From Takakia lepidozioides (lineage: Eukaryota; Plantae; Bryophyta), in NCBI GenBank assembly GCA_030704615.1, contig CM060733.1:55738001-55802000 (forward strand): a stretch of DNA of 64,000 nucleotides, given 5' to 3'. The translations under genes were made by a program, and so were the position numbers. A model generated the notes under the pieces. It was not told where the DNA came from. It did not search any database and saw only the letters and a program-made list of their open reading frames with translations. Numbering within the stretch: the stretch's first letter is position 1; the number at the start of each line of letters is the position of its first letter. Below, piece after piece: positions 1 to 64,000 of the stretch.

Positions 1-11
1 GACGGTATGTT

Positions 12-557
12 ATGAGAGCCACTACAGGGGGTCGGGGTCTATTCACGGTCAATGATATTGTGGTTCCTCCTCGGAGAAACAACATGGTGGACTTGTTTCC
101 CTACTACGGTCCATACTACACCTCCGCGGAATTTCGTACATTACGCCTCGAAGCCCCATACATCCTATCCTACATTTTGTGTGTCAACGGACAGGTTGTA
201 TGTAGACGGGGGTTGTCTCCCATTGAGTTCAGATTTTGTGATGGTGACCCCGCCATCTTCGGCAATGTTGTTGGGCTGGTCAATAGTTCTTTTGGTCATC
301 CTAGGAGAACCAATGTAGTAGGGGACGAGCGAAGCGATGGGCATGAGAGCTTTTGTGGTCATACGTCAGTATATTGTGAGGGGATGCACATGTTTGTGAT
401 TACATGTGCTAGTAGGACTATTAGGGCTGGCAGCGAATTATTTGCTTCATACGAGTTCTCCCGGGATGATTGGGACCTCCGATTACAGCGTGAGTGGGAT
501 GTGTATGATAGAAATAGGGTTCCTTTGAGACAGGGATCGCGTAGAGGGGCATTGTAG
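12..557 (+). CDS. SET-domain protein (PR/SET-like); intronless here, may be 5'-incomplete at the window edge
   Basis: SET motifs in order: GRGLF (motif I), PYYGPY, DGDP...GLVNSS (NH[S]-like motif) and RTIRAGSELFASY (ELxFDY-like), then a stop at 555-557. The frame is also open from position 3. Confidence 0.75.
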   Translation: MRATTGGRGLFTVNDIVVPPRRNNMVDLFPYYGPYYTSAEFRTLRLEAPYILSYILCVNGQVVCRRGLSPIEFRFCDGDPAIFGNVVGLVNSSFGHPRRTNVVGDERSDGHESFCGHTSVYCEGMHMFVITCASRTIRAGSELFASYEFSRDDWDLRLQREWDVYDRNRVPLRQGSRRGAL

Positions 558-638
558 ATATTCTCATGATGTACTTTGTATACATCCGATTAATCGATTG
601 ATGTAAAAAACATTCTTGTTGCTCGTGTGGGTTGCAAC

Positions 639-1531
639 CAGTGTTGTGCGGGTCCGGGTTTTGAAGGCGGGTACCCGGCGGGTTAGGATCCGGGTTACCC
701 GGACCCGCACCCAGACCCGTGCTATCACAAAAAACCCGGACCCTAACCCGGATTCATTTCTAAAATGAACCCGGACCCGTGTGCTGGGTCCAGAACCCGT
801 TAAATCCGCTACCCGTGGGCCAATGTAGCGGGTCAGGATCCGGGTCTTAAGTTTAGATGGGGCATACGGGGTCCACCTTAGATCTGGTAGGTTTTGTCAT
901 ATGTGTGGAGGGACTAGCAGCAATAGGCCGAGCAGCCAGCCCCCCCACGTTGTAGCCCAGTGGTAATGCCCACATACGACTTCAAAAGCGTTTGTGGGTT
1001 CAATCCCGAGTGGTGTCACAAATTTTGTGCCCTCTGGGACCATAATTTACACCTCCCAAAGGACGTCATATATTATTTTATGCCAGATCCCACACTCCAT
1101 GCTATATTGATCTACCCTTGAGGCATATCATTTCTTCTTAACATGTTTAAAGAATTGATATTGAAAAATAGAAAATGGAACTCGAACTTAATTTAATTCA
1201 TATTCATGGTATACATATTCATATTCATGGTATATTTTGAAGGAATGTCTCTTAAAATAAAATTCATTATTCGGATTTAAAGTTTTTCCAGCCAAAAAAA
1301 TAATTTATCCCTAATTAATCTTAATTTTCTAATTTATTTAATCAATATATTAGGACCCGGATCCGAACCCGTGAACCCGCTAATATTTCCCAACAACTAC
1401 CCGGACCCTTACCCGAGTCCGTGTTGACAAACCCGGACCCGAACCCGGACCCGGATTTTCCAAATTTCAAAAACCCGGATCCGGACCCGGACTTGGCTCC
1501 GAAAAAAAACCCGCACCCGGACCCGGCAATG
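639..1531. mobile_element. Non-autonomous hAT/MITE-like element with ACCCGGACCCG subterminal repeat clusters
   Basis: Starts CAGTGTTGTGCGGGTCCGGGT at 639. Dense CCCGG/ACCCG motifs in both orientations at 645-845 and 1353-1527 flank an AT-rich core. The right end ACCCGGACCCGGCAATG is only a degenerate TIR, and the flanks (GTTGCAAC / GCTTGAAC) are not an exact TSD. Confidence 0.55.
946..1014 (+). other. tRNA-like Pol III promoter remnant (SINE-head-like)
   Basis: A box TAGCCCAGTGG at 953-963 and B box GGTTCAATCCC at 997-1007 with tRNA-like spacing; no good anticodon or acceptor stem. Confidence 0.5.
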
Positions 1532-2400
1532 AGCTTGAACCAAGTTGATTCAATGGGTCATTCTAGTGTTGAACGCAGCTACGTGTCGTAGAGACGGAAA
1601 ATTGCGTTTCGCCTGCACATTATTATTTTTTTAATTCCATTTTCAAGCCATATGCTTAATGATAGCATATGCAATGTGCGTACAAAATTTGGGAGTAAAC
1701 AAAAGTCATTTGGACCCATAACCAGATTTTGTTCTCTCATTTGCACTCCAAAGTTGAGGTATCTTTAACTACATGCACTCTTCATAGAGAGTTCTACAAA
1801 AGTGACCCTAGAAACACACTTATTTTTTTTCCATTTTGTTTTTGTCCAATTTTTTGCTTGGATGTAGTGGTGCAAAGTCTGATGTCACAGCACAAAATAG
1901 AGCTAAAAATAAAATCATTGCGCCCCTCAAAATCGCAATCATATATTTTCTAAATGTAAATATTTATTTTAAATTCATTTAAATTCGATTTAATTCAAAA
2001 TTGGTGCAAGGGTGAGTGCGTCGTTGGGGAGGCAAATGTTTTTTTTCTTTTTTCTGCTGGATCTTTGTACAGGTGTTGCACACATATTTAAGCACATGTA
2101 GGAAAAAGTGAAGCTTGAGCCACATCCGTTTGATGGGTGCAATGGCATGAGAGGATTTTCTTTCACATTAATAAACAAAAATTGGTTGATAGGGTGAATG
2201 CGTCATTGGGGGGGCAAATGATTTTGGTTGGGTTTGAAACTTTGCATGCGTGTACGTTGCGCACATACATGTAATTATTGAATAACATATTTGATGCACG
2301 CACACATTGAAGGTTGTTGTTTGCATTTCGCTTATAATGAGTTGTATGGTTGCAAGGACACATTATAATATATGTCCATATGTTCATTTGTTCGTATCAG

Positions 2401-4246
2401 GACTTTGTCCATCCCTTCCCGATCCTTTATCTTGGCACCCCATCCGAAAACAACCCAAGTACATCAGGCGGGAGCCGTGGGCGAGACGCCGCCCCCAGGT
2501 ATCGGACGATGATGACGATGACAGTGACAGTGACAGCGACATTAACAATGAGCATGGAATTAACCAGGAGGATGTGCAAGCCATGAAGGATCTCTTAATG
2601 CATCATGTGGGCGCTGATGCATCCCATGAAGAGGGAACTCGGCCAATCGATGATCCTGAAATGGCCCCCTCAAATGACATGGAGAGGGAGGCGAGAACTC
2701 CATTGTACGAAGGGGCGAAAGTGAGTCGACTTTCAACAATCTTACTTTTGCTCAATCTTCAAATTCGATTTGGCATAATTAATGTTGGGATGTTTGCCAT
2801 AATGCGAACTATTGCAGACTATATCCTTGCTCCACACTTGAAACCCAAGATGCCACGGTCGCGGAAAGAGGCGCGCGAAGTCTTGGACTTTGTGGGGATG
2901 GGCTATAAGATTTTTCGTGCATGTTCATGTGATAAAACCCTATACTACGGAGAGGATCCGCGTCTCACCAAGTGCCCAAAGTGCAAGAAAGACCGATATC
3001 GGGATGATGTCCAAGGGAAAAAAGTACCACGCAAGGTATAAGCGCCATTCCCCCTCGCATGGAGATTACTTTCTTTAATCTCAATGTATGTAAAGTATAT
3101 TCCACAAAGTTTAGGGCTTAGAGAGCAGTACTCATACAAGATCTGATTGTGGTTTTGGAAGGAGTGAGTGAGGATTGGAAGGAGCGACGTTCGGTTTTGA
3201 CCATTCACACCCAAATGAGGGAGAGGGCTGCATAAAGGGAAAGCATAAGGGTGTTGTATTATGTGTGCTAATGGGATGATTACATGTGGGGGGCGTGGGG
3301 TATTTCATCCTAGAAAATGCATTACTTTCCGATCATCCCGCGATTGAGGGCACAGTACTGAAGCCCCGAATTGGCCAGACTCATGAGATGACATGCCTCG
3401 CATCGGAGCCCCCGGGAAAAAGGTGTGCTGGCCACAAGATTCACAAGCATGGAGGCATATTGAAGAGATGTGGCTTTTCTCTTAGAGGACCCACAACATG
3501 TCCACCTCGGCTTCTCCTCGGATGGGGTCAACCCATTCTCTGTCCAGTCATGTAGTCATTCCACTTGGCCGGTGACCATGGTGAATTACAACATCCCTCC
3601 GTATCTTTCAATTAAAAAAGGCCATATCATGTTGGCTGTCATTGTGCCAGGTGAGTGTACTCATTTCATGTTTATTATTTTTTTAGACTTTACATTAAAC
3701 TTCTGATCTCTGACGCAATTCGGATGCAAGATTAATGAGTGACATAATCATGGAGTAATACGTGTAATTCATTTTGTAGTATAATTTGCATATTGGTGGA
3801 GCATTGAAACAATGATGTGAATGTCTCATAGGGAAAAAACAAGTGGCAAACATGGACACGTACTTGCGACCTCTTGTTGATGAACTTAAGGAGCTATGGG
3901 AGGGGGGTCCGGCATTGGATCTTCACTTGACCCTATGGCCGGACAATCTTTTCAGATGAGAGGCATCTTGCTTTGGACAATGCATGATTATCCAGGTATA
4001 TTATGTTCCCCATGAACAATCCGCGTACATTCACTTGTCAATGCCGGATAATATCGATGAGGATTGGGATTGATTGAAGTAACGGCGATAGTCTTGTGTA
4101 CCGTAGTGGGGTAGATGGCACAATGGGCCATGCACATGACAACTTTTTGTTTTTGCTAATGTGGCGGGATGTGTAGTACAAGATTAACTGTTTACTCGGG
4201 GCTAAGCACCAAAGGGTACCATGCATGCTTGCATTGTGGCGATGAT
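2401..4246 (+). pseudogene. CACTA transposase 5' part (Transposase_21/Tnp2 domain), spliced, with stops and frameshifts
   Basis: Exon-like blocks separated by GT..AG introns: ~2401-3036 (RACSCDKTLY...CPKCKKDRY...KKVPRK), ~3314-3651 (HYFPIIPRL; LGFSSDGVNPF...STWPV...NIPP...IVPG), ~3832-3996 (MDTYLRPLVDELKELW; LLWTMHDYPG) and ~4180-4246 (YSGLSTKGYHACLHCGDD). Confidence 0.9.
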
Positions 4247-5080
4247 TGTCGCGCGACTTTTACTCACCCATCCCTTCGTTATCCGAGGCGGAAACTCCAA
4301 GATAGAAGAGTTGGAAATCTCTAAGTACTCAGCCCGCTCCGAACAATCAGTCATGACCTACAGCTAGTGTATCATGGGGGTGTTTCCTATTTGTTTCCTT
4401 CCGCATTCATGTTAGCTAGCTACTTACTATTGATAATTGAGTATCAGTTTGCTCATCAACTCATCCATTCATTCCACAACTTCACTCAGATCTCTCTACA
4501 CAGTGTGATTGTATCGTATAAGTATCAAATTATGATTTATCAGGTATCAGGCCGAAGCCATTGTGTTCTAATCTGGTTACAATATCACTACAGCTTTGCA
4601 TATAACAAGCGTCTGGTAATCATCTCTCCTAAAATCCCCGTGCTCTCCATGCTTGCTCTCCGCCCAATCCCATCTCTTCCCTCACCCAGAAGTCCTTCCA
4701 CTGACGTGCTTCCCCCTTTATCCTCCTATCCGTGGCTCTAACCGTTTCCCTCACTAACCGTCGTCCGTGAACTAACATGTTCCATTTGCAGTGTTGTTCC
4801 CACAGTCGTCCCTGTCCTGGTTCCCTATGATCTTGATCGTCCTGTTACTCCCCCCACTGTGACCCCGGCCTCTGTGTCCCGGCTGTGTCCTGTGCTGCTG
4901 TGACGGCTTGGCTCGCTGTGACGGCTGGCTGTGTCGGCACTACTTGTGACGGGCTGTGTAACCCCTGTGTACAGTGCGTTGCTGTCACCCCTAAGGCTCC
5001 TGTTGGTCTCAGTCTGTGCTAAAATTAAGGGTACCATACAGATCCCGTATAAGTGTCTAAGTCCAGACAGTCCTCTAACA
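4247..5080 (-). repeat. 3' LTR of element A
   Basis: TGTCGCGCG...CCTCTAACA, a direct repeat of 31521-32414. The PPT (minus strand GAGAGGGAAGGGG, 5084-5096) is adjacent. Contains GGCTGTG/CTGTGA tandem motifs. Confidence 0.95.
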
Positions 5081-5824
5081 TTACCCCTTCCCTCTCAAAA
5101 AGCCGGTGTCCTCACGGTTTACTGATTGCGATTAGCAAACCTTTGTGAGTGAGCACCTTTCTGACGTTGAGAGTTTCGTGGCGGACTGTGTGTACGAGCC
5201 CGAGGTCTGTCACTGGTTGACGGAGATGTTTGAACACTACCAGGATAAGTGAGGCCCTCTGGAGGCTGATATCGAGGTAACCTTTCAGCATAGGAGACCC
5301 CGTCGCTTCTTCTCTGCCATCTGAATTGCATAATCTCTCCCATGTCAAAAGAATCCGCTGAAGAAACAGTTGTATCAGAATCGTCATCACCTCTCAGGTG
5401 TTTTAATTGTCGAACTTTTGTGGAATCCTCTGGGGCATACAATGTTGTCCTACATGTCTGTGATGGTTGTGATACTGAAGTAACTTCCTCCTCCCTCTCT
5501 GAAGGTCCTGCTTCCAGTAATAGCAGTTCTCTGTGCTGCTGTGCCCCTTCCTGCACATGAGCTTGGGAAACATTATCATGCGGAATCCGTGAATAGTTGT
5601 GTCTGCTGTGATGACTGTGACGGGCTGTGTTGGCCTGTGGCTGCTGTGACGACTGTGACGGGCTGTGTAACCCCCTCTACAGTGCGCTGCTGTCACCTAA
5701 GGCTCCTGTTGGTCTCAGTCTGTGCAAAAATTAAGGGTACCCTACAGATCCCGTATAAGTGTCTAAGTCCCCTACAGTCCTCTAACATTACCCCTTCCCC
5801 CTCAAAAAGCCGTGTCCTCACGGT

Positions 5825-8800
5825 TTACTGTTTCGAGTAGCAAACCTTTGTGTGAGTGAGCACCTTGTTGACGTTGAGAGTTTCGTGGCGGACTGTGTGT
5901 ACGAGCCCGAGGTCTGTCTCTGGTTGACGGAGATGGTTGATCACTACCTGGATAAGTGAGGCCCTCTGGAGGCTGATATCGAGGTAACCTTTCCGGCATA
6001 GGAGACCCCCGTCGCTTCTTCTCTCCATCTGAATTGCATAGTCTTCTCCCATGTCAAAAGAATTCGTGAAGAAACAGTTGTATCAGAATCCTCATCCTCT
6101 CAGGTGTTTTAATTTTCGAACTTTTTGTGGAATCATCTGGGGCATACAATGCTGTCCTACCATGTCTGGAAGTTTGCATTTACAACTTGGTGTAACCGCT
6201 GAACAGCAAAATTGGTGTAGACACTGAGCTCCTTGTCTGTCCAGTGAGTGTGGGGTACCAATTACTGGTGCAGCGTGCAAGTACTTCCATGCCACATGTC
6301 CCTTATAGAAAATGTCATCAATCCGAATTTCTGTGTTGACAAATGGTTGCAGGCGCTTGAAACCATGAACGAATTTGAGAATCCTTTTGCATCATAACTT
6401 TTGGGTCATATAGGTACATATGAGGTGGCACCGAAGGTAATACCCAATGATCTCCACTGGAATAACTTTGAAAGCGTGTTTGCATCTTTTGTTGCTCAAT
6501 GTGGTAACGTACCAGAAAACAAGCAGCGTAGTATAGCCCGCACCCCATGACAATACTTGCTATCTCCTTGGTCTTGGTATAAATGAGTCCATGTACAACC
6601 TGGAAAGCAACCAATTCCCTCAACATGGTACCTGCCTCGTGCCAGTATTGTGCAAAGTGATGATCTTCAATATGTCGATTGTTTGGAAGAACTTAGTCCT
6701 AGTTGCCACTGGCAGCCAAATACGCATGATTTGGTAGTAATGTGCGAATGACTGCGGAGGACTAAATTCTTTCCAAGCCAAATCCAACATGATGGGAATT
6801 TGGTTGAAGGGCATAATCATAGCCCTACTGTACTCCCTTGCAGCTGGAGTTTTAGGTGGGTTAAAAGCGGCATTGCCCCATACCTCCGGCTGTGGTGGCT
6901 GTGGTGTGGTTGTGTAGTAACCACAGGTTCAGCTACTGGTACAGTGACCTTGTTGTGGTGGTGGTGGTACTGGCTTTGTATCATTGGCATCTCCTGCACC
7001 TCCTGTGAAGACTGAAAAGCCAAAGTTCTGGCTTGTAAATAAGAAGCCATTAGCTGTTCCTGAGGGATATAGACTCTTTGGTCGATGTTTGAAGTGAGGT
7101 CTTCCACTTGAGTCTGGAGTCCGTCTACATCCTCTTGTAACTCTGCTATCCTACTATAGACATTGTCTATAGTAGTTGTGGCAATGTTCTGCACCTGCAG
7201 CCTGAGCTCATTCATCTCGCTTTGGGTGAGCTTCCGTGGGGCTTTGCCCTCTACTGGCCCTTGTGCTAAACCAGACCTGCATAAGGCTGTTATCCACCAA
7301 GCTGCTTGTGGTTCCCTGAGAGTTTGCTCCTCTCTTAGCTTGTACAATTCCAACTGCTGTTGTAAAGCCTCCATGCGCTTCGCCTGAGGTTCAACCAATT
7401 GCGCATAAGCAGCAAGTAGATTATTGGCTTCCTTCCAAGCCTTGTTACTGACCGCGATTTCATTTCTATTGGCCATGATGGTTTGTTGCAACTCCACGAT
7501 GTGTGCTTCTCTTGATCAGCTTCAATCTGCCTGTATTGCTTGAAAGTATCTTCATTGCGACAGATTGTATTCTTCATATCGACAATGAGCTTCATTTGCT
7601 CAACATTCTCTTCTTCTGCCTTCGTACATTTTTCCGCTTGACTGTTTATTTCTTTTGTTGATTGGTCAAGCATAGTTGTAAATGTAGCACATTGTATCGC
7701 CATCCTGTTATGCACTGTCTGCAACTCCGTATGTAGTGCATTCAGTTCTTGCAACTTGCTTTCATGCTGCACCTGCATTTGTATAGCTGTTGCTTATGTG
7801 CTTCGTGCAACTGGTCTTGCGCGAGGCCTGCCTCAATCAATTGTTGCTTGGCCAATTGCAAAGCCATTTCTGTATTCCCAAGTCCTGCTTCATCTTGAGA
7901 GTGACCTCTTCATCGACCTTGTTTGCACACTCAGTGGCAAGTCGAGCCTCAAACTCCTTCCTGAGTTCCTCTTTCAAGGCTGTCAATTGGGTAATTGGAA
8001 CATGGGATTTGACATAAGTCCCCAACAAATTAAGTGTCCTGCCTATGGAACTCATCAGCATTGCCTGTTGAGGGTCATCATGGTGAGGTTGCTGCTGTTC
8101 CTCCTGATCTTCAACAGTGTGATGTCTCACTAACCATTCAGGCCATTGTCCCACCGGATTTTCTTCCTGAACTACTTCATCTATCACCGGTGCTACAGTG
8201 TCATGACCTTCCGCCTGTGGTACCTCCGACACAGTGTGTGTATTATATGCACCTCAGGATTTCCCTTGGGCAACTGTTGCACCTGGGATTCTGTCTCCTT
8301 GACCAGACCAGAATATTCATAGAGAAGGTCCCCTTTCTCTATTTCTGCCACTATCTGTTCTGTAGTTGGAATATCTACCCTTCACTTTCCAAATCAATTT
8401 TCGGGTTGAGCTGCATGGATAACTTGTGACCTTGTGACAAGTCGTTCAAGTGGCTGTGATGGTTGTGATGCAGAAGTAACTTCCTCCTCCCTCTGAAGGT
8501 CCTGCTTCCAGTAATAGCATTTCTCTGTGCTGCTGTGCCCCTTCCTGGCCATGAGCTTGGGAAACATTATCATGCGGAATCCGTGAAGCCAGTGGATCCG
8601 CCACTACAGTCTTTCCCCTTCTCTGCCTCTTAGTCTCGGGTTGTGCTGCTAGTCCACCCTCACTGTGTGAAGAGCCTTGCTCTTCCATTGCAGTTGTTTC
8701 TGGCTCAAACACTCCCATTTCCTTCTTTCTTGTGCATTAAGTATGCCAGAATCAAGGATTATTTGAGCAATGATTGGGCCAGACACTATGATAGGAGACT

Positions 8801-9570
8801 TTGCGGTAGTACCTTGTAATCTTTTCATCTCCTCTACCAGTGCGTTGTACATTATGTCCGCCCATTGTACCTCTGTCCCTTCAGGCCTTTGAGTATTTCC
8901 TCCGTGAAGGATCTGCTCAAATACTGTTGGTTCTGTTTCATGGCAATCAGAACGTTCAATACCTGGCCTACCTCTTTTAACCCTGGGTACACAGCTTGGT
9001 ACAAGCATAACCCTGAGTTTTAAAGAAACTCCCTTCTTGGAATAAGTCCCTATTTGCAGTCTTGCCCTGTGTTCCTCCACATGCACCTGACCTGCTGGCA
9101 ATCGAAACAATTGCTGGAGGTATAGGGGGAGTAATCATTAATTCAACTCCCTTCACCGTTGTTGTTCCTGTCCTTTGGCTCAAAGTTCTGCAAAAATTGT
9201 AACATGTACTGTCTATGGTGTAGTGTCCAATCTAGGCTTTGCAATCCTTGCAATCTCAGCTCCTCCAGTATCTGTATCGCCTGTGGGGTAGCAATCGTTT
9301 GTTTCTGCAGAATTGTGGTGCTCTTCACCCTGATTTCCTCCATTCCTCTCACTCTCTTCATTTTAGACTCACAGAACTGCTTTGGCTGTAACAACTGCAG
9401 GAATGCCTGTAGTGCACAAAGCATAAACGTATGGTTGCCGCAGAAAGCTATGGGTAATTCTTGTAAGCCTGCGGGGCTTGCAAGCATTGCTCAAGAGAAA
9501 AGCCGCTCCCTTTCGTGTCTATGCCACTGCGTAAGTAATATTGCGAGCGTATAGTCTGTTAGTTCCTCCA
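5825..9570 (-). pseudogene. Element A extra 3' ORF (env-like/Transposase_32-like N-terminal region plus long coiled coil), frameshifted
   Basis: A chain of minus-strand ORF fragments (9143-9487, 8649-9110, 8446-8718, 7837-8232, 7335-7778, 6817-7497, 6318-6626, 6092-6295) is collinear with homologous copies at 35130-37790(+) and 43844-44880(-). Confidence 0.75.
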
Positions 9571-10289
9571 TAGTTTCCAAGTTATAGCATTATGGCCTGT
9601 CTGTCGAGACGCCCGTTACTCAGAACGACGCCGCCTCTTGCGCTCAATTTCCCTCCATTTTCTTGATCCTTTCTCTGGTTTTCTATTGGCTGTATCCGCT
9701 GTGACTGGATTTTAGATTTTATCTTTTAGTGGACTTTCCCTGTTGGATAGTCCACTAGGATCACACATGTGACGAATTCGCTTTTCTGTACTTGCCGTTC
9801 GTTCCGTTTCCCTTTTTCCGTATTCATTAATGGGCCCGCCTTTCATCCCTTTTGACGGCCGTTCTTGTCCTCTTTCTTTTTGACACCTGTCCTTGCACTT
9901 CATTCTCTGCTGTGTGTCGCGCCCTGACCTCCACGTGTCTATTTTTAAAGTAATTTCCGTTTCCTCTTCCGTCAGCCATTTTCCTGAAGTTATTATGTGT
10001 CCACTTGTCACTGATTCTATGGATCGTGTAACTTTAGTAGGCTGTGTTGAGCTGTGACAGGCTGTGTCCACGCTGTGATAGGCTGTGATGCACTGTGGTA
10101 AGCTGTGATAGGCTGTGACACGCTGTGGTAGGTGTGATAGCTGTGTTTGCGCCAGGCCCGTGATGGGCTGTGATAGGCTGTGTCATGATGTGATAGGCTG
10201 TGATAGGCTGTGTCCCTGTGTTGTTTTGCCCACCTGGTCATATATGCTGGGCCTAGCGACAAAGTTCCATACTCCGTTCGTAACACTGG

Positions 10290-13200
10290 TGTGCAGCCCG
10301 TGACTGCTCTTGCGGTTCATGCAAATCATGCTGCAGGGGTTTGTCATGGATACCACTGTACCCCTTCAACTTATTTGCATTGACTCTTCCCAGCATTTCT
10401 TTGTTAATGGTTTGTAACATGGCGGTGTTGTTATCATACATCTTTTGTATGACATAAGGTCCTTTCCATGGTGATTTAAGCTTAGAAGCTTGAATCTTTC
10501 TTTCTTCTGCAACCATAGAACCAAATCCCCCGTCTTAAAAGTCTTTAACTTGCCTTCATCAAACTGTTCCTTTCGCTTCATCTGAATTCTGGTCATATTA
10601 TCAGCTGCATCAGCACGTACTTCTTCCACATGGTATAATTCATGTTTCCTGACCTTGATGGAGTCTTGCAATTCCATTCTTTTTCCCCACTCCGTTCTCA
10701 TGGTAGGTAAACAGGAATTCCACTGGAAGTAAGGCTTCCATACCATAAACTAATTGGAATGGTGTATACTTAGTGGTGACTTTATATGAAGTCCTGTATG
10801 ACCACAAAGCTGTCAGCAGCTTTGTATCCCAATCCGTTCTGTTTGCATTGACTATCTTAGCCAAGATAGTACATAGTATTTTGTTGGTAGCCTCTGCCTG
10901 CCCATTACCTGTGGGTAATATGTTGTACTCTTTCTATGCACAATCATAAACTCTTTAGTCAACAACTCAATGGTCTCATTCATGAAGTGACTTCCTTGAT
11001 CACTGATAAATTCTAAGGGACAGCCAAATCGTGTAAGTATGTTCTCGTACAGGAACCTTGCTGTGGACTTGGCTGTGTTGTCCCTCAAAGCTTTAGCTTC
11101 CACCCACTTTGTAGTATAATCAGTGGCTGTAATTATGTACCTGTTTCGTGTATTCTTGGATGGTGGATTAATTGGTCCAACAAAGTCTAGTCCCCATTTC
11201 TGAAATGGTTCCGTAGGCATTGTAGGATGCAAGGCCATCCTTCCAGATCTCTGCAAAGGTCCTAGCCTCTGACATTCATCACACTTCTGACAATACTCGT
11301 GTACATCTTTGAACAAGTAGGCCACCAGTATCCTGCGAGTAGTATCTTTCTACTGGTAGTCTCTTCTCCAAAATGACCTCCAGCCACTCCTTTATGAACT
11401 TCCGCCAAAACTTTATTTACTTCATGGTGGTACAAGCATCGTTTTAGTACTCCATCAGGTCCTAACTTATACATTCTGCTTCCTACCATAGTATAAGGTA
11501 AAGCTTTGATAGCGATTCTCTTCCTCTGCTCCTTACCATAACTAGGTGGGCACTGACCATGAGCAAGGTAGTATCTGATTGGCCACTGCCAATCTAACCA
11601 TTCATCTGCACTTCCTTGCACCTCCATTACAAATAAACTCGCATCAGGTAACTGATCGTCCACTCCTGTGGCGGCCTCTCCTGTTGTTAGTCGTGACAAA
11701 TGATCTGCCACAAGATGCAAACGGCCAGGCTTGTAAATAACCTCGAACTCAAACTCATGCAAGATTATTAACCACCTCGCTATCCTTCCACTTATCAAAG
11801 GTTTGTTCACCAGATATATCAGAGCCTGGTGATCCACATAAAACATAAACTTTCTTCCCAATAGGTAATGCCTGAATTTCTTCACTGCATAGATCATTGC
11901 CAATGCTTCTCTTTCCGTTGTGCTATAGTTCCTCTCAGCACTGTTCATCAACCGGCTAGCATAGTACACAGGTGAATCTATATTCCCTGTAACATTCTGG
12001 GCTAACACCGCTCCCAACGCTTCTCTCCTGATGCATCGCAGTGAACATGAAATACTACATGCCAGTGAGGGTTAATCAGCACAGGTGTAGTTGTTACTGA
12101 CAGTGTAAGTTCCTCAAACGCCTGTTGACATTCAGCTGTCCAGGCAAACACTGCATCTTTCTTCAGAAGTTTGCTCAATGGTGCTGCTATTTGTGCATAC
12201 CTTTTGACAAATCTCTGTAATAACTGGTTTGCCCAAGGAATCTCCGTAGACTTTTAACATTCACTGGTGGTGGAGAGGCTTTAATGGACTCTGTCTTCCT
12301 GGGATCCACAAGGAGTCCCTTCTTACACACAATGTGTCCCAGAAGCACCCCTGAGTTCACACAGAAAGTACACTTCTCTGGATTCAGGCCCAGACCTCTC
12401 ATCCTGCATCTGGCCAAACATAACTCCAATTTATGCAAGTGCTCATTCTTAGAGCTGTACACACTGAAATCATCCAAGAATACCTGCATGAAATCATCCA
12501 TACTCATGAAAAGATTCACTTATCACTCTCTGAAAGGTCGCTGGTGCATTACAAAGTCCAAAGGGCATGACTTTGTATGCATAAGCCCCCCAGTCTGTGA
12601 TGAAAGCTGTTTTCCCTTGGTCTTCTTCTGCCACTTGCACTTGATTATAACCACTGAAGCCATCCATGAATGAGTACATCTCATGGCCTGCCACAGTGTC
12701 TAATACTGCTTCTGTGAATGGCAAAGGGAAAGGATCTTTCTTCGTACAAGCATTCAGCTTCTTATAGTTCACACATACTCTTAGTTTGCCATTCTTCTTG
12801 GGAACTATAACAATGGGTGACAACCAAGTTGTATACTCTATTGGGTATATAAACTTAGCCTCAGCCAACTTCTTTATCTCTTCTCCAACCTTCTGTGCGT
12901 AGTTGGGATTCATTCTATACCTCGCCTGCTTGATTGGTACTGACCCTGGTTCCAGTTCAATCTTATGCTGACAGACTTCAGGTGGTATCCCTTTTAGATC
13001 CTCATAGCTCCAAGCAAATACATCTCTGTATTTGATGAACAAGCTTTTAGCTTCTTCGAAGAATTCCGGCTCCAAATCAGCTCCTACTTTCACCATCCTC
13101 GGTTCCTCCTGAGTTCCCACATTTACTTCTCTCACCTGCTCATCAGCTGTGATTGTCCAACCAGTCACCACTTCATCCTGTAAGCTCACAGTGGCTGGTT

Positions 13201-13860
13201 CTTCTAGGATTTCTATTTCTCCCTTCTCTCTTCATAGAAATGTGATGGGTAAATGCTGGTTTCCTCTTCAGTTGGTGTTGCTCACTACACCACAGCAGAT
13301 ACCTCTCAAACAACTTAGGCTTTCCAGCCGCATCTCTGCAACCTGCTCCCACTCTGGGTGTGCAGCAAATAGGGTAGCTTCCTGCTCCTCATCCAGTCAT
13401 ACTCTCTGACTCCTCGAGGTCTTCTTGTAGCAGGTAATCTACTAGATTTCTTTGTGGTAATTTGTATCTCGTGTATCCCATTATGCACGGTTAGTAACTG
13501 AGAATTCCAGTCATGGAATACCCTGGCCTGTTTCAGCCACGGACGTCCCAATAATAAGGAGTAAGCCTCCATGACTTCATCCATTTTTAATACAGTTACT
13601 GTGATCATAAAGATCATTTTCTGTATCTGTATCTTAACTCCTCTTATTAATCCCAATGGCTGTACACTTCTTTGATCTGCCATTGTTACTGTAAATGGGG
13701 CTGGTTTCATGTTACTTAGACCAAGCTTCTTCCTTAATTGGTCTGTCATGATATTTACTCCAGAACCACCATCTATCAGTACATCAGTTAGTTCTGTGCT
13801 TCCAATTCTCAATTGGATTACTGGCATAGAATCATCAAAGTCCATGACTGGTTCTCGCCC
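10290..13860 (-). pseudogene. Element A pol: protease, RT, RNase H, integrase (frameshifted)
   Basis: PR LIDGGSGVNIM. RT PKKNGKLRVCVNY, MDGFSGYNQ, MPFGLCNAPATFQR, FLDDF. RH YYASR...EREALAM...DHQAL. INT HKGVAGGHFG...CDECQR, WGLDFVGP, ISDQGSHF and a GPY module. No chromodomain. Confidence 0.93.
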
Positions 13861-15728
13861 TTCCGGCTTCACATTATAACTGGTCACCTTGCTGTTCAGG
13901 TCTGTGTTTCCTGTCTCTTGGGCAATTCGATTGATTGCTTGATACAGCCTGTGCCTACAATAAGGTGCCACAGCTAATAGCTGTCCAATGGTAATTTCTG
14001 CTTTGGTCTGACATATTACTCAGCCAAAGTCTCTTCATTACTTTGCATGTCTGCATCTTCTTTTTTCCTTTCTTCCTCACTCCCTTCTTTTCTCCATCCG
14101 AATCAGAGGAATCTGCCACAGGAATATCAGTACTCTTTTGCATTTCCCTTATAGTATCTGCCACTTCCTTGTGCAGTTCCTTCTCATCTTTCCAAGTCTC
14201 TTCATCTTCAGGCATATCATTGCCACTTCCAGTCTCATCTTCTTCTCTTCTACTGGGGTATTAGTTTGGCTTTACTTCTTGTTACTATCATTGTACTTAC
14301 TTCTGGTACAACACATGGCCTAACCATGTGAGCTGCCACCACTGGGCCCTCATTCACAGGAGCTCTCATCTCATTCTGGTGTCTTATCCAGAATGAACAG
14401 GCTGCCTTGCGATGTCCTGGCTGATTACAATAGTAACATAGCTCTTCACCATTGGGTCCTCGCCCTTGGTCTGTTCTTGGATTATTTCTATAATCCTGAT
14501 TCCCGGGCTGGTAATTCCCCCTTGGATTACCCTGATAGTTGCCTCTGGAATTTCCTTGGTAATTCCCTCTTGAATTACCTCTCCCTTCCATGCCATTGTT
14601 ATAACCACCAGACCTACCATAGTGGTCCTGATCATTGTTTCTTCTTGGCTGGGGCTGCACCTGATGCACCCTTACTTGCCTAGGTTCTCTTGCAGCTGTC
14701 CTTCTGTTGTAGTAACAATTCTCAGTAGAATGGTTATCCATTTTACAGATAGTACAGTGTTTCTCCTTCATGTGGCATTCTGTATGGTATGGCCTTCATT
14801 CTGGCACTTTGCACACCATACACCCTTCCTCCAATGTGTTGCAGCCTCTGTGGCATACTTCTTCAAGATTTCTTCCAAATTTTTTCATAGTTATCCCTCT
14901 TCAACTTTCCTTTCTCTTACTCTTTCTTTTTAGTTCTTGCTCTTCTTCTTCATCTGACTCATCCTCAGAGTCCTCATCTTCTTTTTCTCTCTCCTGAGCA
15001 TTCCCAATTGCTCAATTCTGTTCGCAGTTTCAAATGCCTCCTCCACTGTATTATGGGGTAACATATCCACTTTCTTTGCAACTCTGGTCTTAGTCCACTC
15101 ACAAACCAAGTCTTCTGTAAACCGGGTGCTGGTACTGCAGCCAGCTTTTTCATCATCAATTCCATCTTCTCCATATACTCTTCAACAGTTTCATGCTTCT
15201 TCTGCTTCAGCTGTTGTAAACTTCCATACACTTCATCCTCAGTTTTACTTGTCCTGAACCTATTTCGAAATGCTGTATTCAAGCCATTCCAGGTTAGGAA
15301 ATGATTATCAGGGAATCTTGCATACCATTCACTTGCTTTCTTGATAAGTGAACAAGGAAACAGTCTCATCTTGGCATCATCGCCATTCTCATTGTTCACT
15401 ATACACATGTGCTCAAATTGGCTAATGTGTACATCGGGATCCCCTTTTCCTGAATATATTGGAAAGGGTGGTTTTTGCCCGTGTTGGTTGTAACGCCATC
15501 TGTGGCCCTACCTTCTGCCCACTGACAGGTGCTGGCACCCTTGCTGGTGCTGGTCCTTCTGGACCTGTTGTTTTTGTGGTGGATCTTCCACCAAGTGGTG
15601 GCCCTTGAGCACTCCCTGCTTCTGGCCCCACGATATTCACAGTATTCCCAGCTTCAGTTGCACTACTTCCCACACTCCCTGTCCCCCCAGAGCCAGATCC
15701 AGGCAGCCCGCCTGATCCCCCTGAGCCG
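13861..15728 (-). pseudogene. Element A gag (first copy)
   Basis: Retrotransposon gag-like KMRLFPCSL...WYARFP...LKQKKHETVEEY. Zinc knuckles CTICKMDNHSTENC and CYYCNQPGHRKAAC. GNYQGN repeats. Confidence 0.88.
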
Positions 15729-16394
15729 CTGTTTAGGTCTGTGTTTCCTGTCTCCTGGGCAATTTGATTGATTGCTTGACAGCCTGTGCGGTCTGGGAAA
15801 GAAAGGAGTGATAAAGATTTATCAAGCCTGTAGAGGAAGAGCACGTTGGTTACCAAACATTGGTTTATGTGATAGCATTGCTATCCATTTAAACGAGTAG
15901 AGTTTGAAGGCTGGAGGAAAGAAAGGTGAATGTTTATACTCATATGCATGAAGAGCTTGTACTGGTAAAGAATTGGATTCCAAAGGATATTTTGTGGATC
16001 AAACTCACACCAAGAAAAGCTTTTCAGACTTGTTTGCCATATGGTTATATGGTAACGGAGACTTCAAGTATAGCCAAGGGTGCATTGAAGCTTAAAAGAA
16101 ACCCAGGCATATACGAGAGATATTACAGAAGAGAGTTTTGGTTATTGCCACATTAAAAGAAATGAAAGCAGGGACATGAGTGATGAAAGAGAAGCTAGAC
16201 GACAGAGATATTCAGCAAAAAGTGTTACATGAGTGTGAGAGAACCCAAGGGCAGAACTTGGAGGATGAAAACAGAGAGAAGAATTAGAAGGAAGAATATG
16301 AGAAGTAGACCCAACAGCTGAGGTTGAGACTACAACCAGGACATCCAACCCGTTGGACCTGGATCAAGTGGAGCACTTGGATCACAGGCCAACG

Positions 16395-19388
16395 ACATCT
16401 CATGGCCTGCCACAGTGTCTAATACTGCTTCTGTGAATGGCAAAGGAAAAGGATCTTTCTTCGTACAAGCATTCAGCTTCTTGTAGTTCACACATACTCT
16501 TAGTTTGCCATTCTTCTTGGGAACTATAACAATGGGTGACAACCAAGTTGTATACTCTATTGGGTATATAAACTTAGCCTCAGCCAACTTCTTAATCTCT
16601 TCTCCAACCTTCTGTGCGTAGTTGGGATTCATTCTGTACCTCGCTGCTTGATTGGTACTGACCCTGGTTCAGTTCAATCTTATGCTGACAGATTTCAGGT
16701 GGTATCCCTTTTAAATCCTCATAACTCCAAGCAAATACATCTCTGTATTTGATGAACAAGCTTTTAGCTTCTTCAAAGAACTCCGGCTCCAAATCAGCTC
16801 CTACTTTCACCATCCTCGGTTCCTCTTTAGTTCCCACATTCACTTCCCTCACTGCTCATCAGCTGTGATTGTCCAACCAGTCAGCACTTCATCCTGTAAG
16901 CTCACAGTGGCTGGTTCCTCTAGGATTTCCATTTCTCCTTCTTTCTTCATAGAAATGTGATGGGTAACTGCTGGTTTCCCTCTTCAGTTGGTGTTGCTGT
17001 CACTTACACCACAGCAGATACCTCTTAAACAACTTAGGCTTTCCAGCCGCATCTTTGCAACCTGCTCCCACTCTGGGTGTGCCAAATAGGGTAGCTTCCT
17101 GCTCCTCATCCAGTCCTCCTCTCCAGTCATACTCTCTGACTCCTCGAGGTCTTCTTGTAGCAGGTAATCTACTAGATTTCTTGTGGTAATTTGTATCTCG
17201 TGTATTCCATTATGCACGGTTAGTAACTGAGAATTCCAGTCATGGAATACCCTGGCCTGTTTCAGCCACGGACGTCCCAATAATAAGGAGTAAGCCTCCA
17301 TGACTTCATCCATCTTCAACACAGTTACTGTGATCATAAAGATCATCTTCTGTATCTGTATCTTAACTCCTTTTATCAATCCCAATGGCTGTACACTTCT
17401 TTGATCTGCCATTGTTACTGTAAATGGGGCTGGTTTTCATGTGACTTCGACCAAGCTTCTTCCTTAATTGGTCTGTCATGATATTTACTCCAGAACCTCC
17501 ATCTATCAGTACATCAGTTAGTTCTGTGCTCCCAATTTCTCAATTGGATTACTGGCATAGAATCATCAAAGTCCATGACTGTTTCTCGCCCTTCCGGCTT
17601 CACATTATAACTGCCTACAATAAGGTGCCACAGCCAATAGCTGTCCAATGGTAATCTCTGCTTTGGTCTGGCATATTATTTCAGCCAAAGTCTCTTCATT
17701 ACTTTGCATGCCTGCATGTTCTTTCTTCCTTTCATCCTCACTCACTCTTCTTTCATCAGAATCAGAGGAATCTGCCACATGAATATCAGTACTCTTTTGC
17801 ATTCCCTTTGGTATCTGCCACTTCCTTGTGCAGTTCCTTCTCATCTTTCCAAGTCTTTCATCTTCAGGGGCATTCACTGCCATCTTCATTATCATCATCT
17901 TCCTAGCTACTGGAGGTATTAGTTTGGCTTTGCTTCTTGGTTACTATCATTGTACTTACTTCTGGTACAACACATGGCCTAACCATGTGAGCTGCCACCA
18001 CTGGGCCCTCATTCACAGGAGCTCTCATCTCATTCTGGTGTCTTATCCAGAATGAACAGGCTCCCCTGCGATGTCCTGGCTGATTACAATAGTAACATAG
18101 TTCTTCACCATTGGGTCCTCGCCCTTGGTCTGTTCTTGGATTATTTCTATAATCCTGATTCCCGGGCTGGTAATTCCCTTGGATTACCTGATAGTTGCCT
18201 CTGGAATTTCCTTGGTAATTCCCCTCTTGAATTACCCTCTCCTTCCATGCCATTGTTATAACCACAAGACCTACCATAGTGGTCCTGATCATTGTTTCTT
18301 CTTGGCTGGGGTTGCACCTGATGCACCCTTACTTGCCTAGGTTCTCTTGCAGCTGTCCTTCTGTGTTGTAGTAACAATTCTCAGTAGAATGGTTATCCAT
18401 TTTACAGATTGTACAATGTTTCTCCTTCATTGGCATTCTGTGGTGGTATGGCCTTCATTCTGGCACTTTGCACACCATACACCCTTCCTCCAATGTGTTG
18501 CAGCCTCTGTGGCATACTTCTTCAAGATTTCTTCCAATTTTTTCATAGTTATCCCTCTTCAACTTCTCCTTTCTCTTACTCTTTCTTTTTAGTTCTTGCT
18601 CTTCTTCTTCATCTGACTCATCCTCAGAGTTATCATCCTTTTTCTCTCTCCTGAGCATTCCCAATTGCTCAATTCTGTTTGCAGTTTCAAATGCCTCCTC
18701 CACTGTATTATGGGGTAACATATCCACTTCTTTTGCAACTCTGGTCTTAGTCCACTCACAAACCAAGTCTTCTGTAAACCGGGGTGCTGGTACTGCAGCC
18801 AGCTTTTTCATCATCAACATTCCATCTTTTCCATATACTCCTCAACAGTTTCATGCTTCTTTTGCTTAAACTGTTGTAAACTTCCATACACTTCATCCTC
18901 AGTTTTACTTGTCCTGAACCTATTTCGAAATGCTGTATTCAAGCCATTCCAGGTTAGGAAATGATATTTAGGGAATCTTGCATACCATTCACTTGCTTTC
19001 TTGATAAGTGAACAGGAGGAAAACAATCTCATCTTGGCATCATCGCCATTCTCATTGTTCACTATACACATGTGCTCAAATTGGCTAATGTGTACATCGG
19101 GATCCCCTTTTCCTGATATATTGGAAAGGGTGGTTTTTCCCGTTGGTTGTAACGCCATCTGTGGCCCTACCTCTGCCACTGAACAGGTGCTGGCACCCTT
19201 ACTGGTGCTGGTCCTTCTGGACCTGTTGTTTTTGTGGTGGATTCTCTACCAAGTGGTGGCCCTTGAGCACTCCCTGCTTCTAGCCCCACGATATTCACAG
19301 TATTCCCAGCTTCAATTGCACTACTTCCCACACTCCCTGTCCCCCCAGAGCCAGATCCAGGCAGCCCGCCTGATCCCCCTGAGCCGAC
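16395..19388 (-). repeat. Second, diverged copy of element A gag-PR-RT(N-term), duplicating 12676-15728
   Basis: Collinear near-identical sequence with scattered SNPs and indels; it continues into the gag 5' region up to 19640. Confidence 0.9.
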
Positions 19389-19650
19389 ACCTTCGTTGGC
19401 CTGTGATCCAAGTGCTCCACTTGATCCAGGTCCAACGGGATGGGATGTCCTGGTTGTAGTCTCAACCTCAGCTGTTGGGTCTACTTCTTCATATTCTTCC
19501 TCTTCCAATTTCTTTCTCTGTTTTCATCCTCCAAGTTCTGCCCTTGGGTTTTTTTCTCACCCATGTAACTCAACTGCAATGGGTGGGAGTCTGAACTCTC
19601 CGTTGGCTCTGCCACATCCTCTTCTCCTTCTTCACCTTCCTGTAGTGTGA

Positions 19651-21829
19651 AAAGAAGGGGCGTGAATCCCCTTCTGTATAATTCCAATTGTGCTCCCCTC
19701 CATTTGATTGTTTGCGGAGTAAGAGGAAAGAAGCGTTCTTTCTAATCTGTCCAACTGTCGTCCCTTGGCTGTGGGTTTCCCTCAGCTCCTCCGTGATCAG
19801 AGTTCAATGCGATCCTCATCCACGCCGCAGCGGAAGGGAAGACATAGATGAGGATGTCAATTTGTTGTTCTCTCTTGGTTCTACCTTTCACCAACATCCC
19901 CTATCAGCAGGTACAGCACCAGCTAGGCTGGTGCGATGTATTCAGTGATGCAAATCAGCCCAATTGGCAGCGGTAAACACGATCCTTTATGTGAAGCCCA
20001 CTTGAGCAGTGACAGGTCGGAAATCCCCTTTTTGTAGTGGTGACACAGATCTAGGAGGAGGCAGCTCAGATCTTCATGGTCTGCAGGGGCACTGGTTTCT
20101 TTCAGGTTTTCTTCATCTCATCTCCCCAAATTGGCCAAACCCCCCACCCAACAGCCCTTAGAATCTGCAGCTCTCTCCTTGCCCAAATCCCATTTTCACT
20201 CTCCTCTCTCTCTCTCTTTCTTTTCCCTTTTTGTCTGTTTCGCTATCTGGTTTATGTCCCCAGGTTCCCCACTATTTCACAGCAGCAGATCTGTCATGTA
20301 ATGTGAATGCACACGCTGCTAGGCATCCAGTGCGGCCAGCCTTGAGGTCATCCTTGGTCTCTCAAGACAACCATCCCATCCATTTGTCTCTCTCTTTTTC
20401 TCTCTCTTGTCCCCCCTTTCAATGACCCATCGCTCAAACAGCTCTCATCCTTTTTTTGTCAGACTTCAACCCAAATACCCCAACACCCCTCTTTTCCCTT
20501 CAACTGTGGAACGCAGTTGTTCAGATCCTGATCCCATAGTGAAATCACCTTATCCTTTCCATGTTTTTTTTTTCCAACTCCAGCTAACTATCATTGATCT
20601 CCAAACAAACAAGCAAGATCTACATTGGTTCCAGGTTATCACTACACACGGCAGCATGGTGTCCAGGTTTATGATACTGAATCAAATGCAAGAATGAAGA
20701 CAACAGTGACCATTCTGAATTCAGTGACGAGCAGGCTCTCTCTTTCTCTCTCTCTTCACTTATTTCTCTCACTGTCATCACACATCAGGTGCATCCATCC
20801 TTTCCACGTTCTGGTCTGAAGTCCAGAGTCTCCATTCCCATTTCAAAAACTTTTTCTTGTCACATCTCTACCTTCTTTCTTCTGCCAAGATGGCAGTCCT
20901 AAATCTACCAAAGCAAGTTCTAAGTCCTAACCAAAAGAAGCCCCTGTTCATCGACTTATCTGTTTTTATCCACTAGTGAAGCGGCGGGTCTGCCTGTCAA
21001 GGTGGCACCTTGCCATCGCCCGTCAACAGCCACTTCAACCCTTCTCTTTGTCTTGATTCCAGACCTTATGACGCCATGATGGCTCCCCTTCTTCACTTGG
21101 ACCATCCTGTGGCCTGTCAACCAGATTACACTATGCAATTCTTCCTCTCGAATTGGCCTGGTCCTATAACAAGGAGACACAAAGCAGCTAGAAGCTTAAT
21201 GACAGAGAACCTGAGATACCATGTAGCCAGAACTCCACATGCTTACCTCCCCCCCATTGATTGTGCCCAGACCCTCTTCCTGTGCTTTCAGCAGCTGGCC
21301 TTTTCCTTGCTTGCTCATCTGCCCATAACTATCATCTTCAAGGCACTGGCGGCAGTGGTGGTGCGCCGCTTTCCTTAGATGCTTCTATCTCTTGGAATTG
21401 ATCATTACTACGAGAGAGGCGGCACCGCTTCTTTCTACACAGAATACCAAGCAGAGGCCTCTTAATGCCGCTTCCTAAGCCAAGCAAGATCCCACCGCGC
21501 AGGTACACCTCCTAACACAGGCTGCCCTGCCGACACCACTGCTTGCAACAGCCGCTACGAGCCATCCGTCATCTTCCTCTTCGTTTTTCTCAACCCGTGA
21601 TCCTTTAGGTCAAGAACCAGTGATGAAAACGTTCATCGCATGGATGAAAATGTGTACCGTCATGACTTAGCCATTTTCTCCTGGCAAAGCATAAGTTGAG
21701 TGTGCTCATGAAATTACCTATATGAAGGGATACATCCTTTCTGCAGTTGGGATGACGGGCACTCCGTCATAGTGATGTAGGTCGTAATGGTAACATATGT
21801 AATGTTCTGTTCCCTGCATTCACACTACA
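19651..21829 (-). repeat. Element B 3' long repeat (A2)
   Basis: Near-identical to 28385-30565, differing mostly by small indels. Flanked by 9-bp B units at 21830-21838 and 19641-19649. Confidence 0.95.
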
Positions 21830-21838
21830 TATAGTGTG

Positions 21839-21849
21839 TCTCCCTTTTT
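21839..21849 (-). promoter_or_regulatory. Polypurine tract of element B
   Basis: Minus strand AAAAAGGGAGA just downstream of the integrase, separated from the TG of the repeat by CACACTATA. Confidence 0.8.
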
Positions 21850-21869
21850 AAGTGTCAGGGTCCTCACTG

Positions 21870-24800
21870 ACCACCTTCACTGGCTGATCACACACTGGTG
21901 GTAAGAAGGGTTTCAAGTCCCTCCTACTTCTTGTCCATTCCTTGTTTGCCCATCTCTTAGCCTGCATCTGCGTGCAGCTTCCCCTATCCTTGTGGTGTTT
22001 CCTGCATCTTTGTACCCAAAAAGTCATAAGGTCCCTCCCATGGAGATGTCATGGAAGATCTCTTTCCAGGCCTCAACATCATAACCTTGCTGTTTTCCAT
22101 CAACTTGCAGTAGGTATGCCCAGTTTGATGCCTCCTTTCATAATCCCTTGCCTGCTGCCGCTGCCCTTTCTTCACCCTTTTCGCAGCTTTGCCTTCATCT
22201 GTGTGAGAAGCTGGATTTTCTGCTGCATCATAAGTGTGACCTCTGCTACAGATCCATCAGAATTTACTGGTGTTGTAAGAAAATGCAACCTGTTGTCAAT
22301 TCCCAGCCTTGGAATTCTACCAGTAAGTACCTGAAAAGGTGAGAATCCAGTGGAAGCATGGACACCCATTCTGTAACCAAACAGGGCCTTATAGAGATTC
22401 TGATCCCATTCAGTGTCGTTTCCACTCCTAGGGTGGTGATGCTCTGTTTGAGAGACTTAATGACCCTTTCCACCATACCGTTACACTGAGGCCAGTAGGG
22501 GGCGCTATGCTCCCTCTTTATACCGTATTCGTGGCATGTAATTTCAAACTCACCTCCCCACTCTGTGCCATTGTCAGTGAGCAACGTATGTGGCAGCTAT
22601 ACCTGTCAATTACTTCTTCCTCAAGAAAGCGGGCAGCAAGGGCTGCTGTATGATCTGCCACTGGTGCAGCTTCTATCCATTTTGAGAAGTGATCGATTGC
22701 CAAAAAAAGTACTGATTGCCCCTGCTGGTTATAGGTAATGGTCCTGCCGTGTCAATTGCAACTCTGAAAAACAGATCTACTACTGGAATGCTGTGAAGTT
22801 TTGAGCTACCTGAGCGCAACACTCCGTTCTGTTTGGCCATCTGACATTTACCACAGCCCTTGAGAACTTTCCTGATGAGTTTTGTTCTATCATGCCAGAA
22901 ATAACGTCGGCATATCTCCTCTTGAGTTCTTCTGACTCCAAAGTGGCCAGTGGCTTCATGTACTTCAGTGATTATTGCCCCTCTGTCAGTTCTTGGTGGA
23001 ACTACCCTTCCATCAAAGTAGACCTCACCTTTGAGATAGGAGTACTGCCTTGCCCGCCTCTTGGCTCTCGTGCTCTCCTCTTTTGTCAGGTAGTCATTGA
23101 CTTCTCCAAAACATAAGAGGTGCATGACTTCCACATCATCAAGCACATCAGGTTGCCTTTCCTCCTTAACAGCTGCTGTATGCTGGTCAGAGCTGATGAG
23201 AGAGCTTTTCCCCCATCTTTCAGCCTCACGTAATAATGACATCTGAGTAGCTTTGGTGGGTGCGGTCCATGGTACCCAGTCCCCTTCATCAATCTTGTTG
23301 CAAGAAGAAGTGTCTGGTTCTGAACCACTTGTTCCATACTGTCTGAAGAACAAAACGTTTTAGTGGAACACTCACCCCCCATTTTCCTTGGCTGGGCATT
23401 CTGATGAGGAAGTCACCCGCGTTCTTCTTGTAGTTGGAGTGCTTGTCAAGTCTTGAAGGAATGGTGGCTCCCGCAAGCTTCCCTTTCATTGTTCGATCTC
23501 TCTTCCACAAGTTCACAGGCTGGATGTACCTCGCTCAGCTCCTTATCACGAGCACGAGATCCTCGGGTAATCACATGGATGGTGGGACAAGAGGGCATCA
23601 GATGCTCCCTTCCTGTTGCTGATTGCAGTAGCCTCTTTCCTTCCTGCACCCTTATCCTTCCAAATACCCTCCCTTACCAGATTGACAGAGCTTGATTGAT
23701 CAATACCCTTTCCTTGTTTTTTTGCAGCAAAAGTCTGTGCAGCAAAAGTCACCCTCTTTCCTTCTCCATCTGGCATTATGCCTGGTTTCAGTTCTCCCTT
23801 CAATATGCCATGATCCTTGGTCAACATTCTACCTGTGGAAGGTCTTACTATGCCCGGAACGAACTCAAATGAAAAGTCACCAAGTAAGTCTATGCCTATG
23901 TGGTGCTCTGAGTACAGCCACCAATATGGATCTAGATCTGTTTCCAAAGAAAAATGACTTCCCAACAGTATTTTCTTGAAGTGCCAAAGGCCCCATACAC
24001 ATGCATAGTACTCTTCTCTTTTGCAAATCATCTCCCCTTTTTCACTGCTATACCCTACTTGCCTATGAGCTTCTTCTCTCAACTCCTCCTTACCCTCCTT
24101 AAATTGAAATAACGAAGCATTGATGGCACCCCTATCCCAAGCTAGCTTAAGAAGATAGGCTCCATCCCTCTTTCTCCCTTCTCTTTTCTGACTGTATAGA
24201 GAAGTAGAGTATACCTCGATTTCCTCGGTTTCCTCAGCTGGTCCCACTGGATACCTGCTTAGTGCATCTACGTTAGCATGCCTAGCACCTGCTCTGTGAA
24301 CAATTTTAAACTCAAAATCTTGTAACATCATGATCCATCTACCCCTGCGTCCATATGCGTCACTTACGTTGCCAACCACTCCAGAGGTTTGTGATCAGTC
24401 CTGATTACAAAAGGGGTTCCATAGGTACTGCCGAAAGTGTAATACTCCCCACACCAGGGCATAGCATTCACCTTCCATAGGGTGATATTTGCGCTGAGCA
24501 TCAGATAGTACCTTACTAGCGTATGCAATGACCCTCTCCTTTTATACTCCTTTTGTGACAAGACTGCCCCTACTCCTTTGATGGACCAGTCAACATCAAG
24601 ACGAACGGTCTTGAGAAATCTGGTCTTGCCAGGATGGGAGCAGTTACCAACTTCACCTGTAAGCAGAAAAGGCGTTTTGTGCCTCTGCACTCCAGATAAA
24701 CTTCACATCCTTCTTGGTTAGAGTGAACAAGGGTACTGCCACTCCAGCATATCCTTGACATAGGGCCTATAGTACCCTGTCATGCCTAAGTAGCTTTTGA

Positions 24801-27800
24801 GAGCAGTGTGGTTTTTGGGCAAGGGAAACCTTTCAATAGAGCTATCTTATCTGGATCAGGCCACGTTCCCTCTTCAGAGATCACATGCCCAAGGAATACC
24901 AACTGTAAGTTGGCAAAGTAACACTTGTCGGATTGAGCCTAAGATTGGCCTTTCTAACCTTGCTCAATACTCTCTTTATATGTCCCACGTGATCTCCCCA
25001 GTCCTTGCTATGGATATTGACGTCATCTACAAACACCTTAGCGCAATCTTTGATTTCTTCCTTGAGCACCTATTCATTGTTCTCTGAAAGGTAGCAGTGG
25101 CATTTTTTAGCCCGAATGGCATGACCAGCCATTCATACAATCCCTTCTTTGTGATCACTGCTGTTTTGCCTATGTCTCGGTCGTCCATTTTGATCTGCCA
25201 AAAACCAGATTGTAAATCCAGCGCAGAAAACCACTTGGCTTTCCCCAACTGGTTTAAAACATCCTGAATTAATGGCATAGGGTAAGAGTCCCTTCTGGTT
25301 AAACGGTTTACTGGCCTAAAATCACCACAAAACCGCTTGGATCCATCCTTTTTTGGTGGAAGGGTAACTGGACACGACCATTCTGAGCTACTCTCTCTCA
25401 TCTTGCCTTGTGAGATCAAAGTCTCAATTTGTCCTTGGACCTCGTCTTCCTCCCATTCTGATAGGCGGCTGGGACGACTTCTGCAAGGGGGAAAACCTTG
25501 TGTGTCAATTGTGTGTTCTACCTCACTGCAGTATCCCAAGTCAGCCTTGCTAAGAGCAAAGCATTCCTGGTTTGCTTTCAGCTCTTGCTCAAGCTCTATC
25601 CTATGTTCTGGGGCCAGTTCTGGGTTGATGTGCAGTCTGGATTTCAGACTTCTCCAACGACTCTCCATTTCTTCCTCTTGACTGGGTTCCCAATTCCTTC
25701 CTCCACCTGGCTTACAGAGTTAGCCATTCTCTGACGTTCCTCTTGTGTGACAACCTGATTCCAATCATGGAAGTCATCCTCTATTTCTAGGTTGTTGTTC
25801 CCTAGTTCACCATTCCAAGCTTTCTGTAAGCTTCCTGTATTATGGCGCAGCCATGCTCTTATGGGTCTCTTCCTGAAGGAGTTCAGACATCCCTTGGTCC
25901 TCGAACAAGTCCTCCCCTAGGTTGACATCGTCTATTATTTCCTCAACATCCCTCAGTGCTGTTTCTACCTCCTTACTCTCCTCAGAGCCTCCCATCTCCT
26001 CATCTTTATCAGATTTAGAGGTGTCAGAACCTGAGGATGCTTCCTCCGTGTCCTCATATTCTTCCTCTGGTTTTCTTTTCTTCTCCCACAAGCCTAGGTA
26101 CTGTTCATCTGACGTCAGGGTTAGGACATTACCTGCTGACGTACTGCTTGCATATCTCATTCTACTCTCGACCCCTCTATGGTAGGCTGTTTTGGTAACT
26201 GCAGGCTCATTATAATTGATGGTGTGCAAAGGGAAGTGAGCAAAATCCTTTCCTGGCCCATAGCGTACGCGAATTGTTTCAGCTTCGGTGTCCACTACAG
26301 CGCCAAACTTTTTGAGAAAGTCCAATCCAGCAGCATGTGATATGTATCCGTGTTTTACCACCATAAAGGACAAACGATTGGTAGTTCTCCTACTTTGACC
26401 TTGATGTCCTCAAGTCTGCCCATTGCAGTCTCAAGAGCACCTGAGGCTACTCTGTAATTCACATCCTTACTAGTAATGACAGATCCCATCAAACCAGATC
26501 CCTGACTGTACTAGCTGATATTACAGAAAGCATGGCACCAGTGTCAATCTGGCCTAAACTTGGTAATCTCCCATTGTAATCATTACATGAAGCGCTTTAA
26601 CCTTACCAGTATAAGCATACGAGATCGTGGGCTCAGCGTGTGCTGAGTACAAAGGCCTTGGTACATCCTTCACAACTTCTACACTGTGAGTTTGTCTCCC
26701 TTTGTTGTACCATTGCTCTTTCCACCACTTTGACCAGCCCTTTCAATTTGTCTAGCTCTCCGGGCACAGTCATGATTAGGTCCATGGGCGACAACGATAT
26801 TCTCCCTTTGTAGAAGTGGTTCAAGATTCTGGATTTCGTACCTCCTTCTATAGCATTCTTGAAATTGTTCTTTGGGTAGATTTCACTCTTGGTCTTGCTT
26901 GGCTGTTCACTGCTCTCACTATTCCTTTCTGGTGACCCTGTAGGTTCAACAATCGGACTCTGGACAGGTATGCGTGTCCTTGGAAGTCTGACTTCATTGA
27001 TACTATTTCGTGACATCAGATCTGTCATCTCTGCGAGTACATCATCCTCATCATCATAGAACACGTCTACAAAGTTAGTTCCCGGAGTTCCCATCATAGT
27101 TTGGTCGAGTTTTCTACTGCACTCACTCTCCGTATGCCCGAGTAGCTTGCAAAAGTTGCATCTCACACCACACATTTCCGTGGAATGCCCGAACCGGTGA
27201 CATTTGTCACACTTAGCTGGGGTTCTTCCTTCAGGACAATATGCAGCTATGTGACCTTCTTTGTGACAAACATTACAAAGGCGAACACGAGGTGGTGTTC
27301 TAGATCCCGAGCTTTCTCCTATGACTGGTCCCCTATCAAAGTACTTCTGTAGGGTAGTGTTCAGCTGATCAAGTCTTCTGTCCACAGGGTTGACAAACAC
27401 AACTGACTCATCTGTATCATCTCCTTCCAATGGTTCTAGAGGTATTTCCCCTAACTTTCCCAGGCCCCTTTCAATCTCAATGGCTGTGTCAAGTGCTTCC
27501 TCTACATCAAGGAAGCGCCTGCCCAGCATTACTCTTGCTATTTCTGGTCTCAACCTGCTGCAAATCTACGCCTCTGTTCCAAATCAGACGCCCCACTTCT
27601 TATAAATAACCGGTTCAACCTATCGAAGTATGTTTGAACCCTTTGTCTACTCTCCTGTTTAATGGTATCCATTCTTAGCCTAATTTCTGCCAAGTCAACG
27701 ATACCAAACTTGGCTGAAATTGCTGCCCTAAAGTCCACCCAGTTGTTTGGTCTAGGGTTTTGTTTACGGTACCATTCATCAGCCTTGGCTCTCAGGTTGA

Positions 27801-27920
27801 GCCTTGCTACCTTGAAAGTTTTGTCCTCATTCAAATCCCTGACATCTGCCTCCATCTGAATCTCTCCAGCCAGTCATTTACATCCTCACTATTCCTACCA
27901 TGATAAGGCGCATCTATGCT
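21870..27920 (-). pseudogene. Element B gag-pol (frameshifted)
   Basis: Gag with three CCHC knuckles (CNVCHKEGHIAAYC, CDKCHRFGHSTEMC, CNFCKLLGHTESEC). PR GQIDTGA at ~26540. RT KKDGSKRFCGDFR, LDLQSGFWQ, FVDD. RH DVDWS...MEGECYALVW...TDHKPL. INT HEATGHFG...CGKCQ, IDTAGP, LTDNG, NGMVER, WEGPY. Confidence 0.92.
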
Positions 27921-28371
27921 GGTTGGACTGGTCATCCTTCTATTCTCTAGTCAAAGTTCAAACTGTTTCAACCTAATTCTGACTCTAATTTTCCGCAACT
28001 CCCTTAATGTTGACCTCTATACCACTCCCACTGTCCATTTCGCAACATCTCTACTCTACCTCCCCATGTCACCTCTCGTGCCATGGTATTATCTTCACCC
28101 ACCTTCCTAACTCTCTTATCCAAAGTGCTATGGTTGTTCTTCCACCAGTATGTATACTCTAAGACATAAATCACCATTCGCTATTCTCCAAGCAGGGTTG
28201 AAGAAGTACAAACAAGGGTCTGCGTGTGCATTTGGTGTGCGTCTGCTGAAGCAAATCAGCACATCTCCAATGCTTGGTTCATCAGGAATCAGTGTGTGGT
28301 CTCTTCCTGCCATCAAACCATCCAATACCAGTCAAGATCCCTAGCTAGTAGAAATCAAGATTTAACAACGT

Positions 28372-28384
28372 AGCTCTGATACCA
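28372..28384 (-). promoter_or_regulatory. PBS complementary to initiator tRNA-Met (element B)
   Basis: Minus strand TGGTATCAGAGCT directly abutting the 5' repeat. Confidence 0.93.
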
Positions 28385-30565
28385 AAAGAAGGGGCGTGAA
28401 TCCCCTTCTGTATAATTCCAATTGTGCTCCCCTCCATTGATTGCGGAGTAAGAGGAAAGAAGCGTTCTTTCTAATCTGTCCAACTGTCGTCCCTTGGCTG
28501 TGGGTTTCCCTCAGCTCCTCCGTGATCAGAGTTCAATGCAATCCTCATCCACGCCGCAGCGGAAGGGAAGACATAGATGGGATGTCAATTTGTTGTTCTC
28601 TCTTGGTTCTACCTTTCACCCAACATCCCCTATCAGCAGGTACAGCACCAGCTAGGCTGGTGCGATGTATTCAGTGATGCAAATCAGCCCCATTGGCAGC
28701 GGTAAACACGATCCTTTATGTGAAGCCCACTTGAGCAGTGACAGGTCGGAAATCCCCTTTTGTAGTGGTGACACAGAGATTAGGAGGAGGCAGCTCAGAT
28801 CTTCATGGTCTGCAGGGGCACTGGTTTCTTTCAGGTTTTCTTCATCTCATCTCCCCAAATTGGCCAAACCCCCCCCCAACAGCCCCTTAGAATCTGCAGC
28901 TCTCTCCTTGCCCAAATCCCATTTTCACTCTCCTCTCTCTCTCTCTTCTTTTCCCTTTTTGTCTGTTTCGCTATCTGGTTTATGTCCCCAGGTTCCCCAC
29001 TATTTCACAGCAGCAGATCTGTCATGTAATGTGAATGCACACGCTGCTAGGCATCCAGTGCGGCCAGCCTTGAAGTCATCTTGGTCTCTCAAGACACAAC
29101 CATCCCATCCATTGTCTCTCTCTTTTTCTCTCTCTTGTCCCCCTTTCAATGACCCATCGCTCAAACAGCTCTCATCCTTTTCTTTGTCAGACTTCAACCC
29201 AAATACCCCAACACCCCTCTTTTCCCTTCAACTGTGGAACGCAGTTGTTCAGATCCTGATCCCATAGTGAAATCACCTTATCCTTTCCATGTTTTTCTTT
29301 TTCCAACTCCAGCTAACTATCATTGATCTCTCCAAACAAACAAGCAAGATCTACATTGGTTCCAGGTTATCACTACACACGGCAGCATGGTGTCCAGGTT
29401 TATGATACTGAATCAAATGCAAGAATGAAGACAAGTGACCATTCTGAATTCAGTGACGAGCAGGCTCTCTCTTTCTCTCTCTCTTCACTTATTTCTCTCA
29501 CTGTCATCACAGCATCAGGTGCATCCATCCTTTCCACGTTCTGGTCTGAAGTCCAGAGTCTCCATTCCCATTTCAAAAACTTTTTCTTGTCACATCTCTA
29601 CCTTCTTTCTTCTGCCAAGATGGCAGTCCTAAATCTACCAAAGCAAGTTCTAAGTCCTAACCAAAAGAAGCCCCTGTTCATCGACTTATCTGTTTTTATC
29701 CACTAGTGAAGCGGCGGGTCTGCCTGTCAAGGTGGCACCTTGCCATCGCCCGTCAACAGCCACTTCAACCCATTCTCTTTGTCTTGATTCCAGACCTTAT
29801 GACGCCATGATGGCTCCCCTTCTTCACTTGGACCATCCTGTGGCCTGTCAACCAGATTACACTATGCAATTCTTCCTCTCGAATTGGCCTGGTCCTATAA
29901 CAAGGAGACACAAAGCAGCTAGAAGCTTAATGACAGAAAACCTGAGATACCATGTAGCCAGAACTCCACATGCTTTACCTCCCCCCCATTGATTGTGCCC
30001 AGACCCTCTTTCCTGTGCTTTCAGCAGCTGGCCTTTTCCTTGCTTGCTCATCTGCCCATAACTATCATCTTCAAGGCACTGGCGGCAGTGGTGGTGCGCC
30101 GCTTTCCTTAGATGCTTCTATCTCTTGGAATTGATCATTACTACGAGAGAGGCGGCACCGCTTCTTTCTACACAGAATACCAAGCAGAGGCCTCTTAATG
30201 CCGCTTCCTAAGCCAAGCAAGATCCCACCGCGCAGGTACACCTCCTAACACAGGCTGCCCTGCCGACACCACTGCTTGCAACAGCCGCTACGATCCATCC
30301 GTCATCTTCCTCTTCGTTTTTCTCAACCCGTGATCCTTTAGGTCAAGAACCAGTGATGAAAACGTTCATCGCATGGATGAAAATGTGTACCGTCATGACT
30401 TAGCCATTTTCTCCTGGCAAAGCATAAGTTGAGTGTGCTTATGAAATTACCTTATATGAAGGGATACAGCCTTTCTGCAGTTTGGGATGACGGGCACTCC
30501 GTCATAGTGATGTAGGTCGTAATGGTCTACATATGTAATGTTCTGTTCCCTGCATTCACACTACA
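28385..30565 (-). repeat. Element B 5' long repeat (A1)
   Basis: On the minus strand it begins TGTAGTGTGAATG and ends CCCCTTCTTT, with no terminal CA before the PBS. Confidence 0.95.
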
Positions 30566-31500
30566 TTCCGCTTCAGAAACTGGAGTTCTTGCTTTTGGTG
30601 TTCCATGCCAACTCTTATCAAAGATTTCTGTCAAATCTTTTATCCAGGGATGTACCCCAGATCTTTCACCTCGTGATTGATCTTCTTTTTGTACCAATTC
30701 CCTTAATCTTTCTTGCAAAGAAACAGAAGGAGTGGCATCCAACTCTAGTTCTTCCGGTATGGGTGATGTACTCTTTGATCTTAATGGTGTGAGAGGTCCA
30801 GATGATTCCCCTATGTCTATTCCTCTCTCCCAAAGATATGGATAATTAGCTTTCAGATAGCTTTCTCTTTTTGCTGAATATCTCTGGCGTCTAGCTTCTC
30901 TTTCATCACTCATGTCCCATGTCTTTCATTTTTTTAATGTGGCATAACCAAAACTCTCTTCTGTAATATCTCTCGTATATGCCTGGGTTTCTTTCAAGCT
31001 TCAATGCACCCTTGGTTATACTTGAAGTCTCCGTTACCATATAACCATATGGCAAACAAGTCTGAAAAGCTGTTCTTGGTGTGAGTTTGATCCACAAAAT
31101 ATCCTTTGGAATCCAATTCTTTACCAGTACAAGCTCTTCATGCATATGAGTATAAACATTCACTTTTCTTTCCTCCCAGCCTTCAAACTCTACTCGCTTA
31201 ATGGATAGCAATGCTATCACATATACCAATGTTGGTAACCAACGTGCTCTTCCTCTACAGGCCACCTGATAAATCTTTATCACTCCTTTCTCCAGACCCC
31301 ACTCTGGGTCAGCATCATGCACTCTCTTAAGAATGTTTTCTTTACAACCGTCCGGCAATTCCAAAAACCTCTGGAAGAATCGTTTGGACAATCTTTCCTT
31401 CTCAGTTTCACAAGGAATTTGATTCACATCAAATTCTTTAATTCTCCATCCACCATGATCCCACCAGATGCCTGTCACATCTGGTTGTTCATGACCCAGA
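30566..31500 (-). pseudogene. Element A 5' ORF region upstream of gag (unknown domain), continued at 19640 beyond insertion B
   Basis: ORFs 30906-31628 and 30527-30913. The reading ...PVSEAE|GEEGEEDVAEP... joins across the B insertion. Confidence 0.65.
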
Positions 31501-31518
31501 TCCCTAGTATGGTCGCCA
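31501..31518 (-). promoter_or_regulatory. PBS of element A (tRNA-Arg-like)
   Basis: Minus strand TGGCGACCATACTAGGGA, 2 nt downstream of the 5' LTR CA. It resembles the complement of plant tRNA-Arg 3' ends; the tRNA assignment is tentative. Confidence 0.8.
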
Positions 31519-31520
31519 AA

Positions 31521-32414
31521 TGTCGCGCGGCTTTTACTCACCCATCCCTTCGCTATCCGAGGCGGAAACTCCAAGATAGAAGAGTTGGAAATCTCTAAGT
31601 ACTCAGCCCGCTCCGAACAATCAGTCATGACCTACAGCTAGTGTATCATGGGGGTGTTTCCTATTTGTTTTCCTTTCCGCATTCATGTTAGCTAGCTACC
31701 TTACTATTGATAATTGAGTATCAGTTTGCTCATCAACTCATCCATTCATTCCACAGCTTCACTCAGATCTCTCTACACAGTGTGATTGTATCGTATAAGT
31801 ATCAGATTATGATTTATCAGGTATCAGGCCGAAGCCATTGTGTTTCTAATCTGGTTTACAATATCACTACAGCTTTGCATATAACAAGCGTCTGGTAATC
31901 ATCTCTCCTAAAATCCCCGTGCTCTCCATGCTTGCTCTCCGCCCGATCCCCTCTCTTCCCTCACCCAGAAGTCCTTCCCCTGACGTGCTTCCCCCCTTAT
32001 CTTCCTACCCGTGGCTCTAACCATTTCCCTCACTAACCGTCGTCCGTGAACTAACATGTTCCATTTGCAGGTGTTGTTCCCCACAGTCGTTCCCTGTCCT
32101 GCTCTCCGTTCCCTATGATCGTGACAACTGTGTCAAGCTGTGACTGGCTGTGTGGCTGTGTCGGCTGTGACGGGCTGTGTTGGCTATGATAACTGTGTCG
32201 ACTGTGATGGGCTGTGACGGGCTGTGTTGGCTGTGATGGCTGTGTCGGCTGTGACGGGCTGTGTTGGCTGTGACGACTGTGATGGGCTGTGTAACCCCCC
32301 TGTACAGTGCGCTGCTGTCACCCCTAAGGCTCCTGTTGGTCTCAATCTGTGCTAAAATTAAGGATACCATACAGATCCTGTATAAGTGTCTAAGTCCCAG
32401 ACAGTCCTCTAACA
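31521..32414 (-). repeat. 5' LTR of element A
   Basis: TGTCGCGCG...CCTCTAACA, a direct repeat of 4247-5080 with a longer GGCTGTG array. Confidence 0.95.
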
Positions 32415-32419
32415 ATGAT

Positions 32420-34405
32420 CTTGATGCACATAGCTCCCGCCATCTTCACAAGATGGTGTATCCCAACTACCACAAATTTCTTTATATGAGCCATCGATGG
32501 AGAAGAAGAGAGAAACACTTGTTTGATGGCAAAGAGAAAGTACGTTTCCCCCCTATGACACCGTCCGGGCAGTTTTGGGAGGACCGATGGAAGGATGCAC
32601 ATGCGGGCACGGACGGTCAAGTGGACGTGCCCGACATGAAACGACTTTCAATCTTCTACGAGTTGTTATATTGGGCGGTACATATTCCACAAAAACACCG
32701 TCAATATCCCTATGCATGCATGTGATATTGCACATTTGGTATGCGTTGCATTGTCACTTTCACGTAAAAAAAATTGTGTAAGCCTTTGTGGGTAGGGATA
32801 TATGTAGGACCTGAAGATTCATCATCTTCTAGATCCCATGCATATTGAGAAGAATGTCTGCTCGTCCCTTTTTCGGGTTCTTCATGGCACGCTGGCAAAG
32901 AAGGGAGTGGCTGCAAAAGGAGATTCTCTCGGTGTTAGAAAGGAGCTTGAGGAGCAGGGTCGCATGCGCCATCTACGGGCCGAACAAAATGGTGTGGACC
33001 CAAAGGGTGTTGTACGGTGGAAGTATAGGCGCGCACCTTGGCAATGGACAAAGGAGGAATACAAGAAAGTGATAGCCACCATAAGTGCTGTCCGAACACC
33101 AACTGGACTCTGTACGAAGTTCAGCAAAGAAGACGGGGTCCATGGTTTGAAGTCTCATGACTACCACAATCTATTGCAAGACATCTTGCCCATTGCAGTA
33201 CGTGGGACATTGACTCCCGAGGTTTGTGAGACAATCTATAGATTGGGAGGCTTGTTCTGGTGGATTTGCTCCAAAGACTTGGAGGAAGCGGATTTTCCAC
33301 GCATGAAGAAGGAGGCGGCGGAGGTAATGTGTATGTTGGAGATGCACCTTCCTCCCTCCTTCTTTGACATCCAAGTGCACTTAGTGGAAGAGGCTTCGAT
33401 TGCCGGCCCCGTTCATTCTCGGTGGATGTACTTCCTTGAGCGTTATATGAAGACTTTGAAAGGATTTGTAGGACAAATGGCGCACCCGGAGGGTAGCATG
33501 GCGGAGGGATATACGTTGCAAGAAGCTATGTTCTATTGCACGGAGTACATGACAAGTGTGGATGAGGAAGCCCCTCGGATGTGGAAGGAAGAGGAGGATG
33601 CACGAACCAATGACATCGTTTTGCCCAAAAAATCGAAGAGGGTAAAATTGCCGACCTTGGTGATTGAGCAAGCGCATGACTTCATACTGAAGAACACCCC
33701 ATCCATACATGAGTGGGAGGCAAGATACAATAATCTTATTCAGCAACGAGAGGAGGAGACGCTTGCATGGAGGCGGAACCATCAACGGCTGGTTACTAGA
33801 CGCCCACGACGAGGAGCGGGCCGCCGGAATGTTTCTTCACAAAATTTGCCCATGGAATTGCAGCCTTTAAGTTCATTCCAACAGTGGCTTCGCACTTCAG
33901 TTTATGACGCCGTTGCTCAATGAGAGGTGGTTTCAGATTTGGTGCAAGACATTGCAAGGGGCCCCTCTCAATTCGCGACCTCATACACGGCGGTTTGGGT
34001 TCACGGTCGTCATTTCCGCATTCGTGCTCTTGACATGAAGCGCAAAACAATCTTTGATTCTGACTTGTGTGCCACATATTGGCAAGACTCCGTGTGGGGC
34101 AAGGGAGACACACGACCTGCTATGAGCAAACTTGAGTACATTGGAGAGTTTGAGAGCATACTCCAACTTCAGTATACAAGGTACCGGCCTCTTCTCTTCA
34201 AGGGAAGGTGGTTCCAGCCACATCTTGTGGGGCCCTCCGCAACACTAGTGCAAGATGATTGTGGTTTCATGCGCGTCAATGCAGATAGGCTCAACCCTAC
34301 TCATCGTCCCTCCGATGAGCCTTTTTCACGGCCTTCAGACATGGAGCAAGTTTTCTTCTCCGATGACAAAACAAGAGGGGGGAATTGGAAGGTTGTTGTG
34401 CATGC
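32420..34405 (+). pseudogene. CACTA transposase 3' part (DUF4218 and DUF4216 regions)
   Basis: HKFLYMSHRWRR...FDGK, then an intron at ~32677-32807. Then DPMHIEKNV, GLKSHDYH, PPSFFDIQVHL...GPVHSRWMY..ERYMK.LK...PEGSMAEGY and LFKGRWF...DEPF...QVFF...WKVV. Confidence 0.92.
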
Positions 34406-37400
34406 TCAGTATCTTGCATCATTACCTGAGATAGGTACTAGATTTGGAGACTATCTGGGCTGTTTAAGTGTGTTTGACCCAAAGACGTCTTATTCTATGG
34501 TAGCAGAGATGACTGGTTGGGGCTCCCTGATAACGGCTAAGTATGACACAGCTACGAGGGCCGGGCAGCGAGAGTCACGGGCAGAAAAGGCTAAGTGCAC
34601 GGCACTTAGCAAACGACGGAACAAGGGTACACTACCACGGGAGCAGTAGTGGGTAGTGTAGCAGCCGTGGGCCGTGAACCACGATATCACACGGCTACGG
34701 TAGCATAGGCTTTACTAATAGAAGAAGTAGTGAAGGGCCGTGGATCGTTGCAAGAACGGGTGTCATCATGAAGAAATACAAAATTGGCCGTCAAAGTACC
34801 TATCTGGCACGTTAACCGAAATTTATTATGGGCCCATTAATGCATACAGGAGAAGGGTAATGGAACCCTTTGCAAGTACAGAAAAGCGAAATCCTTGTCA
34901 CATAGGCTATCCTAATGGACAGTCCAGGGGGGAAAATCCATGGAAGGGAATTAAATTACAAAATCAATCACAGAGCCAACAGCCAATCATAAGCCAGAAT
35001 TATCTACAGAGGGTATTTTCCAAGAAGCAAGATCAAGAATTTAGAGGGATTCTGAGCGCAAGAGTCGGCGTCGTTCCAAGTAACGGGCGTCTCGACGGGA
35101 GAGACAATCAAAGCTATAGCTTTGAAGCTATGGCAGAAATAACAGACTACACACTCGCATTACTACTTACGCAGTGGCACAAGGACGGACGAACGAGAGT
35201 ACCTTTTCTCTAAATCGATACTTGCAAGCCCCACAGGCTTACAAGCACTTACCCATTTCATTCTGCGCCAACCATACTTTTATGCTTTGTGCCCTGCAGG
35301 CGTTTCTTCAGTTGTTACAACCAAAACCTTTTTGTTTGTCTAGAACGAAGAGAGTGAGAGGAATGGAGGATATATGAGGGTGACGAGCACCACAATCTTA
35401 CAGAAGCAAACGATTGCTACGCCACAGGCGGTGCAGCTATTGAAGGAGCTGTGATTGGAGGGATTGCTACGCAAGGACTGGTCCTTGCATCATCGGTGGT
35501 GCAGCTACTGAAGGAGCTGTGATTGGAGGGATTGCTACGCAAGGACTGGTCCTTGCATCATCGGCAGTTCATGATACAATTTCTTCAGAACTTTGAGCCT
35601 CGGACGGGAGTTACTCAGGTGTGGGGAGTAGATATAGAAATTACTCCCCAGTACCTGCAGCAATTGTTTGATTTGCCATCAGGACATGTGGATTTGGATG
35701 AGCACAGGGCAAGATTGCAGATAGGGAATTTGTTCCAAGAAGGGAGTTTCTTTAAAACTCAAGGTTTTTCTTGTACCAAAGCCAAGTACCCAGGGCTTAG
35801 GGAAGTTGGCCAAATCTTGAACGTTTTGTTTGCCATGAAACAGAACCAACAGTATTTGAGCAGGTCCTTCACAGAGGAGATCCTGAAAGCTTTGAGGGGA
35901 GAGGATGTTGCTTGGGCGGAGTTAATGTACAACGGATTGGTGGACAATATGAAAAGGTTACAGGGCACTGCTGCTAAGTCTCCGATCATTGTGTCCGGAC
36001 CAGTCATTGCCCAAATAATTCTTGATTCTTGCATACTTGATACTTGGGAACGTAAGGAGATGAGAGTGTTTGAGGCAGAAACCACTGCAATTGAAGAGCA
36101 AGACTCTTCACACAGTGAGGGTGGACTGGCAGCGCAACACCAGTCTAAGAGACAGAGGTGGGGTATGACTGTAGTGGCGGATCCACTGGCTTCACGGAAA
36201 CCGCACGATAATGTTTCCCAAGCTCTTGTGCAGGATGGGGCACAGCAGCACATAAAGCTGCTATTATTGGAAGCAGGGCCTTTAGAGAGGGAAGAGGAAG
36301 TCACTTCGATACCACAGCCACCACAACCAATTGACTCTGTTGTTCTAGAGGTTCCACAGTTAGTATATGCTGTGGCATCACCCCCAATTGCTCTGGAAGG
36401 AGAAAGGTTGGACACTACAGAGCAGGTCGTGGCCGAAATTGAGAAGGATGACCTTCTCTATGAAAATTCTGGCTTGGTAAGGGAAATAGTGATTCCAGAG
36501 GTGCAGCGGTTGTCCAGGGGAAACCCTGCTGTTGTTGTAATACCCACACCTCTGACGGAGGTACCACAGGTAGAATGTCAAGACACTGCAGCACCTGTAG
36601 CGGATGAGGTGGTTCAGGAAGAAAATCTGGTGGGGCAATGGCCTGAATGGTTCGTGAGTCATCACACTGTTGAGGATCAGGGGAGAAATAGCAGCAAGCT
36701 CACCATGATGACCCTCAGCAGGCCATGCTTATGAGTTCCATAAGCAGGACACTTAATTTGTTGGGCACTTATGTGAAATCCCATGTTCCATCTACCCAAT
36801 TGGCAGCTTTGAGGGAGGAACTCAGGAAGGAGTTTGAGGCTCGACTTGCCCCTGAGTGTGCAAACAAGGTCGATGATGAGGTCAATCTCAAGTTACAGCA
36901 AGAGTTAGAGGATACAAAAGCTGCTTTGCAGTTGGCCAAGGAATATTTAATTGAAGCAGGCCTCGCGCAGGACCAGTTGCACGAAGCACATAAACAACAG
37001 TTATACCAAATGCAAGTGAAGCATGAGGGCAAGTTGCAAGAAGTGAATGCACTACATACAGAGTTGCAGGCAGTACATGAGAGGATGACCATACAATGTG
37101 CTACACTCACCACTACTCTTGAGCAAACTGCATTAGAAGTTAACAGACAAGGGGAGAGATGTATGAAGGCAGAGGCAAAGACACTCGAGCAGGCGAAACT
37201 CATTGTTGATATGAAGAATACAATCTGTCGCAATGAGAATACTTTCAAGCAATACAGACAAATTGAAGCTGACCAAGAGAGGTACATCCTGGAGTTGCAA
37301 CAAACGGTCATGGTAAATAGAAATGAACTCTCTGTGGCTAACAAGGCTTGGAAGGAAGCCAATAATATGGCTGCTGCCTATGCAAGTTTGGTTGAACCTC

Positions 37401-38258
37401 ATGCAAAGCGAATGGAGGCTTTAAAGCAGCAGTTAGATGTGTACAGGCTCACAGAGGAGCAGACTAACAGGGGTGTCACACGCAACTTGGTGGATAACCA
37501 CCTTATGCGGGTCTGGTTAGCACAAGGGCCGGTGGAAGGCAAAGCACCACGGAAGCTCACCCAGGGCGAGATGAATGAGCTCAGACTGCAGGTGCAGAAC
37601 ATTGCCACAACTACTATATAGATAATGTCTTTAGTAGGATAGCGGAGCTACAAGAGGATGTAGAAGGCCTGCAGACTCAGGTAGATGACCTGACTTCAAA
37701 TATTGACAAGAGAGTCTTTATACATGAGGAGCAGCTGATGGCTACTTATTTACAAGCCATAACTCTAATCTTTCAATCTTCTTCGCAAGGAAAGGTCAGA
37801 CGGAGGGCACGATCTTGGAGCACAGAGATGACGATTACACAGAAGAGGAGATGATGACTTGATGGAGGTTTATTTCATGTAGAGTTGTAGTGATACTGTA
37901 GGACGGATTAGAGTCACCTTGACATTGGCCTAGTACCTGATAAATCGTAATCTGATACTTATTCGATACAAGCACATTGTGTAGAGAGACATGAGTGAAG
38001 CTGTGAAATGAATGCATGATTAATTGGAATTAAGTAGAAGTAGATACTGAAGCAATCTGATGCTTCAATATCAGATAAGGTGAATTGATAACATGAAGGA
38101 AAGAAGGAATACAAATGGGAAGCACAACCATGATTCACTAGCTGTAGGTCATGACTGATTGTACTGAGCGGGCTGAGTGCTTAGAGATATCCAACTCTTC
38201 TATCTTGGAGTTTCCACCTCGGATAGCGAAGGGATGGGTGAGTAAAAGCCGTTCGACA
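34406..38258 (+). mobile_element. Truncated, more diverged family-A copy in opposite orientation (inter-ORF region, extra ORF 35130-37790, deleted into the 3' LTR end)
   Basis: Peptides homologous to 5825-9570. The LTR terminus ...GGGTGAGTAAAAGCCGTTCGACA ends at 38258 (reverse complement of the 4247 end). The left boundary is approximate. Confidence 0.85.
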
Positions 38259-40150
38259 ACATCTGGTACAATTCCAGCTCTGACGATGTCGCCATGCACT
38301 TCTTCGCCTTTTTCCAGGGCTGCCAGGCTTGCACACGCACTGCAAACGCACACAAACGTGATGTGGTCGGGCTTCACCCCGTCGCACATCATTTGCTCAT
38401 AGGTCTCCAAAGCCTCCATCCCATGTCCTGCTATGCATACCCTACAGGCATCGCAAGTCCACGACACCACATCTCGTTCAGCCATAGTGTCAAACACTCC
38501 CTTTGCATCCTCGATGCACCCACATTTTGCAAACATGTCCACCAGGGTCTTGTTCAGAATGAACATCTGGTACAATTCCAGCTCTGAAGATGTCGCCATG
38601 CACCTCTTTCCCTTTTTCCGGAGCTGCTAGGGCAGTATTCAGATTGACATTTGGTACAATTCTAGCTTTGATGATATCCCCATGCACCTCTTTGCCCTTC
38701 TGACTACCAGGCTTGCACAAGCATTGCAAATGCACACAAAAAATGTGGCTTCCCCCCTCATTTGCTCATAGGTCTCCAAAGCCTCCCACGTCCCTGCTAT
38801 GCATACCCTGCAAGCATCGCACTCCACGACACCACATCTCGTTCAGCCATAGTGTCGAACACTCCCTTTGCATCCTAGATGCACCCACATTTTGCAAACA
38901 TGTCCACCAGGGTATTGTTCATAATGACATCTGGTACAATTCCAGCTCTGAAGATGTCGCCATGGACCTCTTTCCCCTTTTCCAGAGCTGCCAGCACAGT
39001 GTCCAGATTGACATTTGGTACAATTCCAGCTTTGACGATATCCCCATGCACCTCTTTGCCCTTCTCTAGGGCTGCCAGGCTTGCACGACAACACATCTTG
39101 TTCAGCCATAGTGTTGAACACTCCCTTTGCATCCTAGATGCACCCACATTTTGCAAACATGTCCACCAGGGTATTGTTCAGAATGACATCTGGTACAATT
39201 CCAGCTCTGAAGATGTCGCCATGCACCTCTTTCCCCTTTTCTAGAGCTGCCAGGGCAGTGTTTAGAATGACGTTTGGTACAATTCCAGCTTTGATGATAT
39301 CCCCTCTTTGCCCTTCTCTAGGGCTGCCAGGCTTGCACAAGCATTGCAAATGCACACAAACATGATGTGCTTCCCCCATCATTTGCTCATAGGTCTCCAA
39401 AGCCTCCCTCCCACGTCCCTGCTGTGCATACCCTGCAAGCATCGCACTCCACGACACCACATTTCGTTCAGCCATAGTGTCGAACTCTCCCTTTGCATCC
39501 TAGATGCACCCACATTTTGCAAACATGTCCACCAGGGTATTGTTCAGAATGACATCTGGTACAATTCCAGCTCTGAAGATGTCGCCATGGACCTCTTTCC
39601 CCTTTTCCAGAGCTGCCAGGGCAGTGTTTAGAATGACATTTAGTACTTTCCAGCTTTGACGATATCTCCATACACCTCTTTGCCCTTCTCTAGGGCTTCC
39701 AGGCTTGCACAACAGCACATCTTGTTCAGCCATAGTGTTGAACACTCCCTTTGCATCCTAGATGCACCCACATTTTGCAAACATGTCCACCAGGGTATTG
39801 CTCAAAATGAAATTTGGTACAATTCCAGCTCTGAAGATGTCGCCATGGACCTCTTTCCCCTTTTCCAGAGCTGTCAACCTCAATGCAGCTGTGCCATGCC
39901 TCCTTTCTGACACCTTTGTCCTTCATCATTGCTCTCGCCTCTGTGGGATCACCCCACCTGCCAGCTGCAGCCCCACACTTGGCATACATATCAATGAGAG
40001 TATTCTCCAGATTCAAATATGACTCTGTTCCAACATCAGTTGTAGCATGGACCTCTTTGCCATTTTCCAGGGCTGCCAGGCTCGCATGCATTGAGAACGC
40101 AAATGAACATGACTTTGAACATCGGCAATACCCCTTGCTCAATCATTTGC
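38259..40150 (-). pseudogene. Scrambled, tandemly amplified PLS-class PPR gene fragments including an E-domain piece
   Basis: Repeated ...LEKGKEVHGDI.RAGIVPDVILNNTLVDMFAKCGCI.DAKGVFDTMAERDVVSW.AMLAGYAQQG...EALETYEQM. E-motif AAGRWGD...ARAMMKDKGVRKEAWHSCIEV at ~39875-39970. Shared stops and frameshifts. Confidence 0.9.
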
Positions 40151-40254
40151 TCATAGGTCGCAAGCGCATTTGGCTTTAAGCCTTTTTGTTGCAAGATGGA
40201 CAAACTTCTTCACATCGTACATTGAGAAAAAGCCACACCTTGCGATTGCGGTTG

Positions 40255-40346
40255 TCCATCGTGAAGGTGGTCAGCCACTTCCCATAGTAGTCGATGGCTA
40301 CATCGTGCACCACATCTTCATGCCCCGATTCTAGGGTTTGAGTCCC
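40255..40346 (-). pseudogene. SEC13-like N-terminal WD40 fragment
   Basis: TQTLESGHEDVVHDVAIDYYGKWLTT matches the SEC13 N-terminus pattern (ETGHED.VHD..MDYYGKRLAT); no continuation. Confidence 0.75.
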
Positions 40347-40749
40347 TGTCCGCCCCCTATCCCACCAGCTCCGCTCGTCATCTCTCATGATCAGACTCGA
40401 TACTAAAACAAAACAAACATAGCTCCGCCTTGATCGACGTCTCTCATGATCAGACTTGACAGTATAAGAAAGCAAACACAGCTCCGTTCTGTTTGTCGTC
40501 TCTCACGATCAAACTCGACACAAAGAAAACAAACAGATGGCAGGGGAGACAAAAAAACGCTAAGTCCCCTCTACTCATGACTGGATGGATGAATGTAGCG
40601 ATAGATGGATGGATTTTGGGTTTTCCATAAATTCGAGCACATTCATCCTAATTTATCCTAGTTCATTCATCCTAATTCATCCTAATCATTCATTCATCCA
40701 TTCATTCCTTCATTCACAGGGTGTGGCTTAGTGCCCGCGAGCAATGATA

Positions 40750-41119
40750 TGTTGACACGTCGTCATTTGCAATCACATCCTGCATCCGTTTCATCCATTT
40801 ATGTTTGCATCGTCCACGTAGACAATCCTTGGGCAACCGGCAATCGCCACGTGCAGTTGTGAATACTGGCAGTCATACATTCCCATGCCCACGTCATCAT
40901 GTTGCAGTTTTGGCCATGACTCCTAGTCGTATCTACCATCTTCCTCTATCTGGTCAAACATGTTTGACCGCAGATCCTGACGTGGCGGAGGTACAAGGTG
41001 GCATATACGACTTCTGCTGGTCACAAATGGCAACCAGGACTGCCCCCTTGCAATTTGTAGACATATATGCTACGACTGGGCAAATGTGGCAGACATTAAA
41101 GCCGGAATCTGTTGTAGTG
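40750..41119. repeat. CACTA right subterminal repeats and TIR
   Basis: Several CACGT/ACGTGGC motifs in both orientations, ending in TGTTGTAGTG. Confidence 0.75.
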
Positions 41120-41168
41120 TAGGCTACCACCATGCTGCCCACTATGGCAGTTACTAGTCCACAAAATA

Positions 41169-41490
41169 GATAAAGAAGAAGAATACAAGCACAAGCTCAT
41201 GCGAGCTCACAAAGCTGAAGCATAAACTCATGCATATATAACCTCACCACTCAAATACAAGTCAAGCCAAGTGCACCCCACGCCATGGGGAATCCACACT
41301 ACGGCGCCATAGCTAGACGCGGTGAGGCTCAACTTGAGAAAGATGAGCCTCCCGCGTTTGCCGTGAAGATAACCACTCCAGGGCCTAAATCTGCCTTGAC
41401 CCTTGGATTGACACTTGGATCCCAAATGTCAATATGTAAAAGTTAGTTATTTCCTAGCTAGTTTCACACTAGTGGTAAAATAACTTGACA
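41169..41490 (-). repeat. Element D repeat A2
   Basis: GATAAAGAAGAAG...AATAACTTGACA, a direct repeat of 60669-60993. Confidence 0.93.
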
Positions 41491-41928
41491 GCTGTCGTGC
41501 GCATACATATCGCTACACAACTACATCGCTGTCCAAAACCACACAACACATGTGCACACCACACACTAGTATACCACTAGTCCACCACTAGTCCAACCCC
41601 TATGCTGCCAGTAGTCAGTCACTAGGCTACCACCATGCTGCCCACTATGGCAGTCACTAGTCCACACAATCGCCCCCCTAGCTGGTTCTTAGGTCTCTCT
41701 AAGTCCAGGTAGCCACAAGATGTGATAGTGACCATAGCCTCACTAAGTCCTCCACCACTATCCCTACTACACTCAAACTCGATAGATCAAGAGGCCGGGT
41801 GCAAGAGTTGCCCCAACGTTAGTCGTTGTCTTACAACCTGTGAACTTGAGCCTGGGATCTTGTGTATTGACTCCTATGAGCTTGGCCTCCCATGTCTTGT
41901 TAGCTACCTCTAGTCATGTCCACTGCCA

Positions 41929-42085
41929 CTATCCCAAGCAGTGTGGACACAACCAATCTCCATCAAGAACCTTCTCAATAGGTGGTGTCAAGCATCCCAT
42001 GTGCCAACCTCTTGGGCATCGATCACACACCAGCATGGTGGCTGCCCCTTTGGCAGACCCACAAAACATGCACCTCAAACCTGCA
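41929..42085 (-). CDS. PHD finger at the integrase C-terminus (element D)
   Basis: CMFCGSAKGAATMLVCDRCPRGWHMGCLTPPIEKVLDGDWLCPHC is a C4-H-C3 PHD pattern, followed by the stop. Confidence 0.93.
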
Positions 42086-45000
42086 GGTACCACTGCCAAG
42101 TTTGGGTCAACACTGCCATCGACATTGGGAAGGTGACATGGCGCACAATTACGCACATGGTCTTTCCAAGTCATGCCATCCCGACCCTCCAAGATCAGGA
42201 CTCCTGAGGGCAACACCTCTCAATCCCTCAGAATAACACGCCCTGCAGTGACATCCAGGGTAGGAGTAGTCTGCTGCAAATAAACATAGTCACCAGGGCT
42301 AAGCCACTGAACCCCAGGACGATATCCTCCATCACGTACAGTAGCATACCTCAACGTATCACGGTGCTGTGCAATGGCAAGGTTCTCAAAAGCCATGGGC
42401 ATGACTTTCTTGAATAACTCTGCACGCTGACCATATGCACGTACCCACATGTCCGGATCGTCAAGGTTAAGGACTTGAGCAGTGTCCCTACAAATGGCTG
42501 CAGGCAAATCCGGCTCTCGGCCAAAAAGAAGGAAATGTGGTGAGAAGGAGGCAAGTGATGCTTGCTTGCTAAACCTGTAGCCCATGGCTAACCAAGGTAC
42601 TTGAAGATCCCAATCTCCTAGGTGTCCCTTCTGCAAGCCATACTTGCGCAAACCCCTCTTCACCGTCTGAACAACTCTCTCTGCCAAGCCATCGGCCTCG
42701 GGATGATCCCGAAAAGTGGTGCGGTGGTTTATCAAAGCTTTATCATACAAAGCCTGAAACTCCCCCAAGAACTCTCTCCCTTGGTCCTTGAGTACCTTAG
42801 CTGGAGCACCGAATTGGCTAAGCACACAATCCAAGAATGCATATGTAGCCCCCTCACTAGCCTTGTCAGGCAATGGAACCAACTCAATCCACTTGGAGAA
42901 GTGCTCCACCATCACCAACACATATCTGTGGTGGTGCATAGTCAGTGGCAACGGTCTTGCGAAGTCAAGACTCCACCTGTAGCCCAATCCCATGATTGGT
43001 AAATGATGCAACTGTGGTGTAGGGGCGTTGAATGAAGCACGCACCCTGTCACACACCATGCACCTAGCCACGAACTGTTGTACCTCAGTATGCATACCAC
43101 GCCACCAAGTGATCCCCCAGAAGTCCCCGCTCTTCGCTTTATCTACCTACAAGCTGTTCTAACCGCCTTGCTAACTAACCGTCACCCCTGAAGTAACATA
43201 TTCCCTCTACAGATGTCGTTCCCAGTCCATGTTAACCGTTCCCCCTGTACTGTGACAACTGTGCAAAACTGCGTTGGGCTGTGTGAAGCTGTGATGGGCT
43301 GTGATTGGCTGTGACTGGCTGTGACGGACTGTGACAACTGTGACGGGCAGTGACGGCTGTGCCGGGCTGTGACTGGCTATGTCAGCTGTGTCGGGCTATA
43401 TCGGGCTGTGTTGGTTGTGGCGGACTGTGATGGACTGTGACGACTGTAATGGGCTGTGACTGGCTGTGTCGGCTGTGTCGGGCTTTATCGGGCTGTGTTG
43501 GTTGTGGCGGCTGTGACTGGTTGTGTCTGGCTGTGACGGGCTGTGTCGGGCTGTGTAACCCCCCCCTAAAGCCTGCTGCTGTCACCCCTAAGGCTCCTGT
43601 TGGTCTCAGTCTGTGTAAAAATTAAGGGTACCCCACAGAACCTGTAAAAACGTTAAAGTCCCAAGCAGCCCTCTAACATTTACCCCTCCCCCTCTCAAAA
43701 AGCCGTGTCCTCACGGTTTACTGTTTAGGATTAACAAACCTTTGTGATCGAACCCCCTTCTGATGGTGCGAGTCTCGTGAAGGACTCCGTGTGCAAGCCC
43801 GAGGCCTGTCACTGGTTGACGGAGATGATTGAGCTGGAAATGTCTATCCCTCCTTTGGCTGATAACGAGGTAACCTCTCAGGCATAGGAGACCCCCGTCG
43901 TTTCTTCTCTCCCATCTGAATTGCATAGTCCTTTGCCATGTCAAAAGAGTCCGCTGAAGAAACAGTAGTATCAGAATCCTCGTCGCCCCTCAGGTGTTTT
44001 AACGGCCGAACTTTAAGTGGAATCCTCTGTGGCATACAATGTTGTCCAACCATATCTGGAAGTTTAAATTGCACAACTTGTTGCAAGCGCTTGCACGCAA
44101 AATTAGTGAACGTCCTGAACTCCTTATCTGTACAGGTAAGAGGTGTGCCAATGACTTGGGAACAGTGCAAGTATTTCCATGCCTCATGTCCCTTAAAGAA
44201 AATATCGTCAGGCCCGAATTTTTGTGTTGTCAAATTGTTCCAAGCCGAATGAAACCATGAACGAAGTTGGGAATCCTTCTGCATCATAAGTTTTGCATCA
44301 TATAGGTATATATGAGGTGGCACTGAAGGTAAGACCCAATGATCCCCACTGGAATAACTCAGAAATCGCGATTGCATCTTCTGCTGCTCAATGTGATAAC
44401 GTGCCAGAAAACAAGCAGCATAGTATAATCCACAGCCCATGACAATACTTGCTACCTCCTTGGTCTTGGTATAAATGTACCCATGTACAACTTGGAAGGC
44501 AATTAATTCCTTCAACATGGTACTTGCTTCAGACCAGTACCTCGCAAAGTGATGATCCTCAATGGGTCGATTGTTCGGAAGAACCTTAGTCCTAGTTGCC
44601 ACTGGCAGCCAAATGCGCATGATCTGGTAGTAATGTGCCAACGAGTGCGGAGGACTAAATTCTTTCCAAGCCAAATCCAACACAATAGGAATTAAGTTGA
44701 AGGGCATAATCATAGCCCGACTGTACTCTCGTGCAGCAGGAGTTTTAGGTGGGTTAAAAGCATCATCCCCCCATACCTCAGGCTGTGGTGTGGCTGTAGT
44801 AACAACAGGGTCAGCTACCTGCACAGTCACTTGTTGTGGTATTGGTAGCACTGGCCCTTCTACCACTGGCATCTCCTACACCCCAGTAAATTGTGAGTGC
44901 GTCGCACTCCAAAATGCCCCAACTCCTCATGGGCATGCCGCACTAACCGTGCATGCTGTGTGGGGTGAGGCACTATCCTCACCCAACCATCCTCCCATAC

Positions 45001-45914
45001 TCGGAGCAGGTGTGTCCCCTCCCACTTGAACCTCTTGGCTCGTTGTAGGATCCAATCCCTCTCCTTGGTAGTCACAATGGCTGCCGTGTCTCTAGTACGG
45101 AGGTAGTCCAACACAGCCGAATCCTCATGTATATCTCTGTTACCACCTGGCTCATCACTAGCCTCAGGGTCCTGAGACACTCTGTCTACAGTCATCCCTG
45201 TTGTAGGTCCAACCTGACCTCCCGATGCCAAGATACACAAAAAGGCAGATGCATGCCATCCCGACACCATCTCCTTGTCCGTCTCACCATGCCACCGAGC
45301 TCCAGTGTCATCCTGCTGGCTTGTGTATGGATTGCGACTCAATCCATCCGCATCCTGATTGACCAAACCCGGTCAATGCACAACCTGAAAGTCATATTCC
45401 TGGAGTATGAATGCCCACCGTGCAAGCTTCCCCGTAAGCTCCATCAACCACTTGAGTGGTTGGTGATCCGTGACAAGGGTGAAGAGATTGTCGTATAGAT
45501 AGCACCTGAAGTGTGTCACGGACCACACTGCAGCTAAGCATTCTCCCTCATATGAGCTGTACTTAGCCTCTGCAGCGTTGTTCGAGCGCCTAGCATAAGC
45601 CACTACGAACTCTCTTCCCTCATCATCCACCTGTGTGAGCACCGCTCCAAGCCCCAGCATGCTCCAATTCGTATGCAGCTGAAAGGGACGCCCCCTGATA
45701 GGTCGTCTCAGGATAGGCACCGAAGTCAACCTCACCTTGAGATCTTAAAAAGCTCGTTCCTGCTCATCTTCCCACTGCCAATCCTGGTCCACCTTGGTCA
45801 GCTTGGTTAGAGCCTTTGCAATGGCACTAAATCCCTTGACAAACCGTCTATAATAGTTTGCCAACACCATAAAAGCTCGAACTCGGCTCACATCCGTGGG
45901 GCGTGGAATTTGTG
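42086..45914 (-). pseudogene. Element D RT C-terminus, RNase H and integrase (interrupted by 43121-44880)
   Basis: IPRPTDVSRVRAF...YYRRFV. RH HTNWSMLGLGAVL...YEGECLAAVW...TDHQPL. INT HEELGHFG | WWRGM...CMVCDR, WSLDFA, KDQGREF, DGLAER. Confidence 0.92.
43121..44880 (-). mobile_element. Terminus-less fragment of family A (extra-ORF C-terminus, PPT, partial LTR) inside the D integrase
   Basis: ORF 43844-44872 is homologous to 6000-7000. LTR edge CTCTAACA at 43678 with an adjacent PPT. Flanked by CCCCAG at 43115-43120 and 44881-44886. Confidence 0.88.
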
Positions 45915-46586
45915 CAATGTGCCACAGACATAGCCCAAAGGAACTTACCAAGAGTAAATATCAGAAGTTACTAAGTTACCATGTTATTGAAAGTTATCAT
46001 GATTTACCATTATTTACCAAGTTACCGGGAGTTTATCAAATTACCAAGAATAACTTGAAAAACTGCTCAGGAAGCTTCCTTTGGAGGAAACTTCTCCATC
46101 AAGATACCTCCTTTGTTTAAGGAAACTTCTCCATCAAGAAACATTTGTTTAATCTTAGAAACTTCTCCAGCAATAAACCTCTATAGGGGAAGCTTCTTAG
46201 GGAAGCTTATTAGTAGCCAGTATATATAGGAGGCGAGACTGAACACTCTTCAGTCTCGCCAACACCAGTTCAAGCTACTCTTGTTTCCAGTTTCCAGTTT
46301 CCAGTACTCCAGTCCAGTACCCAGTACCCTAGCCCAGTTTCCAGTATCTGGTACTCTAATCCAGTTTCCAGCATTCCAATATTCAAGTCGTGTTCCAATA
46401 TCTTGTATCTTTGTTCATTGTTATAAATATCGCTTTGATTCCTATTTACTCATCGTGCATACGGCCACGCCGACCTTGACTTCTTGTCTAATCTTGTACC
46501 TCTAGTTTGATCTCTTGTTTATGTTCAGTCATGTTCTCGTCCTTGACAGTTTGACGAGACTAAAGTTTGTTCCTTAGTTAGTTAAG

Positions 46587-49500
46587 ATGGAAGGCACATT
46601 TGCGGAAATGGTCGCCACATTGCAGAGTCTTCAGCTCTAGATGCAAGAACTTCGTGCATCTACTGCCCAACTACAAGCTGATCAGTCTCAAGATCTTGGC
46701 AACGCTCTCAATAATTTGCAATAATAAATTTCAGAGTTGAAGGAGTCGAACAATGGATCTTCAACCTTACGAGTCCCTACTACAACAAATCCTACTGCAA
46801 CGGTTCTTCCAAATCTCCAACAGATTACAATGGAACCAAAGGTCAGCATTCCCGAGAAATTTGATGGAACGAGATCGAAGATTTCGAGGTTTTGTTCAAC
46901 AAGTACGATTGTCCCTACGACTACATCCACAACGCTACCCTGATGAAGATATTCAAGTGAGATTTGTGTGTACCCTTCTATCAGACACTGCCCTATCTTG
47001 GTTTGCACCGCTATTAGAGAAAAATTCGCATTTACTATACAATTTTGAAGCGTTCATGTCCGAGTTCACTGCAACGTTTGGAGAGAATGATAGAGAGAGA
47101 GAGTTGCAGAGACAAAGATGTGAAATCTTCGACAAGGAGCACGTCCAGCTTCCGTTTATGCTGCCGAATTTCGACAACTTGCGTGCGACCTCGACTGCAA
47201 TGAGAAGAGCCTCATTAGTCAGTTTTGCTGTGGCCTAAAAGAGGATGTAAAAGATTTGTTGCTGATAATGCCAAACGTGAGTACACTGAGCGAATTCATC
47301 ACCCAAGTCATTGCATGCGATAATCGTTTGTTCGAAAGACGTCAAGAGAAACGATCTGGATGGTCGACGACGCACCATGCCGCTGCTACTATGGCACCAA
47401 ATACAACGATCCATCAGACATCCGGTAATGATCATATGCAGATTGATGCTGTCCGATTCAAGCCATTGACGCGACGGCGCTCGAATAGATTTTGCCTTTA
47501 TTGCGGAGAAGATGATCACATAGCATTAAACTGCCCCAACAAGAGAAGATTTAAAACTCGGGGCACAACTCAAGTGTTCGATACGAGGAGGTCGGAAAAC
47601 AAAGATGTCCAGTCATAGTAGGGACCATGCGGCTGGACGCCCCAAATTCCTCACCAAAAAAATGTCTCTTTCTACCTCCAGACCCTGTATCTTGTTTCAC
47701 AGTTCCAGTAAAGATCAGAATGCAAAATCGAGATATCTCCGTAGAAGCACTTTTGGACTCGGGCGTTTCAGCGTGTTTTATTGACAAAAACTTTGCGAAG
47801 CAACACAATTTAACGCTCGTAAAAAAGAAATTTTCGGCTCCTGTTGAAGTCATCGATGGACGACCGTTAGCTTCAGGAAATATTGACCATGAAACTCGAC
47901 CCCTTGAAGTGAAGCTTAAAAATCAAGCATCACAGATTGTTTTCAACGTCATCAAGTCTCCAACGAATCTTGTGATCCTTGGACTTCCCTGGTTTGTACT
48001 TCATAATCCTGACATCGACTGGCGATCACGAAAAATTTCGGCAAGACAAAAATGCAAAAGTACCAAAGGTATTCAACCCTTGTTTCTTGGAGCTAGAGCC
48101 TTCATGAGAGCTACAAAGAAAGACGCGACATTTGCACTTTATGCGACTCCAATCAAAACCACAACAGACCAAGGTACTTCGACATTACCCACTCAATATC
48201 AAGATTTCAAGGATGTCTTCGAGAAGAAAAATGCAGATATGTTGCCAGAACATCGACCTTATGATTGTACAATTGAGTGCAAAAAGGAGCTCAACCACCA
48301 TTTGGCCCGATCTACAATTTATCTCAGACGGAGCTGGCTGCTTTACGCGAATACATTGATGAAAATTTGTCAAAGAATTTCATTCGACATTCGAAATCAC
48401 CCGCGGGAGCACCTATCTTATTTGTGAAGAATAAGGACGGATCGTTACGTGACTATCGTGGACTCAACAAAGTCACAACTAAAAATCGTTATCCGTTGCC
48501 GCTGATTTCTGGGCTTCTCGACCAACTGGGACGAGCGAAGATTTTCACCAAAATTGACTTGAGAGGAGCTTACAACCTTGTACGAATAAAAGAAAGAGAC
48601 GAATGGAAGACTGTTTTTTGCACAAGGTACGGACATTTTGAATACAGTGTTATGCCTTTCGGTCTTACAAATGCTCCAGCAATTTTTCAACACATGATGA
48701 ATGACATCTTTTGAGAATTTTTAGATGACTTTGTAGTCATCTATTTGGACGACATTTTGATATTTTCACAGAATGAAGAAGAACATGGTCGCCATGTACG
48801 CCTTGTCCTTGATAAATTGAGGGAAAAAGAACTATATGCCAAGTTAGAAAAATGTCTTTTCCACCAATCTGCAGTCGAATTTTTGGGCTACATTATTTCC
48901 GACAAAGGCGTCTTTATGGATCAGAAGAAAATACAAACCATCATCGAGTGGATTAAACCAACTTCGGTCCGAGATGTACAATGTTTTCTAGGATTTGCAA
49001 ATTTCTATAGAATCTTCATCAATGATTACTCCAAAATTGCTGCACCATTGACACGACTCACAGGGAAGGACAAATTTGTATGGAACGAGAAGGCTGACCA
49101 AGCATTTGAAAGGCTGAAGCAGACATTTACAACGGCTCCAATACTGGTACATGCAGACCCATCTAAACCATTCTTTTTGGAAGCAGATGCATCGGACTTT
49201 GCACTTGGCGCAGTACTCTTTCAATACGGTACAGATGGCCGACTTCATCCTGTTGGTTTTTACTCTCGCAAATTTTCCGCTGCGGAGATCAATTATGAAA
49301 TCCGTGACAAAGAACTTCTAGCGATTATTGATGCTTTTGAGGAGTGACGTCATCTATTGGAGGGAACTAAACATCAGGTCACAGTCTATACCGATCACAA
49401 AAACCTCGAGTATTTTATGAGTGCTCGTGTTTTGAATCGATGTCAAGCGAGATAGAGTATGTCACTAGCAAGGTTTGATTTTGTTATTACCTACCGTCCT

Positions 49501-51839
49501 GGACATCTTCAAGGAAAACCAGATGCTCTTTCTCGACGATCGTATCTTGTGCCAAAAGAAGGGGATGCAACTTTTGACCAACAGAAATCCATCATCTTGA
49601 AACCAACAAATCTCCAAGTGAATATGCTATCTATGTCCACCTATGACGATGTAGAGATCATAAAGGAGATTCAGAAAGCACTGAAGAGCGACCAATTTGC
49701 TACGACACTACAAAGTCAACTAAATTGACCTCGAGATAACCCACATGTTACAAACGACTTCGAATTCAAAGATGGTTTACTTTATTTCAAGGGACTTCTG
49801 TATGTACCTCCAGGACCTACACGACTTCGAATTCTTCAAACATGTCATGATTTTCCGGCTGCATGACATTTCGGCTTCAACAAAACAATGGAATTGATAT
49901 CCAGTGACTATTGGTGGCCGCAGATGTGGAAATTCGTGATTTTTTTTTATAAAATCTTGCGACACGTGTGCTAGAGCGAAGGGACCACGACATCGACCTT
50001 ACGGCCTCCTGCAACCATTACCCATTCCCAATGGTCCATGGTCGTCCGTGTTTATGGATTTTATTACAGACCTTCCAATTTCCAAGACCACCGATTCAAT
50101 CCTTGTTATTGTCGATCGTTTTACAAAGATGACACATTTCATTCCATGTAATAAGACGGTCACCGGCGAGGAAACTGCAAGACTCTTCCTCAATAATATC
50201 TACCGCATTCATGGACTCCCGAAGGACATCATATCTGATCGAGGACCACAGATCATATCAAATTTCTGGAGGGGATTATTTCACATATTGGATATTAAGA
50301 TCAATCTCTCTACAGCTAATCATCCACAAACTGATGGTCAAACCAAACGCGTAAACCAGATTTTGGAGCAGTATCTTCGTTGTACGATAAATTATCACCA
50401 AGATAATTAGACGGACCTTCTGTCATTAGCTGAGTTTGCCTATAACAACACTATATATTCTTTGACCAAGCAAACTCCATTTTTCTCCAATTATGGTCAT
50501 CATCCTCGAGCAAACCCTTTCCACATGAAGACTGTTGGAAGCCCTGTTGCAAAAAACTTGCTACTCAACTTGCTATGATTCACAAGGAGCTTACATTTCA
50601 CCTCGCAGAAGCTCAAAAACAATACAAGGAGTATGCATATCAACATCATCAACTCCAACCCCAGTTCAAGGTCGGAGAACGTGTGTGGCTTCTTCGACGG
50701 GATATAAAAACCTCGCGACCATCAAGGAAGTTGGATTATCAACGCCTGGGACCATTCAAAATCATTCGACAAATAAATCCGGTCAGTTTTCGGTTTGAAC
50801 TCCCACGAAGTATGCACATCTATCCAGTCTTTCATGTTTCATTATTTGAGTTGTATCATCCATCGAATATTCCAGGGAGAGTCTCCATACCACCTCTGTC
50901 GCACACCTCACTTCGGTAAACTCCCCTTCAAGTTATAGTTACTCGCTTTGATGCGCGCGCCTGACTCCCAACCCGGCCACTGGGCCAACTTGGAGCTTCG
51001 GCTGCTCACCGGGACATAACGGTCCCCCTTCGCTTCCCTCTGAAACCCTCCACCTAATTGGGACTAGGAGAATTCCCTTTGGTAGATGACAGTCCGGAAT
51101 AGCTCCCCACTCTTTGGTCGCTTTCCGGCTCGCTCGCTTACTCACTAGTTTTTGGTCACCAACGGGCTTGCACCGTTCTCGGGGTTACTACTCCCTATAT
51201 ATACTTCTGTAGCTGTCCGTGGGGGTTTCACAACCAGCCATGCCATTTTATGGCGAACCACCACGAAGACCCTCGATTCCCGGTGGTGAGTCGCGGTGAG
51301 TCTTGGCCCGCTCACCACGGCCCCTATGGACCGTGATGAGTCCCAAGACTCCCCACGACTCCCACCACGAGGTCTCCACCCCCGTGGTGAGTCCTATGCC
51401 ACCCCCACTAAGTCCCACTAAGCTACCACCCCTTGTGGAGCCACCCCCACCGCAACCCGGTGTGCGGGGCTCCACCTAGTGAGCGCCTCCGCCTCCTTGA
51501 GTGCCTTGGGCACTCAAGGGTGCTTCAGCCCCCGTACCTATCGCTGCTACTGCCCCCACCACAGGGGCAACCCCTCTTGTGTCCCGACCTCCCTGCTCTC
51601 AAGGCAAAGGGCCGCGACAACCTCCACCAATCAAAGTCAATCAGGAAATTGAGTATGAAGTCGATGAAGTCCTAGACTCTCACATCAAGTATAAACGTCT
51701 TGAGTATTCCGTACATTGGAAAGGCTATGATATCAGCGAACGAACGTGAGAACCTTCATCCAACCTCGCCAATGCATCTGACAAAGTCCAAGAGTTTCAT
51801 CAACGATATCCAGCTAAGCCCCGAGCTACACGTCAATAA
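46587..51839 (+). pseudogene. Element E gag-pol with chromodomain (stops, frameshifts, solo-LTR insertion)
   Basis: Gag PEKFDGTR...MQID...[78 protein letters not shown]. Chromodomain EYEVDEVLDS...YSVHWKGYDISERT*EP at ~51645-51830. Confidence 0.94.
50897..51619. mobile_element. Solo LTR of another family
   Basis: TGTCGC...GCGACA termini, 5-bp TSD ACCTC (50892-50896 and 51620-51624), internal TATATATA at ~51196. Confidence 0.92.
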
Positions 51840-53095
51840 GACGTCACAACGATGATGTCAGCCAAGTTAGCTTCAAAATTAAGACTCCACATTCAATGTA
51901 CCTGATACACACTAAGGAGAGAAGAGCACCACACATCAGTATATATAGCTACACTTCCAGCACTTCCAGCACTCTTGCATTTTGTATTGGCAGTATGGAG
52001 TCACAGGAACCAGATACATTGGAGTTGTTGCTTACCCAGCTACCAGATCAGTCGTTCCGACTCTCACGACCTTCAACATCACGCCGACGTTCTTGAGACG
52101 ATGGGTCATCAATGCAACGCGTACTTCCTCGTCTGGACCCCGTACGACGATAAGTGGAGCCTATTCGAAGTCTGATAATTTTGTTGGAGGTTGAGACTTC
52201 GGACCCAAAGGGCAACGAAATCATGTTTGAAGGCAGCTTCGAAAATCAGAACGCTCAAATCACTGCGTGGTCCCAAGTTCAAGGTGTTGGACACTATCGA
52301 TGGTGCAGGGACCTATAAATCATTTGACTCAAGAACAAAGAGCCGAATACTTGGCAAGTACCATTCGCCGGATTTTGGATTTTCTCCAACTCTAAGCAAG
52401 TCCAAGATTTTACCGCTCCTCGAGGGACTCGGCGTTAGAAGAGGGGGTGATGTCACAGACATAGCCCAAGGGAACTTACCAGGAGTTAATAAGTTACTAA
52501 GTTACCATGTTACCGAAAGTTATCATGATTTACCGTAATATACCATGATCTATCATGATTTACCATTACTTACCAAGTTACTGGGAGTTTATCAAATTAC
52601 CAAGAGTAACTTGGAAAACTGCTCAGGAAGCTTTCTTTGGAGGAAACTTCTCCATCAAGATACCTCCTTTGTTTAAGGAAGCTTCTCCATCAAGAAACAT
52701 TTGTTTAATCTTGGAAACTTTTCCAGCAAGAAACCTCCATAGGGGAAGCTTCTTAGGGAAGCTTCTTAGTAGCCAGTATATATAGGAGGCGAGACAGAAC
52801 ACTCTTCAGTCTCGCCAACACTAGTTCAAGCTACTCCAGTTTCTAGTACTCCAGTCCAGTTCCCAGTACCCTAGCCCAGTTTCCAGTATCTGGTACTCCA
52901 GTCTAGTTTCCAGCATTCCAATATTCAAGTCGTGTTCTAATATCTTGTACCAATGTTCATTGTTATAAATATCGCTTTGATTCCTATTTACTCATCCTGC
53001 ATACGGCCACGCCGACCTTGACTTCTTGCCTAGTCTTGTACCTCTAGTCTGATCTCTTGTTTGTGTTCAGTCATGTTCTCGTCCTTGACACAATG

Positions 53096-53900
53096 GCCTC
53101 TACCTTAGTCTGCTGTACCCCCAATCCTCCAGGATATATCATGTGACCCAGATACTCAATCTGGTTGTGGAAAAACTTGCACTTCCCCGGATGCAACTTC
53201 AATCCGTGCACTCTCAAGCGCTTCAATACCATCTGAAGGTATCTCTCATGCTCCTCCACCGTAGCACTAAAGATGATGATGTTATCTATGTAGCACCGAA
53301 CAAAGTCCACCCCTACTAGAATCGTATTCATGACTCTCTGAAACTCTACAGGAGCATTCTTAAGCCCAAATGGTAAGAACTGCCACTGATATAGGCAATC
53401 CTTGCCATGCTCATTGATCCCCCAGAATGCCGTCTTCTGCTTGTGTGCCTCCTTGATCGGCAACTGGTGATATCTGGATCGTAAATCCAAAGTGCTAAAG
53501 ACCTTCGCATGCCCGATGGCATCAAAGATCTCATCTGGTGTTGGCATGGCATACTTATTGGACTTGGTCTGACGATTTACAGGCCGGTAATCACCGCACA
53601 TACATCTCTCCGTCCAATTGCCATAGACATCCTTCTTGGCTGGCATCACTGTGGCTGAAGCATCCTCTCCACTAGAGAGCTCCACCAAACTTGTCTCCTA
53701 GAGATCTTGAGTCCTCATCTGAATCAAAGACCTCTCCATGTCACTGTATCTATAGGGTCTCCGAAAGATTGGCGTGTCAGTGGCCAACTCAATACGGATC
53801 TCTCGACCCTTCAGTGCTCCCAAGTCCTTCAAACTGAAGGCAAAGCAATTCCTGTAAGCCCTCAGGAACCGCCGTATACGTCGTCTCTCTCCTCCGGTGA
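53096..53900 (-). pseudogene. Element D reverse transcriptase
   Basis: MCGDYRPVN, LDLRSRYHQ, LPFGLKNAP, YIDN (decayed YIDD), KLHPGKC, YLGH. Confidence 0.93.
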
Positions 53901-54289
53901 CAATGGGTCGAATGTCAGGCTTCCAATTATCCTCCGTAACTGTAACCTTAAGTCCAGTGGGCTTAGAGGTAGAGGACGCGTCCAGTGGTTGTTATGTTGC
54001 AACCTCTTGAGCAGTACTCCCTACCTGCTCAGTCAATGACAAGGCCTCATCTTGCCCCATCATCTCATCCTCGAGGACTTCCTCAACCCGAGAAAAATCC
54101 CCAACCTCATCCATCACTGCCACCTTGGCTGCCAACTCCCTCTGAACCTCGAGCACCTCCCACGTGTGCCATGGATGCCTGCACCCCGTGGTCCTCACAT
54201 GCTCGCCCCCACTCACTGCCTGTACCGTCTCGGTAGGCAGAGAGACCAGCGAGGAAAGTGTACTTCGCACTCTGCGTTGCTCAGCCATA

Positions 54290-55230
54290 GCCAAGCTGAT
54301 AATCCAGGTCAAGCAATTGAGATCCATTGCTTGCCCCAACACCTGACGACGTGATGCCTCAGAAAAATAAGACACAACCGTGGTCCCAGTGGAAAAACCC
54401 ATAGCCCGCTCTCGCTCGTCGGCATTAGGCTCCACTAATTGATGCAACTAAGCATCCCACAGGAGGCCAGGTCCACTATCCCGGAAAGCATGCGATCCTG
54501 GGAAGCTGATCAGTGTAGATAGTGCTGCTCGTGGTTGACCAACCTTGTTGACCACTGCCAAAGGCGAACGGTCATCGTGTCTCACACGCTGAGACTGCCT
54601 CCTTGTGTCTAGAATGCTATCCATTGTGAGGTGTGCTGGTCGTTGCACCCCATCAAATGCACGCTTGAGCAGTGCGGGTGACATCAAGTTAATCCACCAT
54701 AACCGTGGACAATGAGCCCGTGACCCCACTGCAGCTGCATCCAGCAACACTGCTGACCCAAACCACGACCGGACTTGATGCACACTGGCCATCACCCTGG
54801 CCCGAGAATCGCCCATCAGTGGCACATTCTCCAAGATGTATGCTGGAGATACAGCTTGATGAAGCTGCAAGTGACGCATACCCGCACCATCTCCCAAAAC
54901 AGACCCGACCTCGAGTCTCGCAATCCATTGCCATGCCCGGCTGATGAATGCCCTTGGCACGGCCAACCTGCCACTACCAAATCAATGGAGCCAACCCGCT
55001 CCAAATCCTGTGCCCCCAGCAACGACATGTCTGCTGATATCCACGAACTGCAGACACCGGCAACAACTCAGGGTACTGCTGCACCAACTAAGCAACATGA
55101 CGAAGTGAAACGCGTCGTGCAATCTCATCCCTCTCTACATACAGGTAACGCTGAACTAGTACACCTGCCTGTAACACAACAGCCAATCCGGTGCTGATCC
55201 CGCCAAACAAGTCCAGAAGACAAATGCCTT
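54290..55230 (-). pseudogene. C5 DNA cytosine methyltransferase domain (DNMT3/DRM-like) within D pol
   Basis: Motif I LDLFGGISTG, II YVERD, IV AGWPCQGHS, RSGLFWEM, VI ILENV, VIII RAHCPRLWWIN, IX ERERAMGF, X RRQVLGQAMD. Contains stops and a frameshift. Confidence 0.93.
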
Positions 55231-55599
55231 CATCCGGACACTCCCACACAATAGGTGTGGTGTCCAATGGAGACAACTAAGGTGGTCCTGGTGCAATCCC
55301 AGCACTCTCCTCCTCTCCTGATGGTACAAAAGCCTCCACCCAGGGTTGTTGCACCTGTTGATCAGCAACCTGCTGCAAATCCTGCCCCACAATGGAGTCT
55401 GAGTAACCATGGTAGGCAATTCCGCCATACCATACATGTCATCTTGCTCTCCCGGAGGTGACACATCCTCAGAATGAGCGTTGCCCTCAAGCAACTCTCC
55501 AGGCCAACTCACTGCAGCTGTGAATGCTGCTAGTGTCGGCATCTTGCCTCGCTGGGCAATCGCAACTCCTCCTATGAACGTCACAGGGAGCTGCACACG

Positions 55600-58065
55600 C
55601 CGGCCCTCCGCTGACTGCCATCCAGGCCCATAGGAAGCTGACTCCTCCTAAAAATTCTAGGGTGAAGCCCATGGGGTACAACATTGCCCCACCAACCAGG
55701 ACATCATACGAGACCGCGTCTGTCACAATGGCCTTGGCTCGCATCACAAAGCCATATGTAGGATGATTCGGCCGTAGTCTGATAGCCAACTCACGCCGTG
55801 TCATGCCGAGTCTGCTCCGATCCTCCCAAAGATGTCTGTGTCTGGAAAAGACAAGGCTTCCATATCTGCCTCCGTGAGGCCCAAGCTTGCAATAACAGCT
55901 CTGCCCAGCATCAACGGCTGAGCTCCTGAGTCCAACAAGACCCTCAGTAGCCGGTACCTCTTGCCTGCCGGTCCACTCAAACAGAAAATACCCTCCTGGT
56001 TGTCTAACATAACAACCCCAGTTGTCACCATGGCGCGCTCAATGGTTGGCCTAGCTGGCAGCTCCATCAACCTGGCAGCTGCAGCTTGCCATGGCGCCAC
56101 TGTGGCAGTCTTCACACTCAAATCCGAGGATCCCTCCGGCACTACACCTCCCGCTATCTCCGCAGATGAAAATAACCCGATCCCCACTCTCACAGAGTGT
56201 AGCTGCCAGTCTGAACACCTCAGCTGGTCTTACCCTTGGCGTCGCAATCATGGTAGCCGAGAACAATGGAGCCTGGCACACAGATGTGGCCGCCCCCAGC
56301 AGCACCGTAGCCTTGGCAACACTAGGTAGTGGTGCTACCCGTGTAGCTCTCCCCAATGGCATAGTAACCTCCGCCTCGGTAACAGTCGGGCGAGAACCAG
56401 GTGCCATGGATGGCGTCGATACTGTCTCCGTCAATGTGAATAACTGAGGAAGCCTGGCCTGACGGCTTGCTTCCCCATGCTGTGGATCCAACTCCACCTC
56501 TGCACCTCGTGGCTCAGAAACTCGTGCTTCTCCTCGCGTCACTGCCGCCGCCGACTCCACTTGCACTAGTGGTAGTGCTGCCCCGCACATGAATCCCATG
56601 CCTCCCATATCTCCTCCCTCAGGAGCTGGAGGTGGACCATCCGGCCTTGGAGCCGGTACCACCTGAGCTGTAGCCATGGCAGCGAGCCTCTGCTCTAGCT
56701 GCTGAAGCCAGTTGGCCATGCCTTGGTCAATACCCTGACCTCCGCGTCCTTGGCCATGTTGAGCTTGCCCTTGGCCTGCACCTCGTGCCTGGCCACCTCG
56801 TCCTCTCTGGGCTGCTCCACCTCGCCCCCGGCCACCATTGTTCCTTTGGACTGGCTTGGGCGCAACTCAGGATGCAAACCATAACACTGGGCCTCTCCAT
56901 GCCCGTGCTTGCCACAATGCCCACACTGCAACTGTGCAGGCTATGCATGTGTCGGCCCTTTGCCTCCCTCCGGGCAATCCTTCTTGACATGGGGTCCTCC
57001 ACATGTCCAACACACCACCTCCACCCATTGTTGGCTTGCAAATGAAGGGAGAGACCCTTGCATCTGAGGTCCTCTCTGTCCTTCCCTGAGCTTCACCTGA
57101 GCCCCCTTGTTGCCTTGAGCACATTGAGGTAGTGGTTGGCTAGGAGCACCACTACCCCGTGGTGTCTCCTTAGCAAATCCCACCATGACCACTCGTTCCT
57201 CCACCATGTTGAGCTCTATCCGCTTTGCCAGCAAAAACACATTTGCTAAGGTGGGTTGGGCCGCTTGTAGGAGGGTTGCATCCCGCACCCTTCTCTTCAG
57301 CTCATTGTCCAATATCCCATACCAGAATTGGACTGCCTGAGCTTCCGTAACCCCTTGGGTTTCATTTATCAAGCGCCTCATGCGAGTGAAAGCCTCCCTC
57401 AAGCTCTCAGTCGGCTTCCGTTGAAACTCTTGCAAGCTCCGCAACTTCTCTGTCCTCACCCCTTGGTAGTTCCCTCTCAACTCTTCGAAGAATTCCACAA
57501 CAGGGTTGAAGGCATACACGGGTACTGGTGCTGGTGCGGCAGTGGCTTGGGTGGACGTTGTAGCTATGATACCACTAGTCCCACTAGTCCCCCTAGTCCC
57601 ACTGCTGCTTGTTGAAGCTGCCGGTGCAGCTACAGGTATAGCCACTGCCCTCGTGGCTCTAGTGCCCCTAGTGATGGAGACATAGTCGGGTGACCAGTAC
57701 ATCCTCCACTCCTCGATCTCAACCTCATGCCCCCGCCTGAACTCATGGTAGTCATCCATAGGCGGCCCCTCAAGGTGCTGAAATAGCCTCTTCCATGCCA
57801 TGAAAGGCGTAAATAGTTGTGGATTGCGCATTTGCTGCAAATCACACCAACTATCAAACTCTTGGATAAAATCATCCAACTCAATGGTGCCCACCGCCCC
57901 AGAGTACCTTCGTGGCCCCTTGGTAGCTCCATACATCTCCTCCATTGTGTCCCACAACAATGGCAAGGAAACAACTTGCACCGCAGGTGTGAGTCCTCCT
58001 GATTCACAATCCGAATCAAAACCTTCCATAGAATACATAGGAGGTGAAGGTAGCCTAAACCGCAT
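55600..58065 (-). pseudogene. Element D gag and protease
   Basis: Gag ORF 56941-58065 (FQRKPTESLREAF; knuckles CWTCGGPHVKKDC and CGHCGKHGHGEAQC). Protease RVLLDSGAQP at ~55915-55945 and YDVLVG. Confidence 0.88.
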
Positions 58066-58879
58066 ACCTCGTCTCGTATACCACTAGTATCGCTAGTGCT
58101 CAAACCGACACTCTCCCCAGCAACTAGTGGCACCTCCGTGTTGACAAACTGACACTCAACCGGTCATGAATATGTCCCTAACCCCCTCTCCACAAGGTAA
58201 CCGGGTAGAGAACCTGTTGCGGCTTATGGTTTGGAATACTAGGTTTCTAACATAGCCTACACCTGCACCTGCATCCACCGCAAGCACTCCTATGGTTGGT
58301 TGGTCATCACCTCCAACCTCACCACAGGAGAAACAATGATGGTCTGACTGGTCATCACCCAGCCTCACCATCGACAGCATGCTCTAGGACTGGCCGGTGA
58401 TCAAATCCGGACCAATCACCTATAAAAACAAGCGCCCGCACAAAACTAACATGACGCACAGTCAAGCATGCAGGTATGGAGGGGATCCAAACACAAGAAA
58501 TCAGAACAACAACTGCCCCACACCAAAAACAACGTCCCCACGGTGTTGCTCCTGCAAGGACATCCTAGCCCAAACCCGGACTGACTCTTGCCTCCACCTA
58601 CGGAAAGGTCTTGGCCTAATGAGAGAGTGGAAAACTACGAGGAAGAGAAACTAAAGCAATGCCTAACCCCAACATGCCCTCATCCCAATACTCTTCCTCT
58701 CCTCTCTTCCCTCACTTGCATGACCATGGGAATATCATGAAGATACTCCTCAAACTGCCCTCCACGAGCTTCAAAATTCGGCCTTCAAGACCACATGCCA
58801 GTCCTTAGGCAGTCCACCAGTGCCTCCACGAGTCAGCACAGGCCGTCCACAGGTCAACACGGGCCACCACAGACTAGCA

Positions 58880-59165
58880 CAAGCCCACACAGATCACTGG
58901 TCACAGCCGTCACAGCCCCACACAGGCCACAGCCCCACAGCCCATCATAGCCCCACAGGCCACAGATCACAGTCTGTCACAGCCCGTCACAGTCCCAAAG
59001 GCTACACGTCACAGTCCGTCACAGCCCCAAAGGCCACAAGGCACAGCCTATCACAACCAGTCACAGTCCGTCACAGCCCCAAAGGCCACAGATCACAGCC
59101 TGTCACAGCCCGTCACAGCCCCAAAGGCCACAGGGCACAGCCTGTCACAGCCCGTCTCAGCCCCA
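58880..59165. repeat. CACAGCC/GTCACAG tandem array in the D 5' leader
   Basis: Many copies of TCACAGCC(C) and CCCCAAAGGCCACA. Confidence 0.9.
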
Positions 59166-59539
59166 TCCATGGCTGCTCATAGCAGTTTAGCCATTTCTCC
59201 AAGGGGTTTAGCCACGCCAAGCTAGGGTTTGTGTCTCTTGGACTCTAGGCTTCTTTGCACCGAGCTATGGTGGCTGTGAGGAAATCAACAAGGTATTCTT
59301 GCTCTTTATGGCTCCCACACACCACCAATAGTAGCTCTAATTCCAAAGGAAGATGTTTGCAACCAAAACTAAGTGCACAAGGTTCCTTTTAACTCACAAA
59401 ACAATGTCATTGATCCCTATGGCGACTAACTAAACATGGCTGACTTCCAGCCTTTGTAGGCACTCATTCACGCGCTTTTCTTGACCATAGTACGTCCCTT
59501 CGCACCTAATCCAGCCCCTGCACCTGCTGCTTCAAGAGT

Positions 59540-60380
59540 TGTGTTCTCTTCAAGCTTGAAGTTGAAACCCCAACTCATATATGCCCTACAAGTGTTTTTT
59601 TTTCACCCCAAGTGGAAACCAGCCCTAGCCCTTCCGTTCTAGCTCTCTAAAGCTTGAAAACAAGAGCCTCAATGGGCTGAAGGCATGATCCACACATGCC
59701 CCACTCTCACCATAAGAGAATCAGCTCCTTTGCTTCCTTTCTTGCACCCACAAAGTTCTTGAAAATACAAGCTTCAGCGGGCTGAAAGCATGCTCCACAC
59801 ATGCCCTACAGGGAAACCAGCCCCTTCCTTCCTTTCTTGCACTCCCAAACCTGAAAGTAGGAGCCTTCAACAGGCTGAAAGCATGCTCCACACATGCATT
59901 GCCCTCACATAAGGGAAGTCAGCCCTTCCCTCTTCCTTGCTTGCCCTCCAAGCTTGAAGATGGAAGCTTCAATGGGCTGAATACATGCTCTACACATGCA
60001 TCCTCTTCACACAAGAGGTAATATCAGCCCCCTATCTTGGCTCCTTGGCTCCTTGATGCTCTCTAAGACAAGACTAAGCACTCCATAGCCTTTGTCAAGC
60101 TCCTGAAACCCTAAGGCTTACATTTCCAGCCACAAGACACTCCTCTTGTGGTGCAAGAGCTCTTTTTCCAAGCTCTGAAACCCTAGGTGCACATTCCATG
60201 GCCTTGCCGCACCTCTTAGCTCCTGTTCCAGCCCTGCTCTTGCCATGGCAAGAGCCCTCATACCGCTGGAGTTTCAGATTGAAACCCCCAACTCAACATA
60301 GCCACAAATGCATTGGCTTGCATACAAGAGAAATCAGCCATCTCTCTTCACTCATACCTCCTTATGAACTTGAAGTTGGA
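59540..60380. repeat. Degenerate ~100-bp tandem repeats in the D 5' leader
   Basis: Recurring CTTCAA.GGGCTGAA.GCATGCTCCACACATGC...TCAGCCC at ~59670, 59772, 59865 and 59967, with related units at ~59560 and 60280. Confidence 0.75.
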
Positions 60381-60668
60381 GCTCCCGATAACTGTGACTT
60401 GCATCTAACACCCTCGCAGCTCCACACTCACCACACTTGGCTGCCATAGCGTTGAGCTATGGCGCAACACTGTTCTTCAACACAGGCTGTCGCCTCTATA
60501 TCCATTGCAAACCTGAAACCTGTTTGCCATCGCACCCTATCCGCTTTGGATAGGCTCATGCACCGATCCCTGCACTCTAAGCTGAGTTGCTTCTCATCTG
60601 AAAACACACAAGTGCTAACCACTAACTCGTATCTAACACTCACAGATACGAGCTCATCTTTCTCGAGT

Positions 60669-60993
60669 GATAAAGAAGAAGAATACAAGCACACGGTCAT
60701 GCGAGCTCACAAAGCTGAAGCATAAACTCATGCATAGATAACCTCATCACTCAAATACAAGTCAAGCCAAGTGCACCCCACGCCATGGGAATCCACACTA
60801 CGGCGCCATAGCTAGACGCGATGAGGCTCAACTCGAGAAAGATGAGCCTCCCGCGCTTGCCGTGAAGATAACCACTCCATGGCCTAAATCTGCCTTGACC
60901 CCTGGATTGACACTTGGGCCAATCCCAAATGTCAATATGTAAAAGCTAGCTATTTTCTAACTAGTTCCACACTAGTGGTGAAATAACTTGACA
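60669..60993 (-). repeat. Element D repeat A1 (5' end, begins TGTCAAG on the minus strand)
   Basis: Direct repeat of 41169-41490; non-homologous sequence begins at 60994 (TCCTC). Confidence 0.93.
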
Positions 60994-63029
60994 TCCTCAA
61001 TCAGCCTCCATGCACCCCTAGTACATGTCATTTTTTCCTCTTGTACAAAGTGGGCTTTCCTAGAGCAATGATTGGCCCTTTATGTGGGAGATTTGGAATT
61101 TCAAATGCTTTTGGTCTTTGAAAATTCGTGAAAAATAGCAAAGTGGATATATCAATATATGAAGCCTCGACATGGGAGATTGCAAAAATAGCAAAGTGGG
61201 CTTTGAGATTGCACTTGGACTTGGGTGACATTGGGCCTTTACATGGGAAATGCACATACATAGGAAATTGCACTTGGGCTTAGATTTCAATTTTTCACAC
61301 ATGGCACATGTTACCATCTCCCAAAAGAGTTGGGTCTCTCGATACATAGGGGATTGTACAACATAGATGACATTGGACACTTGGGCCAACGGCCCATGCT
61401 ACCCTAGTATCTATAAAGCTTGCCAAAAAAAAAAAAAAAAAACAAAAAACCTCTTTCACTCACGAATATCATTTTCCAGAAACAGCAGAAGTGGGATTCA
61501 GATTCAGCGAGGGTGCGCCCTCCCCAGAATGCTTTCTACTTTCTCGCTGCAGCTTCGTGTGAAGAAGGAGGCAATCCGCATCCCTTGTAAGTATGCCATG
61601 CCTTGTGCTTTCCGGTGCTTTCTGCTGTAACAACATACCTATCCAACTGAACTCATCTTTTTTTGGGTTGATCTGAGATGTATGGAGAAAAGATACCATC
61701 TTATTACTTGGCAGTGATTGCATTGGGGGCGGATGATGAGTTGAGGGGAGTACTTAGTGGGGAAGAAGAGCATTGATTGTTTATCACAGAAGCTGGAGTC
61801 ATTTCACTACGATTTGTGCGCATCCTTCTGGGTCGAGTCTATGGCGAGGAATAGCAAGCTCGTGTTCTTGAAACCAATATATTGTGGTGGTTTCATAGTG
61901 AAGCTGCATTGGCAATTGAGAAAAAGATAGACCAAACACCCCTGTCAGCCGTGGTCTAATTGTACTGGTTACAGATACAGTGTAAGATTAACTCCATTCT
62001 TCATCCTGTGAACTCGCAATTCACTAATCAGCATCTCTTTCTTACAATGGCAGTCTTCCAACGGTGACTGACAGGGATTCGTCGCTGCACATTTGATCCG
62101 CCCTCCACTCTTTTGCACAGCCCACAAACGTTGGGAATGTGGTGTTAAACGTACCATTTTGGCAATTGTAGACCAATCAGACATAGAAAGCAGATAGTAA
62201 TGACCGTTTGTATCATGTAGAATTGTATGAAAGAAGAATTAGATTGGATATGAGTGTTTGTGATTATGAAAGAAAGAAGACGGAATTATCATAGAATGTG
62301 GATGGAGACATCGAGTAGAAGGATAGTTGAGTTTGGAGAGAACTGTTGAGGAATTTGGAGGGGTTTGAGAAGATCAGAGATCAACAGATTGGACCTCTAC
62401 CAGGGATGTAGGACTGTGGACCTTGCAGATTCAGAGGTGGTGAGATGTTGCAGAGGGATTGATTGACTGTCACAAACATTCCAGGTATTATATTGAGCGA
62501 TCTTCTTTAGCGAGGGCTTGAAAAGGAAGTGATCATATGTTACTGACGATGGGAGCTATATTGAGAGAATCCTCTAAATCTGGGCCAGTTCTCCAGAAAA
62601 TTTGATAGTTGGGGGCAAGGACTTTTCTGGGGACATTGAGTAGTGGGCAGAGAGAAGACAATTCTGGCACCTGGGTCATTATGGGCTGTACTGTTGGTTC
62701 ACTTCTCTGTGGTTCACAACTCACCAGCCTTTCGGCCTTCTCAAAAGAGGAAGTTGTCAGTATTAAATTCTTGGATGTAATTGCAGCTCCTGAAAGCACT
62801 GTATGATGCTTTTAACAGAGTGCAGAGCAGTTCGGCCTAGATGCGGGCTTAATATTGCCTCCAGGGGCAAATGCAGGAGCGTTTGTCAGGTCAACCCGGT
62901 TTATAGAGTGTTTTATGCTGCTGAACTAGCACATTTGTGGTGATGTCTAAGCCACTATCTTTTGGACGTGTGCTGAGGTGCAGATATTCTTGGAAAAAAG
63001 TTCTGATTTGAAGGCCACACCATTCAAGT

Positions 63030-63976
63030 ATGGCGAAGAGAGATCTGTCCTCCTCATGTGGAGAGGATCTTGATGAGGCCATTGATACTGCCACATCAAG
63101 GGCCTTGTGGGACCCTGCTGCAAGGACCCCCAATGCTCCTGCTAGTGGAACAGAAGATTTGCAACCAAGCAACAAAGCAGCCAGGGAACCCAGCGACATT
63201 GTTGTAGGGGAGGCCTGCAAGGCAGAAGCTCTGCTAAAAGTAGCAGGAGTGGCAGCAGCAGCCATCAGTATCCAACGTATGTATCGGGGCTATCGAACAC
63301 GACGTAAGCTTGCAGACACTGCAGTCATGGCGAAGAGATTTGGCTGGTATTCTTTTTCTTCCCAAACACTCCTGAGCATGCAAGTCTCTATGCTGGTTGT
63401 TCTGGGGAGATCCGGAATCCTTCTTCCTGGTGGCACCCAACCAACTTATTGTTATGGCCATCTGGTCGATTTTCAGAGTTGTATCCAATGTTGGGATTTG
63501 AATCTCCACGTTCTTCATTGATTGTTTTACTACGATGGATTCAACACAAGGCTTGCAACAAGAAAGATTCTACCGGTGCAGGTAGAATTGGATCTGGACA
63601 GGCTGGTGAACTTCCAGGAAAAACCATCAGGTTCAAAGAAGACCTAAGTGACTTGATAGTTGTATCACAGAGAGAAACTTCCAGAGAATTTGTAGCTGTT
63701 CCACTCCGGTCCACTGTTAAAACTAAGATCTGTCAAGACAGGATAGACACCACAAGCTCAAGTGACAAGGGGATACACTATTCAGTGGTATGACCTATAC
63801 AGAAGCCGCTGTCTCCACATGATTAACTCATACTGATGAGTCATGATGGCTGGGGAAACAGGTGGAATGTATTAGAAGCAGCAATGCTGCAACACAACAC
63901 TGCAGAATTCTATGCCTACAACAAAACCCAACATGCTGCTGAGCGCTGGGATCGCATGCAGAAAAAAGCTTCTAAG
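63030..63976 (+). CDS. IQ-motif calmodulin-binding protein, IQM family (exons 63030-63346 and 63862-63976; continues beyond the window)
   Basis: IQ motif AAAISIQRMYRGYRTRRKLAD. A GT..AG intron (63347-63861) joins GW|WNVLEAAML...EFY...AAERWDRMQKKASK, matching the IQM pattern WW.ALDFAAL..SS.SFF...A.SRW.RAR.RAAK. The start codon is uncertain. Confidence 0.85.
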
Positions 63977-64000
63977 GTACCTTCCGTTTGTCTCATCTTC

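Follow-up and report, generated by a model that had tools for sequence, protein, structure and literature searches.

What does a retrotransposon gain from carrying a cytosine methyltransferase of its own? The question has stood since 2018, and until now the sole Gypsy example was algal, with an enzyme that failed in yeast. The window analysed here, a stretch of 64,000 nucleotides from Takakia lepidozioides, contains a Gypsy element with such an enzyme in a land plant. It raises the questions of what kind of enzyme this is, how it would be produced, and which DNA it would act on.

The element in the window

The window contains a decayed Ty3/Gypsy element on the minus strand, from 60993 to about 41120. 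Its parts, and the insertions within it, are the following.

60669..60993, minus strand: 5' terminal repeat A1, starting with TGTCA; 94% identical to A2 over 326 nt
56860..58083, minus strand: gag with zinc knuckles, broken; PF03732 at E 4e-4, below the cut-off
55640..56000 (approximate limits), minus strand: aspartic protease, frameshifted; LLDSGA at about 55938-55921; PF13650 only at E 0.011
54290..55230, minus strand: predicted DNMT3-type C5 cytosine methyltransferase domain, from its motifs, PF00145, and identity to Marchantia proteins
about 55210-55199, minus strand: motif LFGG
within the domain, minus strand: acidic motif II, YVERD
about 54968-54954, minus strand: motif IV, GWPCQ, with the Cys at 54959-54957
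within the domain, minus strand: RSGLF, a DNMT3-like feature
about 54831, minus strand: motif ENV
about 54705, minus strand: motif RLWWIN
about 54411, minus strand: motif ERAMGF
about 54336, minus strand: motif LGQAMD
53986..53994, minus strand: conserved in-frame stop, TAA CAA CCA (TAG CAA CCA in the family)
53091..53991, minus strand: reverse transcriptase, in frame after the stop, with one premature stop; PF00078 at E 6.6e-29
45920..53090, plus strand: unrelated chromodomain Gypsy nested in the end of the reverse transcriptase; two LTRs, 5-bp target duplication CAATG
45373..45919, minus strand: end of the reverse transcriptase and RNase H; PF17917 at E 1.2e-31
44860..45372, minus strand: start of the integrase zinc-binding domain; PF17921 weak
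43147..44860, no strand assigned: second inserted repeat, splitting the integrase; kin at 4872-7000 and about 32000-32400 of the window
42220..43146, minus strand: integrase core; PF00665 at E 6.6e-11
41932..42075, minus strand: PHD finger at the integrase C-terminus; PF00628 at E 2.9e-11
41493..41690, minus strand: polypurine tract and repeat B1 (B1 about 41670-41493), ending with GACA
41169..41490, minus strand: repeat A2; the B1/A2 junction is the palindrome GACA-GC-TGTC
41120..41167, minus strand: remnant of repeat B2, 48 nt

The order Gag-PR-RT-RH-IN and a DDE-type integrase, as in Ty3/Gypsy elements, are both present, and the gag region is 57% identical to the N-terminus of the Marchantia protein P0005. 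Two complete direct LTRs are not found in this element; its layout is A-internal-B-A-B. Assignment to the tyrosine-recombinase elements of the DIRS/PAT type was ruled out by the presence of a protease and an rve integrase. The target duplication cannot be read in this copy because the 3' end of B2 has been lost.

The window copy retains a recognizable methyltransferase domain. Motifs I, II, IV, VI, VIII, IX, and X of the C5 methyltransferases occur in canonical order on the minus strand, in three frames, and each of the motifs named in the preliminary description was located there. That description had also placed the domain between protease and reverse transcriptase, and the protease motif upstream and the PF00078 match downstream bear this out. 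The PF00145 profile matches the middle piece of the domain at E 5.8e-10, above the curated cut-off, and the other two pieces have no Pfam match when searched alone. The domain is 71% identical to Marchantia proteins over 199 amino acids (E 2.5e-85), far beyond chance, and when aligned to P0005 its three pieces are 65-72% identical. Premature stops lie at 55090-55088 and 54450-54448, as described before; the alignment to P0005 gives two frameshifts, at about 55035 and 54879, rather than the one counted previously. The first arginine of motif VIII has become cysteine. The copy is dead, and the enzyme cannot be made from it.

Other repeats and gene fragments lie around and within the element. The nested chromodomain Gypsy, which may be Tcn1-like, is complete and 7.2 kb long, with LTRs 88-95% alike and several stops, and its integrase-chromodomain end is itself interrupted at about 50900-51500. 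The flanks contain PPR fragments and an ORF with an IQ motif, for which a search gave no match; tandem duplicates of a PPR fragment, broken by stops and with 259/366-nt spacing, are found at 38138-40142 on the minus strand. A repeated element is present in several copies and both orientations (4200-10200, 31500-38300, and 43147-44880); its long ORFs match no Pfam family, and it has tandem repeats rich in TGTGAC. Repeats similar to the latter are seen at 58900-59165, in the DNMT element's leader. Duplications of 95-100% identity, with spacings of about 3.7 kb and 8.7 kb, occupy 12600-19400 and 20800-30300 in and around other Gypsy elements, and they are either recent or an artefact of assembly. 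A DUF4218 transposase-like ORF at 32808-34649 on the plus strand is presumably of CACTA type.

The family and its enzyme

The methyltransferase domain is conserved across a family of elements and is not confined to the window copy. A query of 199 amino acids found 59 proteins among 1955 candidates, the top ones from Marchantia polymorpha (70-72% identity), Calypogeia fissa, and Sphagnum. Of 258 candidates in a metagenome scan, 209 held up, and most long loci among the best 80 of these share the domain order of the window element. A profile matches 537 clusters (50% identity) at E<=1e-30; among the best 150 of the 537, most long matches carry retroelement domains. Relatives with the domain come from Marchantia, Calypogeia, Sphagnum, Closterium, Klebsormidium, and the chlorophyte Scenedesmus; the species-named ones among 30 relative proteins checked belong to Scenedesmus, Closterium, Klebsormidium nitens, and Calypogeia. 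Identity to the window domain is 73% for Marchantia, 38% for Closterium, and 35% for Klebsormidium, with 67-73% for the nearer elements. Some Marchantia relatives have a long open Gag-PR-DNMT frame that is unannotated (for example Mp_4g09160 and Mp_8g17980). In Takakia the family is very abundant: one sequencing run has 50,152 contigs of the DNMT element, which together cover all 30 bins, although this does not amount to an exact count. Scans of viral contigs gave either no match or three loci at 26-30% identity without retroelement domains. Whole eukaryotic retroelements (L084, L085, and L086) were also seen in three GTDB metagenome-assembled bacterial genomes; their interpretation as bacterial genes was rejected, and they are likely contaminant plant or algal contigs.

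The domain occurs in two architectures. One is the PR-DNMT-RT order of the window element, and the other is RT-RH-DNMT-IN-PHD, which includes Scenedesmus. The second forms one group both in a tree of 221 DNMT domains (support 0.77) and in the RT tree (63 of 63, support 0.96). The domain has either shifted position inside the polyprotein or been captured twice. This group is large, with the proteins P0072, P0078, P0081, and P0173 and the loci L085 and L086 among its members; P0078 and P0086, of the RT-RH-DNMT-IN type, have a G-patch domain between DNMT and integrase. The window domain and the copies from Marchantia, Calypogeia, and the Sphagnum type form a clade (support 1.0). The trees were made with FastTree, and the DNMT tree contains element domains only and is midpoint-rooted, without outgroup or clade test; it is not used to name a donor or a sequence of events. 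Distances between DNMT domains correlate with those between RT domains (Mantel rho 0.60, 76 proteins), and kinship alone explains part of this. The pattern fits long descent inside the element.

Comparisons with known enzymes indicate a DNMT3-type domain, as the preliminary description had supposed. All 29 PDB sequence matches of one intact relative are DNMT3A, DNMT3B, or DNMT3C, and a profile search of the PDB ranks DNMT3A (1e-24) above DRM2 (1e-11), followed by DNMT2 and HhaI and other bacterial enzymes. The predicted fold of the relative L026 (pLDDT 89.8) matches DNMT3A with an E value of 4e-21 and TM scores of 0.73/0.83, at 21% identity in the structural alignment. A search of the ESM Atlas returned the PF00145 label only. 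By sequence and predicted structure, the element domain thus has motifs I-X unrearranged and is closest to DNMT3. Among 167 architecture-labelled domains (the 54 unlabelled of the 221 are left out of these counts), the catalytic cysteine is retained in 166 and the glutamate of motif VI in all 167, and the arginine of motif VIII is near-invariant across chlorophyte and streptophyte elements. Motif IV is GWECQ rather than GWPCQ in 76 of the 167, with the cysteine kept (for example L060:10007-10951), and motif X is without its usual asparagine in most of the labelled domains.

The DNMT domain is under purifying selection. Between lineages dN/dS is below 1, the value that had been proposed as a check: compared with Sphagnum-type copies, the window gives 0.09-0.10, at a dS above 2 that approaches saturation, and L026 gives 0.19-0.20, these figures coming from the estimable pairs, as 3 of 15 DNMT pairs were saturated. 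Young Sphagnum-type pairs have dN/dS of 0.40-0.75 in the DNMT domain versus 0.20-0.39 in the RT, showing that the domain is the less constrained of the two. The CpG observed/expected ratio of the DNMT element is 0.40-0.63. The nested element has 0.90, the flanking DNA 0.38, and two further Gypsy elements 0.25-0.35, and a low ratio therefore does not set the DNMT element apart. Both the weaker constraint in young copies and this lack of specificity weigh against the reading favored below.

This kind of element, Gypsy-DNMT3, is known. The available text of de Mendoza et al. (2018, PMC5890265) describes KnitGypsy-Dnmt3 of Klebsormidium nitens: its Pol contains a DNMT3 domain, its repeats are DIRS-like, and Ka/Ks is <0.2. 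It has in common with the window family its Gypsy domains, a DNMT3 in the polyprotein, split repeats of DIRS-like form, and purifying selection. The Klebsormidium protein GAQ93235 (P0262), with zinc knuckle, protease, and DNMT, falls in the same DNMT set as the window family and shares the PR-DNMT order, in agreement with the earlier comparison of the window copy to Klebsormidium elements. The hosts differ, an alga in one case and a land plant with very abundant copies in the other, and the domains are 35% identical. The same text puts the DNMT in the Pol frame and, as far as available, has no mention of a readthrough stop, PHD finger, or circle-type ends. SymbioDIRS-Dnmt3 and SymbioLINE-Dnmt (PMC5890265, available text) and the EpiLTRs (bioRxiv 10.64898/2026.05.21.726589, available text) also represent C5 methyltransferases borne by retroelements, but they belong to other retroelement classes or have a DNMT4-like domain, and they are independent captures. 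Host DNMT3 such as PpDNMT3b shares the unrearranged DNMT3-type catalytic domain but carries a C-terminal DUF3444 (PMC6453930, in the part available), while the element domain is intronless and lies within the Gag polyprotein.

Several features of the window family were not found in print. In the portions of the sources at hand, 'streptophytes (Gypsy-DNMT3)' are called previously described (bioRxiv 10.64898/2026.05.21.726589), Gypsy-DNMT elements are cited as known in streptophytes (PMC12344493), and a PHD finger is reported in a Chlamydomonas Gypsy (bioRxiv 2022.06.16.496473). A land-plant Gypsy-DNMT3 is absent from the available text of PMC6317226, PMC6453930, PMC10952607, PMC11982613, PMC7466625, and bioRxiv 363937, 2021.11.30.470311, and 2022.06.16.496473. 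The non-chromovirus clades Phygy and Selgy of REXdb (PMC6317226) are Gypsy elements of non-seed plants too; compared by description only, the text available on them does not mention a PHD or methyltransferase domain. This literature, whose coverage is incomplete, describes neither the family in a land plant nor its high copy number there, and it contains nothing on the architecture seen in the chlorophyte, on the conserved stop, or on Gypsy ends of the circle type.

The stop codon and the element ends

A conserved stop codon separates the methyltransferase from the reverse transcriptase. The window copy reads TAA CAA CCA at this site; 99% of the run depth has TAG, with no other letter listed for the next six bases. 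A stop is present at the homologous site in 44 of 45 copies (34 TAG, 10 TAA), followed directly by CAACC(A/C) in 39 of the 44. These copies are related and include some duplicates, so lineages rather than copies were counted. There are four, set apart by near-saturated silent sites or about 50% protein identity: the window family and L026 have TAG-CAA-CCA, L084 has TAG-CAA-TCA, and the Sphagnum type has TAG-CAA-CCC. The full UAG-CAA-YYA motif is found in three of the four, and the Sphagnum type has five of the six bases, missing the last. The stop of L026, TAG CAA CCA, precedes 766 open codons; that of L084, whose group has a domain with only 50% identity to that of the window, is the single stop between frames of 1162 and 1047 codons. 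The reading frame is maintained across the stop in all four lineages. Among 734 premature stops in the same loci, used as a control, none is followed by CARYYA and 8 by CARYY. No conserved ATG follows the stop, the first methionine being at codon 84, 47, 2, or 116 in the four lineages. RNA structure 3' of the stop gives z values of -0.4 to -3.2 against mononucleotide shuffles and is inconsistent.

Tobamoviruses have UAG-CAR-YYA as their type I readthrough signal (PMC3542737, available text). The two systems are alike in the stop with its six-base context and in the in-frame polymerase downstream; in the window family the stop lies between an accessory enzyme and a retrotransposon RT, and readthrough is deduced from sequence. 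The frame and context make it quite probable that a few ribosomes read through the stop to make RT-RNaseH-integrase-PHD.

The distribution of the stop suggests that the DNMT of the window clade belongs to the Gag-side product and is not a plain Pol domain. In this 62-leaf clade (support 0.97), only two of 58 proteins, Marchantia gene models with the look of splicing, have RT after DNMT, and 13 of the 58 break off before this could be judged; in open-frame relatives from Marchantia, Calypogeia, and Sphagnum the frame closes 93-99 residues past GQAMD. Outside the clade, RT follows DNMT in 10 of 19 proteins with the same order. DNMT and RT do not share one open frame in the window clade. In a sister subfamily (L054, L060, L067, and L068) and in several full-length proteins, no stop interrupts the passage from DNMT to RT, which means that the enzyme need not be made in bulk. 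The earlier picture of PR-DNMT-RT on the pol strand holds for strand, order, and frame, but in the window clade the conserved in-frame stop parts DNMT from RT. Because Gag-PR-DNMT would end at this stop, the methyltransferase should be as abundant as Gag. P0262 and P0088, known as protein only, both stop 8 residues past the domain with a near-identical tail, and a break behind DNMT may therefore exist in Klebsormidium too.

The ends of the element are also unusual. Complete relatives start with TGTC and end with GACA. Target duplications of 4 bp are exact in 7 of the 11 relatives with both ends, have one mismatch in 2, and are lacking in 2; together with the termini, they are what an integrase would be expected to leave. 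At the B1/A2 junction these motifs form GACA-NN-TGTC, and the spacer measures 2 nt in all 12 junctions. The A2/B2 join is variable, with filler in L035 and L039, a flush join in L060, L068, L069, and L075, and small gains or losses of bases in the window, L049, and L077. Since a polypurine tract precedes B1, ordinary reverse transcription would yield [BA]-internal-[BA], whose ends are without the TGTC/GACA motifs. The junctions favor, with some reserve, closure of the cDNA into a two-LTR circle by joining of its ends, after which integrase would cut the circle at the internal GACA-NN-TGTC palindrome. The layout A-internal-B-A-B could also come from linear cDNA through strand transfers of an unusual kind. 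The textbook route is integration of linear cDNA, and integration of a circle, if true, departs from it. L022, L024, and L063 have a single B end and no second A on the 3' side, with the 4-bp duplication kept (one mismatch in L024); A2 was possibly lost from them by recombination between B repeats.

The proposed role of the enzyme

The preferred reading, with a probability of about 0.55, is that the enzyme is made at the level of Gag, packaged, and used to methylate the element's own new cDNA before integration. The first frame would produce Gag, protease, and the DNMT3-type enzyme together, and RT-integrase would appear only upon readthrough of the stop. Each particle would contain many copies of the enzyme, freed by the protease, and these would methylate the new double-stranded cDNA. 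The cDNA ends would join into a circle, integrase would open the internal palindrome to give A-internal-B-A-B, and the PHD finger would guide the choice of target chromatin. The protease probably releases the enzyme within the particle, and the domain is probably active in catalysis. The element cDNA as main substrate is slightly better than an even guess, and guidance by the PHD finger stands at about even chances. A new copy that arrives methylated would resemble host chromatin or damp its own expression.

Other readings differ in the substrate or in the activity of the enzyme. The main substrate of the released enzyme could be the chromatin of the host, either where the element inserts or at loci in trans, since the Gag-level amounts of the enzyme exceed the need of one cDNA and the integrase bears a PHD finger; de Mendoza et al. 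also raise effects on the insertion site and host methylome (PMC5890265, available text). This is unlikely, however, as fusion to Gag would keep the enzyme inside the particle and the same text reports a methylome ordinary for a plant in K. nitens. Somewhat less likely still is a DNA- or RNA-binding or structural module with weak or absent methyl transfer. The KnitGypsy-Dnmt3 domain gave no DNA methylation in yeast, a result its authors call inconclusive (PMC5890265, available text), and the change of proline to glutamate ahead of the catalytic cysteine in 76 of 167 domains and the mostly missing asparagine of motif X point the same way. Against such a module, the cysteine and the motif VI and VIII residues are near-invariant, and the related DNMT3 domains of dinoflagellate DIRS elements methylate CG in yeast (PMC5890265, available text).

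Two further alternatives concern expression and origin. RT-integrase could arise by splicing, reinitiation, or a separate transcript, with the role of the enzyme the same. An ATG lies two codons past the stop in the Sphagnum-type lineage, and predicted introns join DNMT to RT in the Marchantia/Sphagnum gene models P0001, P0011, and P0042. The ATG is absent in the other three lineages, however, the joins differ among the gene models, and the frame over the stop and its CAA-YY context are conserved, which makes this route improbable. The preliminary description had also considered that a single copy might have picked up the domain from a host DNMT gene, recently and neutrally. None of the observations that it named as refuting its reading was made in this analysis. 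The window copy is indeed broken and host DNMT3 is absent from the tree of element domains, but 537 clusters match, with retroelement domains in most long matches of the best 150, DNMT and RT distances correlate, and identity is 67-73% to the domains of other elements versus 21% for a relative against DNMT3A; such a capture is scarcely credible. Methylation of the element's own cDNA by a packaged enzyme remains the preferred reading. The whole picture, an ancient green-plant Gypsy lineage with an active DNMT3 at Gag level, methylated cDNA, a circle, and PHD-guided integration at an att site, is tentative and, taken together, doubtful.

The window copy is dead, and its value lies in the family and in the testability of the question in Marchantia, which has both relatives of the element and methylation mutants. 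The position of the stop predicts where the enzyme is made and how much of it. For annotation, element genes can inflate DNMT counts in bryophytes and algae, and the split ends would lead LTR finders to miss or misplace the family. If the proposed cycle is true, new insertions would already be methylated on arrival without help from the host, and bryophyte genomes would contain, in this element, a de novo methylase able to move.
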